Translations under genes and position numbers: made by a program
The notes under the pieces: model-generated
Seen by the model: only the letters and a program-made list of their open reading frames with translations
Database searches by the model: none
What the model was told of the DNA's origin: nothing
Part shown: positions 1 to 64,000 of the stretch, one piece after another
How positions within the stretch are numbered: position 1 is the stretch's first letter
How the letters are laid out: the number at the start of each line of letters is the position of its first letter
Assembly: GCF_028368995.1 (NCBI RefSeq)
Contig: NZ_JAQNDL010000001.1
Coordinates: 3,296,001 to 3,360,000 of the forward strand
Direction: 5' to 3'
DNA length: 64,000 nt
Source: Nannocystis bainbridge
Lineage (GTDB): Bacteria > Myxococcota_A > Polyangia > Nannocystales > Nannocystaceae

Positions 1-371
1 CCCCCGAGCTGCGGCGGGCCCTCGCGACCGCGCGCGTGACGGTGCTGCTGATCTCGCCGGGCTTCCTGGCCTCGGAGTTCATCACCGAGCACCGCCTGCC
101 GATGCTGCTGGCCGCGCAGCCGCACCCGCGCGCCGCGGTCCAGTGCCTCTACATGCGCCCGGCGATGGACGCGTTCGTCGAGTTCACGTTCGCCGACCCG
201 CGGACCCACCAGGCCCGCAGCGTCCGGATCTCGAGCTTCTACGGCCTCAACGACCCGATGAAGCCGGTGGCCGCGTTCGACCGCCGCGGCCGCGCCGAGA
301 TCCTCGCCAACGCGGCCGAAGAGATCATCCGCGCCGCCCACCGCGCGCCGGTGACGAGCCTCGAGGCCTGA
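1..371 (+). CDS. TIR-like domain protein, 3' part (5' end lies outside the window)
   Basis: Frame open from the window edge; 'VTVLLISPGFLASEFI..HRLPMLL' matches the bacterial TIR_2 pattern (vlliSpdflaSdfi..ElP.ll). Confidence 0.55.
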   Translation, partial: PELRRALATARVTVLLISPGFLASEFITEHRLPMLLAAQPHPRAAVQCLYMRPAMDAFVEFTFADPRTHQARSVRISSFYGLNDPMKPVAAFDRRGRAEILANAAEEIIRAAHRAPVTSLEA

Positions 372-545
372 CCCGAATCACATGTCCCCAGGGACAGGAT
401 CGGGGGCGGCCCCGGGGCGGCATTGCCCGGGCGGCGCCGGCGAACCGGGCGACGGTCGGCTCGCCGGCGGTGCGGCCCGGCTTGTGTCGCCTGCGGGCGA
501 CGATCTATCCTCGCCTCGCCGCGTCCGTCCGGGCGTTTCCGCTCC

Positions 546-1490
546 ATGCTGAACTCGCTGGCGACCTCGTGTTCGCGCGCCCGCTGGTGCGGGGTGGTCG
601 TCGCCGCGGCGCTGGCGGGGCCGACGAAGGTCGCAGCGGCCCCCGAGCCGGCGCCGATCTCCGAGGCCGCCCAGAGCGCCTACGACCGCGGCCTGGCCGA
701 GCGCGACGCCGGCCGGTTCCCCACGGCCGCGCGCGAGTTCGCGGCCGCCTACGCGCAGATCTCCGTCAGCCAGCGCGAGCTGCGGGCCGCCGTGCTGTTC
801 GACCTCGTCGACGCCCACCGCGGCGCCTACACGGCCGGCGGCGAGCGCCGCGGCAACGAGCACCCGGCCGCGCACCTGTGCGCCGCCGACCGGGCCCTGG
901 CCGACTTCATCGAGACCGAGCAGGAGCGCAAGCGCGGCCGCAAGTCGCCCGACATGGTCAAGGCGACCGGGCTGCGTGAGGAGGTCCGGAAGGACTTCAT
1001 GACCGCCAAGGCCCGCGAGGCCGACCTCGACTGCGCCGCGCTCGAGCTGCCGCGGGTGGTCGAGAAGCAGGAGGCCCTGCCCCCGCCGCCGAGCGAGGCG
1101 CCCCGCCAGCCGCGCGACCCCGACAAGCTGCTGATCGCCGGCGGGGTGACGGCCGGGGTCGGGCTGGCGCTGCTCGGGCTGATGGTCGGTGGCCTGGTCC
1201 GCGGCCAGCGCACCGAGGCCCGCGGCGCGGCGCTGGTGCAGGGGATGCCGGGGCTTTCGCCTGACGACCCGCAGCTGGCCGAGCTCGAGCGGCGCGGTCA
1301 CGGCGACAACGCGATGGCGGTGATCGGCGGGGTGTTCGGCTCGCTGGCGCTCGGCGCCGGGGTGGCCCTGCTGGTGATCGGCGCGCGGGCCAAGAAGGCG
1401 TCCGGACGGGCGGCCGAGCCGGCGCCGGTCGCCGTGTGGCCGGTGGCCTCGCCCGCGGGCGGCGGCGCGGCCCTGCGCTGGCGGTTCTGA
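546..1490 (+). CDS. Secreted/membrane protein with TPR-like helical N-terminus and C-terminal hydrophobic segments (myxobacterial kinase-associated type)
   Basis: Signal-like N-terminus, 'AYDRGLAERDAGRFPTAAREFAAAY' helix, two Gly-rich TM segments, C-terminal 'LRWRF'; start uncertain (423 or 546). Confidence 0.6.
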   Translation: MLNSLATSCSRARWCGVVVAAALAGPTKVAAAPEPAPISEAAQSAYDRGLAERDAGRFPTAAREFAAAYAQISVSQRELRAAVLFDLVDAHRGAYTAGGERRGNEHPAAHLCAADRALADFIETEQERKRGRKSPDMVKATGLREEVRKDFMTAKAREADLDCAALELPRVVEKQEALPPPPSEAPRQPRDPDKLLIAGGVTAGVGLALLGLMVGGLVRGQRTEARGAALVQGMPGLSPDDPQLAELERRGHGDNAMAVIGGVFGSLALGAGVALLVIGARAKKASGRAAEPAPVAVWPVASPAGGGAALRWRF

Positions 1491-1583
1491 CGCGCCCGGC
1501 TGTCTCTCGGGACAGATGATCCTCGCTTCATGCGCCGGCCGCGAGGATCGGGGCAGCGACTTCCGCTATGCTGGGGCGGCCCG

Positions 1584-3224
1584 ATGCGTTCGCGTTCTTC
1601 CGGCCCGCGCAGGTCGAGCGGCCCCGGGGCCGGGATGTGGCCCGCCGAAGCGGACCCGTTGCTCGGCCACACCCTGGCCGACCGCTACAAGCTCGAGCGG
1701 GCGATCGGCCACGGCGGGATGGGCACGGTCTACCGCGCCGAGCACGTCGTGATCCGCAAGCCGGTCGCGGTCAAGGTGCTCGACGCGGCCCACAGCGAGC
1801 GCCGCCGCGAGGTCGAACGCTTCCTCAACGAGGCGCGCGCGGCCTCGAAGATCCGCCACGAGCACGTGGTCGACATCACCGACTTCGGCTCGACCGACGA
1901 CGGCCTGGTGTTCCTGGTGATGGAGTACCTCGAAGGCGAGGACCTGGCGAGCACCGGCGATCGCGAGGGGGCGCTGCCGTGGCGGCGGGCGGCGGCGATC
2001 GTGCTGCAGATCGCCGCGGCGCTGGAGGCCGCACACGCGCAGGGGATCGTGCACCGCGACATGAAGCCGGAGAACTGCTTCCGGATCCGCCGCGGCAACG
2101 ACCCGGACTTCATCAAGGTGCTCGACTTCGGGATCGCCAAGATGCTCGAAGACAGCGACGTCGAGCACCCGTCGAGCGCGAGCAGCGGGCTGCTCGGCAC
2201 GCCGGAGTACCTGGCGCCGGAGCTGATCCGCGGGCTCAAGCCGGACGCACGCGTCGACATCTACGCGGTCGGGGTGATGTTCTACGACCTGATGGTCGGC
2301 CGGCTGCCGTTCGCCGGCGAGAGCTTCATGTCGACGCTCACCGCCCATCTGATGCAGCTGCCGCAGCCGCCGTCGCAGGCCCGACCGGCGGCGGAGATCC
2401 CAGAGGCGGTCGACACCGTGGTCCTGCGCGCGCTGGCCAAGGACCGCGACCAGCGCTACGCGACGATCGGCGAGTTCTCGACGGCCCTGCGCGCCGCGAT
2501 CGCCGAGGCCGACGCCGCCCTGGCGCCGCCGCCCCCGCCGCTGCCGCCCCCGCCCGTGCCCGAGAAGCGCGGGATCCACCCGCGCGTGGCGATCGCGGCC
2601 GGCGTGGCGCTCCTGGTCGTGTTCTCGGCTGTCCTTTGGACCATGGCCAAGAGGTTCTATACGAAGGACCAGGTCGAGGCCGCCGCGGTCGTCTCGGCGC
2701 CGAACGTCGCGGCGCCGGCGTTCAACCCCGCACCAGTGATCAACGAGGCGCCGCTGCCCGTCGCGCCGGCCGTCGCGCCGGCGAAGCTCGAGGCCCCCGC
2801 GCCCGAGGCTCCCACGCCCGCGGCCGTGGAGGTCGCAGTGCCCGACGTCGAGGCGGTCGAGCCGGTCGATTCGGTCGCCGCTGCCGAGAGCGACACCGAC
2901 GCCGCGCCCGAGCCGCCGCGAGGTCCGACCGCCGCGCCGAAGGGTCCGCGCAGCGGGCCGGGGCCGCTGACGGCCGGCGAGTTCACGGCGGCGATGACCA
3001 AGGTGGGCGCGCGGGTCAAGCTCGAGTGCTCGCGGTTCTCGCTGCGCAAGATGGAGGTGACGGTGCAGGTGATCGTCGGGGCCGACGGCACCGTCAAGAG
3101 CGCGGCGCCGACCGGTTCGCAGGCGGGCAGCACGCTCGGCAACTGCGTGGCGCGGGTGGTCAAGACGGCGCTGCTGCGGGCGACGCGGGCCAAGTCGACG
3201 CATCGGCACACGTTCACGATGTGA
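1584..3224 (+). CDS. Hanks-type Ser/Thr protein kinase with TM segment and AgmX/PglI-like C-terminal domain
   Basis: GHGGMGTVY, VAVK, HRDMKPEN, DFG and GTPEYLAPE motifs; TM helix; C-terminal 'VIVGADGTVKSA...LGNCVARVV'; start uncertain. Confidence 0.9.
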   Translation: MRSRSSGPRRSSGPGAGMWPAEADPLLGHTLADRYKLERAIGHGGMGTVYRAEHVVIRKPVAVKVLDAAHSERRREVERFLNEARAASKIRHEHVVDITDFGSTDDGLVFLVMEYLEGEDLASTGDREGALPWRRAAAIVLQIAAALEAAHAQGIVHRDMKPENCFRIRRGNDPDFIKVLDFGIAKMLEDSDVEHPSSASSGLLGTPEYLAPELIRGLKPDARVDIYAVGVMFYDLMVGRLPFAGESFMSTLTAHLMQLPQPPSQARPAAEIPEAVDTVVLRALAKDRDQRYATIGEFSTALRAAIAEADAALAPPPPPLPPPPVPEKRGIHPRVAIAAGVALLVVFSAVLWTMAKRFYTKDQVEAAAVVSAPNVAAPAFNPAPVINEAPLPVAPAVAPAKLEAPAPEAPTPAAVEVAVPDVEAVEPVDSVAAAESDTDAAPEPPRGPTAAPKGPRSGPGPLTAGEFTAAMTKVGARVKLECSRFSLRKMEVTVQVIVGADGTVKSAAPTGSQAGSTLGNCVARVVKTALLRATRAKSTHRHTFTM

Positions 3225-3237
3225 TAGCGTCGCGGCG

Positions 3238-4011
3238 ATGAAGCGACTCACGGGCAAGCGGGCGCTGGTCACCGGCGCGACCAGCGGGATCGGTCGGGCC
3301 ATCGCGCTGCGGTTCGCGGAGGAGGGCGCGAGCCTGGCGATCACCGGGCGGCGGCTCGAGCGGCTGACCGAGACCGCCGAGCGGGCGCGGGCGGCCGGCG
3401 CCGAGGTGGTGGCGATCGCCGCCGAGCACACCCGCGGCGAGGACAACGAGCGCGTCGTCGACGAGGCGCTGCGGGGCCTCGGCGGCCTCGACGTGCTGGT
3501 CAACGCCGCCGGGGTGATCGGCAACGACTCGCTGCTCGACAGCCCGAAGCCCGACGAGTGGCGGCGGATCATGGACTGCAACCTCGAGGCGGTCTACGAC
3601 CTGACCCGAAGGGCAGCCCCGTCGCTGGCCCTTGGCCGCAATCCTTCGATCATCAACCTGTCGAGCATCGCCGGCCTGCGCCCCTACCCGACGATCCTGG
3701 CCTACTGCGTCAGCAAGGCCGCGCTCGACATGCTGACCCAGTGCCTCGCGCTCGAGCTGGCGCCGCGCGGGGTCCGGGTCAACGCGATCTGCCCGGGCGT
3801 GGTCGTCAGCGAGCTGCACACCGCCACCGGCGCGGTCGCCGACTACGCGGCGTTCCTCGAGCGCGCCAAGTCGACCCACCCGCTCGGCCGCCCCGGCCAG
3901 CCGGACGAGATCGCCGCCCTGGCGGCGTTCCTCGTCAGCGACGAGGCCGGCTGGATCACCGGCGGCCTGCACACGATCGACGGCGGCCGCACCCTGACCT
4001 CGCTGCGCTGA
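3238..4011 (+). CDS. SDR family oxidoreductase
   Basis: TGATSGIG, VNAAG, YCVSK (YxxxK), VNAICPG motifs. Confidence 0.92.
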   Translation: MKRLTGKRALVTGATSGIGRAIALRFAEEGASLAITGRRLERLTETAERARAAGAEVVAIAAEHTRGEDNERVVDEALRGLGGLDVLVNAAGVIGNDSLLDSPKPDEWRRIMDCNLEAVYDLTRRAAPSLALGRNPSIINLSSIAGLRPYPTILAYCVSKAALDMLTQCLALELAPRGVRVNAICPGVVVSELHTATGAVADYAAFLERAKSTHPLGRPGQPDEIAALAAFLVSDEAGWITGGLHTIDGGRTLTSLR

Positions 4012-4056
4012 GCGCTGAGCCGCGAGCCGGGCCCATCAGCTATGACGCCTCGCTAA

Positions 4057-4116
4057 TGTCCCTCGGGACATGTCTCACTGAACATGCCCGCGAAGACATG
4101 TCCTTCGGGACATGTC
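4057..4116. repeat. Tandem array of TGTC-N6-GACA-like 14-bp units
   Basis: TGTCcctcggGACA TGTCtcactgAACA TGCCcgcgaaGACA TGTCcttcggGACA TGTC. Confidence 0.85.
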
Positions 4117-4117
4117 C

Positions 4118-4765
4118 TCAGGGCTTGTCGATGCCGAGCCTGGCTGCGACCGCCGGGTCCTCGACCGGATAGACCTCTTCGCGCGGGGTGACCAGCGCCT
4201 CGCGGTCGCCCTCGAACCACTCCCGGCGCTGCCTGGCCACGAACGCCGAGATGTCTTCGATCTCGACCAGCCACTCGTGCGCGTAGGCGGCGAGCGTAGG
4301 GCCGCGCAGGCCGAGCTGGATCGCCCGCCGCTCCTGCTTGTCGCCCGAGGGCCCGTGGTCCGGGTCCCACTGCAGGCGCACGTCGGAGCTCTTGCCGAGC
4401 CGCTCCCACGCCTGCCGATCGGCGTAGACCCCGGGCTCGTGGGACGAGTGGATCGCCTGCGCGAGAATTTTATTAAAGGCTTCGCGGCGGATGCGGACGG
4501 CCAGCGTCACCTCCTGGCCCTCCTTCGTGCCCCAGCCCGATCTGTACATCATCCACAAAAAATTGGGCTTCACCCACGACATGCGCTCGAGGCTGAAGGG
4601 CCCGCCGAAGCGCTGGTGCTGGGCCGCCCAGTGCCCGATCTCCGGGCGGTACGCCTGGTACACCACGATCGTCTCGGCGTCGAACTGGGCCAGGATGTGG
4701 CGGCCCGATCGTGGCCAGCGGTCGCGTTGCAAGTTGTAAGGTTCAGTGATCAGCTTCATGGTCAT
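4118..4765 (-). CDS. DUF4291 family protein
   Basis: 'TIVVYQAY', 'RMSWVKPNFLWMMYRSGWG.KEGQE', 'VRLQWDPDH', 'RRAIQLGL'; real start taken as ATG 4765 or 4759, not the long ORF start. Confidence 0.85.
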   Translation of the reverse strand: MTMKLITEPYNLQRDRWPRSGRHILAQFDAETIVVYQAYRPEIGHWAAQHQRFGGPFSLERMSWVKPNFLWMMYRSGWGTKEGQEVTLAVRIRREAFNKILAQAIHSSHEPGVYADRQAWERLGKSSDVRLQWDPDHGPSGDKQERRAIQLGLRGPTLAAYAHEWLVEIEDISAFVARQRREWFEGDREALVTPREEVYPVEDPAVAARLGIDKP

Positions 4766-4785
4766 ATTCTTATTAAAAAAGTCTT

Positions 4786-5607
4786 TCAGGACATGTCGTC
4801 GGGGACAGGTCCCTTGAAGTGGCAAAATTCGAGGTGGATGGTCGCGCCGATCGCCAGCATGTGCGCGGTGAGGTTCGGGTCGGCCTCGGCGACGATGCCC
4901 ATGCCTGGCAGATCTGGCCGCGCGTGCGGGCGCAGGCCGGCGAGCAGCGGCGCCGCGAAGGCCGGCTCGGCGACGCGGAACGGAAAGGCGCCGGGGAAGT
5001 CGGGGTTGAACGACGCGAACCCGAGGTGCACCGCCGCCGGCTCGGCGGGGTCGACGAGGCGCATCAAGACGCGTCCGGCCTCGCGGCCCCCGGCGAGTTG
5101 CCCGCCCGGCAGCGCGAACGCGGCCTCGATCACCGGCTCCTCGAGCGGCTCGATCGCCCGCGTGGTGAGCAGCTTGCGCGGAGCCGGCAGCGCCTCGGTC
5201 TGGGCCCACGTGAAGCGCAGCGCGGTCGAGCGATAGGCCTCGCGCATGCCGAGGCGCTGATAGAGACCGACGGCGGGCAGGTTGCCGGGCTTGACGTTGA
5301 GGCACCAGGTCGCGCAGCCGGTCGCGCGCAGCTCGGCGGCGACGGCCCGCAACATGGCGAGGCCGAGGCCGCGGCCGCGGTGCCCGGCCGCGACGATGAC
5401 GTGGCGGATGTAGCCGACGCCGGCCAGGCGCTCGAAGAACAGGTAACCGACCGCGACGCCGTGCTGGTCGAAGAACCAGGTGTTGGGGGCGATCTCGGCG
5501 GCCCAGTGCGCGGGCGAGGGGACCGGGTCGCCGGTGTCGAGTTCGGGGAAGAGGCGGGCGAACGCGGGGTAGTCGTCGCCGCCCGCGAGACGGTGCGCGA
5601 GGACCAT
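4786..5607 (-). CDS. GNAT family N-acetyltransferase
   Basis: Motif A 'VAAGHRGRGLG' and 'LNVKPGNLPAVGLYQRLG'. Confidence 0.85.
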   Translation of the reverse strand: MVLAHRLAGGDDYPAFARLFPELDTGDPVPSPAHWAAEIAPNTWFFDQHGVAVGYLFFERLAGVGYIRHVIVAAGHRGRGLGLAMLRAVAAELRATGCATWCLNVKPGNLPAVGLYQRLGMREAYRSTALRFTWAQTEALPAPRKLLTTRAIEPLEEPVIEAAFALPGGQLAGGREAGRVLMRLVDPAEPAAVHLGFASFNPDFPGAFPFRVAEPAFAAPLLAGLRPHARPDLPGMGIVAEADPNLTAHMLAIGATIHLEFCHFKGPVPDDMS

Positions 5608-5844
5608 GACCGCGAGGGTAGCAGGTCGCGCGCCCGCGGACGCGACCGCCGGGCGACGCGCCAGCGTGGCCGTCGCTCGCGCTCGAAAGCACTCGAGGCG
5701 CTCGTCGGTGCGTCCGCCGGGAAGGCTCGCGGGAGAGCGTGCTCGCGACGCGGGGATGCCTCCTGCGCTCGGCCTCGGCGAAGTCTTGCTGCGCCGCTCC
5801 GGAGCGGTTGAATTTCACCGCCCGCGGCACTACGGTCCCGCGTC

Positions 5845-8800
5845 GTGTCGGCGCGCGCTCTCCTGCTGGCGATCGGTCTGGTCGCGGGCGCGGCCGGCGA
5901 GGCGCGGGCGGCCCCGGCGTGGCGCCTCGACGGGGCCGCGACCCCGAAGGCGCTCGCGCCCGGGCAGCGGGTCACCGTGCGCGTGGCGGTGACGAACCTG
6001 AGCCGAGAGACATGGTCCGAAGGCCAGCAGGACCACCTCTCCTATCACTGGGAGGACCCGGCCGGCGCGATTCTCGAGCGCGACGGGGCGCGCACGCGGC
6101 TGCCCTTCGCCGTCGGACCGGGCGAGACCGTCGCGCTGGCGGCGACTCTGGCCGCGCCGGCGAGCGCCGGCCGCTACGTGCTGCGCTGGGCGCTCGTGCG
6201 CGAGAACGCGTTCTGGTACGACCCGCCGGTCGGGGGCGGCGACGCGGTCGCGGTCGACGTCGGGCCCGCGCCCGGGACCTGGTCGATCGAGCCGATGGAG
6301 GCGCCGGCGGAGGTCGCCGCCGGGGCGCGGGCGACTGCGCGGGTCCGGCTGTGCAACACCGGCGCGAACGCGTGGCGAGCCGAGCTCGGCGACGCGCTCG
6401 GCTACCACTGGCTCGGCGCCGAGGGTCAGCGGCTCGAGGGCGTGCGCACCGCCCTGCCGGCCGCGGTGGAGCCGGGCGGCTGCGTGGTCCTGCCCGCCGA
6501 GCTGCGCGCGCCGGCGCTGCCGGGCCCGTACACGCTGGTGTGGCAGCCCGTCCGCGAGGGCGTGGCCTGGTACGGACCCGGCGCCGGCGAGGCCGCGGCG
6601 GCGGTGCGGGTCGGCGCCCCGCGCGACGCGTTCGCGGCGCTGTCGCTGAGCCTGCCGCCGCTGCAGGCCGGGCTGCCGGCGCTCGGCCAGCTGACGCTCG
6701 AGAACCGCGGCGAGGACACCTGGCTCCCGGGACATGCCCTCAAGGTCAGTTATGTTTGGACAGGTCCCGAAGGACATGTCCTCGAGGGCATCCGCACCGA
6801 GCTGGCCGAAGCGGTCGAGCCGGGCGAGGTCGTCGAGCTCGAGCTGCGGGTGCGCCCGCCCGACGCCCCCGGCGCCCACGTGCTGGCGCCGCGGCTGGTC
6901 CGCGAGGGCGAGGGGTGGATCGCGCCCGAGCGCGAGCTGGCGGCCGCGGCGGTCATCGGTCCGCCGGCGCTGGCGTGGCAGGTGGTCGAGGCCGCGTGGC
7001 CGGCCCGGCTGGCGGCGACCGGCACCGACGCGTTCGCGGTCACGGTCCGCAACACCGGCGCCGAGCCGTGGTCGCCGGCCGCGGGCGATCGCCTGTCGTA
7101 CCGCTGGCGCACCGAGGACGGCGCGCCGCTGCAGCACGAGGGCATGCGCACCGAGCTGCCGCACCCGGTCGCGCCGGGCGAGACGGCGACCGTGCAGGTC
7201 CGCGTGGCCGGGCCGCCGCGCGCGGGCAGCTACACCCTGGCGCTGGCGATGGTGCGCGAGCAGGTGCGGTGGTTCCCGCCGCCGACCGGCGGTCCTTCGG
7301 AACATGTCCTGAAGGTCACGTTGCGCGCGGCCTGGTGGCAGTCGGCGCTGGTGCTGGTGACGTTGGTGATGGTGCTGGCGGCCCGGCGCCGGCGGCCGCA
7401 GCCGGGGTCGTGGCGGTGGGCGGCGCTCGAGCTGGTGCCGGCGCTGTGGCTGTGGGCGGCCATGGCGAGCCTCGGGGCGACGTTCCACGAGCTGGCGGCG
7501 ATCGAGCTGTGGCAGGGCGGCCGCGCGGCGGCGATCGGGGCGGCGGCGGTGCCGGGGCTCATCGTGCTGCTGGCGCCGGGCCGGCTGCGGCCGTGGCTGG
7601 CGTTCTTGCTGGCTCTCGGGACAGCCGTGCTGCTGCTGGCCGACCTGCTTTACATGCACGTGCTCGGGGCGATCGTGCCGGTGCAGGCGCTGGCCGGGGC
7701 GCACCTGGTCGGGGACATCGGCGCCAGCGTCAAGGCGCTGCTGCGGCCCGAGTACGCCTGGCTGGCCGCGGCGCCGCTGGCCGGGCTGATCCTCGCGGGC
7801 GCGTGGCCGCGGGCGCGCGGACCAGAGCGAGCGAGCGCGCGGGCCCGCAGGCGAGCGACGCTCGCGGGCCTGCTGACGATGTCGCTGGCGTCGCTGCCGA
7901 TCGCGGTGAGCCTCGGCGGGGCGATGCGCAGCGGCCTCGGCTCGCGCGTGTTCTCCGAGCAACACAACGCCGGCCGCTTCGGCGTGCTCGGGGCGCACCT
8001 GTTCGACGTGGTCCGCACGCTCGCCGGCGCCGTCGGCCAGCGCGCATTGACGGCCGAGGAGCAGGCCGAGATCGCGGCGTTCTTCGCCGCCCGCGAGCCG
8101 TCGCGCGCCCCGGGCTTCGGCGCGGCGCGCGGGGCCAACTTGCTGGTGATCCAGGCCGAGGCGCTGCAGGGCTGGACGATCGGCGCCAGCGTGGCGGGCC
8201 AGGAGATCACGCCGTTTTTGAACCGCCTGCGCCGGCGTGCGCTCTACTACGCGGCGGTGGTCGACATCACCGGCCAGGGCATGACCTCGGACGCGGAGTA
8301 TGCGATCCTCAATTCGCAGTACCCGCTGGGCCAGGGCGCCGTGGCGTTCCTGCGCGCCGGCAACCGGTTCGAGACGGTCGCCCACGCGCTCCAGGCGGCC
8401 GGCTACGCGACGCTGTCGGCCCACCCGTTCAAGCGCGGGTTCTGGAACCGGGCCACGCTGCACCCGCGCTACGGCTTCGAGCGCTCGCTGTTCGACCGCG
8501 AGCTCGGCCCGGGGCCGACGATCGGCTGGGGCCTGGCCGACGAGGCGTTCTTCGCCCGCATGCTGCCGGAGCTGGCGGCCGCGCCGAAGCCGTTCTTCGC
8601 GTTCCTGGTGACGCTGAGCCTGCACCACCCGTACGACGAGTTCCCGCCGGGCCTGCGCCGGCTACAGCTGGGCCCGCTCGAGGGCACGAACCTCGGCAAC
8701 TACCTCCACGGGATCCACCACCTCGACGCGGCCCTGGCCGAGCTGTTCGCCGGGCTCGAGGCGGCTGGCCTCGCGGACAGCACGGCGGTGGCGATCTACG

Positions 8801-9288
8801 GCGACCACGACGCGCGGCTCGGGGTGACGCCGGAGATCGCGGCGCTCGCCGGCGAGCCGGCCGGGTCGCCGTCGCTGCCGCTCCGGCTCGAGCGGGTGCC
8901 CGGGTTCCTGGTCTTGCCCAAGGGACAGGTCCTCGGCGAGGTCGACGCCGTCGGCAGCCACGTCGACCTGGCGCCGACCTGGCTGCACTACCTCGGCGTG
9001 CCGGCGCCGCCCGCCTTTGTCGGCCGACCGCTGGTCCCGGCTCGGGCCGGCCCGGGGGTGGCCGCCCTCCCCGACGGCTCGGCCGTGGCCGACGATCGCC
9101 TGTTCGCGGTCGCCGGGCGCGACATCCCACCCGGCGGGGCCTGTTTCACGGCCGCGGGCGCCCGGACCGAGCGGGAGGCCTGCGCCGACCTGGTGCAGCG
9201 GGCCCGCCGCGCGCTGGCGGTGTCGCGGGCGATCGCCGATCACGACCTCGCGCGGGCGCTCCCTTCGAGGACGGAGCCGGGTCCGTGA
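5845..9288 (+). CDS. LTA synthase (LtaS)-family sulfatase-fold protein with four N-terminal NBR1-Ig-like repeats
   Basis: Signal peptide; four 'N.g..tW....LsYhW....RT.LP..V.PGE' repeats; TM block; 'NLLVIQAEALQ', 'ITPFLN', 'GQGMTSDAEY', 'LSLHHPY', 'YGDH'. Confidence 0.85.
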   Translation: MSARALLLAIGLVAGAAGEARAAPAWRLDGAATPKALAPGQRVTVRVAVTNLSRETWSEGQQDHLSYHWEDPAGAILERDGARTRLPFAVGPGETVALAATLAAPASAGRYVLRWALVRENAFWYDPPVGGGDAVAVDVGPAPGTWSIEPMEAPAEVAAGARATARVRLCNTGANAWRAELGDALGYHWLGAEGQRLEGVRTALPAAVEPGGCVVLPAELRAPALPGPYTLVWQPVREGVAWYGPGAGEAAAAVRVGAPRDAFAALSLSLPPLQAGLPALGQLTLENRGEDTWLPGHALKVSYVWTGPEGHVLEGIRTELAEAVEPGEVVELELRVRPPDAPGAHVLAPRLVREGEGWIAPERELAAAAVIGPPALAWQVVEAAWPARLAATGTDAFAVTVRNTGAEPWSPAAGDRLSYRWRTEDGAPLQHEGMRTELPHPVAPGETATVQVRVAGPPRAGSYTLALAMVREQVRWFPPPTGGPSEHVLKVTLRAAWWQSALVLVTLVMVLAARRRRPQPGSWRWAALELVPALWLWAAMASLGATFHELAAIELWQGGRAAAIGAAAVPGLIVLLAPGRLRPWLAFLLALGTAVLLLADLLYMHVLGAIVPVQALAGAHLVGDIGASVKALLRPEYAWLAAAPLAGLILAGAWPRARGPERASARARRRATLAGLLTMSLASLPIAVSLGGAMRSGLGSRVFSEQHNAGRFGVLGAHLFDVVRTLAGAVGQRALTAEEQAEIAAFFAAREPSRAPGFGAARGANLLVIQAEALQGWTIGASVAGQEITPFLNRLRRRALYYAAVVDITGQGMTSDAEYAILNSQYPLGQGAVAFLRAGNRFETVAHALQAAGYATLSAHPFKRGFWNRATLHPRYGFERSLFDRELGPGPTIGWGLADEAFFARMLPELAAAPKPFFAFLVTLSLHHPYDEFPPGLRRLQLGPLEGTNLGNYLHGIHHLDAALAELFAGLEAAGLADSTAVAIYGDHDARLGVTPEIAALAGEPAGSPSLPLRLERVPGFLVLPKGQVLGEVDAVGSHVDLAPTWLHYLGVPAPPAFVGRPLVPARAGPGVAALPDGSAVADDRLFAVAGRDIPPGGACFTAAGARTEREACADLVQRARRALAVSRAIADHDLARALPSRTEPGP

Positions 9289-9307
9289 TAGCCTGAGGCG
9301 CAGCGCC

Positions 9308-10918
<1,611 letters not shown>

Positions 10919-10923
10919 GCCTC

Positions 10924-11763
10924 GTGTGCGCCCTGTTCGTCGCCGCGGTCCCGGCCGCGCCGGCCCTCGCCGCACCCGCGGATCCACCCGCCGCGAGCCC
11001 GACGCCCGCGCCTTCGCCCGCGAAGAGCCCGACCGGGCCATCCTTCAACGGCGAGACGATCGCCCGCGCGAGCCTGGCGATCGACACCAACGGGGCCGGA
11101 CCCGCAGGGCCGGTGATCCACGAGCGCCTCGACGAGGTCGGCAACCGTCAGCTGCGCCGCGCCGAGGTGCTGCCCGGCCGCGGCCCGCGGGACCCGTGGA
11201 TCCGCCTGACGGTGCGCGCCGTGCCAGGCGAAGAGCCGGGCTACGTGATCCTCTCGGGCCTCTACGTCGGCAACGACCCGGTCGGCGACAGCGTGCACGA
11301 GACGGAGTGCCGGCTGTGCACGGAGGGCGAGGCGGTCGAGCGCGGGACCTCGGAGATCGAGCGCCTGGTCCCGTTCGTCCGCGATTTCGCGGAGGCCGAG
11401 CGCGAGGCCCGGGCCAAGGCCGCGACGCCGCCGCCCGAGCCGCCGAAGCCGGTCGAGCCGCCGCCCCCGAAGGGCCTCGGCGGCCGCGGCAAGGCCGGGG
11501 TGGCGCTGCTCGCCGTCGGCGGCGTCGGCTTCTTCGTCGGCCTCGGCCTCGCGGTCCGCCAGCCGCGCCCCGACCCCGACATGCCGCTCTACGAGATCTC
11601 CACCCGCCCCGCCGGCATCGCCACCCTCGGCATCGGCCTCGCCGCCGTCGTCACCGGCGCGGTCCTGCTCGCGCTCGACCGCAAGGCCGCCAAGCGCCGG
11701 GTGTCGTGGCAGCCCAGCGTCGGCCGCGGCAGCGCCGGGCTGCTGCTGAGCGGGTCGTTCTGA
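10924..11763 (+). CDS. Hypothetical secreted/membrane protein (kinase-associated myxobacterial type)
   Basis: Signal-like start just after the kinase stop; CxxC, two C-terminal hydrophobic segments, terminal 'LSGSF'. Confidence 0.6.
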   Translation: MCALFVAAVPAAPALAAPADPPAASPTPAPSPAKSPTGPSFNGETIARASLAIDTNGAGPAGPVIHERLDEVGNRQLRRAEVLPGRGPRDPWIRLTVRAVPGEEPGYVILSGLYVGNDPVGDSVHETECRLCTEGEAVERGTSEIERLVPFVRDFAEAEREARAKAATPPPEPPKPVEPPPPKGLGGRGKAGVALLAVGGVGFFVGLGLAVRQPRPDPDMPLYEISTRPAGIATLGIGLAAVVTGAVLLALDRKAAKRRVSWQPSVGRGSAGLLLSGSF

Positions 11764-11802
11764 TCGATTTTCACTAGATCTAAGAGACAGGTTATTCGGA
11801 AC

Positions 11803-12531
11803 ATGTCCTGGAGAACATTCGCAGTCGGGCTCGCCTTCTTCGCCGGGTGCTCGGTCCCCAACGTGAGCCACTGCGGCAACCAGTCGGGCGACTCCACGTG
11901 CGCCCAGCGCGACGCGACCCGCCCGTTCTGCAACCTGTGCGAGGCGAGCAACGACGGCTGCGTGGCCGAGCCGGTGACGATCGATGCCTGCCGGCGCGAG
12001 TCCGACAGCGGCCCGGCGACCACCTCGGAGGCGACGACGACGACGCAGCCGACGACCGGCACGCCGACGACCACGACCTCGACCTCGACGACGGTCGACC
12101 CGACCACCGAGACGACGACGACGACGAGCACGAGCACGTCGACCAGCACCAGCACGTCGACCAGCACCAGCACGACCGACGACACGACGACGACCACGAG
12201 CACGACGACGCTCGACACGCTGCCCGACACGCTGACCGACACGCTGACCGACACGCTGACCGAGGCGACCAGCGAGACGACGACCGACACGACGACGATG
12301 CCCGGGCCGACCTGCGGCGACGGCGTCGCCGAGCCCGGCGAGACCTGCGACGGCGCCGACCTCAAGGGCAAGGACTGCACCGACTTCCCCAGCAACTACG
12401 GCGGCGGCGACCTGAAGTGCCTCGGCACCTGCAAGGCCTACGACTTCAGCAAATGCTGCAAGCTGGACGGCAAGAGCTGCGGCGGCGGCGGCGAGTGCTG
12501 CAGCGGCAACTGCCTGTTCACCTGCTACTGA
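11803..12531 (+). CDS. Thr-rich, Cys-rich lipoprotein
   Basis: Lipobox 'FAGC', long Thr/Ser tract, 'CGDGVAEPGETCDG' myxobacterial Cys-rich repeat. Confidence 0.8.
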   Translation: MSWRTFAVGLAFFAGCSVPNVSHCGNQSGDSTCAQRDATRPFCNLCEASNDGCVAEPVTIDACRRESDSGPATTSEATTTTQPTTGTPTTTTSTSTTVDPTTETTTTTSTSTSTSTSTSTSTSTTDDTTTTTSTTTLDTLPDTLTDTLTDTLTEATSETTTDTTTMPGPTCGDGVAEPGETCDGADLKGKDCTDFPSNYGGGDLKCLGTCKAYDFSKCCKLDGKSCGGGGECCSGNCLFTCY

Positions 12532-12539
12532 GCGATGGA

Positions 12540-12581
12540 TGTCCCCGAAGACATGCCCGTGAGGACATGTCCTTCGAGACA
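12540..12581. repeat. Tandem TGTC-N6-GACA array (3 units)
   Basis: TGTCcccgaaGACA TGCCcgtgagGACA TGTCcttcgaGACA between convergent genes. Confidence 0.85.
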
Positions 12582-12605
12582 TGATCGTCAGACGGTCAGA
12601 CTCCC

Positions 12606-13820
12606 TCAGGCCGCGACGATGTCGCGCTCCGTCAGGCCACCGGGCCGGAGCAGCCGCTGCAGGACCGGCGCGAGCGGGCTGCTGCTCAGGCGGACGAAGG
12701 CGGCGCGGAGCAGCCGCGGCAGCTCTCCGCTCGGCGTGAAGAACTGCCGCATCGTCGTCGCCGACCGCTGCAGGCTGACGACGAACGGGCGCAGCTTCGC
12801 CTCCCACGCGGCCAACGCCCGCGGTAGGTCGTCGGGGTGACGCGCCAGCATGTCACCCAGCAGCTCGCCGCCGGCCATCCCGGTCGAGGCGCCCATCCCC
12901 GAGTAGAGCGTCAAGCACCACGCCGCGTCGCCGAGCAGCACCACCCGCCCCCGGTGCCAGCGATCCATGCAGACCTGCTCGACCGAGTCGAACAGGCGTT
13001 CGTCCGCCGCCGCGTAGTCGGCGAACAGCCGGCTCAGGATCGGCCCCGCGGGCGCCGGCCCGAACGCCGCGCGCACCGACTCGATCGCCGGACGCCGGAG
13101 CTGCGCCGCCACGTCTTCGACGCGGTACGAGAACAGCACCGTGGGGGCGTGATCGACGAACGGGAACACCCAGGCCGAGCGCCCGGCCTCGGCCATGACG
13201 AGCCCGTCGCTGGTCGCGTGGCCGTCGAGGGCGCCGCGCAGCACGCAGGCGCCGATCATGTAGTGCATCGGCCGCAAGAACGCCGCGTGCGGGCCGAAGA
13301 CCAGCCGCCGCACGGTCGAGCGCAGGCCGTCGGCGCCGATGACCAGGTCGAAGCGCTCCCGCGCGGTCGCGCCGGTGGCCGCGTCGAGCATCGTCACGTC
13401 GACCCCGTGTTCGTCCTGGTCGATCGCCACGGGGCTGGTCGCGAAGCGGATCTCCACCGCCGGCGGGAGCGCGGAGAACAGCGCGTTCTCGATGTCGCCG
13501 CGCAGCACCAGGCGCGGACCGCCAGGCAGATCCGGCACGCCCATGCCCTCGCGCCGACGACCGCTGCGATCGACCTCGAAGGTCCGGATCGGCGGGCCGA
13601 GGCGGTTGCCCACCGCATCGAGCACGCCGAGTCGGGTCGCGGACGCGACCCCGGTGCCGAACAGGGCGACCGCATAACCGCCGCGGCGCCGGCCCGCGGC
13701 GCGCTCGAGGATCACGGGCTCCCAGCCGAGCCGTTGCAGGCGCAGGGCGGTGGTGATGCCGCTGATCCCGAGGCCGACCACCAGGACGCGGCGCCGTCCC
13801 GTCGTTGCATGCTTCATCAT
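12606..13820 (-). CDS. FAD-dependent monooxygenase
   Basis: GLGISG (GxGxxG), 'GADGLRS', 'LLGDAA' fingerprints. Confidence 0.88.
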   Translation of the reverse strand: MMKHATTGRRRVLVVGLGISGITTALRLQRLGWEPVILERAAGRRRGGYAVALFGTGVASATRLGVLDAVGNRLGPPIRTFEVDRSGRRREGMGVPDLPGGPRLVLRGDIENALFSALPPAVEIRFATSPVAIDQDEHGVDVTMLDAATGATARERFDLVIGADGLRSTVRRLVFGPHAAFLRPMHYMIGACVLRGALDGHATSDGLVMAEAGRSAWVFPFVDHAPTVLFSYRVEDVAAQLRRPAIESVRAAFGPAPAGPILSRLFADYAAADERLFDSVEQVCMDRWHRGRVVLLGDAAWCLTLYSGMGASTGMAGGELLGDMLARHPDDLPRALAAWEAKLRPFVVSLQRSATTMRQFFTPSGELPRLLRAAFVRLSSSPLAPVLQRLLRPGGLTERDIVAA

Positions 13821-13907
13821 GCCCCGAGCCTAGTGATCGACCACGCCGCCGGTAGAGCGTGGATTGAGGCGATGATCGGCGCGGATTGGGGGCGATGAGG
13901 CCGGGGC

Positions 13908-14942
13908 TCACGACGCGGCGCGGTGCCGCTCTCGCCAGTCGCGCGGCGTCATCCCGTGGGCGCGGCGGAAGGTGCGGATGAAGTGGGTGGTATCGGCGTA
14001 GCCGACCTGATCGGCGACGCTCTCGACGCTCTCGTCGGTCTCGCGCAGGCGCCGTCGCGCCTCGGACATTCGATGCTCCCGCAGCCAGTCGCCGACGGTC
14101 AGGCCGGTCTCCTGGCGGATCGCGTTGGCCAGGTGCGACGGCGTGCGGCCGACCGCCACGGCCACGTCCTTGAGCGACAGCGGCCCCAGGCAACGCGCCT
14201 CGATGAAGCTCAGCGCGTCACGCACGAGCCCGCCGAGCAGCGGCGACGTCGTGGGCGCGTGCTCCTGCAGCTCGCGCATCAGCTCCGTCAGCAGCAGGGC
14301 GAGCAGCGCGTGCGCGGCGGTCTCCGCCCCCCATTGGCGCCCGCGCAGCTCCGCGTCCATCTCGCCCACCAGCTGATCGATCCGCCGCAGCCGCGCCGGC
14401 CCCGGTCGCAGCCGCAGCAGCCCGCGCACCAGCAGGCTGCGCGCCGGCGTCAGCCCCGGCTCCCCGTGGATCCGCGACTGCCCCGGCAGCCGCGGCGGCC
14501 CGAGGGCGCGCAGCAGCAGCGGATCGACGCCCACGATCCACCCCTGAAGATCGCCGATGTCGAGCGGTTGGTGCTCCACGCCTGCCGGGACGAGGTGGAT
14601 GTCGCCGGCGCGCAGGTCGACCGGCTCGAGGTGTCGTCCCCGCCCGCTGCCCGCGGTGAAGCCGAAGATCGTAAAGAAGGTCGATACCAGCGGCCGGGGC
14701 GGCAGCGGCCCCTGCTCCGGGACGTACGCGACGTGCAGGCGCATGCCGCCGGCCCCCATCTCGTCGAGGGTGACCACCTGCGGCGGAGCACGCCCGGGGG
14801 CCCGCGTCACGGGGCGACACCGCCGCGCGAGCACGACGGAGCCCGGCGGGTCGGCCGAACCGGCAGGTCCGCCTGCGGCTCGTCTGCTCCGGTCGGGCCC
14901 GACACACTCTTGGTTGTCGCTGACCCGCGGCGCGCTGTCCAC
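13908..14942 (-). CDS. AraC family transcriptional regulator (cupin + double HTH)
   Basis: C-terminal 'VADQVGYADTTHFIRTFRRAHGMTPRDWR'; true start may be ~14760. Confidence 0.88.
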   Translation of the reverse strand: MDSAPRVSDNQECVGPDRSRRAAGGPAGSADPPGSVVLARRCRPVTRAPGRAPPQVVTLDEMGAGGMRLHVAYVPEQGPLPPRPLVSTFFTIFGFTAGSGRGRHLEPVDLRAGDIHLVPAGVEHQPLDIGDLQGWIVGVDPLLLRALGPPRLPGQSRIHGEPGLTPARSLLVRGLLRLRPGPARLRRIDQLVGEMDAELRGRQWGAETAAHALLALLLTELMRELQEHAPTTSPLLGGLVRDALSFIEARCLGPLSLKDVAVAVGRTPSHLANAIRQETGLTVGDWLREHRMSEARRRLRETDESVESVADQVGYADTTHFIRTFRRAHGMTPRDWRERHRAAS

Positions 14943-15038
14943 CGCGCCGCCAAGCGGCCGCGCGCCACGGCTCGGGAGTCCGCGCGTCGACGAGCGCCCG
15001 GGTCGCCTGGCCGCGTGCGCAGCCGCGCGATGCCTTCA

Positions 15039-15122
15039 TGTCCCGAGCGACATGTCCAGAGAGACATATCCAGAGCGACATGCCCAATTCGACATGCCCG
15101 CGAGGACATGCCCCACGCGACG
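15039..15122. repeat. Tandem TGTC-N6-GACA array (6 units, 14-bp period)
   Basis: TGTCccgagcGACA TGTCcagagaGACA TATCcagagcGACA TGCCcaattcGACA TGCCcgcgagGACA TGCCccacgcGACG. Confidence 0.88.
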
Positions 15123-15130
15123 TCCAAAAA

Positions 15131-15540
15131 GCGGGAGGAGGAGCGGACGAGCGGGGTCGTAAGCCGGGTTTTGTCCCTGGGTTCGTCGCCTTGCCCAGGT
15201 GGCGGTCATTCTTCTACGCGGCACTACCCGGGACGGGACGGGCAGCCCCTGGTGACTTCCTTGCGGAAGCCAGCCGTGCCCCTGTTTGGCCTTGCTCCGG
15301 GTGGGGTTTACCGTGCGGTCCCTGTCGCCAGGTCCCCGGTGCGCTCTTACCGCACCTTTTCACCCTTACCCGCGCGGACGCGGGCGGTTTTATTTTCTGT
15401 GGCACTTTCCTTCGGGTCGCCCCGACTGGCCTGCGCCAGCACCCTGCCCTGCGGAGCCCGGACTTTCCTCGAGTGCTTCAGCCCGTGAGGGCCTGTCACC
15501 CGCGAACGCCTTGTCCCCCTCGGCCGCTCCTCTTCCCGCG
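15131..15540 (-). ncRNA. rnpB: RNase P RNA (type A)
   Basis: Minus strand reads GAGGAAAGTCCGGGCTCC, GGAAAGTGCCACAGAAA, GGTAAGGGTGAAAAGGTGCGGTAAGAGCGCAC, GGTAAACCCCACCCGGAGCAAG and ACAAAACCCGGCTTAC; ends approximate. Confidence 0.95.
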
Positions 15541-15601
15541 GGCGGTGTAGCACGCGGGGCCGCCCCGGCCAAGCGGGCGCGGCGCGCGGAGCGGCGCGGG
15601 T

Positions 15602-16420
15602 TCAGGGCAGCGACGGCAGCGTATCGGTCGCGGTCTTGCTGAGCTGACGGACCGCGTGGCGCTCGTCGTGGTCGTTGCAGGCGAGCACCACCACCACCGT
15701 GATGTTGTCGTCGCCGCCGCGCTCGAGCGCCAGCTCGGTACAGACCTGCGGCAGATCCGAGTACAGGTGGTCGCGGGCCAGCGCCGCCAGCTCGTCGAGC
15801 GACACGTAGTTGGCGAACCCGTCCGAACACAGCAGGTACACGTCGCCGAGGTTGACGTTGACCGGCACGATGTCGGCCTCGACCAGCCGCTCGAAGCCGA
15901 CCGAGCGGGTGATGATGTGCTTGAGGTCGGACTCCTGCGCCTCTTCTTCGGTGATGAGGCCGGCCAGCACCTGCTCGTTGAGCCACGAGTGGTCGGTCGT
16001 CAGCTGACAGGCCATCGCCGAGCGCAGCAGATAGGCCCGGCTGTCGCCGACGTGGACCACGTAGCCGCGGTCGCCGTGGAACAGTATCCCGGTGAGCGTG
16101 GTACCCATCCCGTGGAGCGAGCGGTCCTGCTGCGCCTGGTCGTAGATCCGGGCGCTCGCCTCCGACGCCGAGGCTTGCAGGATCTCCGCGATCGCCTCCG
16201 ACCACGCCTGTTGCGGCATGCCGTGGAGACGCGCCATCCCCCGCCGTACGACCTTGTTGACGACGTCGGCGCACATCGCACTGGCATGCGCCCCGCCGGC
16301 GTGGCCACCCATGCCGTCGGCGACGAGGTACAGCCCGAGCGAGCTGTCGACGAGGAAGCTATCCTCGTTCGCCATGCGGACGCGGCCGACGTCGGTGGAT
16401 GCCCACGCGATCAAGCGCAC
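15602..16420 (-). CDS. PP2C-family Ser/Thr phosphatase
   Basis: 'TDVGRVRMANED', 'VADGMGGH', 'HVGDSRAY', 'LCSDG', 'GGDDNIT'. Confidence 0.92.
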   Translation of the reverse strand: MRLIAWASTDVGRVRMANEDSFLVDSSLGLYLVADGMGGHAGGAHASAMCADVVNKVVRRGMARLHGMPQQAWSEAIAEILQASASEASARIYDQAQQDRSLHGMGTTLTGILFHGDRGYVVHVGDSRAYLLRSAMACQLTTDHSWLNEQVLAGLITEEEAQESDLKHIITRSVGFERLVEADIVPVNVNLGDVYLLCSDGFANYVSLDELAALARDHLYSDLPQVCTELALERGGDDNITVVVVLACNDHDERHAVRQLSKTATDTLPSLP

Positions 16421-16621
16421 AGCCTGGACGATACCATGTACGGCCGCGAATCGAGACCCTTCCGTGCGACGGCCCGGGCCCGCGAAGGGGGCCGGCGGCG
16501 CAGATGCGGCGGCGCTGGCGATGCGTGAGTAAACCGACGGCTCCGGGCCGCTCCGGCGGGCGGTGCGGCAACGGAGCCAGTCCTCGGGGCCAGGTGCGGC
16601 TGGGGCCCGCTCGGGCCCGGG

Positions 16622-18169
<1,548 letters not shown>

Positions 18170-18171
18170 GG

Positions 18172-19284
18172 CTAGCGGCCCCCCTTCAGGAATTCGCGGA
18201 TCGAGTCCATGATGTCGTCCTTGCTCTTGATCTCGGAGGTCACGAGGGCGATGTTCTTGGCGAACGCGGACCGCAGGTCCTTGATGAACTGGCCCGAGCC
18301 GTAGGGCGACTCGACCTGGCCGTAGCCGAACTGGTTGCACTTGGGCAGCAGCTGCTGCTTGACCAGCTGGATGCAGGTCGCGGTGTCGTCGACCGACCAG
18401 TTGTCGCCGTCGCTGAAGTGGAACGCGTAGATGTTCCACTGCTCGGGGCTGAACTCGGCGTCGATCAGCTCGGCGCACAGCTTGTAGGCCGAGCTGATCA
18501 TCGTCCCGCCCGACTCGCGGGTGCGGAAGAAGACGTCGCGCTCGACCACCCGCGCGGTCGCGTCGTGGATGATGTAGCGCGACTCCAGCCCCTTGTACTG
18601 GCTGCGCAGCCACGTATCGATCCAGAACGACTCGATGCGGACGATCTCTTTCTGCTCGTCGCCCATCGAGCCCGACACGTCCATCATGTAGATGATCACC
18701 GCATTGGTCTGCGGGCGCGGGTCGGTGCGCCACGAGCGATAGCGGCGGTCCTCGCGGATCGGCACGATCACCGGGCGCGCCGGGTCGTACGAGCCCATCG
18801 CCACCTGGCGGCGGAGCGCGCGCTTGTAGGTCGCCTTGAAGTTGCGCAGCGACTCGGGGCCGGTGTTGCGCAGGCCGACATAGCGGTCTTTGCGGGTCTC
18901 TAACGAATGCGTGCCCTTGGGCTGGATGTTGGGCAGACCGAGCTCTTCTCCCATGATTTGAGCGAGCTCTTCGAGCGTGACCTCGACCTCGAGCGACTTG
19001 CCGCCCTCCTGCTCGCCGGCCTTGCCCGCGCCGCCCGGGCCGTCCTTGCCCGAGCCGCCGACCGGGTCGCAGGGCTCGCCGTCGCCCTGGCCGACGCCCT
19101 GGCCGCTGTTGTCGCCGTGCACGAACCGCGGGATGTTGATCTGCGGCATCGGGATGGCGACGGTGCCCTGGCCCTTTGGCGCCACCATGTCGCCGCGAGA
19201 GATGTATTTGCGCAAGTTCTGCCGAATTTTGCCGCGAATGATCTCTCGGAAGCGGCTGTGGTCCTGCTCGATGCGCGAAATCAT
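18172..19284 (-). CDS. YeaH/YhbH (DUF444) family protein
   Basis: '[17 protein letters not shown]', 'MMDVSGSM', '[10 protein letters not shown]', 'FSDGDNW'. Confidence 0.92.
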
Positions 19285-19451
19285 GGACAACCAGAGTATG
19301 CGAGGTGTGCGGCAGAAGCGAGGCGGATGCGAGGCTACGCGCGCGCAGCGGCGTAAACGCGAATCTGGCCGCGGTGCGCGCCGACGTGCCTGCCCGCGCG
19401 TCGCTTCCGCGGTGGCCGCTTCCGCGACCCTCGTGTACAGTCTCGGTTACG

Positions 19452-21503
<2,052 letters not shown>

Positions 21504-21529
21504 GCCCGCCGAACGGGTGATGCGCGCGA

Positions 21530-21551
21530 GCGGGGGCCTTCGCGCCCCCGC
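21530..21551. terminator. GC hairpin between convergent genes (possible bidirectional terminator)
   Basis: GCGGGGGC-cttcgc-GCCCCCGC; no U-tract. Confidence 0.45.
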
Positions 21552-23398
21552 TACGACGTCGCGGGTCCGAGCGGCAGGTCGACGCGGAAGGTCGAGCCGA
21601 CGTTCGGCTCGGAGTCGAGGGTGATCGTCCCGTGGTGGGCCTGGACGATCTCGCGGGCGATGTAGAGGCCGAGCCCGAGCCCGCTGAACGAGCCGACGCG
21701 GTGGGCCCGCTCGAACGGCTGGAACAGCTTGGCGCGGGCCTCGGGGTCGATGCCGATGCCGTGGTCCTCGACCTCGATGCGGGCGGTGTCCGGGGACGGC
21801 GACGTCAGCCGCACCGTGACCGGCCGGTTCGCGCCGTACTTGAACGCGTTGCTGACCAGGTTGTCGAGCACCTGCTCGACGCGCCGCCGGTCCCACGTGG
21901 CCACGAGCGGCGGCGAGCCCGGCGGCGGCAGCTCGAGGGACAGGTCGGCGCGCGCGCGGGCGTCGTGCTCGCACAGCTGGGTGCAGAAGGTCGTCAGCAG
22001 CTCGGCGACTTCGAGCTCCTGCGGCTCGAGGAACAGCTTCTTGTGCGACAGCCGGGTGGCGTCGAGCATGTCGGCGACCAGCGAGTCGATCTTGCGGGCC
22101 TGGCGGATGATGAGCTGCAGCGCGGCGACCAGCGGCTCCTTGAGGGTCGGGTCGGAGCTCGGCGGCAGCCGGCGCAGCAAGGATTCGGCGCGCAGCAGGA
22201 TCGAGGTGATAGGGGTGCGGAGCTCGTGGCTGGCGACGGAGAGGAATTCGTCGCGCACGCCGATCGCGTCGCGCAGCACCTGCTCGGCCTGCTTGCGCGC
22301 CGAGATGTCGACCAGCGTGCCCGACATCCGCACGCCCTCGCCGGCGTAGTCGCAGAACACGCCGCCCTGGGAGAACAGCCAGCGTTCGGGCACCTGGGGA
22401 TCGCGCAGGCGGAAATCGGAGCGGAAGGTCGAGCGGGCGGCCATCGCGTCGGCGAGCGCCTTGCCGACGCGATCGCGGTCCTCGCGGTGGATGAGCCGCA
22501 GGAAATCCTCGACGCCGTGCGGCTGATCGTCGGGCGACATGCCGAGCAGGGCCTTGGTGGTGTCCGACCAGATGACCTGCCCGGTGAGCAGGTCCCAGTC
22601 CCAGATGCCCGTCTCGGCCGCGCGCATGGCCTCGTTGATGCGGCTGTACTCGCGCAGCCGGGTGCTGAGGTCGACGACGTAGCCGATGAACTGGTTCTGC
22701 CGCGGCCGCACCAGCGCGTAGCCGATCAACACCGGCACGCGGCTGCCGTCCTTGCGCACGTAGTCCTTCTCGTACGGGCGGCACCGGCCGGTGCGCAGCG
22801 CCTCCTCCATGCCCTGGTGGTCGCGCATGAGGTGCTCGGGCGCGGTGCAGCGGTCCCAGCGGAATACCCTCAGGTCGATCTCGTCGTGGGTGTAGCCGAG
22901 GATCCGCAGGTACTCGTCGGTGGCCTCGACCAGCTGCCCGTGCATGTCGCTGACGAACATGCCGACCAGCTGCGCCAGCCCGCCCGCCTTGGCCGCCTCG
23001 TAGACCGCCGTCTCGCGCAGGTTCTCGACCACGCACACGGCCCCGAGCAAGCGGCCGTCGGGCGTCAGCACCGGCCGCGCGCTCTCCCGCACGCGCAGCT
23101 GCCGGCCGTCGCGCCAGCCGAGCGCGTAGCTGTGGCCCGAGGCCCTCGCGCGCGTGCGCAGGGCGACCGCGACCGCCGTGTCCTCGCGCCCCAGCGGCGC
23201 GCCCGCCAGGGTGGCCAGCTCGTCCGCAGGGCAGTACGGCGGCGAGGCGTCCGGCGTCAGCCGCAGCAGCGCCGCGGCGTCGGCGTTGAAGGCGACGACC
23301 TGACCGTGCGCGTCGCAGACGTAGGCCGCCTGCGGCAGCGCCTCCAACAGGTCGCGGGCGCCGATCATCTCCAGGGCGGTGGCGTCGGTCGCGGTCAT
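21551..23398 (-). CDS. Multi-PAS sensor histidine kinase
   Basis: Three PAS-like domains; H-box 'ASHELRTP', N-box 'NLVSNAFKY', 'DHGIGI', 'GLGLGL'. Confidence 0.92.
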
Positions 23399-23579
23399 GG
23401 CGGCGCGACGACTAGAGTACCGCGGCGCGCCGCGGCGCGGCTGACTGCCGGGACGCCCCGACGCCCTCTGCCGCAGCCACCGGCGCGCCCTCGCGGCGGA
23501 GTCATGCGCCGGGGCGGCCGCGCGCGGACGGCCTCATCGGCAGGCGGGCGATGCCGGCGTCCGCACGCCTGCTCCGCCG

Positions 23580-24233
23580 TCACTGCCAGCAACGGGCCAC
23601 GCCGGGCAGCGTCGCCTTGACGTAGGCGCGGCGCGTGACGTCGAGGTAGTCGAGCAGCACCTCGAAGCGCCCGCACTGCAGCTCGACCCACTCCGGGCTC
23701 GGCTCGCCGACCGCCACGCAGCCCCACCGCTCGAGCTGGGCCCGCCAGTCGGCCACCCGCGCGGTCCCGGCGGCCCCATCGGCGGCCGCGATGCTGGCCT
23801 CCGCCGCCGCCACGCTGCCGGAGATCGGCTTCGGCTCGATGATCGCGTTCAGCGGCGGTGGCTCGCCCTCCGTCGCCGTCTGCAGCAAGACCACCGTCGC
23901 CGGCAGCTCCTGCAGCGGGAAGCTGCAGCCCCACTTGGTGTAGCCCGGCCGGGTCGCCGAGCACCACATCATCCGCTCGGGCTCGGCGCAGCCGATCGCC
24001 ACGTCGGCGGCCGGCCGCGACAGCGCGCAGATCGCCGCGAGCGGCTCCGCGATCATGTCCTTGCCGCACACCGGCAGCGCCGCCGGGTCGACCTCCGGCG
24101 GCGGCGACTCGGGCGGCGAGGCCGGCGGCGGCGTCTGGACCGGCGGCGGCGAGGGTCGCTCACAACCTGTCTCGAGAGACAGCATCACTACCCACCAGGC
24201 GGAGCGGCCGATCGACACGAGCCCCAAGTTCAC
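23580..24233 (-). CDS. Hypothetical Cys-containing (lipo)protein
   Basis: Hydrophobic N-terminus, 'TGC', Pro-rich linker; fills the gap downstream of xth. Confidence 0.5.
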   Translation of the reverse strand: MNLGLVSIGRSAWWVVMLSLETGCERPSPPPVQTPPPASPPESPPPEVDPAALPVCGKDMIAEPLAAICALSRPAADVAIGCAEPERMMWCSATRPGYTKWGCSFPLQELPATVVLLQTATEGEPPPLNAIIEPKPISGSVAAAEASIAAADGAAGTARVADWRAQLERWGCVAVGEPSPEWVELQCGRFEVLLDYLDVTRRAYVKATLPGVARCWQ

Positions 24234-24257
24234 CGCGCGGCGCGCCGGCCGTCAAGC

Positions 24258-25043
24258 TCATGGCCCGCCGAAGCTCGCGATCACCGGGATGTGGTCGGAC
24301 GGCGCGTCCCAGCCGCGCGGGGTCTTGTCGTGGACCACCGACTCGCAGCGGGCGTACAGCGGCGCGCTGGCGTAGACGTGGTCGATGCGCATGCCGCGGT
24401 TGCGGTCGAAGTCGGCGCGGCGGTAGTCCCACCAGGTGTACTGGCCGGGGCGGTCGTCGTGCTTGCGGAAGCAGTCCTGCAGGCCGAAAGCCAGCAGCTC
24501 GCGCAGGGCCGCGTGCTCCTCCGGCGAGAAGTGGGTGGAGCCGACGAGCGCGCGCGGGTCGACCACGTCGCGCTCGTCGGGGGCGATGTTGAAGTCGCCG
24601 CACAGGATCACCGGCGCCGCGGGCGAGCAGTGCTCGGCGAGCTCGGCCTTGAGCCTGGCCAGCCACGCCAGCTTGTAGGTGAAGGCCTCGGTGCCGAGCG
24701 CGGTGCCGTTGGGGACGTAGAGGTTGTAGAGGCGGAGGCCGTCGATCTCGGTGTTCAAGATCCGGCAGGCGGAGTCGGCGTCGCCGCCGCGGAAGCCGAG
24801 CACGACCTCGGTCGGCTTGACCTTCGAGAGCGTGGCCACGCCGGCGTAGCCCTTGGCCCCGTGGATGTGGACGGTGTAACCGAGCTCCGCGAACGGTACC
24901 CGCGGGAACACCTTGTCCTCGCATTTGGTCTCCTGCAGGCAGGCGACGTCGGGGCTCTTCTCGGCGAGGAAGCTGAGCACGTCGTCGAGGCGCGCGCGGA
25001 TCCCGTTGACGTTCCACGTCAGCAGCGTGAAGGGCCGGTTCAT
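24258..25043 (-). CDS. xth: Exodeoxyribonuclease III
   Basis: 'TWNVNGIRAR', 'CLQETK', 'YVPNG', 'GDFNIAP', 'YTWWDYR', 'RIDH', 'SDH'. Confidence 0.95.
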   Translation of the reverse strand: MNRPFTLLTWNVNGIRARLDDVLSFLAEKSPDVACLQETKCEDKVFPRVPFAELGYTVHIHGAKGYAGVATLSKVKPTEVVLGFRGGDADSACRILNTEIDGLRLYNLYVPNGTALGTEAFTYKLAWLARLKAELAEHCSPAAPVILCGDFNIAPDERDVVDPRALVGSTHFSPEEHAALRELLAFGLQDCFRKHDDRPGQYTWWDYRRADFDRNRGMRIDHVYASAPLYARCESVVHDKTPRGWDAPSDHIPVIASFGGP

Positions 25044-25053
25044 GGCGCGAACC

Positions 25054-26403
25054 TTAGCGCAAGCGCAGCCGCGGCGCGACGACGAGGGCGTGCAGCAGCA
25101 GCGCCAGCGCGAACCACCCCGCCGCCATCAACACCGAGAGGTCGCCCTTGGCCGCCAGCGCGACCAGCACGAACACGCTCGAGCCTACGTAGATGATCGG
25201 CGCCCACGGGTAGAAGCCGACGCGATACGGCCGCGGGTGGTCTGGATCCTTGCGCCGCAAGGAGACCACGCTGGCGACCGCGAGCGAGCCCGAGATGAGC
25301 ATCGCCGCCGCCGCGTAGTCCATCAGCTGCTCGAAGCGATGGCTGAGGATCAGCGCGATCGCCAGGACCGCCTGCAACCACAGCGCGACCATCGGGGTGC
25401 CGAAGCGGGCGGACAGCCGGCCCGCCGCGGGGAAGCAGTGGCCTTCCTCGGCCATCGCGTAGGCGATCCGTGAGCCGGTCATGACGGTGCCGTTGATCGA
25501 GCCGAGCATCGCCAGCAGGATCATCAGCGTCACCACGATCACGCCCGCGTGGCCGAACAGCGCCCCGGCGGCCGCGGTGCCGGCCTCGCCGACCCCGGCC
25601 AGCTTGTCGATCTCGAACACCGAGAGGTAGCCGGCGCACAGCACGAAGTAGAGGATCGCGACCATGAGCGTCCCGCCGACCACCGCGCGCGGCAGGTTGC
25701 GCCCGGGGTCGGCGATCTCCCCGCCGATGTAGATCGCCGCGTTCCACCCGGAATAAGCGAAGTAGATCGACAGGTATGCCTGGGCCACGGCGGAGGCCGA
25801 AGGGCTGGGGTCGAGCCCCGACCGCAGCGCCTCGGCCGAGACCTCGACGGTGCCGATGTCGCCGACCACGAACAGACTGACCGCCAGCAGCACCGCCAGC
25901 GGCACCATCGTCAGCACCAGCTGCACGCGCCCGGACAGCACGATGCCGATGTGATTGAGCCCCGTGAGCGCGACCACCAGCGCGATCGCCCAGAACGTCG
26001 GGCCGGCCAGCGTCACCAGCCCGAGGTCGACCGGCGCGGCGAAGCTCGGCCCGAGCAGCACCGGCAGCTGGAACGCGGCTGTCCCGACGGCCATGGTCGC
26101 GAGCGAGCCCGGGAACGTCGCCAGCAGCTGCAGCCAACCCGTGGCGAACGCGATGCCCGGCCCGTAGGCCGCGCGCAGGTACGGGTACTCGCCGCCCGCC
26201 CGCGGCATCATCGCTCCGAGCTCGGCCACGCACAGCGCCCCGCACAGCGCCGCCAGCCCGCCGGCGACCCACATCAGCAGGAACCACAACGGGCTCTGCA
26301 CGTGGCTGGCGACCACCGGCGGGGCGATGAAGATGCCGATGCCGAGCATCGAGCCCGCGACCAGCGCTTGCGCCGCCCAGGGGCCGAGGTGTCGCGTCTC
26401 CAT
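25054..26403 (-). CDS. APC family amino acid permease
   Basis: 'GSMLGIGIF', 'AELGAMMPRAGGEYPYL', 'FAYSGWN', multiple TM helices. Confidence 0.9.
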   Translation of the reverse strand: METRHLGPWAAQALVAGSMLGIGIFIAPPVVASHVQSPLWFLLMWVAGGLAALCGALCVAELGAMMPRAGGEYPYLRAAYGPGIAFATGWLQLLATFPGSLATMAVGTAAFQLPVLLGPSFAAPVDLGLVTLAGPTFWAIALVVALTGLNHIGIVLSGRVQLVLTMVPLAVLLAVSLFVVGDIGTVEVSAEALRSGLDPSPSASAVAQAYLSIYFAYSGWNAAIYIGGEIADPGRNLPRAVVGGTLMVAILYFVLCAGYLSVFEIDKLAGVGEAGTAAAGALFGHAGVIVVTLMILLAMLGSINGTVMTGSRIAYAMAEEGHCFPAAGRLSARFGTPMVALWLQAVLAIALILSHRFEQLMDYAAAAMLISGSLAVASVVSLRRKDPDHPRPYRVGFYPWAPIIYVGSSVFVLVALAAKGDLSVLMAAGWFALALLLHALVVAPRLRLR

Positions 26404-26549
26404 CCGGCGCAGCCTAACCGATGATGGGGGTCCGGTCGTCCGGAGGCAAAAAACCCGGCCCGTCGCGCGAGCCGCCCGCAGATAACCGGCGCAGCCCGAA
26501 CTTTGGCCTTTGACAGCGGGCCGGGCCGCGGCTAGCTTCGCGCCTCGGC

Positions 26550-27479
26550 ATGCGGCGGCTCTGCAGCGCGGCGCTGGCGGTGGGGCTCTGCCTTGCGGCC
26601 TGCAAGACGGGTCCCAACCTCAGTACGGACTACGGTCAAACTGCGCGCGAGAACTACGAGCTCGCGATCGGTGAGTTCACCGACAAGGACTACGAAGAGG
26701 CGATCCAGTACGCCGACTTCGTCCGGATTCGCTTCCCGTTCAGCCGCTACGCCGTCGAGGCCGAGCTGCTGATCGCCCGCGCCGAGTTCGCCCAGGGCAA
26801 CTACACGACCTCGCAGGACCAGTTCAAGCAGTTCTACAAGCTGCACCCGACGCACAAGCACGTGCTCAACGGCTGGTGCGCGTACATGGCGGCGGTCTCG
26901 GCCTACATGAACGCGCCCGAGGGCTTCTTCCTGATGCCCCCGCACTACCAGCGCGACCAGGACCAGCTGCAGGACGCTCTGGTCGAGCTGGCCTACTTCT
27001 TCGACCACTACCCGAGCAGCCCGATGCACCCGCTGGCGCTCAAGCTGCAGGACGAGGTCCGCCGCCGCCTGCTCGAGCACGAGCTCTACGTCGCCAAGTT
27101 CTACCTCGACCGCGACCGCCCCGAGGCCGCGATCGGCCGGCTCGAGACGGCCCACAAGTCGTACTCGGGCATCGGCCTCGACGCCGAGGTGCTGTTCCTG
27201 CTGGCGCTGACGTACCTGAAGATGGACGAGATCGAGCTGTCGCGGACGACCTTCGCCGAGCTGCAGTCGCAGCACCCGAAGCACCACCACGGCCGCCAGG
27301 CCCGCCTCTACCTCAAGTACATCCAGGACACCTACGGCCCGGCCGACGCCAGCCGCAAGCGCCCCGACCGCAGCCCGCCGCGCCCGGTCGCCCCGCCGCG
27401 GCCCAAGCAGGTCGACGACACCGAGGCCAAGGGCGGCAAGCCGAAGGCGGCCCTCGAGGGCCGCACGGGTTCGCTGTGA
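26550..27479 (+). CDS. bamD: Outer membrane protein assembly factor BamD
   Basis: Lipobox 'LAAC'; 'RFPFSRYA', 'FYKLHPTH', 'EHELYVAKFY'. Confidence 0.85.
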   Translation: MRRLCSAALAVGLCLAACKTGPNLSTDYGQTARENYELAIGEFTDKDYEEAIQYADFVRIRFPFSRYAVEAELLIARAEFAQGNYTTSQDQFKQFYKLHPTHKHVLNGWCAYMAAVSAYMNAPEGFFLMPPHYQRDQDQLQDALVELAYFFDHYPSSPMHPLALKLQDEVRRRLLEHELYVAKFYLDRDRPEAAIGRLETAHKSYSGIGLDAEVLFLLALTYLKMDEIELSRTTFAELQSQHPKHHHGRQARLYLKYIQDTYGPADASRKRPDRSPPRPVAPPRPKQVDDTEAKGGKPKAALEGRTGSL

Positions 27480-28705
27480 GCCGCGAGCCCGACGACGCAC
27501 CTGTCCCCGCGGACAGCCACGAGCCGGCTGTCTCGAAGGACAGCTCATCTGTCTCCGAGGACAGCGGGGAGTCTCCTGTCTCCGAGGACAGCCGACCCGA
27601 GCGGGCCGACCGGCGCCGCGAAGGCGAAGCCCCGGCCCGCCGCGGCCTGTCCGAGGCCGACCTCGAGCTCCTGCGCGAACCCCCGCTGCAGACCGCCGAC
27701 CTGCCCGGCGTCGGCGGCGCCATCCGCTCGCGGCCCGAGGACTTTCACGTCCGCGAGGTCCCGGCCTACGACCCCGACGGCCGGCCGAACGCGCACGTGC
27801 TGCTGCTGCTGACCAAGCGCGGCGTCGGCAGCGAGGACGCGATCGCCGAGGTCGCGCGCCAGCTGGCGATCCCCCGCGCCGAGCTCGGGCTCGCCGGGCT
27901 CAAGGACAAGGACGCGGTCACCGAGCAGTGGATCTCCCTGCCGGCCGCCGCCGCCGCGCGCCTCGAGCAATTCGTCCATTCGGACATATCCCTCGGGACA
28001 GCTCACCCGCACGGCAACAAGCTGCGCCGCGGCCACCTGCGCGGCAATCGCTTCACCATCGTCGTGCGCGACCTGGCCGTACCCGTCGACGAGGCGCTGG
28101 CCCGCTGCCAGGCCAAGGTCGAGCGCCTGCGCGCGCTCGGCGGGCTCGACAATCTCTACGGCGAGCAGCGGTTCGGCAGTGACAATTTGGCGCGAGGCCT
28201 CGCCGCTCTGGCGCGCGGGCGCCGGCGCGGTCGCGCCGACTTCCTGCTCAGCGCCGGCCAGTCGGCGCTGTTCAACCTCTACCTGCTCGAGCGGCGCGCC
28301 CGCGGCCTCATGCGCGAGGTCCTGCGCGGCGACATCCTGAAGAAGACCGCCACCGGCGGCCTGTTCGAGTGCACCGACCCGGCCACCGACAAGGCCCGGC
28401 TCGATGCCGGAGAACTCGGCATCACCGGGCCGATGTTCGGCAGCAAGATGCGCGCGCCGGGCCCGGACACCCCCTCCGGCGCCCTGGAGGCGGAGATCCT
28501 GGCGCGCGCGGAGATCGACCTGACGACGCTGCAAGCCTTGGGTCACACGCTCGAGGGGACGCGGCGGCCGCTGCAGATCGCGCCGCTCGCGGTCGACATC
28601 GAGGTCGCGCGCGACGACTTCGGCCCCGGGATCTCCCTCAGCTTCGAGCTGCCCTCCGGGAGCTACGCGACGGCCCTCCTGCGCGAGCTTCAGCGCCCGG
28701 TCTGA
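27476..28705 (+). CDS. truD: tRNA pseudouridine(13) synthase TruD
   Basis: 'PEDFHVREV', 'AGLKDKDAVTEQW', 'GHLRGNRF', 'YGEQRFG', 'FELPSGSYAT'; GTG overlaps the bamD stop. Confidence 0.92.
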   Translation: MSREPDDAPVPADSHEPAVSKDSSSVSEDSGESPVSEDSRPERADRRREGEAPARRGLSEADLELLREPPLQTADLPGVGGAIRSRPEDFHVREVPAYDPDGRPNAHVLLLLTKRGVGSEDAIAEVARQLAIPRAELGLAGLKDKDAVTEQWISLPAAAAARLEQFVHSDISLGTAHPHGNKLRRGHLRGNRFTIVVRDLAVPVDEALARCQAKVERLRALGGLDNLYGEQRFGSDNLARGLAALARGRRRGRADFLLSAGQSALFNLYLLERRARGLMREVLRGDILKKTATGGLFECTDPATDKARLDAGELGITGPMFGSKMRAPGPDTPSGALEAEILARAEIDLTTLQALGHTLEGTRRPLQIAPLAVDIEVARDDFGPGISLSFELPSGSYATALLRELQRPV

Positions 28706-28779
28706 GCACGCGTGCGCCCGCGTCGCCGGTGAACACTGGCCGTTTCGCGCCGGCTGGGCTACGGTTCGCCGGCCCACCA

Positions 28780-29436
28780 ATGAAGCTCTCGGAAAAATTC
28801 CTCGAGCTCTCGGCTGTCGGCTCCGAGTGGATCCTCTGGATCCTCGTCGGGCTCTCCGTCGTGAGCGTGGCCGTGATGATCGAGCGCCTGATCTTTTACT
28901 CGGGCGTCCAGGGGCGCGACTCGGCGCTGGTCCGGGCGCTCCACGCCGCGCTGGCCGACCGCGACCTCGCCAAGGCGCAGGAGCTGCTGCGCGGCGCCAA
29001 CGGCCCGGGGGCCCGGATCGCCGCGCAGATGCTCGAGACCAGCCAGCGCGGCACCGGCTCGATGGCCGCGATCATGGCCGCGCTGCGCCCCGGCGAGAAG
29101 CTCCGGCTCGAGCGCAACCTCAACTTCCTCGGCACCGTCGGCTCGAACTCGCCGTTCATCGGCCTGCTCGGCACGGTGCTCGGCATCATCGAGACCTTCC
29201 GCGCCATCGAGCGCTCGGGCGTGATGGGCAGCGCCGAGTACTCGAACGCGGTCATGGCCGGCATCTACGAGGCGCTGGTCGCCACCGCCGTCGGCCTCAT
29301 CGTCGCCATCCCGGCCGTCATCGCCTTCAACTTCTTCCAGCGCCGCGTCAAGGCGCTGCTGGGCGAGGCCGACGCGCTCACCAACATGGTGCTGTCGCTG
29401 TCGGGCTCGGGCGACGACACCAAGCGCGCCCACTGA
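28780..29436 (+). CDS. MotA/TolQ/ExbB proton channel protein
   Basis: 'LGTVGSNSPFIGLLGTVLGI', 'EALVATAVGLIVAIPA'. Confidence 0.92.
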   Translation: MKLSEKFLELSAVGSEWILWILVGLSVVSVAVMIERLIFYSGVQGRDSALVRALHAALADRDLAKAQELLRGANGPGARIAAQMLETSQRGTGSMAAIMAALRPGEKLRLERNLNFLGTVGSNSPFIGLLGTVLGIIETFRAIERSGVMGSAEYSNAVMAGIYEALVATAVGLIVAIPAVIAFNFFQRRVKALLGEADALTNMVLSLSGSGDDTKRAH

Positions 29437-29464
29437 GCCGGGCTTCGCAGGGGGACTCCACGCC

Positions 29465-29905
29465 GTGGCCGCCGACACCAATCAGGACGACGAAGAGGGC
29501 ATCAACAGCATCAACGTCACCCCGCTGGTCGACGTCATGCTCGTGCTGCTGATCATCTTCATGGTCACCACCACGAAGATCCAGGAGTCCGAGGCGCTGT
29601 CGATCGACAAGCCCGACGCGCAGACCGGGCAGAAGCTCGAGCCCAAGCAGCACCACATCCTGCTGACCTGCGCGAAGGACGGCCGGCTCGAGGTCGACCA
29701 CAAGCCGGTCGACGGCGACGCCGCGATCAAGGAAGCGATCACGCGCAAGCTGGCCGAGGGCCGCGACCTCCAGGGCGTCATCCAGTGCGACGAGGAGGCC
29801 CAAGTCAAGTCGATGATCCACCTCGTCGACCTGCTGCGCGACGCCGGCGTCAAGAAGTACGCCATCGCCACGGAGAAGCCCAAGGCCGCTCCCGCCCCGT
29901 CCTGA
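29465..29905 (+). CDS. ExbD/TolR family protein
   Basis: 'INVTPLVDVMLVLLIIFMV'. Confidence 0.92.
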   Translation: MAADTNQDDEEGINSINVTPLVDVMLVLLIIFMVTTTKIQESEALSIDKPDAQTGQKLEPKQHHILLTCAKDGRLEVDHKPVDGDAAIKEAITRKLAEGRDLQGVIQCDEEAQVKSMIHLVDLLRDAGVKKYAIATEKPKAAPAPS

Positions 29906-29917
29906 GCGAGCACTGCG

Positions 29918-30718
29918 ATGCGCCTCGGCGGCAGCCTCCTGTCTCGGTCCGGCTCCGGTGCGTTCGGCTCGCTCGGGCTCCACGCCGTGCTGGCGCTGCT
30001 GCTGTCGTATCTGTCGGTCGAGCCGCCGCTGCCCGAGGAGCCGCGCATCGACATCGTCGAGTTCGAGATCCCCGAGCCCGAGCCCGAACCGGAGCCCGAG
30101 CCCGAGCCTGAGCCCGAGCCCGAGAAGCCGCAGGAGACCCCGCCCGAGCCGCAGCCGGTGCCCGAGGTCCGCAAGGACGAGCCCCCGCCCAAGCCGCGGC
30201 CCAAGGCCAAGGCCGACCCGCAGCCGCAGGCCGAGGCCGACGAGGCCCCGCCGCCGCTGCGCATGGACGCCAGCCAGACCACCACCACCGGCAACAGCGG
30301 CGTGAAGATCGGCGTCGGCACCCCCGGCGGCACCCCCGGCGGCACCGGCAGCCCCGACTCCAAGGGCAAGGGCGGCAGCCCCAAGGGCACCCCCGGCGGC
30401 ACCGGCGACGGCGGCCCGACCTGGGAGCCGCGCGGCGAGCTCTACATCCGCGAGCTGCCGGCCGTCATCAACGTGCCGCAGGAGCAGTGCCCGGCCGTCC
30501 AGGAGCTCGGCATCGAGGGCGTCGTCATCCTCACCGTCCAGGTCCGCCGCGACGGCTCGGTCAAGGACGTCAAGGTCGCCAAGGACATCGGCCACGGCTG
30601 CGGCAAGATCGCCGCCAAGGCCCTGCGCAAGGCCAAATTCCGGCCCGCGCTCGCCACCAACGGCCAGCCCGCCGACTTCGAGCTGCGCTACGAATACGAG
30701 TTCCAGCTCGGCGACTGA
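29918..30718 (+). CDS. TonB family energy transducer
   Basis: N-terminal TM with 'SLGLH', (EP)n tract, TonB_C 'GIEGVVILTVQVRRDGSV...FRPA'. Confidence 0.88.
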   Translation: MRLGGSLLSRSGSGAFGSLGLHAVLALLLSYLSVEPPLPEEPRIDIVEFEIPEPEPEPEPEPEPEPEPEKPQETPPEPQPVPEVRKDEPPPKPRPKAKADPQPQAEADEAPPPLRMDASQTTTTGNSGVKIGVGTPGGTPGGTGSPDSKGKGGSPKGTPGGTGDGGPTWEPRGELYIRELPAVINVPQEQCPAVQELGIEGVVILTVQVRRDGSVKDVKVAKDIGHGCGKIAAKALRKAKFRPALATNGQPADFELRYEYEFQLGD

Positions 30719-31024
30719 GCCGCCGGCGACTCGCGCATCCCCGCGGCGCGAGTGATTCGGCCGCATCGACCTGGGGACCCGCGCCCGCCGGCGATCGCAC
30801 GTCCTCGCAGCCGCGTCCTGGACCCGGCCATGCGCGCGCTCGCGGCCGCCGATTGCTCCTCGCCGGCGATCGGCGCTATCGTCCGGGCCGCCGTGCCGCG
30901 CGCGCTCCGTCCTCACGACCTCGGTCCGTCCGCTGCGGCCCGCCGCGCCCGGCTCTCCCGCCTGTCCCTCGGGACATGTCTCTCCGGCCCGCCCGCCGCT
31001 GCCGGGCACGCCCCGGTCTCTCAC

Positions 31025-32218
31025 ATGTCCCTCCGGACATGTCCCTCCGGCGCGTCCGCTCGGGCCCGGCTCCCCTTTATCCTGGCTCTCGGGACATGTC
31101 TCTTCGGACTGGCCTGCGCCTCCGACCTGCCCGTCGGCCAGCGGGTCGCCGGCCCGCGCATCCTCGCCCTGCGCAGCGAGGTCGTCACCCCGCTGTTCCC
31201 TGACGACGAGCCCGCCGACGCGGGCGCCCGCTGCGAGGCCCTGCCGTTCGAGAAGGTGCGCGTCACCCCCTTCATGGTCGAGCCGACCGGCGTCCTCGAC
31301 ATCGCCGGCCCGGACTTCGACCCGATCTGGATCGCCTGCCAGCTCGGTCCGGCCCAGGGTCTGTTCGCCTGCCTGCGCGCCGCCGTCCCGCTCGACCTCG
31401 ACGACCTCGAGGAGTGCCCCGTCCCCAGCTTCGCCGACCTCGACCCGAACGCCACCGAGCTGCCGCAGTACCCGAGCCCGTGTCGCCTCCCCGACGACGG
31501 CGGCGCCCCCGGCAGCATCGAGTTCGTCGCCCCGTTCGCCGCCAACCTCCTGCTCGGCGGCGACCTCGAGCTGACCATGATCAGCCGCGCCCCTGGATCG
31601 CCGAGCACCCGCGAGTGCGCCGTGGCCATGCTGAGCAAGGCCGCGGACCTGCCGAACGCGTGCATCTACGCCGTCACCCGCGTCTCGGTCGGCCCGATCG
31701 AGAAGCTGCTCGCGTTCGCCGGCATGTTCGGCTTCGACCTCCCGCCCGAGCTCGGCGAGGTCCCTGACCCGAAGGACATCCCCGACGGCGACCGCAACCC
31801 GCGGATCGCCAGCTTCCGCGTCACCGTCCTCGACCCCGACACCGACGAGGCCACCGATCTCGGCGAGCTCCCGCGCGGCGCCACCGTCCCGATAAGGCGC
31901 GGCCAGACCATCCAGGTCGACACCGAGACCCCGGCCCACGACCTCCAGACCTATACTGTCCCGATCAACGCCGGCGTCGGCGGCACCGGCAGCGAGATCC
32001 AGACCGAGCGCATCGACGGCTCCTGGTACCGCACCTGGGGCACCCTGCTCGCCGGCGGCAGCGACGACCGCGTCGCTTTCAATCAATGGACCATGCGCAA
32101 GGGCGAGCAGGACGAGGGCGAGCTCCCGCCCGACGGCCGCGCCACCCTGTTTTATGTCCTGAGGGACAGCCGACTCGGCGTCGACTGGTGGTGGCTCGAG
32201 GTCGAGGTCGAGCCCTGA
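31025..32218 (+). CDS. Hypothetical lipoprotein
   Basis: 'LFGLAC' lipobox, 'PRILALRSE' and 'VLRDSRLGVDW' motifs, coding-type codon bias; start uncertain (30752-31025). Confidence 0.7.
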   Translation: MSLRTCPSGASARARLPFILALGTCLFGLACASDLPVGQRVAGPRILALRSEVVTPLFPDDEPADAGARCEALPFEKVRVTPFMVEPTGVLDIAGPDFDPIWIACQLGPAQGLFACLRAAVPLDLDDLEECPVPSFADLDPNATELPQYPSPCRLPDDGGAPGSIEFVAPFAANLLLGGDLELTMISRAPGSPSTRECAVAMLSKAADLPNACIYAVTRVSVGPIEKLLAFAGMFGFDLPPELGEVPDPKDIPDGDRNPRIASFRVTVLDPDTDEATDLGELPRGATVPIRRGQTIQVDTETPAHDLQTYTVPINAGVGGTGSEIQTERIDGSWYRTWGTLLAGGSDDRVAFNQWTMRKGEQDEGELPPDGRATLFYVLRDSRLGVDWWWLEVEVEP

Positions 32219-32429
32219 GCCGCGACCCCGCGAAAGGCGCCGACCGGGTCCGGGCCCGCGATCGACGGCCACGCGGCCTGGACCTGGCTCACGCGCTCGC
32301 GGCGACCCCCTGTCGCGCCCGATAGTTTCAGCCCGCCGTCCCGCCTGCGGCCCGGCTCCGCAGGAGCCTCCTGGCCAGGCCCTGCGCCGACGGCTGCGCG
32401 GGGCTCCAGCCCGGCCACCGACCCGGGAG

Positions 32430-34394
32430 GTGCCGCTTGACCCCGCCGGCCCCGGGCGTTACTTCCCCTCTGGATCCGTGCTGGGCCTCACCGTAACCGT
32501 GCTCGCCGCCCTGCTCGACGCCCCCGCGCCGGGCACCCTCGACCCGAACACCGGCATGCCCGTGGATGTTCAGCAGCGGGCCAACCCGCCGCCGGTCGAG
32601 GCCCGTCCGGCGCCCGGCGTCAACTTCGGCCAGTCGCCCACCAGCGTCACGCCGCCGGCGACCCGGCCCCCGACCTCCTCCGATCCCAGCGCCCCGCGCA
32701 CCCCGTTGATGCGGCCGCGGCCCGAGGCTGCCCCGACGAACATGCCCCCGGGGACAGGTCCTTCGGACCAGGCGACGCAGCCCAGCGCGCCTGCCCCCGA
32801 CCCGGCCAGCCTCTACCCGCTGTCGTTCGCGGCCGAGTCGCTGTCGCTCAGCGACGTGCTGAAGAGCGCCCTCGACGGCAACATCGACCTGCGCAACAGC
32901 GCGATCGACATCGCCATCACCGAGAAGCAGATCACCGCCGCGCTCGGCGCCTACGACGTGTTCTTCCTCGCCGGCGCGACCGCCAGCAAGGCCGTCACGC
33001 CTCAGCGTGGTTCGCAGCTGACCTTCAACGTCGGCCAGCAGCAGCTGTCCGGCAACTTCGGCTTCGAGCGCAAGCTCGAGTCGGGCGGCACGGTCAACTT
33101 CACCGTCACGACCACCCGCAGCTCGACCCTGCAGCCGCTCAACATCCAGAACGCGGCCGCCGGCGTCCGCTCGCTCAACGCGTACTTCGTCTCGCCGAGC
33201 CTGACGCTGACCCATCCGCTGCTGCGCAACGCCGGCGTGCGGGTCAACCGGGCCGACATCGACCGGGCCCGGATCGCGCGCACGCAGATGGAGGCCAACC
33301 AGCTGCAGATGGCGCAGACGGCCATCCACGACATCATCCTCGCCTACTGGGATGTCCTGTTCGCCTCGCGCGACCTCGAGAACAAGCGCCGCAGCGCCTC
33401 CACCACCTCCGAGCAGCACCGCCGCGTCAAGGCCGAGGTCGCGGCCGGTCGCAAGTCGCAGCTCGACCTCGACACCATCTATCAGTCTCTCGTCGCGCGC
33501 GAGAACGAGGTCGTGCTGGCCGAGAACACCCTGCTCGACCGCAGCCTGACCCTGCGGCAGTTCATGGGCCAGGACTTCTCGGGCCGCAAGGTCCTCGGCG
33601 TGCTGCCGCAGACCGACCCGCAGGCCCTCGCGCCGCGGGAGATCGACCTCGAGGGCGAGATCAAGAAGGCGTTCCAGGCCAACCCGCAGCTGCGCTCGCT
33701 CGAGATCGGCATCGCCAGCCGCCGCGTCGACGAGCTCGTGGCCGCCAACGCTCGCCTGCCGATCCTCGACTTCCGGTTCCAGTTCGCCCCCCAGGGCCGC
33801 AGCATCGACCAGATCGCCAACGTCGACACCGGCATCTCCGCCAAGCGGGCCTCGTGGCCCGAGGCGTTCCAGAACTTCTTCACCGCCACCGACGTCGCCA
33901 AGGTCAACTTCAACACCGGCCCGTTCGCCGACTTCAACATCAGCGGCTCGCTCAACTTCAACTTCGACATCCAGGGCCGCACCCCGAAGGCCAACCACGA
34001 GCGCGTGGTCCTCGAGATCCGCAAGGCCGAGTACAACCTGCAAAAGTCGCAGCAGCAGATCTCGATGTCGGTCATCCGCTCGGTCAACGCCATGCGGACC
34101 GCCAGCGCGCGCCTCACGATCACGAGCGAGGCCGTGCGCCTGGCCGAGTCGAACCTGCGCGCCGAGGAGGCCCGCTTCCGCGTCGGCCGCTCGACCAGCT
34201 ACGACGTGCTGTTCCGCCAGGACGAGCTCGCCCTGGCCCAGTTCAACGCCCTCTCGGCCCAGATCGACTACCTGCGCGCGACCGTCGAGCTGCAGACCCT
34301 CACCGGCCAGCTGCTCCCGTCCTACGGCCTCGAGCTGTCCGGCGCCGCCGCCCCGCGCCAGAGCTCCAGCCCCACCGGCGGCCGCTACCGCTGA
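32430..34394 (+). CDS. TolC family outer membrane protein with Pro-rich N-terminal extension
   Basis: 'LSLSDVLKSALDGNIDL', 'LTHPLLRNAG', 'AEEARFRVGRST'; two OEP-like repeats. Confidence 0.85.
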   Translation: MPLDPAGPGRYFPSGSVLGLTVTVLAALLDAPAPGTLDPNTGMPVDVQQRANPPPVEARPAPGVNFGQSPTSVTPPATRPPTSSDPSAPRTPLMRPRPEAAPTNMPPGTGPSDQATQPSAPAPDPASLYPLSFAAESLSLSDVLKSALDGNIDLRNSAIDIAITEKQITAALGAYDVFFLAGATASKAVTPQRGSQLTFNVGQQQLSGNFGFERKLESGGTVNFTVTTTRSSTLQPLNIQNAAAGVRSLNAYFVSPSLTLTHPLLRNAGVRVNRADIDRARIARTQMEANQLQMAQTAIHDIILAYWDVLFASRDLENKRRSASTTSEQHRRVKAEVAAGRKSQLDLDTIYQSLVARENEVVLAENTLLDRSLTLRQFMGQDFSGRKVLGVLPQTDPQALAPREIDLEGEIKKAFQANPQLRSLEIGIASRRVDELVAANARLPILDFRFQFAPQGRSIDQIANVDTGISAKRASWPEAFQNFFTATDVAKVNFNTGPFADFNISGSLNFNFDIQGRTPKANHERVVLEIRKAEYNLQKSQQQISMSVIRSVNAMRTASARLTITSEAVRLAESNLRAEEARFRVGRSTSYDVLFRQDELALAQFNALSAQIDYLRATVELQTLTGQLLPSYGLELSGAAAPRQSSSPTGGRYR

Positions 34395-34403
34395 GTCTCC
34401 GCC

Positions 34404-34685
34404 TGTCCCTTCGAACAGGCGCACTGGCCGCAGAAAAACCTGTCTCTTCGGACAGACCGGAGAACCATCTCCGCCTCGCGCGACCGTCCCTTCGGACAGA
34501 CCGCGCGAGCCGCCACCGCCTCGCGCGGTCGTCCACTCTGTCCCTTCCGACAGGCCCGGCGAGCCGCGACCGCTGGCGGTCATCCCCCTCGACGAGGATG
34601 GCTGCGGCCGCGTCTTTCGAACAGGCGAAGCGAATCGCCCCGCCTCCTCGCACACGGTCGCTACAGTCACATGTCTCTTCGGACA
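34404..34685. repeat. Dispersed cluster of TGTC(C/T)CTTC(G/C)GACA units downstream of the TolC gene
   Basis: Copies near 34404, 34441, 34485, 34539 and 34672. Confidence 0.7.
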
Positions 34686-35008
34686 GACGACACTGCGACC
34701 TCTCTCCCGCGGGTGACGGTCGCCCCGAACCGTCCCGGAGCAGCGACCGCGGGCCTGGGCTCCAGAGCCCTCCCCGGGCGGCTGGCCGGCTGGCGAAGAC
34801 GCGCAGCGCCGGCCCCGCGCTCGCCGCTGTCCGATCTCCCGCGGCCTGGCCTCTCGCTGGACCTGGGCCTGCGAGATCTCCGGCTCGCCGCGCCCGGGCC
34901 GCCCAGGCGCGGCGTCCGCCGGCTCTGGGGCGTGCGCTCGGCTTGTTTCGTCGGCGCCGCTCGTGCTAGGTTGCTGCGTGCTCGCCCACGGGCGCCTGGA
35001 GAGCAGCC

Positions 35009-35260
35009 ATGTCCGCTACTGAAATCGCCGACAACAAGTGGGAGCTCGAAGCTTCCAAGCCCCCGGTCTCCGACGTCGGAGGCATCCTCCAAATCGTCGT
35101 CGTCGGGGCTTTCACCCTGATGTTCGCCTGGATGATGTTGTTCACCTTCCAGGGCATCTTCGGCAGCAAGCGCGAGAGCCTCGCCGATCAGTACGGAAAC
35201 CTGACCGTCGACGGCAAGAAGAAGGAGCCGGCGCCCGCACCGGCGCCCGCCGCCGAGTAG
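35009..35260 (+). CDS. Small single-TM membrane protein
   Basis: GGAG upstream, coding-like composition, one hydrophobic helix. Confidence 0.65.
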   Translation: MSATEIADNKWELEASKPPVSDVGGILQIVVVGAFTLMFAWMMLFTFQGIFGSKRESLADQYGNLTVDGKKKEPAPAPAPAAE

Positions 35261-35281
35261 CTTCCGGGCGCCGACCGGCGC

Positions 35282-36016
35282 CTAGCGAATGCCGATGAAC
35301 GCGAGCATCTGCCCGATGCCCGCGCCGTCGCGGCGATAGCTGAAGTACTGCTCCGGGTGCTGGCAGGTGCACCCGCCGACGCGTTCGATGCTGTCCTTCG
35401 GGACACCTGCCGCCACCAGCTGAGCCCGGACTGCCGCCACCAGATCGACGTGTGGCCGCGCTCCGGGCTCTCGGCGTACGTGCTCCGCTGCGAATTGGTC
35501 CGCGACCTCCTCGCCGACCTCGAACGCCTCGACCTCGATGCACGGACCGATCGCCGCGATCAGCTGTGACGGCTCGACCCCATCGTCTTTCAGCGCCGCC
35601 ACCGTCGCCCCGACCACGTTCGCCACCGTCCCGCGCCAGCCGCTGTGGATCGCTGCCACTGCCGTCGCCGCGCGATCGGCCAGCAGCACCGGCACGCAGT
35701 CGGCCGTCATCACCCCGACCACGAGCGGCCCGTCGCCCGCGCGGGCCCACAGCGCGTCGCCCTCCGCGCCGGTCGTCAACGCCGACGCGCGCCACGCCGT
35801 CGCCCCGTGGACCTGCCGCACCAGCCGCAGCTGCTCCGGCGCGAAGTCACCGGCCGCCGCCACCCGGCGCAGGTTCTCGTCGACGTTGCCCGGCTCGTCG
35901 CCCCAGCGACGACCGAGGTTGAGGCTCTCGAAGCGCCCGCGACTGACGCCGCCGTTGCGATCGGTGAAGCCGTGGACGAGGCGTGGGGAGGCGAACAGCG
36001 CGGCGCGGGCGAGCAC
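35282..36016 (-). CDS. pgeF: Peptidoglycan editing factor PgeF / YfiH family (purine nucleoside phosphorylase-like)
   Basis: 'HGFTDRNGGVS', 'QVHG', 'TADCVPVLL', 'HSGWRG', 'IGPCI', 'FSYRRDG'. Confidence 0.9.
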   Translation of the reverse strand: MLARAALFASPRLVHGFTDRNGGVSRGRFESLNLGRRWGDEPGNVDENLRRVAAAGDFAPEQLRLVRQVHGATAWRASALTTGAEGDALWARAGDGPLVVGVMTADCVPVLLADRAATAVAAIHSGWRGTVANVVGATVAALKDDGVEPSQLIAAIGPCIEVEAFEVGEEVADQFAAEHVRREPGARPHVDLVAAVRAQLVAAGVPKDSIERVGGCTCQHPEQYFSYRRDGAGIGQMLAFIGIR

Positions 36017-36229
36017 CCAGACCTCTTAGGGTCCCCCGCCGTCGAGCGCAACAATCCGGGCGGTCGCGCGGCTCGATGCATGTGCCTCGCCACTTCGAGC
36101 CCGTTGATTCTCCCTGCTCCCGCCCCGGCGAGCGCGACGCTCGGCGTGGGCTCGGCCCTCGAGCGCTCCTCGAGGTCGCGTCCTGCGAGCCTCACCCTGC
36201 CGCCGACCGGCACCTCTGGCGAACGAGCC

Positions 36230-37195
36230 TCACGGCTCTGCGCCGCCGAGCGCCACGATCAGCGCGCGCAGTTCGGGCGGCAGCCGGCTCTCGAAGTCGA
36301 GCTCATCCCCTGACATCGGGTGCTGGAACCCGAGCACCGCCGCGTGCAGCGCGTGGCGTCCGAGCCCCTCCGCCAGCCCACGGATCGCAGCAGGCCCGCC
36401 GAGCCCGCCGTACAGCACGTCGCCGACGATCGGATGACCGAGCATGCGGCAGTGCATCCGGATCTGGTGCGTCCGTCCCGTCTCGAGCCGGAACTCGAGC
36501 ACCGCCGCGCCGGTCAATCGCTGCAGCGTGCGCACGTGCGTCACGGCGCGTCGGCCGTCGCGCGCCTCCCACGTGAAGCGGCGGCGATCGATCGGATCGC
36601 GCGCGTGGCCCGTGCGCAGCGTCTTCTCGGCGAACGTCGGCGCATCGCGGACCACCCCGAGATAGCGGCGGCGCAGCGAATGCCGGCGGAACTGCGCCGC
36701 CAGCCCCTCTTGCGCCCGCATGTGCTTCGCCACCACCAGCAGCCCGCTCGTATCGCGGTCCAGGCGGTGCACGATCCCCGGCCGGGTCGCGTCGTTGCCG
36801 GGCAGCACCGGCAGCGACTCGGCCCCGATCCCCAGGTGGTGCAGCACCGCGTTGACCAGCGTCCCGTGCGAGTGCCCGGGACCCGCGTGGACCACCATCC
36901 CGGCCGGCTTGTCGATCACCAGCAGGTGTTCGTCCTCGAACACCACCGTGAGCGGCAGCGCCTCGGGCGTCGCGTGCAGCGGCTCGGGCGCTTGCAGCTC
37001 GAGCTCCACCTCGACCTCGGCATCGACCACGCGGGACGCCTTCAGCGCCGCCCCATCGGCCGCGCACACCTTCCCCGCCGCGAACGCGCGGGCCAGCTGG
37101 GAGCGCGTACAAGGGCTCCCTTGGCGGGCGAGTTCGGCGACGAGGGCCTGGTCGAGGCGACGCCCGATGGCGTCGTTTCCGAGGTGGAGTCGCAG
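36230..37195 (-). CDS. RluA/RluD family pseudouridine synthase with N-terminal S4-like domain
   Basis: 'DKPAGMVVH', 'GIVHRLDRDTSG', 'LETGRTHQIR', 'PIVGD', 'ALHA'; S4-like 'GRRLDQAL...TRSQL' lies upstream of GTG 37069, so the start is placed tentatively at CTG 37195. Confidence 0.88.
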   Translation of the reverse strand: MRLHLGNDAIGRRLDQALVAELARQGSPCTRSQLARAFAAGKVCAADGAALKASRVVDAEVEVELELQAPEPLHATPEALPLTVVFEDEHLLVIDKPAGMVVHAGPGHSHGTLVNAVLHHLGIGAESLPVLPGNDATRPGIVHRLDRDTSGLLVVAKHMRAQEGLAAQFRRHSLRRRYLGVVRDAPTFAEKTLRTGHARDPIDRRRFTWEARDGRRAVTHVRTLQRLTGAAVLEFRLETGRTHQIRMHCRMLGHPIVGDVLYGGLGGPAAIRGLAEGLGRHALHAAVLGFQHPMSGDELDFESRLPPELRALIVALGGAEP

Positions 37196-37204
37196 GCCCG
37201 GAGC

Positions 37205-37474
37205 CTACCAGATGTGGGTCTTGAGGCTCGCCATCGGCTTGATCACGCGGTCGACGATGGCGCGGTCGTAGTAGTTCTTGCGGAACAGCTCGGGCGTCAC
37301 GCGGCCGCGGAACAGGTCACGACCTTCCATGATCTCCTCGCCGAGGGCATCGAAGAAGTTGTCGTTGATCAGCGCCTCCTCGATCTTCTGCTTGTTGTAG
37401 AGCTGGATGTCCGAGGCGATCGCGCGGGCGAGCTGTTGCGCGCGGGCGTCGTTGTCGATGGGCGTGGCTGCCAT
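37205..37474 (-). CDS. Small conserved deltaproteobacterial-type hypothetical protein
   Basis: 89 aa with strong coding bias; 'ARAIASDIQLYN...EGRDLFRGRV' helical motif. Confidence 0.75.
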   Translation of the reverse strand: MAATPIDNDARAQQLARAIASDIQLYNKQKIEEALINDNFFDALGEEIMEGRDLFRGRVTPELFRKNYYDRAIVDRVIKPMASLKTHIW

Positions 37475-37702
37475 CCCGCGAGGATGCCACAGCGCCGCGG
37501 CCCCCGCCAAGTCGCCGCAATTTCGCCGGACGGCCTCGTAAAAGCGCCCTTTGTCCGTGATACGCGGCGGATCTCCCCTGCGCGGGCCGGCCGCCCTGGC
37601 CAGCGCCGCGGGCGGACCGCCGTCATCGGCGGGCGACCCGACGCGCTCGCCCGCTCGGCCCGCCAGGGCCACCAAAATGCCACCAAGTTTGTGGCCCTGC
37701 CG

Positions 37703-37881
37703 CGGCGCATCCTCCGCTGGCGCAGGTGAGCCGTCAACTCATCGTGGACCTACCCGCGGTCACACACGGCGCATCTCCACTGGAGCGGGGAGCCGCGCAT
37801 GGACTCGCTGTCGGGTCGGGCTACATGGGCGCTTCCCGTCGGCAGGGGGAAACTTGCAGCGCCGGCGCATCCCTGCTGGCG
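37703..37881 (-). CRISPR. Degenerate type I-E-like CRISPR repeats, left segment (4 copies)
   Basis: cggcgcatcctccgctggcgcaggtgagcc (37703), cggcgcatctccactggagcggggagcc (37767), gggcgcttcccgtcggcagggggaaac (37827), truncated cggcgcatccctgctggcg (37863); first two spacers 34 and 32 bp. Confidence 0.65.
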
Positions 37882-38018
37882 ACCTCCCGACGCTGACGGC
37901 TCGGGCGGCACTGTACACAGCGAGGGCTTACGATAGCCCTGCGCGGTGAAGCTCGCTACGGCTGCTCGTCGACGCCCGGGCCGGCGCGCGCGATCATCAT
38001 GGTACGTTCAGCGTTGGC

Positions 38019-39269
38019 ATGGCGCGGGTCCACCTTTGGCGCAGGATATCCCGGGCCGGCGTCGACTCCGGCTTGGACGAACATCTGCGGCGAAAGGTCG
38101 AGCTGACGAACAAGCTCGGCTTCACTGCGGGCGTCCTGGTGTTCACGGGAAATTCGCTGTTCTGGGGGGTCCTCGGCGCCGACGTTCGCATGGTCCTCGT
38201 CTTGTTCGCAGCGGCCCTCGCCTATGCCTCGATCCCCTTGATCAACCGCGCGCGTCGGTACGACCTCTCGCGCGGCGTGCTGACCGTTCTTCCGCCGATC
38301 TTCATCGTCGCGGCGGCTGGCATCATCAGCGACACTCCGCTCCTCAGCTTCAAGTTCGCGCTGCTGTCGGTTATCGCCGGGCCGCTCCTCGTGTTCGGCA
38401 TCGAAGAGCCGCGGAAAATGATCGCCGGCATCGTGTGGGTCGCCGTCTGTCTCGTCGGGATGGACACGATGATGCCGATCATCCCGAAGCTTTCGGGATT
38501 AGACGCAAACCCGCTCGAGGGCTCGCTCTCCGTCACGATCAACGCGGCGGTGAGTTGCCTGATTTTTGTCTCCTCGTTCGTCTATTTTCAGCGCCTCAAC
38601 CTCGCCGCAGAGAGGAAGCTGGAGGCCGAGAAGGTCAAGTCGGAGCGCTTGCTCCTCAACGTCTTGCCGCGAGAGATCGCCGATACGCTCAAAGAGTCCG
38701 AGCGAACCATCGCGGAACACCTCGAGAGCGCCAGCATTCTGTTCGCGGACCTCGTCGGGTTCACACCACTAGCGGCGAAGCTCTCGCCCGGCGCCGTCGT
38801 CGACCTCTTGAACGAGCTGTTCTCCGAGTTCGATCGGATGGCCGAGCGGCTCGGCGTGGAAAAGATCAAGACCATCGGCGACTGCTACATGGCGGCCGCC
38901 GGGGTCCCCAGGCCCACCGATGACCATGCCCACGCACTGACGCGGCTAGCGCTGGCTATGCAGGCGTTCATGACGGAGTACCGGTTCGAGGGACGGCGCC
39001 TGGCGCTGCGCATAGGGATCAACTCCGGGCCGGTGACTGCTGGCGTGATCGGCCGCAAGAAGTTCGTCTACGACCTGTGGGGCCACACGGTGAATGTCGC
39101 TAGCCGAATGGAATCGCAGGGGAGCGGCGGAGTCGTTCAGATCACCGACTCGACTCATGCGCTGATCGAGGACGATTTCGCGTGCGTGTCCGGCGGTGTC
39201 GTCAATGTCAAGGGCACTGGCGAAATGCACGTGTGGCACGTCCTCGGAGCCCGCGACGGCCGAGCTTGA
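38019..39269 (+). CDS. Membrane-anchored class III adenylate cyclase, catalytically complete
   Basis: About 6 TM helices; 'SERLLLNVLP'; 'LFADLVGFT', 'EKIKTIGDCYM', 'YDLWGHTVNVASRMES' contain all six canonical residues. Confidence 0.92.
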   Translation: MARVHLWRRISRAGVDSGLDEHLRRKVELTNKLGFTAGVLVFTGNSLFWGVLGADVRMVLVLFAAALAYASIPLINRARRYDLSRGVLTVLPPIFIVAAAGIISDTPLLSFKFALLSVIAGPLLVFGIEEPRKMIAGIVWVAVCLVGMDTMMPIIPKLSGLDANPLEGSLSVTINAAVSCLIFVSSFVYFQRLNLAAERKLEAEKVKSERLLLNVLPREIADTLKESERTIAEHLESASILFADLVGFTPLAAKLSPGAVVDLLNELFSEFDRMAERLGVEKIKTIGDCYMAAAGVPRPTDDHAHALTRLALAMQAFMTEYRFEGRRLALRIGINSGPVTAGVIGRKKFVYDLWGHTVNVASRMESQGSGGVVQITDSTHALIEDDFACVSGGVVNVKGTGEMHVWHVLGARDGRA

Positions 39270-39279
39270 CGGGCTGCGG

Positions 39280-39765
39280 CGGCGCATCCCCGCTGGCACG
39301 GGGGAGCCATCGTCCAAGACCCCCTCATCTTCCAGGCCAAGGGCGCATCCCCGCTGGCGCGCGGGGCCGGCGGCAACCTCGTCGCGGCGAACCTCCGGGC
39401 GGGCGCATCCCCGCTGGCGCGGGAGAGCCCTGACTGCGCTGCCGTCCGGCGCGTGGCAGAGGGGCGCATCCCCGCTGGCGCGGCGGCGCATCCTCGCTGG
39501 CGCGGGGAAGCCCGCACCAACGGAGAGCTGGGAGAGGGTGCCCTTCTGGCGCGGGGGAGCTGGGATCTCCACCCCGCGGCTCTTGAGCTCGTACGGCGCA
39601 TCCCCGCTGGCCCGGGGGAGCCCGCTCGGGGTGCCTGCGGATGTCGTCGAAGGAGGGCGCATCCCCATTGGGTCGTCAAGGACCAGGAGGGCGCATCCCC
39701 ACTGGCCCGGGGGAGCCAAGGTCCCGATGGCCAGCCAGGGCCTCGTGCACGGCGCATCACCACGC
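39280..39765 (-). CRISPR. Degenerate orphan type I-E-like CRISPR array, right segment (~10 repeats)
   Basis: Repeat SGGCGCATCCCCGCTGGCGCGGGGAGCC at 39280, 39341, 39401, 39462, 39484, ~39536, 39594, 39655, 39689, 39750; mostly ~61-bp period with unique ~32-bp spacers; reverse complement resembles the I-E repeat GTGTTCCCCGCGCCAGCGGGGATAAACCG. Confidence 0.8.
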
Positions 39766-40211
39766 CTGCCGACGGCGCCGGCGAGGGCGACACGCCCAAG
39801 ACGGCAATGTTGCGCCGCATCGCCACGTGTACGCGTCTATCAGCGCGACGTGATCCGCGGCCGCCCGCGAGCGGCGATAACCGGGAAATACGAGCGGGAC
39901 GACGACTTGGTTCCCGAGCCGGCGGAAGTGATGGCGCTGTGTCTTGCTGGCGGGCTCGCCGGCAACGGGGTAGCGCTGCGCCACACCGGCGTGCGCAGGC
40001 CGTAAAGGATGATCTCTGGCGAGCTGTCTTTTGGGACACCAAGTACGCTTGGGGGGCGCCAAGCGTGTTTGGCGGTCAAAACACACGGTTTAAGGCGCTA
40101 CGGCTCATGATCCGCGAGGCATCGTCGCGTCACTCTCAGGACGAGCGCGTGTCGTGATGAACGACTCGCTCACTCTCACTCTCTGAGTCTTCACCCTGTA
40201 AGGAGGATACA

Positions 40212-40811
40212 ATGTCTCTCATCGCTACCATGTTCGCACTCGCCACGACGACCACCCCGACGACGCCCAGCGCGTACGATCTTCTCGCCCGTCTGGAGGC
40301 GATGCCCGTGGTGCTCGAGGAAGTCGCGGCCGTCGTCGACCTGAACGACGGCGTGGACCTCGAGGTCAACTTCAATCTGAGCAGCGTCGGTGCGGTCACC
40401 ATCGCCGCGCATGAAGACGACGATGGCTCCGGTCACGGGCTCGTGCTCGTAGGCGCCGCCGTCGTCGCGGAGTTCGAGCTCGCAGGCGACACGGTCGTCT
40501 GGGAGACAGTCGACCTCGCTGGCTTCCGCCCGGAGCAGGTGGAAGCGGTCGCGGCGAGCATCCTGCAGGTCTGGCGCGAGGATGAGGTCGCGGAAGCGCT
40601 CGCCGCCGCGCCCACCGAGCCGACCGAAGACCGGAGCCTCAAGTGCACGGCTGCCGCCGGGATCGCCGGCGCCACGGCAGGCATCTTGATCGGCGCGACC
40701 TGCGGCATCTTCATCAAGAATCCGGTGACGTGCGGCAAGGCCGGGGGGAGCGCCTACGGGGCCGTTTCGCACTATATTTCGAACAAGTGCAACGGCGCGC
40801 AGAACGGGTGA
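40212..40811 (+). CDS. Secreted protein with acidic pro-region and C-terminal Gly/Ala/Cys-rich peptide (putative bacteriocin precursor)
   Basis: Strong RBS AAGGAGG; N-terminal hydrophobic stretch; C-terminal ~55 aa with 4 Cys; the functional call is inference. Confidence 0.6.
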   Translation: MSLIATMFALATTTTPTTPSAYDLLARLEAMPVVLEEVAAVVDLNDGVDLEVNFNLSSVGAVTIAAHEDDDGSGHGLVLVGAAVVAEFELAGDTVVWETVDLAGFRPEQVEAVAASILQVWREDEVAEALAAAPTEPTEDRSLKCTAAAGIAGATAGILIGATCGIFIKNPVTCGKAGGSAYGAVSHYISNKCNGAQNG

Positions 40812-41554
40812 GCAAGGAGGAGGGGGCTTTGGACTCGCAGCGAATTACGCCGTACAGACCCCTGCCGCCGCAGCGGTGGGGTTTCCTGGCGACGAACCAG
40901 TTCTGGTCTCGCGCGTGGCTGACGCCCATCTCCATCGTCTTCTGGGCCGGCGCCGCGGTCTTCTTCAGCCTCTTCGACCTCTTCGCCCTCGTGTGGTGGC
41001 AGCAGGCGCTGGGATTCCTGGCGTTCTACGGGGTCTGGGGCGGGCTGGTGGAGCGGTACTCCAGGAAATACCTGGCTCGCCAGCGGGTGCGGGCGCTCGC
41101 CGGCCCCCGAACCGATCCACCAGAAGGTCCCGCGGATGCAGCCGCCGAGACTACATCGAGGGCCCTCCCGGAGCCTCCTGACGCGTCGTCACGCGCCCTC
41201 GTGCCATCACGCGAGCCACGGCCAGAGCCGTCGCTCGTGGCGACGGCCGAAACCTGGGACGACGGGTACGAGAGGCTGTTCGGGCGCGGCGCAGCCGTCG
41301 CCCAGCTCGTGTCCAATGTCGCTTTCGGGCTGGCGATCTTCTACCCGAGCTGGCCGGTCAAGCTCCTGGCATTCCTGGCTCTGCTCGTTACTTCGCTTGG
41401 CCTCGGGTTGTGGCAACGCCGGAGGGCGATGCCGGCCGGTGGGGAAGTACCCCCCGAGGCACTGGAAACCGGCGCGGGGGCGCCGAACGCAGAGTTGGGC
41501 GGCGCCGGTTCCAACACGGCAGGGCGCTCGCCCGGGGCGCTGCCGCATGAGTGA
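40808..41554 (+). CDS. Hypothetical 4-TM membrane protein (putative immunity protein)
   Basis: GTGA overlap with the upstream stop; two Trp/Phe-rich TM hairpins. Confidence 0.6.
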   Translation: MSKEEGALDSQRITPYRPLPPQRWGFLATNQFWSRAWLTPISIVFWAGAAVFFSLFDLFALVWWQQALGFLAFYGVWGGLVERYSRKYLARQRVRALAGPRTDPPEGPADAAAETTSRALPEPPDASSRALVPSREPRPEPSLVATAETWDDGYERLFGRGAAVAQLVSNVAFGLAIFYPSWPVKLLAFLALLVTSLGLGLWQRRRAMPAGGEVPPEALETGAGAPNAELGGAGSNTAGRSPGALPHE

Positions 41555-41730
41555 GCTCGGCCTGTCGGAACCGATCTAACTCGACCTTGCGCATAGCGGC
41601 GTCGCCGCCGTGGGTCTTGGCGACGGTCTCGCCCCCCGGCTGTCGATCACCACAAATTCGTCAGTCCTTAGGCCGTCCCGCCGCAACCGCGCTGGTCGCT
41701 CGTGAGCGCTCAATTCCCCAGATGCAACCC

Positions 41731-42578
41731 TCAGCCGAGCGGCTCGAAGAGCTCGGCCACGGGCGAGTCGTTCGGGGCGGGGTCGTAGTCGCCGATGCCG
41801 TCGAAGCAAGCGTGAACTTCGGGAGATGAGCCACCACGCGCGCGGGCCATCCGGGCACACCCGGCGAGCAGCGCCAGCACCTCTTCGACCCATGGATCCG
41901 CGAGGTCTTCTATGCACGCCGGAAAAGCTGCGAACCCGGCGGGCACATCGACCTCGGACCTGCGATCGTCCTGCAGCTTCGCCAGCGCGACCGCGAAGTG
42001 TAGCGACACCGCGACGATCGCCGGCGCGCTGCCGTGTCTGGCGACCGCGAGCGTGCGCTCGTGGGCCCGCTCGAGACGGCTCGCAGATGCCCGCCAGTAA
42101 CGGCGGAGCAACCGCTCCGACCGCGAGCGCCGGCGGACCTGCTCGCGGTACTCCGCCTTCCAGCGCGCAACACCGGAGCTGCGCTTCCACGCCTCGACGA
42201 AGAAATCGAGGTCGGCCGGGAACTCGAGCGCGATGAGCCGCTCGATGGCCTCGTCCGCGGCGATCATCGCCGCCTGCCCGAGCGCCGAGCGCAGCGCACC
42301 CCGGCGCTTCGGAGCGACCTGGGCCACCCGGCCTCCGGCGCGCCCGGTTCGGCCGCAGCGAACGCGGCGAACATCCCTGCAGCGTCGGCGAAGCGAGCGC
42401 TCGCGACCGCGGCGAGAGCGTCACGCAGCGCGGCAACCTGGTGCGCCGTCGGCGGGACGTCGTCATCCTCGACCGCCTCGTCTGCATCGGCCGCCTCGAA
42501 GCCCGCCGCGAGCTCGCGCGAAGCGCTCGGATACGGCGTCGCTAAAAATTGCCCGCGCTCGAACAGGAGCGCCGTCAT
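41731..42578 (-). pseudogene. Probably frameshifted hypothetical gene (two overlapping ORFs)
   Basis: ORFs 42264-42683 and 41731-42327 overlap in different frames; protein-like sequence switches frame near 42330. Confidence 0.35.
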
Positions 42579-42757
42579 CACCACCAGGAGCACGTACACG
42601 CGGCCGATGAACGAGCGATGAACGCTGCGGATCTCAGCATTCGCGCATGGACTCGACGACCACGAGACCCGTCGAAATAACATGTCCCTTGGGACACGTT
42701 ATGATCCTTCTCGAGGACTCCCGACCTTCGCGGCCTTTCGATTGTCCAGCAGACCTC

Positions 42758-43954
42758 TCAGCCCACCGTCGCCGGGCTGCGGTACCCCTCCGGCTCCCCG
42801 CGCACCACCGCAGCTCGCTCCTCCGCCGTCAGCTCCGCCCACGTCGCCGCGTCCACCACGACTTGCTCCGGCGTCGCTCGCTCTTCCATTGCGAACGCCG
42901 CCTCGATCGCCGCCCCCCACATGTCGTAGGCCAGCTTGTTCGTCCCCACCACCCCAGCGATCACCTCGCCGGTCCCGACCCCGATGCGCACCCGGATTGC
43001 GCGCGCCTGGCAGGCCTCTGCGCGCTCGACTGCCGCGCGCATGCGCAGCGCCAGGTCGACCGCCGCGCGGGCTGACGGCTCGCGGCCTGACAGCCCGACC
43101 GCCGCCACATACGCATCGCCGACCGTCTTCACCTTGTCCGCGCCACGCTCCTTGCAGACCGCATCGAACGCGCTGAACGTCGCGTTGAGCACACGGACGA
43201 TGTCCTCCGCGGCTGCCTCTTCGGCCAGGCGCGTGAACCCGGCGATGTCGCACACCACGATGCTCACCTGCGGGTGACGTCGCCCCACCCCTTCGCCGCC
43301 CTCGCGCAGCGTCGCCACGAACTCGGCCGGCAGCACCGTCCCCAGCAGCGCGTCCGTGCGGCCGCGCAGCGCTCGCAGCTCGTCGCGCGTCCGCGCCGTC
43401 ACCCGCTGCGCGTAGTACGTCGCCACCGCCATCGCCGCCGCCACCAGCGACATGTTGATCTGGAAGTTGCTGCGCACGTCCTCGGGCGCCGCCCCCATCG
43501 CCGGCACCACCGCGAACGCGAAGCAGAAGCCGAGGAACGCCGCCGCGTTGAGACCTGCCACTGCCAGCGCCGTCCGCCGCCGCTCGCTCGGGAACAGCAT
43601 GAACGTCAGCACGATCACCGGCATGTACCAGTACTGCAGCCCGTAGATCGGCCCGAACAGCGACACCGCGCCGGCCGTCGAGAGCAGCGTGTACAGCGCG
43701 AAGATCACCGCCGCTGCTGCGTGACGGCCCTTCGTCGACAGCCACAGCGAGAACATCGGCGGCCCGATCCCCGCCGACAGCCCGTACACCACTCCTGTCA
43801 GCGAGCCCGCCGCGTAGATCGAGCTCAGCAGCACCGTGATCGCCGTGAAGCCGATCGCCAGCAGGCACAGCCCGTGGAGGAACACCACGTGCTGGCGCTC
43901 GAGCGGCGCCGCGTGCGGGGCCAGGCCCTGGCGCAGCAGTCGCCGGAGGCTCAC
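42758..43954 (-). CDS. Membrane class III cyclase, C1-like half (metal-binding Asp residues only)
   Basis: TM block; 'VVCDIAGFT' and 'KVKTVGDAYV' intact, but 'YDMWGAAIEAAFAME' lacks the catalytic Asn and Arg; GTG 43954 overlaps the upstream TGA. Confidence 0.85.
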   Translation of the reverse strand: MSLRRLLRQGLAPHAAPLERQHVVFLHGLCLLAIGFTAITVLLSSIYAAGSLTGVVYGLSAGIGPPMFSLWLSTKGRHAAAAVIFALYTLLSTAGAVSLFGPIYGLQYWYMPVIVLTFMLFPSERRRTALAVAGLNAAAFLGFCFAFAVVPAMGAAPEDVRSNFQINMSLVAAAMAVATYYAQRVTARTRDELRALRGRTDALLGTVLPAEFVATLREGGEGVGRRHPQVSIVVCDIAGFTRLAEEAAAEDIVRVLNATFSAFDAVCKERGADKVKTVGDAYVAAVGLSGREPSARAAVDLALRMRAAVERAEACQARAIRVRIGVGTGEVIAGVVGTNKLAYDMWGAAIEAAFAMEERATPEQVVVDAATWAELTAEERAAVVRGEPEGYRSPATVG

Positions 43955-45189
43955 GGCGCGCGCCCTGCCTTGCGTGCTCCGCGGACGAAGTACGTCTTCA
44001 TCGCCCCCTTGCCCTTGATCTCCACCCCTTCGCGCCCGCTGCACTCGAAGCGATGGTTGATCTTCGCGAACGTCAGCGGCGACACGTGGACCTCGCCTGC
44101 CAGCCCGTGCATCTCCATCCGCTGGGCCGTGTTGACCGTATCGCCCCACAGGTCGTACGTCGGTCGCACCTGCCCGATCACCCCTGCGACCACCGGCCCC
44201 GAGTTGACCCCGATGCGCACCGCGATCCCCGGCGTCGCCGCGAACTCGTCGCGCAGCGCCAGCCCCAGCGCCACCAGCACCTCCGCGTGGTCCGGGCGGT
44301 ACACCGGCAGCCCGGCCGCCGCGACGAAGCTGGTCCCCGTCGTCTTGATCTTCTCCGCCCCGAACTCGGCGCAGCGGCGGTCGATCGCGGCGAACACCGC
44401 GTGGAGCCGGGCCAGGTACGCCTCTGGCGTCTGGCCCTCGGCCGGGCGGTCGAGCCCGATCACCCGGCAGAACAGCACCGACGCGTCGCCCTGGCGCTCC
44501 GCGATCTCCTGCTCGCCCGCTTGCAGGCGCAGCCCGATCTCCTCCGGGAACACGCTGCGGAGCAGCCGCTCCGACTTCGCCCGCTCGTGCTCGAGGTCTG
44601 CCGCGGCCATCGCGTTGAACGAGCGCGAGCCGTAGCCGACCAGCAGCGTGATCGCCACCAGCAGCCCCTGATGCAGGTACTGGTTGGGCCCGTACTGGGC
44701 CACGCGCCGGGCCAGGTCGCCGTCGAGGTCCCAACCGTAGACCAGCACTGCCAGGCACGTCGAAGCTGCCAGCGCCGTGGCCAGCGCCGCTGTCGGCTCG
44801 CGGCTGGGGAACAGCAGGAACGGCAGCGCCGCCACCAGGATCAGCATGAAGAAGTTGCCGTAGTCGAGCCCGAGGGTCCACGAGCCGACCACGATCGAAG
44901 TCATCACCGCGACGTGGAACACCAGCGCCGCGTCGCGCGGGCGGCCGCGGGCGTGCAGCGCGAACACGGCTCCCAGGCCGCCGACCGTGAGCCCGAGGTG
45001 GGCCAGGAGCGCCGGGTCGAGCGGCCGGCCGGTGCCCATGTGACCCGCGCAGGCCATCACGATCCCGAGCAGCGCCAGCCCGTTGAGCAGGCGGATCCGC
45101 TGACCATCCTCTCGGGACATGTCCTCGCGGACACCCGCCGCGACGGCCCGCGACAGCGCCGCTCGCACCCGCAGGCCCGCGTTCGTCAC
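43951..45189 (-). CDS. Membrane class III cyclase, C2-like half (substrate and transition-state residues only)
   Basis: TM block; 'SERLLRSVFP'; 'VLFCRVIGL' and 'KIKTTGTSFV' lack both Asp; 'YDLWGDTVNTAQRME' intact. Confidence 0.85.
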   Translation of the reverse strand: MTNAGLRVRAALSRAVAAGVREDMSREDGQRIRLLNGLALLGIVMACAGHMGTGRPLDPALLAHLGLTVGGLGAVFALHARGRPRDAALVFHVAVMTSIVVGSWTLGLDYGNFFMLILVAALPFLLFPSREPTAALATALAASTCLAVLVYGWDLDGDLARRVAQYGPNQYLHQGLLVAITLLVGYGSRSFNAMAAADLEHERAKSERLLRSVFPEEIGLRLQAGEQEIAERQGDASVLFCRVIGLDRPAEGQTPEAYLARLHAVFAAIDRRCAEFGAEKIKTTGTSFVAAAGLPVYRPDHAEVLVALGLALRDEFAATPGIAVRIGVNSGPVVAGVIGQVRPTYDLWGDTVNTAQRMEMHGLAGEVHVSPLTFAKINHRFECSGREGVEIKGKGAMKTYFVRGARKAGRAP

Positions 45190-45343
45190 TTCCCCGGCAC
45201 CTTACCGGAAACCCCCGCCAGCGTCCCGCCGGGCCCGACCGGCGGCTGGCGCGGAAACGAGCCGCCCGCAGCCGTCACATGCCCGAAAGGACATGTCGCA
45301 AAAGCCATACGGACACGCGTTCGCCGACGCGCGTCGTCACGGC

Positions 45344-46939
45344 TCAGTCGGCGAGCTTCAGCGTCACCTCGACCTGCGCACCGTCCGGGGCCTGCACACG
45401 CAGCTCGCCGCGGTCCCGGTCGAGCGTCCAGCATGCGCCCTCCGGGCCGGTCCGCGTCGCCAGTTCGATGTCGAGCGACGCGCCGTCGAACCGGCGCGGC
45501 GGCAGGGCGATCTCGCTGACCCCGCCGTCCGCGGTCCAGCTCGCCGTGACCGTCGTCTGGTCCCACGCGAACGCGCTGTCCGAGCCGGCCACCGCGCGCA
45601 GGTACGGGCGGACGAACACGTCGAGCGAGTCGCGCTCGCTGCCGTCGGCCGCGAGCACCGACAGGTCCTCCGCGTTCCAGTCGACCTCGTTCTGCGAGCA
45701 CTCCCACAGCGTGGCCGACAGCCGGCGCGCGTCCATGCGGTCGAGCGCGCGGGCCAACCACTCCTCCGCGCCCGGCGCCCCGTGCCCGTAGCCGAACTCG
45801 CCGATCAGCACGCCCAGCCCCTCCGCTGCCGCGAAGTCGGCGACGTCGTCGAGGTACGGCTCCGGCATCATCCCGATCGAGGGCAGCCCCTTCACCAGCC
45901 CCGCGTCGTACATGTGCGCGGCGTACACGAGCCCCGAGCCCTCGGGCCGCACGTGCTCGACCGGCTGGAACCCGACCGCGTCGGTGCCCGGGTTGTCGAA
46001 CAGGATCAGCAGCTCGTCGCCGGCCAGCGCCCGCAGCTGGGCCACCGCCTCGGTGTGGAACGGATTGAGGACCTCGTGCTTCCACGCCGGCACGTCGTTC
46101 GCGGTGCCCGAGCCCGGCTCGTTGACGATCTCGAGCCCGACCACCCCGGGGTGGTCGCCGATGCGCGCGATCATCTGGCCCCACATCGCGAAGAACTTGG
46201 CGTGCAGCTCGTCCTCGTCGGCCCAGAAGCGGTCGAACGCGGACCGCACGTCGCCGTCGAGCACGTACTTGAGGCCCCAGTCGGCGTCCGGGCACTCGTG
46301 CGGCGCTGGCATCGGGTCTTGCTGCAACGTCCACGGCGGGAAGCCGTCGCCGCAGAACGTCGACGTGTACACGTCCTGATGGAAATCGACCACGACCCGC
46401 AGCCCGTGGGCCCACGCCGCGTCGACCATCGCCGCGTAGCGGTCGAGGTAGCGCGCGTCGTACTCGCCCGGCGCTGGCTCGAGCGCCTCCCACGAGAACA
46501 GCAGCCGCACCACGTTGATGCCCCAGCTCGGCAGCCGGGCGAAGAACTGCTCCGCCTCGGCGGCGAACCCCGCCGGATCGATCTCCGCCGCGATCGGGAA
46601 CGGCACGAACGGCGCCCACTTCGAGCGCCCGCCGGTGTTGACCCCGCGCAGCAGCACATCGCGCCCGTGCTCGTCGAGCATCCGCCCGCTCGGATCGAGG
46701 CTCACGCGCCCGCTGGTCAACAGCACAGGTTCGATCGGGCTCGTGCACTCGCCCGGGAGCAGCGGCGCCCCCGTGGTCGTCGGCGCCGCCGTCGAGGTCC
46801 CGGTCGGCTCGGTCGGCGCCGTCGCCTCCGTCCCCGCGGTCCCCGTCGTCGTCGTCGTCGCCTCGCTCGCGCCGGTGCTCGGAGACGGATCTCCGCCGCA
46901 GCCGATCGCCGCCGTCAACAGTACAAGCGCTCTGCGCAT
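45344..46939 (-). CDS. GH5 endoglycoceramidase-like lipoprotein
   Basis: Lipobox 'AIGC'; 'LLRGVN', 'NVVRLLFSWEALEP', 'DFHQD', 'NEP' acid/base, 'GEFG' nucleophile, 'RPY'. Confidence 0.85.
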   Translation of the reverse strand: MRRALVLLTAAIGCGGDPSPSTGASEATTTTTGTAGTEATAPTEPTGTSTAAPTTTGAPLLPGECTSPIEPVLLTSGRVSLDPSGRMLDEHGRDVLLRGVNTGGRSKWAPFVPFPIAAEIDPAGFAAEAEQFFARLPSWGINVVRLLFSWEALEPAPGEYDARYLDRYAAMVDAAWAHGLRVVVDFHQDVYTSTFCGDGFPPWTLQQDPMPAPHECPDADWGLKYVLDGDVRSAFDRFWADEDELHAKFFAMWGQMIARIGDHPGVVGLEIVNEPGSGTANDVPAWKHEVLNPFHTEAVAQLRALAGDELLILFDNPGTDAVGFQPVEHVRPEGSGLVYAAHMYDAGLVKGLPSIGMMPEPYLDDVADFAAAEGLGVLIGEFGYGHGAPGAEEWLARALDRMDARRLSATLWECSQNEVDWNAEDLSVLAADGSERDSLDVFVRPYLRAVAGSDSAFAWDQTTVTASWTADGGVSEIALPPRRFDGASLDIELATRTGPEGACWTLDRDRGELRVQAPDGAQVEVTLKLAD

Positions 46940-47010
46940 GCCGCATCGTAGGCGGTCCCGGCGGTCCTCGCTCGCCCGCCCGCGGGCGATCTCGAAGTCT
47001 CTGCGAGTGA

Positions 47011-48432
<1,422 letters not shown>

Positions 48433-48438
48433 GCCGCC

Positions 48439-48541
48439 TGTCCGATCGGGCCTGCCCGATCGCGCATGTTCTGAGGGGCATGTCCGCGAGGACATGCCCC
48501 TTCGCGCACGCCCGCGAGGCCATGTCTATTAAATCATGTCC
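48439..48541. repeat. Degenerate tandem TGTC-N6-GACA array between eno and the LysR gene
   Basis: TGTTctgaggGGCA TGTCcgcgagGACA TGCC...TGTCtattaaATCA TGTC, 14-bp period. Confidence 0.7.
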
Positions 48542-49465
48542 TCACCCGCGCGGCCGGTTGGCCGCGCGGAAGAAGTCGAGGAAGCAGCGCAGCTTGACCG
48601 GCATGTGCGCGCGGTTCGGGTAATAGAACGAGAACCCCGGGAACTCGGCGCAGTGCCGCTGCAGCACGTGGACCAGCCGCTTCTCGGCCAGCGGCGCGCG
48701 CACCAGCCCGGCGAACACCTGCGCCAGCCCGAGCCCGGCGGTCGCCGCCTCGGCGATCGCCACCATGTCGTTGAGGATGATGCGGCCGTCGACGTCGAGC
48801 TCGACCTCGTCCTCGCCGGTACCGAGCCACCAGCGCAGCAGCCGGCCGCTGGTGACGAAGCGCAGGCGGATGCAGTCGTGGTCGAGCAGGTCGCGCGGCG
48901 CGGTCGGCCGCGGCCGGCTGGCGAAATACTCCGGCGCGCCGACGACCACCAGCCGCTGCGGCCCGCCGAGCGGCGCCGTGATCATGTCGCGCGGGATGGC
49001 CTCGCCGAGGCGGATGCCGACGTCGAAGCCCTCGCCGACGACCTCGCTGAGCCCGTCGCTGAGCCCGAACTCGAGCCGGACGTGCGGGTGTTCGCGGCCG
49101 AAGCGGGCCAGGTGCGGGGCGATGAACAGCGTGTACGTGACCCGCGACAGCGCCACCCGGACCAGCCCGCGCGGCGCCTCGCCCTCGCCCTCGAGCGCCT
49201 CGCAGGCCTCGTGAAGCTGCGCCAGCCCGGGCGCGATCCCGGCGAGGAAGCGCGCCCCCGCATCGGTCGGGCTCACGCTGCGGGTCGTGCGGCGCAGCAG
49301 GAGCACCCCGAGGTGGCGCTCGAGCTTGCGCACCGTCTGCGACAGCGCCGACGTCGACACCCCCAGCTCGTCGGCCGCGCGGGTGAAGCTGCAGTGCCGC
49401 GCGACGCACTCGAAGGCCGCGATCGCCGGCAGGTCGGTCGGCTTGATCGTGAAGCGCCGGTTCAT
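48542..49465 (-). CDS. LysR family transcriptional regulator
   Basis: 'SFTRAADELGVSTSALSQTVRKLE..LGV.LLRRTTRSVSPTDAG', 'GFDVGIRLG'. Confidence 0.93.
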   Translation of the reverse strand: MNRRFTIKPTDLPAIAAFECVARHCSFTRAADELGVSTSALSQTVRKLERHLGVLLLRRTTRSVSPTDAGARFLAGIAPGLAQLHEACEALEGEGEAPRGLVRVALSRVTYTLFIAPHLARFGREHPHVRLEFGLSDGLSEVVGEGFDVGIRLGEAIPRDMITAPLGGPQRLVVVGAPEYFASRPRPTAPRDLLDHDCIRLRFVTSGRLLRWWLGTGEDEVELDVDGRIILNDMVAIAEAATAGLGLAQVFAGLVRAPLAEKRLVHVLQRHCAEFPGFSFYYPNRAHMPVKLRCFLDFFRAANRPRG

Positions 49466-49719
49466 GGCCCCGGGATGATAAGGCCGTTTCTCTTCACGCG
49501 GTCCGGGTCCTTCCACGTGTCTGGCAACCAGACGCGCCGCGCTGCCCGCAGGTCCGACGCCAGTCCGGCGGCCCGTGGCCCGCAGCCGGCGAAAAAACAC
49601 CGGTCCGACCAATCGTTCGCGGTTCGGCGGGGACTACTTCGAAGCGTCCCTCGCAAGCGCCGCACGACGGCGCGCTTCGACGATCTTCCCCTCCGGCCCA
49701 GCGCCGCTCCGGAGTCGAC

Positions 49720-50565
49720 ATGCGCATTGTGCTCAACGCGTTCGTGGTACTGACATTGGCCTCCCTCGGCTGCGATCTCGCCGACGAGCCCGACGCCGCG
49801 GGCCTCGACGCCGCCGAGGCGCTCGACTCGCTCGGCAGGCCGCTCGGCCCGCTGTCCCGCAGCATCGTCGAGGCCAACGCCGACCGCGACCACACCATGC
49901 GCCTGCTGGCCCGCGTCGAAGTCCAGCCCGACGAGCTGCTCGAGATCTACGCACCATCGCCCGGCGAGCTCGTGATCGCCAGCGCCGGAGCCCCGGCCAG
50001 CGGTCCGAAGTTCGGCCCCGACGCGCTCGCCGGCCGCTCGCTGTCGGCCGTGTGGGCCGACGCGGCCGCCGACGCGCCGATGCCCCCGGCCCTGGCCGAG
50101 GTCGCGCAGGCCCTCGGCGACCAGCCGCTCGGCGCCCGACGCGGCGACCTGCCGCTCGCCGCCGCGCCGGCCCCCTCGCCCGCGCTCTCGGGCTATTGCG
50201 ACACGACCTTTTACAAACAGGCGGAGTCGGCCTGCGAGGTCGGCGGCGGCCTCGACACCGACTTCAAGCTCTGCCTCGACCACGCGACCAGCGCCAACGG
50301 ATGGGTCGACGACGCCTTCCAGACCCGCGGCACGGTCTGTCCCAACCGCGGCGACGTGGTCCTGCGCCTGAAGACGGGCTCGGGCGGCGACGGCTCGTGG
50401 TTCGTCAAGCACAACACCCATCAATCGTTCGTCTACACCAATTACGGCTGCATCGTGGACGACCCCGCCGACGAAGCCTTGGGCTGCAAGTGGGTCAACG
50501 TCTGGGTCGACGCCGGCGGCACGCGCCGGTTCCACTTCCGCATGGTCGCCGACGTCGAGGAGTGA
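49720..50565 (+). CDS. Hypothetical Cys-rich lipoprotein
   Basis: GGAG RBS, lipobox 'SLGC', six further Cys in the C-terminal half. Confidence 0.7.
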   Translation: MRIVLNAFVVLTLASLGCDLADEPDAAGLDAAEALDSLGRPLGPLSRSIVEANADRDHTMRLLARVEVQPDELLEIYAPSPGELVIASAGAPASGPKFGPDALAGRSLSAVWADAAADAPMPPALAEVAQALGDQPLGARRGDLPLAAAPAPSPALSGYCDTTFYKQAESACEVGGGLDTDFKLCLDHATSANGWVDDAFQTRGTVCPNRGDVVLRLKTGSGGDGSWFVKHNTHQSFVYTNYGCIVDDPADEALGCKWVNVWVDAGGTRRFHFRMVADVEE

Positions 50566-50685
50566 CAGCGCGCCCAACAACATGGCCTCATGGACATGTC
50601 TTTAAAAACATGTCCATGAGGCCATAAAGACCGCCTCCGGCCGCGCATGCTTGTCTCCCCGCCCGACGGCGATCATGCTGCCCGC

Positions 50686-51495
50686 ATGTGGACCCGCCGG
50701 GCCGTCGCGCGCCTCGTCTTGCCGCTGGGCGCCTGGCTCGCCTGCGGCGGCCGCGAGCGGGCCCGGCCGTTGCGGCTGGCCGCCACCTCCAGCGTCCACG
50801 ACAGCGGCCTGCTCGCGGTCCTCGGCCCGGCCTTCTCGGCCGCGCACGGCCGCCCGCTCGAGGTCCTCGCCGTCGGCTCGCGGCGGGCCATCGACCTGCT
50901 CGCCACCGGTCGGGCCGACGTCGCCCTCACCCACAGCCCGGTCGAGGAGGCCCAGGCCCTGGCGAGCGGGCGGATCGGCGGGCGCACCCCGGTCATGCGC
51001 AACGCCTACGTGCTCGTCGGCCCGGTCGAGTACGCCGGCATCGTCGCCGGCGCGGCCGACATGCGCGGCGCCCTGCGGGCCGTCGCCGGCTCCGGCCGCC
51101 GCTTCGTCTCGCGCGGCGACGACTCCGGCACCTACCAGCGCGAGCTGCAGCTGTGGGCCGCCGCCGGCATCCCGGGCGAGAGCGCCTTCATCCTCCCGTT
51201 CCAGGGCAGCATGGCCGAGGCGCTGCGCCAGGCCGCGCGCGAGCACGCCTTCACCCTCAGCGACCGTGCCACCTTCCTCGCCCGCCGCGGCGATCTCGGG
51301 CTCGCCATCCTGTTTCAGGGCGGCTCCGACCTCGACAACGTCCACGCCGTGCTCGAGCCCGCTCCGGAGCGCGGCGGCGACATCGAGGGCGCGCGCGCCT
51401 TCGCCGAATTCCTGCGCTCCCCTGCCGGCCGGCGCCTGATCGGCGGCTTCGGCGTCGACACCCTCGGCGAGCCGCTGTTCACTCCGGTCCAGTGA
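50686..51495 (+). CDS. TupA-like tungstate/oxyanion ABC transporter substrate-binding protein
   Basis: 'RLAATSSVHDSGLL', 'FVSRGDDSGT', 'TLSDRATF'. Confidence 0.8.
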   Translation: MWTRRAVARLVLPLGAWLACGGRERARPLRLAATSSVHDSGLLAVLGPAFSAAHGRPLEVLAVGSRRAIDLLATGRADVALTHSPVEEAQALASGRIGGRTPVMRNAYVLVGPVEYAGIVAGAADMRGALRAVAGSGRRFVSRGDDSGTYQRELQLWAAAGIPGESAFILPFQGSMAEALRQAAREHAFTLSDRATFLARRGDLGLAILFQGGSDLDNVHAVLEPAPERGGDIEGARAFAEFLRSPAGRRLIGGFGVDTLGEPLFTPVQ

Positions 51496-51574
51496 GGGCC
51501 GACAGGCGCCCCGGGCCGGCCCGAGGCGAACAGATCCTTGCCCTCCTCGGCGCCAGCGGATACCACCATCCAGC

Positions 51575-52933
51575 ATGCTCGTCCCTCGCCGCCCCCGCGC
51601 CCTCGGCGCGGCGCTCGCCCTGCTCGGGCTCGGCGTCGGTGAGCCCTCGGCCCGCGCCGCCCCGGCCGCTCCGGCCCCTGCGCCTGCCCCCGCTGCGACC
51701 CAGCCCGCGCCGGCCCCCGCCGAACCTGCCCCCAAGGACAGCCCGGCCGCCGACACCGTCCTCGACATCGTCCTGCCGAGCGGCCTGCGCGTGCTCGCGG
51801 CCCGCGATCTCAGCCTCCCGGTCGCCGCCGTCGTGCTCGCCGTCGAGACCGGCAGCGAGGACGACCCGCCCGAGCATCCGGGCCTGATGCACGCCCTCGC
51901 CTACCACCTCCACCAGGGCAACCGCGAGCTGCGCCCCGGCGAGGCGATCGCCGCCGCCCAGGACGCCGGCGGCGTGCACCTCCTGGCCACCGGCGCCGGC
52001 CAGACCCGGTTCGAGTCGCTGGTCCCGATCTCCCGCCTCGACGAGGTCCTGTTCGCCGAATCGCAGCGCCTGCGCTTCCCCACCGTCGACAAGCGCCGCT
52101 GGGACATCAGCCTCGGCTGGGCCGGCAGCGACGCCCGCAGCCCCGCCGGCATGCGCCCGGCCGACCTCGCCGCCCTGCACGGCGCCCCCGGCCTCGGCCA
52201 CGACGGCCGCGCCGTCGACCGCTCGCTCGCCGACATCACCCCGGCGGCCCTCGCCGCGGTCCTGGCGGCCAAGTTCAACTACGCCCGCGCCACCTTGATC
52301 GTCGTCGCCCCCGAGCCGCCGGAGACGATCCTCGAGCAGGTCCGCGCGCGCTTCCAGGACCTGCCCCCGGCCACCCGCGCCTTGCCGGTCCGCTCGCCGC
52401 CGCCGGCGAGGGCCGCCCTCCCGACCGCCCCGCCTGCCGCTTCCGGCAAGCCGCCGCTGTTCGCCTGGCCGATCCCGGCCGACGGCGCCGCTTCGGCCTG
52501 GGCCGGGGCGATCTGCCGCGCCCTCAACCGCCAGAAGCCGGCCGCTGAGGAGCCCCGCAAGTCGCGGATCGGCTGCGACTTCGACCCCGACCCGCGCCGC
52601 GCTGCCCTGGTGATGCGGGCCGTCGGCACCGAGGACCCGGCCGGCTTGTTGCGCGCCCGCCTGGCCCGCCTCGGCGGCCCCGACGCGCCGCTGCTCACCG
52701 CCCAGGCCCAGTTCATGGCCCAGGCGACCCGCCTCTACGCCCGCACCGCGCTCGGCCTGGCCCGCCTGCTGGCCGGCTCGCCGGCGCGCTACCCCGGACC
52801 TGTCCCGGTGGACAGCCCGGTGCCCCGCCGCCGCGACGACCTGCTCGGCCTCACCAGCCTCGCCGGTCGCCCCGGCCTCAACCTCACCGTCGAGGACGCG
52901 CTCCTCCTCGGCGCCGCGGAGCCCAAGCCGTGA
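51575..52933 (+). CDS. M16 (insulinase)-like protein, zinc motif degenerate
   Basis: 'LPSGLRVL', 'GSEDDP..HPGLMHALAYHL', 'ES.RL'; HxxEH replaced by HALAY. Confidence 0.7.
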   Translation: MLVPRRPRALGAALALLGLGVGEPSARAAPAAPAPAPAPAATQPAPAPAEPAPKDSPAADTVLDIVLPSGLRVLAARDLSLPVAAVVLAVETGSEDDPPEHPGLMHALAYHLHQGNRELRPGEAIAAAQDAGGVHLLATGAGQTRFESLVPISRLDEVLFAESQRLRFPTVDKRRWDISLGWAGSDARSPAGMRPADLAALHGAPGLGHDGRAVDRSLADITPAALAAVLAAKFNYARATLIVVAPEPPETILEQVRARFQDLPPATRALPVRSPPPARAALPTAPPAASGKPPLFAWPIPADGAASAWAGAICRALNRQKPAAEEPRKSRIGCDFDPDPRRAALVMRAVGTEDPAGLLRARLARLGGPDAPLLTAQAQFMAQATRLYARTALGLARLLAGSPARYPGPVPVDSPVPRRRDDLLGLTSLAGRPGLNLTVEDALLLGAAEPKP

Positions 52934-54474
52934 CCCGACGCCCCCGGCTGCCCGCCTGCCTGCTGAGCGGCCTGCTCCTGTCTCTCGGGGCAGGTTGCAA
53001 GCGCAAGGACACCGTCAAGGTCGAGATCTTCGACGACGCCCCGCCGCCGGCGCTGACCGAGGCGCTCGGCGCCCTGGCCCCGCCCTGGCCCGCGCCCGAG
53101 CGGGTCGTGCTCGCCGACGGCCTCCTGGTCCACTGGCTGCGCGAGGAGGGCACCCCCGCGGTCCACCTGCGCCTGGTCTTTCCGACCGGCGACCTCAAGC
53201 CCGCGCTCCAGGGCGCGCCGGCGTTGATCGCCGCCCGCAGCGTCGCCCTCGAGCTCGAGGCCCTGGCGGCCCGCCTGTCGCTGCGGGTCGAGTTCACCCC
53301 GCGCGCCGGTCGCTACGAGGTCTCCGTGCACGGCGTCGACGCCGAGCTCCCGGCGATCCTCGCCGGCCTCGGCGACATCTTCTCCGCCCCCGCGCTCGAG
53401 GGCCCGCTGGTGCGCGCCCGCAAGCAGGTCGCCCACGACCTGCGCCCGCCCGACGCCGAAGCCCGCGCGCTCGGGGCCCTCACCACCCGCCTGCTCGGTG
53501 ACGTCGCGGCCGGCGAGCTCATCACCGCCAACGCCGTGCAAGAGGCCTCCGAGACCGCCTTGCGCGACGCCTGGGAGGCCCTCACCGACCCGCGCAGCGC
53601 CCTCTTGATCGTGCACGCCGGCGACACCCTCGCCGGCCACGACGGCGGCCTGTCCGACCTGGCCGGCCGCTGGAAGCCGCGGACCAAGCTGCTCGCCGCC
53701 CGCGGCCCCGCCGAGGAGGCGCTGGTGCGCCTGCGCCAGGGCCCGCGCCCGGCCGCCCCGCCGGCTCTTCACCTCAAGCGCCCGCCGATCGCCCCGCTCG
53801 AGCGCGTCGACCCGCCGCCCCCCAGCACGACCCGCAGCAGCCGCAGCCTGCTGGTCCTCGGCCGCTCGCTGCCCCTCGCCAGCGTGCGCGACCGGAGCCT
53901 CGCCCGCCTGGTCCAGCGCCACCTGCAGGCCGAGCTCGACATCCGCCTCAGCATCACCGGCGACGTCGGCCTCTTCACGATCCACGTGCCGCTCGGCGCC
54001 GCCGGACGCGGCAAGCCGGCCACCGACCCGCTCGAGGAGGTCGAGGCCGCCGACGAGGCCGCCGACCCCTCCGAGGCCGACCCGCTGAACCGCCGCCTCC
54101 GCCGCGAGCTCACCGTCATCCGCGACTACCTGCGCGAGCGCCCCCTCGCCCAGGACCTCATCGGCGCCGCCCAGCTGTGGCTCGGCGCGCGCATGGTCGC
54201 CGCCAGCGTCGACGGCGAGGACTGGACCGCGCTGTGGAGCGAGGCCCTCGACCTCTCCGTCGCCGACGGCGAGATCGTCGCCGCCCTCGCCCGCGACGCC
54301 GAGACCATGCTCGCCGCCACCCCCGACGAGGCCGCCGCCTTCATCACCCGCTGGCTCGACCTCGAGAAGAGCGAGCCCGGCTGGGCCTGGGTCGCGGTCG
54401 GCAGCGAAGCCGACCTCAAGGGCATCATCGCCGCCGAGAGCAAGGGCATCCAGTTCGACCCACCGCCCGAGTGA
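52930..54474 (+). CDS. M16-like partner lipoprotein
   Basis: GTGA overlap; lipobox 'GAGC'; 'LADGLLVHWLREEGTPAVHLRLV' M16 N-terminal pattern. Confidence 0.6.
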   Translation: MTRRPRLPACLLSGLLLSLGAGCKRKDTVKVEIFDDAPPPALTEALGALAPPWPAPERVVLADGLLVHWLREEGTPAVHLRLVFPTGDLKPALQGAPALIAARSVALELEALAARLSLRVEFTPRAGRYEVSVHGVDAELPAILAGLGDIFSAPALEGPLVRARKQVAHDLRPPDAEARALGALTTRLLGDVAAGELITANAVQEASETALRDAWEALTDPRSALLIVHAGDTLAGHDGGLSDLAGRWKPRTKLLAARGPAEEALVRLRQGPRPAAPPALHLKRPPIAPLERVDPPPPSTTRSSRSLLVLGRSLPLASVRDRSLARLVQRHLQAELDIRLSITGDVGLFTIHVPLGAAGRGKPATDPLEEVEAADEAADPSEADPLNRRLRRELTVIRDYLRERPLAQDLIGAAQLWLGARMVAASVDGEDWTALWSEALDLSVADGEIVAALARDAETMLAATPDEAAAFITRWLDLEKSEPGWAWVAVGSEADLKGIIAAESKGIQFDPPPE

Positions 54475-54945
54475 CGCGCCTGTCCCGAAGGACAGCCCCG
54501 TCACCGGCGACGAGCCCAACCCGCAGCACAGCCCGCCTCGAGTGACGCGCCCTCCTTCGGGAGAGCCTCCCTCCGAGTGACGAGCCCACCCCGCAGGACA
54601 GCCCGCCCCGAGTGACGCGCCCTCCTTCGGGAGAGCCTGCCTCCGAGTGACGAGCCCATCCCGAAGCACTGCCTGCCTCCGAGTGACGAGCCCATCCCGC
54701 AGCACTGCCCGCCTCGAGTGACGCGCCCTCCTTCGGGAGAGCCTCCCTCCGAGTGACGAGCCCATCCCGAAGCACTGCCCGCCTCGAGTGACCAGCTCAC
54801 CCCGCAGGACCGCGTCATCCGAGTGACCAGCCTGTCCCGAGGGACAGCCCATCCGGGTGACCAGCCTGCCGCGAGACCGCGTCACCGGGCGACGAGCCTG
54901 TCCCGAAGGACAGCCCCACCGAGTGACCAGCCCGTCCCGAGGGCT
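54468..54945. repeat. 35-bp-period tandem array (~14 units) anchored on CGAGTGAC
   Basis: CGAGTGAC or variants at 54468, ~54505, 54539, 54574, 54609, 54644, 54680, 54715, 54750, 54785, 54820, 54854, 54886, 54920. Confidence 0.88.
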
Positions 54946-55078
54946 TTGCTTCACCACTCTGTCGACGACTCCGCAGCGCCGAGCCTGTCCGTCAGGGCGT
55001 CTCGATCCACCGCCTGTTCTCCCCGCCGAACATGCCCCTCGGTGCATTCATCATACCGAAGAATGCACCGAGCTCGGC

Positions 55079-55522
55079 TCACTGCGGCTTCGGCAGCCCC
55101 AGGGTGCCCTCGCAGCCCCACCGCCCCCCGCACGACTCGTCGACGGCGCAGTACCGGGTCAACGGCTCGAGCGCGGCCGTGATGTCCGTGACCTCGCAAC
55201 GGCTCCGGGCGCACACGGCGAGGCCGGCGGAGTCGTCGGACATACAACCGAGCACGCAGCTGCACGAGCGGTCGTCGTCGCAGGCCTGGACCCCGTCGCA
55301 GCAGGAGCTCCGCAGGCACGAGCGGCACTCCGAGTCGTCCTCCTCCGGCTCGCACTCGTTGCCCGGCTCCCAGTCGTCGTTGTCGTCGTCTTCGTCGTCT
55401 TCGTCGTTGTCGTCGTCTTCGTCGGTCTCGCCGCCGCCCGACGGCCCCAGATCGCAGTCTTGAATGAAAGGAATGGCGAACACCAGGCTCGCCGCGAGGA
55501 CGCTCGTAGATTGAAATAGCAT
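55079..55522 (-). CDS. Small secreted acidic Cys-rich protein
   Basis: Hydrophobic N-terminus, Asp/Glu tract, 'CRSCLRSSCC...C...CSCVLGC' cluster; AGGAG upstream. Confidence 0.65.
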   Translation of the reverse strand: MLFQSTSVLAASLVFAIPFIQDCDLGPSGGGETDEDDDNDEDDEDDDNDDWEPGNECEPEEDDSECRSCLRSSCCDGVQACDDDRSCSCVLGCMSDDSAGLAVCARSRCEVTDITAALEPLTRYCAVDESCGGRWGCEGTLGLPKPQ

Positions 55523-55622
55523 GACTCTCTCTTCTCCTCGACGCTGAGCCGGGTCGGGCCGTACGTCCGTCCGCCCCCGTCGTCGTGTGAAACTCTGCTG
55601 CACACCGCGGTACCGTCAATCG

Positions 55623-55640
55623 CCGAATGTTGACATTCGG
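55623..55640. promoter_or_regulatory. Perfect palindrome, candidate operator
   Basis: CCGAATGT-TG-ACATTCGG about 100 bp upstream of ATG 55522; contains TTGACA. Confidence 0.4.
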
Positions 55641-56071
55641 CACACGGTCGCATCTGTGACGCACCCCCCTGATCCGCGACCGCCCGGCGAGCGTGCGCTG
55701 CAGAACACCGGTCCGCAGGCGATCGCCAGCCCGCCCCAGCCCGCTCCGGAGCGCCCGCCTGCCCCGCCGCGCGCCAAAAGTGCCACCCGCCACACTCACG
55801 CCCGCGATCTGGCCCACGCGCTCACCCGCCTCACCGTGTTCACGTCCCCCACATCCATTGCCGGCCCGCGCGTGCGTGCGGCTCCAGGCGCGCGCGCTCG
55901 AATCACCCGGGTCCGCGAAGCCACGGCGAGCTCGAACGCGGCCCGACACGGCAAAATCATCCGAGCGGAAGCCGCGGTGTTGCACCCCCGGCCCACGGTC
56001 GACATGACGAGAATGTGTAGAGGGGCGCCTGGCACCCGGTCTCGCGAGTTCGCGCCGCCGCGCCCCGGCAG

Positions 56072-56491
56072 TCAGTCCTCGTCGCGGGCGCCGTCGAGCC
56101 AGTCGCACGCGCTGGCCGCAGCGTCCGCCAGCTCCGGGTCGTTGTCCGAGGCGAGCGCACGAAGCTCGGGCAGCAGCGCGTCGAGCCCCTCCGCGCCGTA
56201 AGATTTCGCCTGCACGACGACGCCGATCGTGCGCGAGGGATCTTCGACGAGCTTGGTGCGCAAGACGGCCACGCCGCCCGCGCCCCACGCCACGACGAGC
56301 CTGGCGATCCGCCAAAAGACATCGCGGTACTCCGCGGCCGCCCACACGCGCCGCAGCAATTCAGCCCCACGCTCGGGCCCGAGGCCCTGTGCCACCTCCG
56401 CGAGGTGCGCCAGGCGCTGCTGATGCGCGAGCCATGCCTCGTCGGTTCGGCGCTCGGTGCTCTCCGCGAAGTCGCCCAGGAGGTCCGCCAC
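56072..56491 (-). CDS. Hypothetical helical (HEAT-like) protein
   Basis: 139-aa ORF with protein-like amphipathic helices. Confidence 0.5.
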   Translation of the reverse strand: MADLLGDFAESTERRTDEAWLAHQQRLAHLAEVAQGLGPERGAELLRRVWAAAEYRDVFWRIARLVVAWGAGGVAVLRTKLVEDPSRTIGVVVQAKSYGAEGLDALLPELRALASDNDPELADAAASACDWLDGARDED

Positions 56492-56651
56492 GGCAAAAAG
56501 TCTAGCCCGGCGCGACGCCGATCGGCAGCGCCCCTATCGGAGGAGGCCACCTCCCCCTCGCCCCCCGATCGGTCCGTCCCCAGCCTCGCCGCCCACCCCG
56601 AGAGCCCACTTCACTCCCGGCGCCGCGGACCAAGCCGCCCCGCAGCGATCG

Positions 56652-58769
56652 TCAGCCGCGATTTCTTCCCTTACCGTGCTCATCCGCATGATGCTCATGC
56701 GAATGATGCTCGTGCGAATGACGTTCATCCGCATGATGCTCGTGCGAATGATGCTCATCCGCATGATGCTCATCCGCATGATGCTCGTGCGAGTGATGCT
56801 CATCCGCATGATGCTCGTGCGAATGCCCATGCCCGTGCAAGTCCTCGTGCCCGTGCCCGTGCGCATGCCCGTGCCCGTGCCCGTGCCCATGCGTGTGCCC
56901 GTGCTCGTGTGAATGCTCGTGTGAATGCTCGTGCTCATGCGCTCGCGAGTGCACATGCGCATCGTCGTACGAATGTGAGTGCACATGCGAATGATCATGC
57001 CCATGCCCATGATCATGCCCATGATCATGCCCATGATCATGCGAATGCCCCTCGCGCTCCCACAACCTCGCGAAGAACGCCTGCGGCCCCTGGCGCACGA
57101 ACGACAACAAGAACAGCCCGCCGAGCGCCCACGCGGCCACCTCTGCCAGCGGCCCGTGCCCGGCATCCGGCTGCACCCCCGCCACTCCGCGCAGGTCCGG
57201 CAGCGTCAGGTCGACCAGCATCCCCAGCCCGGCCGCCAGCACCAGCATCGCCGCTGCGAAGCGGGCTGCCGTCGCGCGCCCGTGCTCCTGCGCCAGCACC
57301 CCGAACGTCGTCGCGTTCGTCGCCGGTCCCGTCAGCAAGAACGCCAGCGCGGCCCCTGGCGACAGCCCCTTCGCCAGCAGCGCCGCCACCAGCGGCGTCG
57401 CTCCCGACGCGCACACATAGATCGGCACCCCCAGCGCCGCGAACAGCAGCACCTGCAGCGGCCCCGGGATCGCCGTCAACGCCGACGGATCGATCCACGG
57501 CTCGATCAGCGCCGCCACCAGCAGTCCCAGCCCGATCCACGGCGCCGTCGTGTCCACCAGCTCGCCGAACCCCGTGCGCAGCCCTTGCAGCAGCCGCACC
57601 ATCGCCGGCCCGCGCGGCCCCGCCTCCGCCTCGACGCTCCCGCCGAGCCGCCGCGCCTGCCCGCCGACCCACCAGCCGACCAGCCACGCCACCAGCGCCG
57701 CCGCCAGCACCCGCAGCACCGTCATCTCGGCCCCGAGCAGCGGCCACGACAGCAAGATCGCGTCGACCCCCAGCTCCGGCGTGGCGATGAAGAACGCCAT
57801 CGCCGCCGCCGCCGGCACCCCGCGCTGCAGCAGGCTGCGGTACACCGGCACCACCCCGCACGAGCACAGCGGCAGCGGCAGCCCGACCACCATCCCGCGC
57901 AGCGCTTGCCCGGCCGGCCCTCCGCGTCGCAGCCACCGCACCGGCGCCTCCGGCATCAGCCCCGACACCAGCCCCGCCAGCGCGTACGCCAGCAGCAGCG
58001 CCGGCGCGCTCTCTCGCACCAGCCCGCCCAGCGACGCCAGCGTGCGCGCCAGCGGGTCCGCCTCGCCGTGCGTCTCGGCGGCCAGCGCCACCAGCACCCC
58101 CAGCCCCATCAGCCCGCCGACCACCGCGCCGATGCGGGCCCCGCGGCTACCTGTCTCCTGGGACCTGTGCCCCACGACATGCAACAACAGCCCGCCGACC
58201 ACCGCGTGGAACAGCCCCAGCCAGCTGGCGTCGAGCGCCGCGAACGACGCGTCGGCGAACACATAACCGGCCACCGTCGCCGCCCCCAGCAGCAGCAGCG
58301 ACCCCGCCGCCACCACGAACCCGCTCGGCGACAGCAGCCACCACACCCCGACCGCCACCGGCAGCTGATGGGCGATCACCGCCACCTCGAGCCCGTGCGA
58401 ATCGCCCTCCTCGAAGTGCGCCAGCGCCAGCGCCAGCCCGTCGGTGAACGCGTGCAGCGCCATGCCGGCGATCGCCAGCAGCAGCGCCGCGCGGTGCGTC
58501 CCGCGGGCCGCCAGCCGCAGCGGCCCCTCGGCGATCGCCGGCCCTGCCAGCCCGGCCAGCAGCGCCAGGAACGCCGGCCAGCCCGCCATCGCCAGCGCGC
58601 GCGGCACGATCTCGAGCGCCACCAGCCCGCTGACCGCCACCAGCACGAAGCTGTCGAGCGCCGCCATCGTCCCCCGCTCGCGCCGGGCCGCCGCGTGCAG
58701 CACCGGGCCGAGCACCAGCGCCGCCACGCTGATCGCCAGGGTCCAGGTGCCGTGGGAGTCGCCGCTCAT
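56652..58769 (-). CDS. Metal efflux permease (DUF318/ArsP-type, SO_0444-like) with ZIP-like N-terminus and His-rich tail
   Basis: 'HAFTDG...AHQLP' ZIP-like motifs; 'LPLCSCGVVP', 'ATPELGVD', 'YVCASGATP', 'GPATN'; C-terminal tail of >100 aa rich in His. Confidence 0.85.
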   Translation of the reverse strand: MSGDSHGTWTLAISVAALVLGPVLHAAARRERGTMAALDSFVLVAVSGLVALEIVPRALAMAGWPAFLALLAGLAGPAIAEGPLRLAARGTHRAALLLAIAGMALHAFTDGLALALAHFEEGDSHGLEVAVIAHQLPVAVGVWWLLSPSGFVVAAGSLLLLGAATVAGYVFADASFAALDASWLGLFHAVVGGLLLHVVGHRSQETGSRGARIGAVVGGLMGLGVLVALAAETHGEADPLARTLASLGGLVRESAPALLLAYALAGLVSGLMPEAPVRWLRRGGPAGQALRGMVVGLPLPLCSCGVVPVYRSLLQRGVPAAAAMAFFIATPELGVDAILLSWPLLGAEMTVLRVLAAALVAWLVGWWVGGQARRLGGSVEAEAGPRGPAMVRLLQGLRTGFGELVDTTAPWIGLGLLVAALIEPWIDPSALTAIPGPLQVLLFAALGVPIYVCASGATPLVAALLAKGLSPGAALAFLLTGPATNATTFGVLAQEHGRATAARFAAAMLVLAAGLGMLVDLTLPDLRGVAGVQPDAGHGPLAEVAAWALGGLFLLSFVRQGPQAFFARLWEREGHSHDHGHDHGHDHGHGHDHSHVHSHSYDDAHVHSRAHEHEHSHEHSHEHGHTHGHGHGHGHAHGHGHEDLHGHGHSHEHHADEHHSHEHHADEHHADEHHSHEHHADERHSHEHHSHEHHADEHGKGRNRG

Positions 58770-59520
58770 CGCGGGCGGGACCATAGCCTGAAATCACCGC
58801 GCGGCGGCACCGGACCGGACGCCGTTTTCAGCCCTCCCCTGGCCCCCTCCGGGCGAGTCGACCGACCCGGCGGACGGCCTGCACCCGCGTCACCCGGCCG
58901 CACGCCCTGCCCGTCCGCGTCGCTGCCGCCGCCCCGCCATCGCAGTCACTCGCCACAGTTCCTCCGCTGCCCGCCTGCGACGCACCTTCGCAGGTGCCTC
59001 GGCTACCGCATCCACCCACGCCCACCACCCGCTGCGACGCCCCCTCGCAGCATCGACAAGCCCCGCTGCAGCCGTCCCCCGGTCGTGCCGACCGACGCCG
59101 CACTCGCAGACACACATCTCCACGGCATCGACCTGCGCCGCCGTCCACTCGCCCTCACCACCGCGGCTCCCCGCAGATCCGCCCTCGCATCACGCCTCCC
59201 TCCCTCTCGACCGCAATCTCGGCCACCACGCCGCGCCCCGGGAATCCTCGTCCCTTCGACCTCGCGCGGTCGGGGTCCGTCCTCGCCGCGCTCGGGGCCT
59301 CACCGTGGCTGCCGCCGTTCACCGGCCATGGCCCTGCCAATGCGACAACCTGTCTAAAAAGACATGACCCAAGCGCCATGTCCCTTCGCACCCGAACCTG
59401 CCGACCGCGCCACACGCGCAATTCGACCTCGTGGAGCCTTCCGCCTTTGCCGTTCGCGGCGGCCCGGACGAGCGACGCTGCGCGTTGACGGCTCGTGGCG
59501 GCGCCCGCCATTCTCCGGCC

Positions 59521-60939
59521 ATGGCCTTTTGGACACGGTATCTCCTCGCGCTGTCGACCCTGGCGGCGTGCGGCGGCGGCGACGGCGACGACACGGGCGC
59601 GACCAGCACCACCCTCGCCTCGACCATGACGATGGCCTCCGCGGCCACCATGAGCGCCGCCACCACCGAAGGGGAAGACGGCACTGCCAGCACCACGGGC
59701 GGCCCGGCCACCACCCTCGAGCCGACCACCGCCACCTCCGTCACCGGCAGCACCACCGCGGTGATGTGCGCCGACGGCGAGGAGGGCTGTCCTTGCCTCC
59801 CGCTCGCCACCTGCTTCCCCGGGCTTCAGTGCATCGACAACTTCTGCTTCGGCCCCGAGGCCACCACCGACGGTCCGCCGATCATCTGCGGCGACGGTGA
59901 AGCCGGCCCCGGCGAGGTCTGCTTCAAGCCCTTCGCCCCGCTCGGCATGGGCTCGGGACCTGTCTCCGTCGTCGTCGCCGACTTCAACGCCGACGGCAAC
60001 GACGACATCGCCTGCGCCAACAACATGACCAATAACGTGACCGTGAGGACCGGCAAGGGCGACGGCGCCTTCAATGCCCTCAACGCTCTCGGCGTCGGCA
60101 TGGGCCCGTACGCCGCCGCCGCGCCCGACCTCAACGCCGACGGCGCGCCCGACCTCGTCACCGCCAACATCACCAGCAACGACCTCTCCGTGTTCCTCAA
60201 CGGCGGCGGCACCCTGGCCCCGCAGGCGGCCGTCCCTGTCGGCGCCCAGGCCCGCCACGTCGTCGCTGCCAGGCTCAACGGCGACGAATTCGACGACCTC
60301 GTGGTCGCCAACTACATGGACAACACCCTCACCGTGCTGCTCGGCGACGGCGTCGGCTTCCCCGCGCCTGCCGGCATCGCCGTCGGCGCCGGTCCGACCT
60401 GGGTCGCGGTCGGCGACATGAACGGCGACGGCACCCAGGACCTCGTCAGCGCCGACTACGGCGCCAGCACCCTCAGCGTCGCGCTCGGCAACGGCCTCGG
60501 CAACTTCGGCCCGCCGACCGCCTCGCCCGCCGGCGGCCAGATCTACGCAGTCGGCGTCGCCGACCTCGACGGCGACGGCGACACCGACGCCGTCGTCACC
60601 GTCCCTGCTGCCGGCCAGGTGTTCGTGCTTCAGGGCAACGGCCTCGGCGGCTTCGGCGGCGCGATCCCCTACCCCTGCGGCGTCGACCCCATCGGCATCC
60701 TCCTCCTCGACGTCTCCAACGACGGCGACACCGACATCGTCGTCGCCAACCGCGGCGGCAACACCGTCAGCGTCCTGCGCGGCAACGGTAAGGGCGGCTT
60801 CGGGGCCCCCGAATCGTTCCCCGTCGGCATCGCCCCGTATGTGGTCGCCGCCGGCGATTTTAATAAAGATGGCGCGATCGACCTCGTCACCGCCAACAAC
60901 GGCGACAGCACCGTCAGCGTCCTCGTCGCCAACCCCTGA
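59521..60939 (+). CDS. FG-GAP/VCBS repeat lipoprotein
   Basis: Lipobox 'LAAC', Thr-rich linker, seven 'D.NGDG..DLV.AN' repeats. Confidence 0.9.
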   Translation: MAFWTRYLLALSTLAACGGGDGDDTGATSTTLASTMTMASAATMSAATTEGEDGTASTTGGPATTLEPTTATSVTGSTTAVMCADGEEGCPCLPLATCFPGLQCIDNFCFGPEATTDGPPIICGDGEAGPGEVCFKPFAPLGMGSGPVSVVVADFNADGNDDIACANNMTNNVTVRTGKGDGAFNALNALGVGMGPYAAAAPDLNADGAPDLVTANITSNDLSVFLNGGGTLAPQAAVPVGAQARHVVAARLNGDEFDDLVVANYMDNTLTVLLGDGVGFPAPAGIAVGAGPTWVAVGDMNGDGTQDLVSADYGASTLSVALGNGLGNFGPPTASPAGGQIYAVGVADLDGDGDTDAVVTVPAAGQVFVLQGNGLGGFGGAIPYPCGVDPIGILLLDVSNDGDTDIVVANRGGNTVSVLRGNGKGGFGAPESFPVGIAPYVVAAGDFNKDGAIDLVTANNGDSTVSVLVANP

Positions 60940-60970
60940 CGACCGCAGCGACCCGGGCTGCCCGACCGGA

Positions 60971-61030
60971 TGTCCCTTCGTACATGACTCAAGGGACATG
61001 CTCATCAAAGCATGCCCCTTGAAACATGTC
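60971..61030. repeat. Degenerate tandem TGTC-N6-GACA array
   Basis: TGTCccttcgTACA TGACtcaaggGACA TGCTcatcaaAGCA TGCCccttgaAACA TGTC. Confidence 0.75.
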
Positions 61031-61073
61031 CTTCGCGCCACCTGCCGTCACGACGGGCGGCCCGGGCCGGCGC

Positions 61074-61598
61074 TCAGCTACCGGCCTTGCCGTTGGCGCG
61101 CAGCCACTGGTTCGTGTACTCGGCCGCCTTTTGATACGACTCGCGCATCGTCTTCTCGAGGAACTTCTCGACCATCCCGCCGACGCCGAACATCTTGACC
61201 TCGATCTCGAACTCGGCGACGCGGTCCGACTGACCGGGCCCCGTGCGCTCGAGCCACATCTCGGCCTTGATCGTCGTCTTGTCGGCCAGCTTCGACGGCA
61301 GCACCCTGGCGAACCACTTCGGCGTGTTCGGCCCGCTGACCTCGAGGCGGCCCTCCTCGACGTACGACACCGAGTCGCCGAGCACCTTGCGGATCGCCGC
61401 CGGCGCGTCGATCTTCGGCGTCACCCGCACCTTCCGCGTCTTGCGGCCGTCCGGCGGGCTCGTCTCCTCGACGACGTCGAACGCCTCGAACTCGAGGCCC
61501 TTCTTGTACAACTTCTCGTTGTAATCGTGGTCGAAGAACACCTCGCGCCAGAACGGCTCCGGCTCGATCGCGTACGGGTGCCTGATCGTGAACTTCAT
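61074..61598 (-). CDS. DUF2505/START-like domain protein
   Basis: 'MKFTIRH...FFD..YN..LY', 'IEVKMFGVGGMVEKF'; strong coding bias. Confidence 0.75.
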   Translation of the reverse strand: MKFTIRHPYAIEPEPFWREVFFDHDYNEKLYKKGLEFEAFDVVEETSPPDGRKTRKVRVTPKIDAPAAIRKVLGDSVSYVEEGRLEVSGPNTPKWFARVLPSKLADKTTIKAEMWLERTGPGQSDRVAEFEIEVKMFGVGGMVEKFLEKTMRESYQKAAEYTNQWLRANGKAGS

Positions 61599-61718
61599 CG
61601 CCCGCGGTTTTTTCACGCGCCCGCCCCCGCGTCAACCGCCGGGCCCCCGCGCGTGCCCGGGCCTCCACGCGCCCGCGGACGCCGTCCGCAGCGGAGTCCG
61701 CGGACCTGGTGTCGCGCA

Positions 61719-61870
61719 ACCCGCGCGACACCACCCCGCGTCGACGAATTCGTGCGTGCTGCCCGAGTCATCGCCCTCACGCGCGCCGACTCGGCGACCC
61801 GCGCGACACCACCCCGCGTCGACGAATTCGTGCGCCCCGAGCCACCGCCATGACGCTCGCGACTCGAGCG
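61719..61870. repeat. Tandem ~78-bp duplication with a 38-bp exact core
   Basis: ACCCGCGCGACACCACCCCGCGTCGACGAATTCGTGCG at 61719 and 61797; the sequences that follow each copy are also similar. Confidence 0.8.
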
Positions 61871-62338
61871 GCCGACCGCGCCGCTGCATCGTGCTCCGCG
61901 AATGGCCTCCCAACTCGCGATCTCGCTTCGACCCACGGCCGGCTTGAGTCGAGGGCTGGCGCAGGTCGAGGGGCCAGCGGACGAGCAGCTCTCGTCACGG
62001 TGGCCACGCCTCTCGGAGCGATCGCGTCCGCATCATGTCGCATGAGACATGCCGTCAGCGACGGTCGGCGGATTCGCGAAGGACCTGCCACGAATGCATC
62101 TCCCGCGCTCCCTGCGTATCGTCAGCTCGCCGCAGACCGGCTCGCCATCCCCCGCGATGTGATACCCCATTGAGCTGAAGGCAGCACCAACATGCAGGAT
62201 GTCTCGCAGCTGATCGCCGACGCGTCCGCCCGCGACCTCGCGCCCGAGCGGTCGATCGAGCTCGCGCACACGCCTCTCCCGCCGGTGGCCGCGGCCCTCG
62301 CCGCGTCCGAGCGCCGCCACCCGCGGCTCTACCGGTGA

Positions 62339-62407
62339 GGCCTCCCCGTGTCCGGCTTTGCTGCCCTGCTTCTTGACCCCGCAGCCGCGCCCCGTCTCGT
62401 CCTTCAG
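62339..62407. repeat. Direct repeat of 63844-63911 (fragment of the FGE-domain gene)
   Basis: Near-identical; one extra T and one substitution. Confidence 0.9.
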
Positions 62408-63351
62408 ACTCGCCGCGTGCGACCGCTCTGCATGGCGAACGCGATCCCTGTCTGCAGGGTCCCGCGCGTGACGAGCTCGTCGAGGTTGAAGCCGCCCGAG
62501 ACCAGGCCCTGCGCGATCGCGGGCCGGATGCCCGTCAGCACCACCTGCGCGCCCAGCAGCCGCACCGCCTGCGCGGCCTGGACGAGCCCCTGGGTGCCCT
62601 CGGCGTCGATCTCCGGGACCCCCGTGATGTCGAGGATGGCGGTCGTCACTCGCAGCCGCTGCACCTCGTCGAGGAGCACGCTCAGCGCCTGCTGCATGCG
62701 CGTCTGGTCGAGCTGGCCGACGAACGGCATGACGATGATCTCGTCGCTGATCGGGATCACCGGCGCGGACAACCTCGCCAGCAGCTCGCGCTGCGCCTGG
62801 ATCGTCTCCTCCTTGCTCAGGCGCAGCGCCTCCTCCGCCCGCTTGCGGTCCGTGATGTCGACGAGCGACACGAAGCACCGCTCCCACGTCTGCTCGCAGT
62901 CCGCGCCGACGACGACGCGGAACATGATGTTCCTGTCCTCGCCGAGGAGCGTGGAGATGACCGTCTCTTCCTCGTACGACATCGCCCCGCTCCCGAGCGC
63001 GACCAGCTCGCGCCGGAACGTGTCGAGCGATTTCTCGTTGAACACGACGGACAGCGCCCGCAGCAGTTGATCCTTGTCCGGAGCCTGGCACAGCTCGAGC
63101 GTGGCCCGGTTGACATCGAGGATCCGCACTACCTCCAGGCACGCCAAGACGTCGTCGACGTGGTGCCGGAGGTGCGCGTCGAGATCGACGCCAGTGGCGA
63201 GCAGCCGGTCGAGGTGCTGCTTGACCGCGGACCAGTCCTCCTCCCAGAGCGAGATCGGTGAGCTCTCGAAGATGTTGCGGTAACGAGCCTCGCTGCGCTC
63301 GAGCTCCGTCACGCGCTGACGCAGCTGGGTGAGCTCATGGTCCGTATTCAT
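62404..63351 (-). CDS. PAS + STAS domain protein (RsbR-like)
   Basis: 'YRNIFESSPISLWEED' PAS; 'LSAPVIPI..MPFVGQLD..R', 'ILDITGVPEID', 'LTGIRPAIAQ'. Confidence 0.9.
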   Translation of the reverse strand: MNTDHELTQLRQRVTELERSEARYRNIFESSPISLWEEDWSAVKQHLDRLLATGVDLDAHLRHHVDDVLACLEVVRILDVNRATLELCQAPDKDQLLRALSVVFNEKSLDTFRRELVALGSGAMSYEEETVISTLLGEDRNIMFRVVVGADCEQTWERCFVSLVDITDRKRAEEALRLSKEETIQAQRELLARLSAPVIPISDEIIVMPFVGQLDQTRMQQALSVLLDEVQRLRVTTAILDITGVPEIDAEGTQGLVQAAQAVRLLGAQVVLTGIRPAIAQGLVSGGFNLDELVTRGTLQTGIAFAMQSGRTRRV

Positions 63352-63491
63352 CGATGTCTCCCGCAGCCCGACGCGCAGGCGCTCGCGGCGAGGATGCCAT
63401 GACGGCGCCCGCGAAGGCGAGCGTCAGCATCGACGACTCGCGTCCGCGGCGGGACGCGCGGCGCGCCACCTACATCACGGGCGCGCCGGCC

Positions 63492-63998
63492 TCAGGGCTT
63501 CGCCGCGCGCTGCAGCGCCGCCGCCTCGTCTGCCCGCGCCGCGCAGCGAAACCCGAAGTGATGGAACGGCTGGTTGCTCGGGAAGTGCGGCCGGCGCCAC
63601 ACCCCGGTCGCGTACGACGCGTCCCAGTACCACGACCCGCCGCGGACGATCTTGCGCAGCTTGCCCGGGCACTCGCGGGCGACCTCGCCGTCCTTCGCGC
63701 ACGGCCCGAGTGGGTCGACCCCCTCGCACTCGGCCCCGCACTCCGCGTAGCTGCGGGTGAACCAGTCGGCCACCCACTCCCACGAATTTCCGGACATGTC
63801 GTAAAGGCCATATCGGCCCGGCGGGCGCGACCCGATCTCCCACGGCCTCCCCGTGTCCGGCTTGCTGCCCTGCTTCTTGACCCCGCAGCCGCGCCCGGTC
63901 TCGTCCTTCAGGATCGCCCGCTCGCAGGTCGCCGGCTCGTCGCCCCACGGGTGCAGCGCCCCGTCGGGCCCGCGCGCCCCCTTCTCCCACTGCGCCTC
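63492..63998 (-). CDS. FGE-sulfatase (SUMF1) domain protein, 3' part (5' end lies outside the window)
   Basis: 'EAQWEK', 'GLYDMSGNSWEWVADW', 'VRGGSW', 'GFRCA'. Confidence 0.9.
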   Translation of the reverse strand, partial: EAQWEKGARGPDGALHPWGDEPATCERAILKDETGRGCGVKKQGSKPDTGRPWEIGSRPPGRYGLYDMSGNSWEWVADWFTRSYAECGAECEGVDPLGPCAKDGEVARECPGKLRKIVRGGSWYWDASYATGVWRRPHFPSNQPFHHFGFRCAARADEAAALQRAAKP

Positions 63999-64000
63999 GC

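Follow-up and report, generated by a model that had tools for sequence, protein, structure and literature searches.

An adenylate cyclase gene between the repeats of a decaying, orphaned type I-E-like CRISPR array in Nannocystis bainbridge

The question raised by this locus of Nannocystis bainbridge is how an intact adenylate cyclase gene came to stand between two clusters of one CRISPR-like repeat, and whether the repeats do anything for it. We analysed the locus within a window of 64,000 nt, i.e. the whole stretch of DNA under study, to which all the coordinates below refer. The original prediction described the gene as embedded in a degenerate type I-E-like array and offered two explanations: either a whole gene had been captured into an array, by aberrant integration or repeat-mediated recombination, or the repeats had been exapted as insertion sites or RNA-processing signals.

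One 29-nt repeat family flanks the gene on both sides, on the same strand and in a 61-nt register, with 3-4 degenerate copies on the left (37703-37884) and about 10 on the right (39280-39779, minus strand). This agrees with the copies predicted before and after the gene, four and about ten respectively, and the first copy on the right does begin 10 bp past the stop codon (stop codon at 39267-39269, repeat from 39280). As a background for the repeat scores, 5912 random positions of the window were scored against the consensus: a score of 25 was reached by none of them, 23 by 0.05%, 22 by 0.3%, 20 by 4.3% and 18 by 18%. Left copy 1 (37703-37732, minus strand) is identical to the consensus at 27 of 29 positions with gaps allowed, contains a 1-nt insertion and scored 14.1 bits in nhmmer (genome-wide rank 9); it is the trailer-most copy, provided that the two clusters represent a single array. 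Left copy 2 (37767-37795, minus strand) matches at 25 of 29 positions (14.9 bits, genome-wide rank 8). Left copy 4 (37863-37884, minus strand) matches at 22 of 29 positions, only in its first ~19-22 nt as read on the plus strand, and it lacks the canonical repeat's 5′ end; its nhmmer match, 37864-37881, corresponds to profile positions 2-19 (11.6 bits, genome-wide rank 11). On their scores against the random-position background, we considered the copies at 37703, 37767 and 37863 as real. Left copy 3 (37827-37855, minus strand) is very degenerate (20 of 29, equalled by 4.3% of the random positions), was missed by the profile search of the genome and rests mainly on its 60-nt register after copy 2. 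A candidate fifth left copy at 37924 was discarded, its 18 of 29 being the level of 18% of the random positions.

The copies of the right cluster begin at 39280, 39341, 39401, 39462 (22 nt only), 39484, 39533 (3′ half), 39594, 39655 (5′ half), 39689 and 39750 (weak), and their spacings are, in order, 61, 60, 61, 22, 49, 61, 61, 34 and 61 nt, three of them (22, 49, 34) being shortened; those of the left cluster are 64, 60 and 36 nt. Eight of the 12 within-cluster spacings are therefore 60-61 nt and one is 64 nt, and the exceptions (22, 34, 36 and 49 nt) are read as deletions. In the right cluster the 28-nt consensus matches six places with at most three mismatches, and it matches none in 100 dinucleotide shuffles. 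As an independent test, a profile made from six right-hand copies only was searched against the whole 11-Mb genome: the left copies ranked 8th, 9th and 11th (E 0.47, 0.81 and 5), with one unrelated match among them. The left copies therefore align with the right-hand profile; two independent sets of dispersed repeats are also contradicted by blastn-short, which found no repeat-like match of at least 17 nt in the rest of the 11-Mb genome, so that the repeat is unique to this locus. The spacers gave no significant similarity to their own genome (best E 0.002), and protospacers sought in phages for both clusters reached E values of 0.1-0.6 at best, which is chance level. Clustered same-strand repeats of ~29 nt with a palindromic core, a unit of ~61 nt (29 + 32) and non-repeated spacers, all observed here, are the features of a CRISPR array.

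The core of the consensus is CCCCGC TGGC GCGGGG, and by its similarity to arrays of related genomes the repeat family can be assigned to type I-E. In G061 the repeat equals the consensus at 24 of 26 positions (2 differ), and two co-oriented arrays enclose genes for Cas3 HD, Cas7e, Cas5, Cas6e and I-E Cas2, with family matches to PF09344 for Cas7e (E 4.6e-96), PF08798 for Cas6e and PF09707 for I-E Cas2. G064 and G065 each have a Cas7e match within ~4 kb of an array matched by the same repeat profile, with a spacing of 61 nt among the matches listed. On plasmids, the best match precedes an annotated type I-E cas3-casA-casB-cas7e-cas5e-cas6e operon by 1.26 kb. A degenerate I-E-like array is thus borne out, both by the near-identical repeat beside I-E cas genes in relatives and by mutations in all the copies here, and, as had been proposed, the canonical I-E orientation corresponds here to the minus strand, antisense to the cyclase gene.

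No trace of the machinery was found in the genome itself. Cas1 (PF01867), Cas6e (PF08798) and Cas7e (PF09344) have no match in the assembly (90.5% complete, 5 contigs), and the 84 ORFs found at the cas locus of G061, all used as tblastn queries, gave no cas remnant in the genome, only array-to-array matches. No cas I-E locus sharing the repeat was therefore detected in this genome, where, at 90.5% completeness, a locus in unassembled DNA is possible in principle; Cas7e occurs in 6 of the 73 genomes of the order and in none of the 11 of the genus. The expected leader site of a minus-strand array is a non-coding stretch (39780-40211) with no recognisable leader and no coding signal. Its pairwise similarity to the G061 leaders was no better than that of shuffles, and two leader motifs had no match in the window. 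We also built a leader profile from four arrays in three related genomes, in which the leader is conserved; among its 389 genome matches (E up to 1000) none lies at the locus, and the leader is absent by profile at both candidate positions, the right flank and 37946-37963. The leader-end-like motif on the minus strand at the latter position has a score that was reached by 15 of 500 shuffles for leader A and 44 of 500 for leader B, and it was dropped as evidence.

The repeats are decayed as well. The exact 16-nt hairpin core of the consensus is kept in none of the ~14 copies, each of which differs from the consensus; for comparison, G061 has five exact copies of the queried 24-mer of the repeat. 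Loss of hairpin structure is only partial, since GC-rich hairpin folds persist, on either strand, in several copies (-15.7 kcal/mol for the copy at 39280). An Rfam scan of 36500-41000 (E up to 1) returned no family. Between 37400 and 40300 no promoter-like site was found and three terminator-like sites were, one at the array's left edge (37695-37679, minus strand) and two, overlapping, inside the cyclase CDS. In summary, both the cas genes and the leader of a functional I-E locus are missing from what was searched, and the locus is the relic of a type I-E array, orphaned and decaying.

The cyclase gene (38019-39269, plus strand) is intact and encodes a membrane-anchored class III adenylate cyclase of 416 aa. 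Its PF00211 match covers residues 233-408 (E 5.8e-57; 192.7 bits against a curated cut-off of 21.9), and PDB 7yzi, 'Adenylate cyclase', matches residues 42-412 (E 3.8e-63). Hydrophobic segments between residues 46 and 190 form the membrane domain, in which a MASE7 match is weak and below cut-off. The catalytic motifs FADLVGF (starting at residue 242), KIKTIGDCYM (KIKTIGD at 282, IGDCYM at 286), YDLWG (351) and VNVASRME (358) align with C1/C2 of the mammalian AC9. All six catalytic residues are present, which in class III cyclases are the two metal-binding Asp, the substrate-specifying Lys and Asp, and the transition-state Asn and Arg; the protein is a class III cyclase with six transmembrane segments (6TM) of the Rv1625c/Cya-like kind. 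The gene has a dN/dS of 0.16-0.18, i.e. it is under purifying selection. Its GC content is 63.5% and its GC3 0.84, against a GC3 of 0.89-0.97 in the neighbouring core genes, in keeping with the greater use of A/T-ending codons that had been noticed.

We also considered a Pycsar system and rejected it: the general Pfam domain has an E value of 5.8e-57 and the PycC models one of only 4.8e-13, no effector ORF stands beside the cyclase, whose neighbours are repeats, and the adjacent proteins have no PADLOC match. Two observations stand by themselves. A metatranscriptome contig covering 38315-38536 lies inside the cyclase, carries no strand information and was not taken as showing transcription. 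Two more class III cyclase genes are found 3.5-6 kb to the right, a coincidence for which a chance arrival in a relic does not account.

The gene has close relatives in two related genomes only, at other loci. The nearest copy (G007:C2:328449-329789) has 89% nucleotide identity over window positions 37941-39285 (blastn), lies at an unrelated locus and is frameshifted by a 2-nt deletion. In G001 an intact copy, 77% identical and under the same purifying selection, occupies a third locus; the remaining eight genomes of the genus have only paralogs at ~68%. Neither the G007 nor the G001 copy has the repeat nearby, and it is also missing from all 105 loci that encode more distant relatives of the cyclase. 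The GC content of 63.5% is the same in this gene and in the G007 copy, therefore the low GC is a property of the gene itself, not a sign of recent foreign origin. By these comparisons the cyclase is a native, accessory, roaming gene of the lineage.

Both array and cyclase lie in a strain-specific stretch of 5.2 kb (37577-42765) between two synteny blocks, together with 2-3 unknown genes. On the left, five genomes of the same genus show alignments of 84-95% that end between 37529 and 37576, in three of them at 37576; on the right, synteny resumes only from ~42766, and there the matching DNA is at a distant locus in each of the five genomes. The products of 40212-40811, 40643-41554, 41576-42487 (minus strand) and 37205-37675 (minus strand) match nothing in Pfam, NCBIfam, PADLOC or PHROGs. 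Inside this stretch, the cyclase cassette proper extends from 37945 to 39274 (plus strand) and consists of ~75 nt of upstream sequence, the CDS and 5 nt past the stop codon; the homology with the G007 locus ends at 39274, and 5 nt of spacer separate the cassette from the first full repeat on the right. On the left, the gene does stand next to the truncated copy at 37863, as predicted, with ~60-62 nt of unrelated DNA (37885-37944) between this copy and the cassette; these have no alignment to the relative's cyclase locus, no significant match elsewhere in the genome and no coding signal. The junctions show no inverted, direct or terminal repeats.

Both junctions are also found in short-read contigs from separate assemblies of three soil-metagenome runs of one study, which may include the source sample of the genome and are hence not fully independent. 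The left junction is covered by contigs matching 37741-37933 and 37854-38004 with no differences and 37622-37939 with one, the right junction by a contig matching 39133-39384 with seven, and a further contig matches 37908-38636 (within 0-7 differences); stretches not covered by any contig carry no weight either way. Among the contigs of four runs there is none in which the two clusters are directly joined. Exact-match scans with one spacer each found a right spacer in no metagenome contig and a left spacer in no genome contig. A form without 39493-39851 is suggested by one X1 contig, which has only 20 nt on one side and was set aside.

We consider it probable that an accessory cyclase cassette landed in a dead, orphaned I-E array by illegitimate recombination and that the repeats are now inert. 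Precisely, the array would have lost its cas genes and leader, after which neither processing nor extension was possible, and point mutations together with small deletions would then have accumulated in it. The lineage's own accessory gene pool would have supplied a 1.4-kb segment, namely one 6TM class III adenylate cyclase gene with ~75-135 nt of its own upstream region, which entered the dead array. The most likely route is illegitimate recombination, either non-homologous or through microhomology, while rearrangements in an unstable chromosomal region were creating the strain-specific junction; one repeat may have lost its end in the process, and the following spacer almost its whole length. 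Here, as at its other loci, the cyclase would work as a membrane-anchored homodimer making cAMP, probably expressed from its own upstream region, and the repeats around it would do nothing. We infer this order of events, since no pre-insertion allele, i.e. the uninterrupted array for which the original prediction suggested a comparison with related genomes, was found in relatives or metagenomes; the recombination mechanism, the expression of the cyclase and its product are inferred likewise. Several points tell against an insertion into a relic, among them the hairpins still formed, the genome completeness of 90.5%, the lack of a pre-insertion allele and the two further cyclase genes to the right. 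In addition, a random hit on an array of ~0.8 kb in 11 Mb is a priori unlikely, an argument weakened, yet not removed, because the case was selected for its oddness; and the tight right junction, 5 nt before a full repeat, would also be expected from a repeat-directed process.

The alternative that survives best, which we regard as unlikely, is that two co-oriented arrays once flanked a cas operon, so that the cassette sits where the operon was deleted and not in the position of a spacer. It has a precedent in the arrangement of G061, and it draws on the copies with higher coordinates being more degenerate in both clusters and on the alignment of the minus-strand motif at 37946-37963 to the final 20 nt of the leaders in G061. 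However, this motif overlaps a segment that can also be aligned to the upstream region of the relative's cyclase and would put the first repeat 46 nt, not 61, from the next; the leader-end profile misses 37940-37963, and the four-array leader profile has no match at the locus. Moreover, the 20 kb examined in G064 and G065 show an array on a single side, and there is no cas remnant between the two clusters.

A capture directed by the array itself, whether by Cas1-Cas2 mis-integration, by homologous recombination through a repeat in the donor or by an array-targeting transposon, is very hard to credit. The right end of the cassette at 5 nt from a full repeat and its left end near another one are what suggest it, and Tn7-like transposons targeting CRISPR arrays exist in cyanobacteria, according to passages of PMC11837452. 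Integration by the CRISPR machinery is contradicted by the flanking repeat on the left, which is truncated and not duplicated, by the ~60-62 nt of unrelated DNA between it and the cassette and by the genome in which no cas genes were detected; repeat-mediated homologous recombination is contradicted by the relatives' cassettes, neither of which has a repeat nearby. As for a transposon, the cyclase is the only ORF of the insert, the junctions are without repeats and the ORFs scanned in 35.2-47.1 kb gave no transposase or integrase family match, whereas the array-targeting Tn7-like elements come with transposase genes and enter spacers at a fixed position, as described in the same passages (PMC11837452). 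Of the gene capture originally proposed, only the weak form, an aberrant or illegitimate recombination, is thus retained.

Equally hard to defend is a co-option of the decayed repeats by the cyclase, either as 3′ stem-loops acting in mRNA stability or termination, or by giving rise, from the former array strand, to an antisense RNA that regulates the gene. The hairpins still formed on either strand, the first repeat 10 nt past the stop codon and the canonical array strand antisense to the cyclase would all fit it. On the other hand, stem positions vary among the copies, as under neutral decay; the hairpins are not followed by T-runs, and the terminator scan lists none in the array; and no leader or promoter was found for an antisense transcript. 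The relatives' genes are without such repeats, yet the intact G001 copy is equally under purifying selection. Exaptation as insertion sites or RNA-processing signals is likewise unsupported, as no Cas6e was found and no copy has the consensus hairpin, and as the repeat flanks no other gene in the genome. Finally, a misassembly that joined the cyclase into the array is extremely improbable, since the short-read contigs bridge both junctions of what is a repeat-rich locus at a synteny break.

With the cassette taken as a late arrival in a dead array, the locus is a snapshot of the death of a CRISPR locus, with cas genes and leader gone, repeats mutated and spacers shortened, and dead array DNA would be a neutral site for the establishment of an accessory gene. 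It is also of relevance for annotation, as array finders may miss the locus or call two short arrays, and for estimates of how long orphan arrays persist. No new mechanism is indicated; the position of the cyclase, an ordinary signalling enzyme, appears to be a by-product of genome plasticity. A role for the relic repeats, as landing pads or recombination hot spots for accessory cassettes in these highly plastic myxobacterial genomes, or as hairpins shaping the 3′ end of the cyclase mRNA or its antisense regulation, is very improbable; if true, it would mean that CRISPR repeats were co-opted for ordinary gene regulation.

Compared with known systems, the I-E loci of the same family (G061, G064 and G065) and that of the Streptomyces albidoflavus plasmid NZ_CP108380.1 likewise have a 29-nt repeat, a CCCCGC-N4-GCGGGG core and a 61-nt unit. 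Unlike the window, they have a full cas operon beside the arrays (G061 and NZ_CP108380.1) or a Cas7e match ~4 kb off (G064 and G065), and in the three family genomes a conserved leader precedes the arrays. Isolated CRISPR arrays, a class described in passages of PMC5294841 and PMC7145637, are closer: like the locus, they have a recognisable subtype, regular spacing and unique spacers with no cas genes detected in the genome. The locus is, however, more decayed than arrays called by software, with no consensus copy, four shortened spacings and no leader found, and it additionally holds a complete, selected, non-mobile cellular gene. Arrays broken by insertion sequences or Tn7-like transposons share with it the foreign DNA between the repeats of one array, but the insert here is a single signalling gene with ragged junctions, and neither transposition genes nor defined ends were found in it. 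The protein, in turn, has the same architecture as the Rv1625c/Cya-type cyclases (class IIIa, 6TM plus one catalytic domain; PDB 7yzi), i.e. an N-terminal hydrophobic domain followed by PF00211; it is an ordinary member of this type, and its genomic location alone is odd.

We consider the locus, with good confidence, to be an orphan, decaying type I-E CRISPR array in a plasticity zone, which would have been split by the illegitimate insertion of a roaming accessory cassette carrying the adenylate cyclase gene. In the window genome (11.05 Mb, GC 71.5%, 5 contigs, completeness 90.5%), the plus-strand repeat GGCGCATCCCCGCTGGCGCGGGGGAGCC gave 6 matches at ≤3 mismatches to the right of the cyclase gene and 0 in 100 shuffles. 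By repeat finding, profile search and a register table, the right cluster (39280-39779) was assigned about 10 copies, partial ones included, spaced by 61, 60, 61, 22, 49, 61, 61, 34 and 61 nt. To the left, copies at 37703, 37767, 37827 and 37863 (spacings 64, 60 and 36 nt) were identical to the consensus at 27, 25, 20 and 22 of 29 positions, respectively, the match of the last being confined to its first 19-22 nt. Among 5912 random positions of the window, a score ≥25 never occurred, whereas scores ≥22, ≥20 and ≥18 occurred in 0.3%, 4.3% and 18% of cases; a candidate further copy at 37924 (18/29) was hence at chance level and left uncounted. A profile built from six right-hand copies alone and run on the whole genome ranked left copies 8, 9 and 11, with one unrelated match among them, and no other locus of the genome carries the repeat. 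Because most of the copy scores exceed the random background, the right-only profile recovers the left copies and the repeat is unique to this locus, we infer that both clusters belong to one repeat family, as the original prediction had it in placing the same repeat before and after the cyclase gene.

The minus-strand reading of the repeat, GGCTCCCCCGCGCCAGCGGGGATGCGCCG, is 29 nt long, with a 6-bp GC stem, a 4-nt loop and 32-nt spacers. This format is that of type I-E, comparable with the Escherichia coli I-E repeat; no Rfam family matched the repeat. A pattern search across the 73 genomes of the order found 12 matches at 2-3 mismatches in G061, which shares the window's family but belongs to a different genus; the remaining ten genomes of the window's genus had no match. 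G061 carries two arrays, of ~38 and ~30 units, on either side of a cas operon encoding Cas3 (HD and C-terminal domains), Cas7e (PF09344, E 4.6e-96), Cas5, Cas6e (PF08798) and I-E Cas2 (PF09707). In each of two further genomes of the family, G064 and G065, a Cas7e match lies ~4 kb from an array found with the same repeat profile. When plasmids were searched with the right cluster, the best match covered two and a half units of repeat and spacer; it is on the Streptomyces albidoflavus plasmid NZ_CP108380.1, 1.26 kb upstream of an annotated type I-E operon (cas3-casA-casB-cas7e-cas5e-cas6e). Like repeats thus adjoin I-E cas genes in G061, G064, G065 and the Streptomyces plasmid, which bears out the I-E assignment made originally; the antisense orientation proposed with it (array strand minus, cyclase plus) was also right.

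The G061 system may itself be decaying: its cas3 (L024, a stretch of G061:C30, 15784-18480) is made of two adjacent stop-to-stop frames, 15784-17493 and 17494-18480, with an in-frame stop, and both arrays hold many variant repeats. Past the last clear repeat of its second array there is a 325-aa ORF of high GC3 with no Pfam match (G061:C30; L025 7580-8830), and a lone repeat-like hairpin with 4 mismatches occurs ~1.3 kb further along; the two may reflect chance or another gene beside repeat debris.

The window array is a relic. Cas1, Cas6e and Cas7e had no match in the window genome (90.5% complete), and tblastn of all 84 ORFs of the G061 cas region against it (E ≤10) returned only translated repeats matching the window array; across the order, Cas7e is present in 6 of 73 genomes, none of them among the 11 of the genus. 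A leader of ~60 nt, common to four arrays of G061, G064 and G065, ends in CACGCAGA immediately before the first repeat, and it was not found beyond the right cluster or elsewhere at the locus by pairwise alignment, motif search and leader profile. The exact 16-nt hairpin core of the consensus, present in exact copies in G061, is in no window copy. Substitutions vary between copies and four spacings are shortened; several copies still fold, therefore decay is incomplete. No coding signal was seen in the frame plot across either cluster or in the 432 nt to the right.

In alignments of the window to five genomes of the same genus, homology (84-95%) is lost at 37529-37576, with three of the five extending to 37576; this point lies ~100 nt upstream of a small minus-strand gene. 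It resumes at ~42766, with DNA that in those five genomes is >2 Mb away. Besides the two repeat clusters and the cyclase between them, the intervening 5.2 kb contain 432 nt of non-coding DNA along with two or three genes, members of multi-copy families with 70-78% matches at several loci; no transposase or integrase was found among the ORFs scanned around the locus. Within this stretch, 40212-41554 (plus) has 70-74% nucleotide identity to several loci in each same-genus genome. It holds a 199-aa ORF, acidic in its N-terminal part and ending in a hydrophobic tail rich in Gly and Cys, and after it, in a different frame, a 303-aa ORF that has hydrophobic segments. No match to Pfam, NCBIfam, PADLOC or PHROGs was found for either; a secreted peptide and its membrane partner may be encoded here. 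At the left array edge we also observed an inverted repeat (37656-37707; 20-nt arms, 80% complementary) and a terminator-like hairpin (37695-37679, minus) upstream of the small minus-strand gene 37205-37675. The 127 nt from the synteny end to the first repeat (37577-37703) have many weak genome-wide matches (72-100% over 16-90 nt); a dispersed GC-rich motif or low sequence complexity may account for them.

Close copies of the cyclase were found, among 40 relatives, only in two genomes of the genus, G007 and G001; in the named genome collection, the only full-length relatives are from Nannocystis pusilla (91% amino acid identity) and Nannocystis punicea (76%). The G007 copy (C2:328449-329789; minus strand, 7450-8790 of its locus L016) has 89% nucleotide identity and a frameshift from the loss of 2 nt at nucleotide 597, being either a pseudogene or a sequencing error. 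The stretch homologous to that locus opens at ~37945, ~75 nt ahead of the start codon, and closes at 39274, 5 nt beyond the stop. The copy in G001, intact and with 77% identity, lies within a 2.4-kb insert whose flanking blocks are 780 nt apart in the window genome. No repeat was found at the G007 or G001 cyclase locus, nor at 105 metagenome or genome loci encoding more distant relatives. Since close copies are few, all three in different neighbourhoods, and none has repeats outside the window, the cyclase is an accessory gene of the genus that has been repeatedly relocated.

As the G061 arrays flank their operon and are co-oriented, the window clusters could instead be two arrays, with the cyclase occupying the former site of a cas operon. 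A leader remnant was therefore sought between the cyclase and the left cluster. A minus-strand motif there, at 37946-37963, resembles the last 20 nt of the leader, but 3-9% of shuffles reach its score, it goes undetected by the leader profiles and it lies partly in DNA homologous to the cassette; moreover, for G064 and G065 the retrieved DNA shows an array on a single side. We regard two arrays as unlikely; if there were two, the locus would still be a dead I-E system holding an unrelated gene.

At the left junction, only ~19-22 nt of the copy at 37863 still resemble the repeat, and they are followed by ~60 nt before the cassette homology, for which searches against the relative's locus and the own genome gave no source. 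At the right, the gap between this homology and a complete repeat is only 5 nt. Because the left repeat loses its end and no repeat duplication, target-site duplication or terminal inverted repeat was found at the junctions, their signature appears to be that of illegitimate recombination with a small deletion. It differs from those of spacer integration, transposition and repeat-to-repeat homologous exchange, and the capture of the gene by the array, as originally proposed, is not supported; co-option of the repeats, proposed as the alternative, is likewise unsupported.

As to misassembly, separate short-read assemblies reproduce both joins. In three soil-metagenome runs from a single study, contigs that differ from the locus at 0-7 positions span both junctions (37622-37939, 37741-37933, 37854-38004, 37908-38636 and 39133-39384); these runs may include the source sample and are not independent proof of the organism. 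In one low-depth metagenome contig (run X1), 39492 is followed directly by 39852, which leaves out 359 nt of the right cluster; with only 20 nt on one side of the joint, it does not suffice to establish a shorter allele.

The cyclase ORF (38019-39269) specifies a 416-residue protein whose hydrophobic N-terminal half precedes a cyclase domain of class III (PF00211, E 5.8e-57, residues 233-408). Its best full-length structural relative is 7yzi, a bacterial membrane adenylate cyclase (E 3.8e-63, residues 42-412). All the catalytic motifs are present and align with mammalian AC9; their residues are presumably the two metal-binding aspartates, the ATP-selecting lysine/aspartate pair and the asparagine/arginine pair. 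Compared with the G007 (89%) and G001 (77%) copies, dN/dS was 0.16 and 0.18, respectively. GC (63.5%) and GC3 (0.84) are below those of neighbouring genes and identical in the relative's copy, so low GC is a property of the gene. PADLOC cyclase models match weakly (E 4.8e-13) and there is no effector gene, hence we did not regard the cyclase as a defence system (Pycsar). A metatranscriptome contig (38315-38536) falls within the gene, which is no proof of transcription. Two further class III cyclase genes (42758-45189, minus) lie 3.5-6 kb to the right, beginning exactly where synteny with relatives resumes; the one at 43951-45189 (minus) has the same membrane-plus-cyclase architecture and ~69% nucleotide identity to the embedded one over part of the catalytic domain.

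A narrow literature search, which cannot exclude such a case, found no description of a non-mobile cellular gene within a decayed array. Orphan arrays lacking cas genes have been described as a class (PMC5294841, PMC7145637). Arrays interrupted by mobile elements are also already known, among them those with a Tn7-like transposon family that is reported to insert at a fixed position in the spacers of CRISPR arrays (PMC11837452). The I-E operon of NZ_CP108380.1, with no cas1 among the genes listed, has an IS5-like transposase gene between cas6e and cas2e (22819-23589 of the plasmid stretch L137); here it is a cas operon that a mobile element interrupts.

Follow-up and report, generated by a model that had tools for sequence, protein, structure and literature searches.

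Two overlapping genes of the soil bacterium Nannocystis bainbridge, here called A and B, encode membrane-anchored class III cyclases that have each lost a different part of the catalytic residue set, the full set of six residues being present in neither chain and complete only across the two. On the strength of the sequences, and with a probability that we put at roughly 0.7, the C2-like protein A and the C1-like protein B would together form a heterodimeric membrane adenylyl cyclase with one active site, making cAMP. The reciprocal losses are conserved in both protein families and are not a product of decay. The pair spans positions 42758–45189 on the minus strand of the window, by which we mean the whole stretch of 64,000 nucleotides that was analysed, with A upstream of B and an overlap of 4 bases between them.

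Organization of the locus and of the two proteins

The preliminary description of this DNA had recognized two tandem membrane class III cyclase genes joined by a GTGA at 43951–43954, and both the coordinates and the overlap proved exact (Table 1). On the minus strand the junction reads CCGTGAGCC, so that the TGA is common to the GTG start of B and the stop of A, and a database protein of 398 aa (P0003) matches B exactly, start included. We infer that translation of the two genes is coupled through the 4-base overlap, by which A and B would be made together. The pair is bracketed by two copies of a palindromic element of the ACATGTCC-N4-GGGCATGT type, and no RNA family, riboswitches included, was found at gathering score in 38800–45600. 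Among sequencing runs, those listed for 42758–45189 were small-share metagenomes, with no RNA run among them.

In both proteins a six-helix membrane anchor is followed by a helical (transducer) segment and then by a class III catalytic domain, the last matching PF00211 with 141.5 bits in A and 129.5 bits in B (cut-off 21.9); a match to MASE7 was weak (17.5 bits, under the cut-off of 26.2). The best solved relatives of both are AC9, AC5, AC8, and the mycobacterial Cya (7yzi), which aligns with residues 78–408 of A (E 6.6e-40) and residues 101–370 of B (E 1.5e-35). In the AlphaFold model of A (mean pLDDT 79.9) six membrane helices lead through a long TM6/helical domain to the cyclase fold, and the six-helix anchor and the long TM6/helical-domain helix are likewise seen in the model of B (mean pLDDT 71.5), the membrane part of which is of lower confidence. 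The model of B is without the last beta-hairpin present in that of A, and the cyclase domain of B is C-terminally short, its Pfam match comprising profile positions 5–166 of 183. The LP/FP motif of the helical domain is conserved in both A and B, and the proline equivalent to that of the motif is described in PMC5699072 as required for Cya activity.

The catalytic residues of both proteins were read off alignments to solved relatives, with their codon positions checked, and are summarized here as six-letter signatures in the order metal Asp 1, Lys, metal Asp 2, Asp, Asn, Arg, which gives RKTDNR for A and DKDDEA for B. It had been claimed that A has lost both metal-binding aspartates and retains Lys/Asp and Asn/Arg, and that B keeps both aspartates with Asn/Arg gone, and the alignments bear this out at every position: Arg242 and Thr286 stand in A in place of the aspartates, with Lys282, Asp346, Asn353, and Arg357 aligned to the retained residues, while in B Asp236 and Asp280 are present, and the comparison of YDMWGAAIEAAFAME with YDVWGDAVNVASRME of Cya sets Glu351 against Asn and Ala355 against Arg.

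Table 1. Features of the A/B locus, in positions of the window
Feature	Position	Strand	Description
Gene A	43951..45189	-	412 aa; 6TM class IIIa cyclase, C2-like
A membrane anchor	44620..45114	-	Residues about 26-190; model helices, hydropathy, alignment to Cya 7yzi from residue 78
A cyclase homology domain	43981..44502	-	Residues 230-403; PF00211 3e-41
A Arg242	44464..44466	-	At metal-binding Asp 1 position; LFCRV vs LFADI in AC9 C1
A Lys282	44344..44346	-	Adenine-specifying Lys, present
A Thr286	44332..44334	-	At metal-binding Asp 2 position; KTTGTS vs STLGDC
A Asp346, Asn353, Arg357	44119..44154	-	Adenine-specifying Asp, transition-state Asn and Arg, all present; YDLWGDTVNTAQRME
GTGA overlap	43951..43954	-	GTG start of B and TGA stop of A
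Gene B	42758..43954	-	398 aa; 6TM class IIIa cyclase, C1-like
B membrane anchor	43400..43906	-	Residues about 17-185; model (lower confidence here) and alignment to Cya from residue 101
B cyclase homology domain	42797..43279	-	Residues 226-386; PF00211 1.4e-37
B Asp236	43247..43249	-	Metal-binding Asp 1, present (VCDIAGFT); invariant in 18/18
B Asp280	43115..43117	-	Metal-binding Asp 2, present (KTVGDAY)
B Glu351, Ala355	42890..42904	-	At transition-state Asn and Arg positions
Palindromic repeat	45277..45296	.	Exact match; in 154-base spacer between upstream GH5 gene and A
Palindromic element, second copy	42680..42699	.	2 mismatches; ~60 bases past the stop of B
Terminator-like hairpin	42550-42567	-	Beyond second palindromic copy

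Conservation and rarity of the reciprocal losses

Eleven A/B pair loci were found in 10 of the 73 genomes of the host's order, distributed over two Nannocystaceae genera, with seven in the window's genus and four in the second. Gene A precedes gene B at all 11, and at all 11 the two are joined by a 4-base [A/G]TGA overlap (GTGA at 10, ATGA at L269). The A-type proteins of these loci have all lost metal Asp 1 and all carry Lys, Asp, Asn, and Arg; both aspartates are present, and Asn and Arg gone, in 10 of the 10 B-type proteins with a readable catalytic domain, that of the G004 locus being cut by the contig end, so that the reciprocity is observed in 10 of the 11 loci. Where random, non-complementary decay among orthologues had been set down beforehand as the outcome speaking against the pair, reciprocal loss, gene order, and overlap instead hold in the 11 loci, down to about 35–40% identity.

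The same picture emerges from the wider families. Asp occupies metal position 1 in none of the 23 A-type rows: the 10 proteins of the close A family (identities as low as 58%) have R, T, or A there and all carry T, M, A, or G at metal position 2, and among 11 distant A-type proteins (34–42% identity) position 1 is lost in all and position 2 in six, metal Asp 2 being still present in the other five. Lys, Asp, Asn, and Arg, on the other hand, are present in all 21 A-type proteins (10 close and 11 distant). Across the 18 proteins of the B family, with identities as low as 50%, both metal aspartates and the Lys/Asp couple never vary, the Asn position holds E in 10 proteins and D in eight, and the Arg position holds A in all 18. 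The signatures of the distant pairs are NKDDNR+DRDDHA (twice), SKDDNR+DKDDLS, and AKGDNR+DKDDEL, that is, the same losses with different substituting residues between lineages.

The two proteins have also diverged in step, the A–A and B–B identities between loci covarying with r = 0.99 (15 comparisons, 6 loci), and both catalytic domains are under purifying selection, with dN/dS values of the catalytic part within the genus of 0.09–0.22 for A and 0.05–0.36 for B; the membrane parts evolve fast, at values up to 0.81. One genome of the window's genus (G001, one contig) carries a one-base frameshift in A near residue 114 next to an intact B, which reflects a sequencing error or else a true loss of A. 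This frameshifted A and the fast evolution of the membrane parts could be taken to mean that A and B are paralogues left by a tandem duplication and now decaying to pseudogenes, a reading to which we give next to no credence, given that the frames are intact at the remaining loci, that dN/dS of the catalytic part stays within 0.05–0.36, that the pattern holds down to 35–40% identity in two genera, and that free variation is limited to the two or three "lost" positions; complementary rather than random loss, together with low catalytic dN/dS, in our judgement rules pseudogenization out as a serious candidate. No pair turned up in 63 of the 73 genomes of the host's order, from which it follows that the pair is dispensable; the genomes without it include three of the window's genus, 82–88% complete, and one (83% complete) with a canonical match alone.

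The residue pattern of the pair is beyond chance. Unrelated cyclase loci recovered as by-catch show the canonical DKDDNR in 101 of 104 domains, a second such set, from which the window's own pair was left out, in 74 of 76 fully read domains, and a third in 76 of 82, where five of the six exceptions belong to three further A/B-type pairs. Among database relatives the canonical signature is found in 139 of 175, the other 36 being 35 A-type or B-type sequences and one truncated read. Thirteen control loci in other taxa with at least two cyclase domains close together (mostly tandem and on one strand) yielded no complementary loss, 12 of them being canonical on both sides and one reading DKDDNR+DKDTNR. 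When 401 Myxococcota genomes were surveyed with an A-type profile, with 4 candidates scored per genome, the fetched top matches outside the host genome were all canonical, so that no further pairs came from this sample; those came from the survey of the order.

The predicted enzyme and competing explanations

The enzyme that we propose would assemble head-to-tail, like class III domains generally. Its single complete interface site would be composed of Asp236, Asp280, and Arg323 of B together with Lys282, Asp346, Asn353, Arg357, and the KGKG lysine of A, and would turn ATP into cAMP, with the symmetry-related site, lined by Arg242 and Thr286 of A and Glu351 and Ala355 of B, predicted to be non-catalytic. 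Judged by their residues, neither homodimer should be able to build a complete site, that of A being expected to be dead and that of B at best very weak. A requirement of A for its partner, in the sense of an obligate heterodimer, is strongly indicated, since A has no metal ligands; it is indicated less strongly for B, where Asn and Arg are the sole losses, so that a B homodimer may keep some activity. Mutants of other cyclases in Asn or Arg keep a small fraction of their activity. Complex prediction on the two catalytic parts, supplied with family alignments, gave a score of 0.65, next to 0.46 for one unrelated control, and weighs neither way on binding. Together the unlike anchors would make up an asymmetric bundle of 12 helices, comparable with TM1/TM2 of the mammalian enzymes. 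It had further been suggested that the two anchors could integrate two signals and that the second pocket might be equivalent to the forskolin site.

The host genome offers A other potential partners: it contains 19 PF00211 matches, and has four class IIIa domains whose signature is fully canonical, one of them in the paralogue at 38019–39269, 3.5 kb from the pair. It is therefore conceivable, though in our view unlikely, that A is a dead regulatory subunit which pairs with several cyclases (this paralogue and other class IIIa enzymes) and tunes or poisons them, with B working on its own, either weakly active or under different regulation; were A to pair with a canonical subunit, that dimer too would hold one complete site. 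Such an arrangement leaves unexplained that the losses in B fall precisely on residues retained in A, as well as the adjacency, order, and 4-base overlap of the genes in 11 of 11 loci and their in-step divergence. A further possibility, which we consider rather improbable, is that neither protein contributes to cAMP synthesis and that the two form a pseudoenzyme pair, a cyclase-derived receptor or nucleotide-binding module with some other output. Both proteins are non-canonical, the cyclase domain of B is shortened at its C-terminus, and degenerate cyclase domains occur elsewhere in the host genome, for example DRDDSH at G000:C3:781765-782406; against this, A and B between them supply every one of the six catalytic residues once at the proposed site, and the retained residues are invariant (18 of 18 B and 21 of 21 A proteins), which would be unexpected had catalysis been lost.

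The heterodimeric cyclase also invites a broader and more tentative proposal, namely that the whole mammalian-type design may have evolved independently in Nannocystaceae from two proteins, with a 12-helix receptor bundle that is asymmetric, a single catalytic site, and a conserved second pocket, without catalytic function, where an adenine nucleotide or some other ligand would still bind and regulate the enzyme allosterically. Binding in the pocket is suggested by Lys276 and Asp344 of B, which are predicted to face the dead pocket and are invariant in all 18 B proteins. If this proposal is true, the pair would be a tractable bacterial model for the regulation of adenylyl cyclases through a pseudo-site and unlike anchors, and a living example of subfunctionalization ahead of gene fusion.

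Relation to known class III cyclases

On a tree of 146 rows (quick search, LG+G4), which is poorly resolved at depth, an A clade and a B clade, each with support 100, stand apart from the 68 domains of 34 two-domain proteins; its 45 canonical rows are a random sample of single-domain canonical proteins of 340–470 aa, the others having been left out. The pair does not group with the eukaryotic two-domain cyclases on this tree, and the split therefore looks independent. Descent from or to eukaryotic C1/C2 finds no support on the tree, weakly resolved at depth as it is, nor does the very improbable idea that the protist fused cyclases in which C2 comes first derive from an A/B-like pair.

No natural bacterial split-site class III heterodimer was found in the literature searched, which took in few subscription journals. 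Engineered Rv1625c mutants that complement each other were reportedly obtained by Guo et al. 2001, and Shenoy et al. 2004 may treat predicted heterodimers. A possible precedent, GcyB/GcyC of Rhodospirillum centenum, was set aside: PMC4681086 treats them as guanylyl cyclase subunits that are putative or non-catalytic, and they thus amount to no described split-site pair. Duplication and fusion of membrane cyclases and their later asymmetry are placed in early eukaryotes in PMC9552081. A natural bacterial pair, with an active site already divided between two 6TM subunits held together by a 4-base overlap, would mean that asymmetry can arise and persist without fusion and that the split has at least one origin outside eukaryotes. 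The pair would also provide a compact system for expression in bacteria, each half of which could be mutated or swapped separately, and could help to explain the role of the membrane anchors and the pseudo-site in the mammalian enzymes.

Among the known systems, mycobacterial Cya/Rv1625c (7yzi) has the same 6TM class IIIa architecture and is the best or near-best solved relative of A and B; it differs in having all six residues and in forming a homodimer with two sites, whereas A and B each have a partial set. Homodimerization is also what Schultz 2022 (PMC9552081) describes for bacterial class III cyclases. The mammalian membrane adenylyl cyclases (AC9, AC5, AC8, VC1/IIC2) resemble the pair in that each half joins its catalytic domain through a helical domain to a six-helix anchor, and in that the metal aspartates come from the C1-like subunit, here B. 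The C1/C2-like division of residues claimed for the pair agrees with that of mammalian C1/C2, which have one active site and one pseudo-site (PMC4174876): B carries the metal aspartates without Asn/Arg, A the reverse, and the C2-like A has the ATP-type Lys and Asp. The mammalian enzymes differ in being a single 12TM chain, whereas A and B do not share a polypeptide and are encoded by two overlapping genes with the C2-like one first; the last beta-hairpin is absent from B; and, unlike in the mammalian enzymes, no G-protein or forskolin regulation is implied for the pair.

Heterodimers encoded by two genes are found in chytrids, where the RGC/NeoR rhodopsin-guanylyl cyclases are membrane class III enzymes that are active only as heterodimers, as set out in PMC8815786 and PMC12264004; they differ from A/B in being eukaryotic, light-gated through rhodopsin domains, and cGMP-making. 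Two-domain cyclases of protists (eukprot: Ceratiomyxa, Fabomonas) share with the pair the order of C2-like then C1-like, as in A then B, with signatures EKNDNR+DKDERQ, GKPDNR+DKDDDM, and KKNDNR+DKDESL, but are fused into a single chain, are eukaryotic, and lie in the other half of the weakly resolved tree from the A and B clades. In soluble guanylyl cyclase, alpha and beta are separate polypeptides that form an obligate class III heterodimer with one catalytic site and one pseudo-site, and chains of this enzyme are among the structural matches of A and B. It differs from the pair in making cGMP and in being soluble, eukaryotic, and equipped with H-NOX/PAS domains, none of which were found in A or B; the GTP-type Glu and Cys (DEDCNR in guanylyl-type domains) are absent from A and B, which both have the ATP-type Lys and Asp.

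Two overlapping cyclase genes and their catalytic residues

The window, which has a G+C content of about 72% and lies in a genome of 11.05 Mb, carries two tandem class III cyclase genes on its minus strand, here called A (upstream, C2-like) and B (downstream, C1-like). Their GTGA overlap, described in the preliminary description, is borne out: the TGA stop of A is shared with the GTG start of B, and both proteins give class III cyclase domain matches (3e-41 over residues 230–403 of A; 1.4e-37 over residues 226–386 of B, covering only profile positions 5–166 of 183). The database protein P0003 (398 aa) equals B exactly, with the identical start, and close relatives of the proteins in public records come from N. 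pusilla, N. exedens, and N. punicea. A and B share 30% identity across 306 residues, and their alignments to Cya, the homodimeric mycobacterial class IIIa cyclase (Rv1625c; 7yzi), extend well inside the membrane part. AlphaFold models built with family alignments (mean pLDDT 79.9 for A and 71.5 for B, with the membrane part of B at lower confidence) consist of six membrane helices, the sixth continuing as a long helical segment, followed by the cyclase fold; the final beta-hairpin is present in the model of A and absent from that of B.

With the codon positions of the catalytic residues verified in both genes, alignments to the mammalian cyclase domain AC9 C1 and to Cya confirm the reciprocal losses that had been claimed, of the metal aspartates in A and of Asn/Arg in B. 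Arg242 and Thr286 of A occupy the sites of the two metal aspartates of AC9 C1, with Lys282, Asp346, Asn353, and Arg357 retained, and B keeps Asp236 and Asp280, with Glu351 and Ala355 at the sites of the Asn and Arg of Cya. Written as a six-position code (metal Asp 1, Lys, metal Asp 2, Asp, Asn, Arg; canonically DKDDNR), A reads RKTDNR and B reads DKDDEA, and the full catalytic set is present across the two together. The residues are divided in the same way in the mammalian enzymes, B matching C1 and A matching C2: according to PMC4174876, the metal aspartates lie in C1 and the residues that specify the substrate and act in the transition state lie in C2, an arrangement with a single active site and a single pseudo-site.

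Features of the window around the cyclase pair
Feature	Position	Strand	Remarks
Third cyclase gene	38019-39269	+	416 aa, six TM helices, class IIIa; PF00211 5.8e-57
Repeat array	39270-39730		directly 3' of the third cyclase gene
Terminator-like hairpin	42550-42567		beyond the palindromic copy that follows B
Palindromic element, second copy	42680-42699		just past B
Gene B	42758-43954	-	398 aa, class III cyclase; GTG start
Gene A	43951-45189	-	412 aa, class III cyclase; B follows
Palindromic element	45277-45296		GH5–A spacer
GH5 glycoside hydrolase (cellulase family) gene	45344-47074	-	directly upstream of A, same strand
Enolase gene	47092-48432		divergent
Palindromic element, other example intergenic sites	4054-4115, 6732-6793, 12551-12584, 15036-15111, 48464-48525

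Conservation of the pair and of its surroundings

A adjoins B with the GTGA overlap in seven loci of the genus, each of which also has the GH5 gene upstream of A in the same orientation, including the most divergent, where A is 56% identical and B (genome G004) comprises its N-terminal 174 residues before the contig ends. Among the seven, both genes are intact in four genomes besides that of the window, at 84–90% identity. In G001 (locus L006/L014, G001:C1:561410-562644) a one-base deletion relative to the orthologues near residue 114 (CTTCTTCTGCTGATC versus CTTCTTTCTCTTGATC in genome G010) splits A over two frames, and the adjoining B is intact. The palindromic element, ACATGTCC-N4-GGGCATGT, has 49 matches on both strands of the window at up to three mismatches, against 0.27 expected from shuffles, and its copies are frequently chained in 14-base steps. 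The repeat occurs between genes across the genome, and two of its copies bracket the pair. No Rfam families were found around the pair. The array behind the third cyclase gene holds about eight degenerate copies of a repeat of about 27–35 nt (GGCGCATCCCCGCTGGCGCGGGG...), mostly 60–61 bases apart, whose spacing and core are similar to those of type I-E CRISPR arrays; it may be a decayed one.

Among 18 database proteins of the B family (identity down to 50%), Asp236, Lys276, Asp280, and Asp344 do not vary; at the Asn position 10 proteins have Glu and 8 have Asp, and all 18 have Ala at the Arg position. The close A family (n = 10, identity down to 58%) has R, T, or A at the first metal position and T, M, A, or G at the second, with Lys, Asp, Asn, and Arg retained throughout; these four are likewise retained in all 11 distant A-type proteins (34–42% identity), which have lost metal Asp 1 in every case and metal Asp 2 in six. 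For four distant genes, all from a second genus of the family, the genomic setting is visible, and in each the next gene encodes a partner with both aspartates and without Asn and Arg (NKDDNR+DRDDHA twice, SKDDNR+DKDDLS, and AKGDNR+DKDDEL), closer to B (32–35% identity, full length) than to A. The survey for tandem pairs with reciprocal losses that had been proposed yielded further pairs, bringing the total to 11 loci over two genera, with a start/stop overlap in every one (GTGA in 10, ATGA in 1); the named MAG records L179–L181 apparently equal loci L263, L262, and L265, and each was counted once. Within the order, the search found the pair in 10 of 73 genomes; the 63 in which it did not include three of the same genus (82–88% complete) and one, 83% complete, with a canonical match only.

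Between loci, the identity of A tracks that of B (r = 0.99 for 15 comparisons, a value to which the two closest pairs contribute most). The catalytic parts have a dN/dS within the genus of 0.09–0.22 (A) and 0.05–0.36 (B), with higher values, 0.17–0.81, for the membrane parts; values against the 56%-identical orthologue are near saturation and were not relied on. Random, non-complementary decay among orthologues, the outcome that the preliminary description had set against its own reading, is not what the orthologues show, their losses being complementary, and pseudogenisation of A or B is rejected on the invariance of the B family, the low catalytic dN/dS, and the complementary distant pairs.

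Comparison with other cyclases and the predicted mechanism

The six catalytic positions were read in every cyclase domain fetched alongside, and DKDDNR was found in 101 of 104 domains of non-orthologous loci, in 74 of 76 fully read domains of a second set (the window's own pair left out), and in 76 of 82 of a third. Among 175 database proteins, 139 are canonical, the other 36 being 35 A-type or B-type proteins and one truncated read. Adjacency alone brings no complementary loss, since 12 of 13 loci of other taxa with at least two nearby cyclase domains are canonical throughout and one reads DKDDNR+DKDTNR. Loci of a Candidatus Kapaibacterium MAG (L117, L127, L130–L144) have two to four class III cyclase genes arrayed in tandem, each of them DKDDNR, an expansion of canonical cyclases in contrast to the split-site pairs.

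The kept residues are each invariant in their own family and the lost positions drift between lineages, which argues for one shared active site rather than decay. From these sequence patterns, we consider it probable (roughly 70%) that A and B form a head-to-tail heterodimer in which one ATP site is complete. B would contribute the metals and Arg323; A would recognise the adenine and provide the residues of the transition state together with the KGKG lysine. The other pocket would be catalytically dead. The predicted product is cAMP, because A has Lys and Asp and not the Glu and Cys of guanylyl-type domains (DEDCNR), and the four-base overlap suggests coupled translation, which would supply both subunits equally.

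A could instead serve other cyclases in general as a dead partner. Of 19 PF00211 matches in the genome, four were read as canonical class IIIa; among these is the third cyclase of the window (DKDDNR, on the opposite strand 3.5 kb from B and about 40% identical to A), which could be an alternative partner. Such a role, however, leaves the reciprocal loss in B and the strict co-inheritance unexplained. The pair could also be non-catalytic, but the retention of all six residues would then be unexplained. Elsewhere in the genome, a 362-aa protein that has no obvious membrane anchor (G000:C3:781765-782406; locus L271 3969-5057, +) has a domain reading DRDDSH, metal Asp retained and Asn/Arg lost, an orphan B-type-like domain; no cyclase gene adjoins it, and ORFs of 308 and 376 aa lie upstream. 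Domains at G000:C5:213657-214277 and locus L026 read DEDCNR, where Glu and Cys occupy the substrate positions as in the guanylyl cyclase type, which suggests that Nannocystis and a relative synthesise cGMP.

Origin and relation to known split-site cyclases

In a tree of 146 catalytic domains (45 canonical rows, drawn at random from the canonical proteins that were eligible; a quick search with weak deep nodes), the close A family forms a single clade (support 100), as do all 21 A-type rows (support 93); B is also one clade, with a long stem and support 100. Most of the 68 domains that come from 34 two-domain proteins are placed in the opposite half, so the bacterial split looks independently invented. 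Names were looked up for five of the two-domain proteins: four belong to eukaryotes (eukprot), and the fifth had none. The gene order, with the C2-like A first, is strikingly that of the domains of protist two-domain proteins, but a link between them is not supported by the tree. According to Schultz 2022 (PMC9552081), bacterial class III cyclases homodimerise, and duplication and fusion are dated to early eukaryotes. In the literature searched, whose coverage was incomplete, no natural bacterial split-site pair was found described; one survey, PMC2447327, may mention predicted heterodimers. The predicted mechanism of A and B is shared with mammalian C1/C2 and with soluble guanylyl cyclase, and what is new here is its bacterial occurrence, in a small, conserved family of overlapping gene pairs that encode 6TM proteins.
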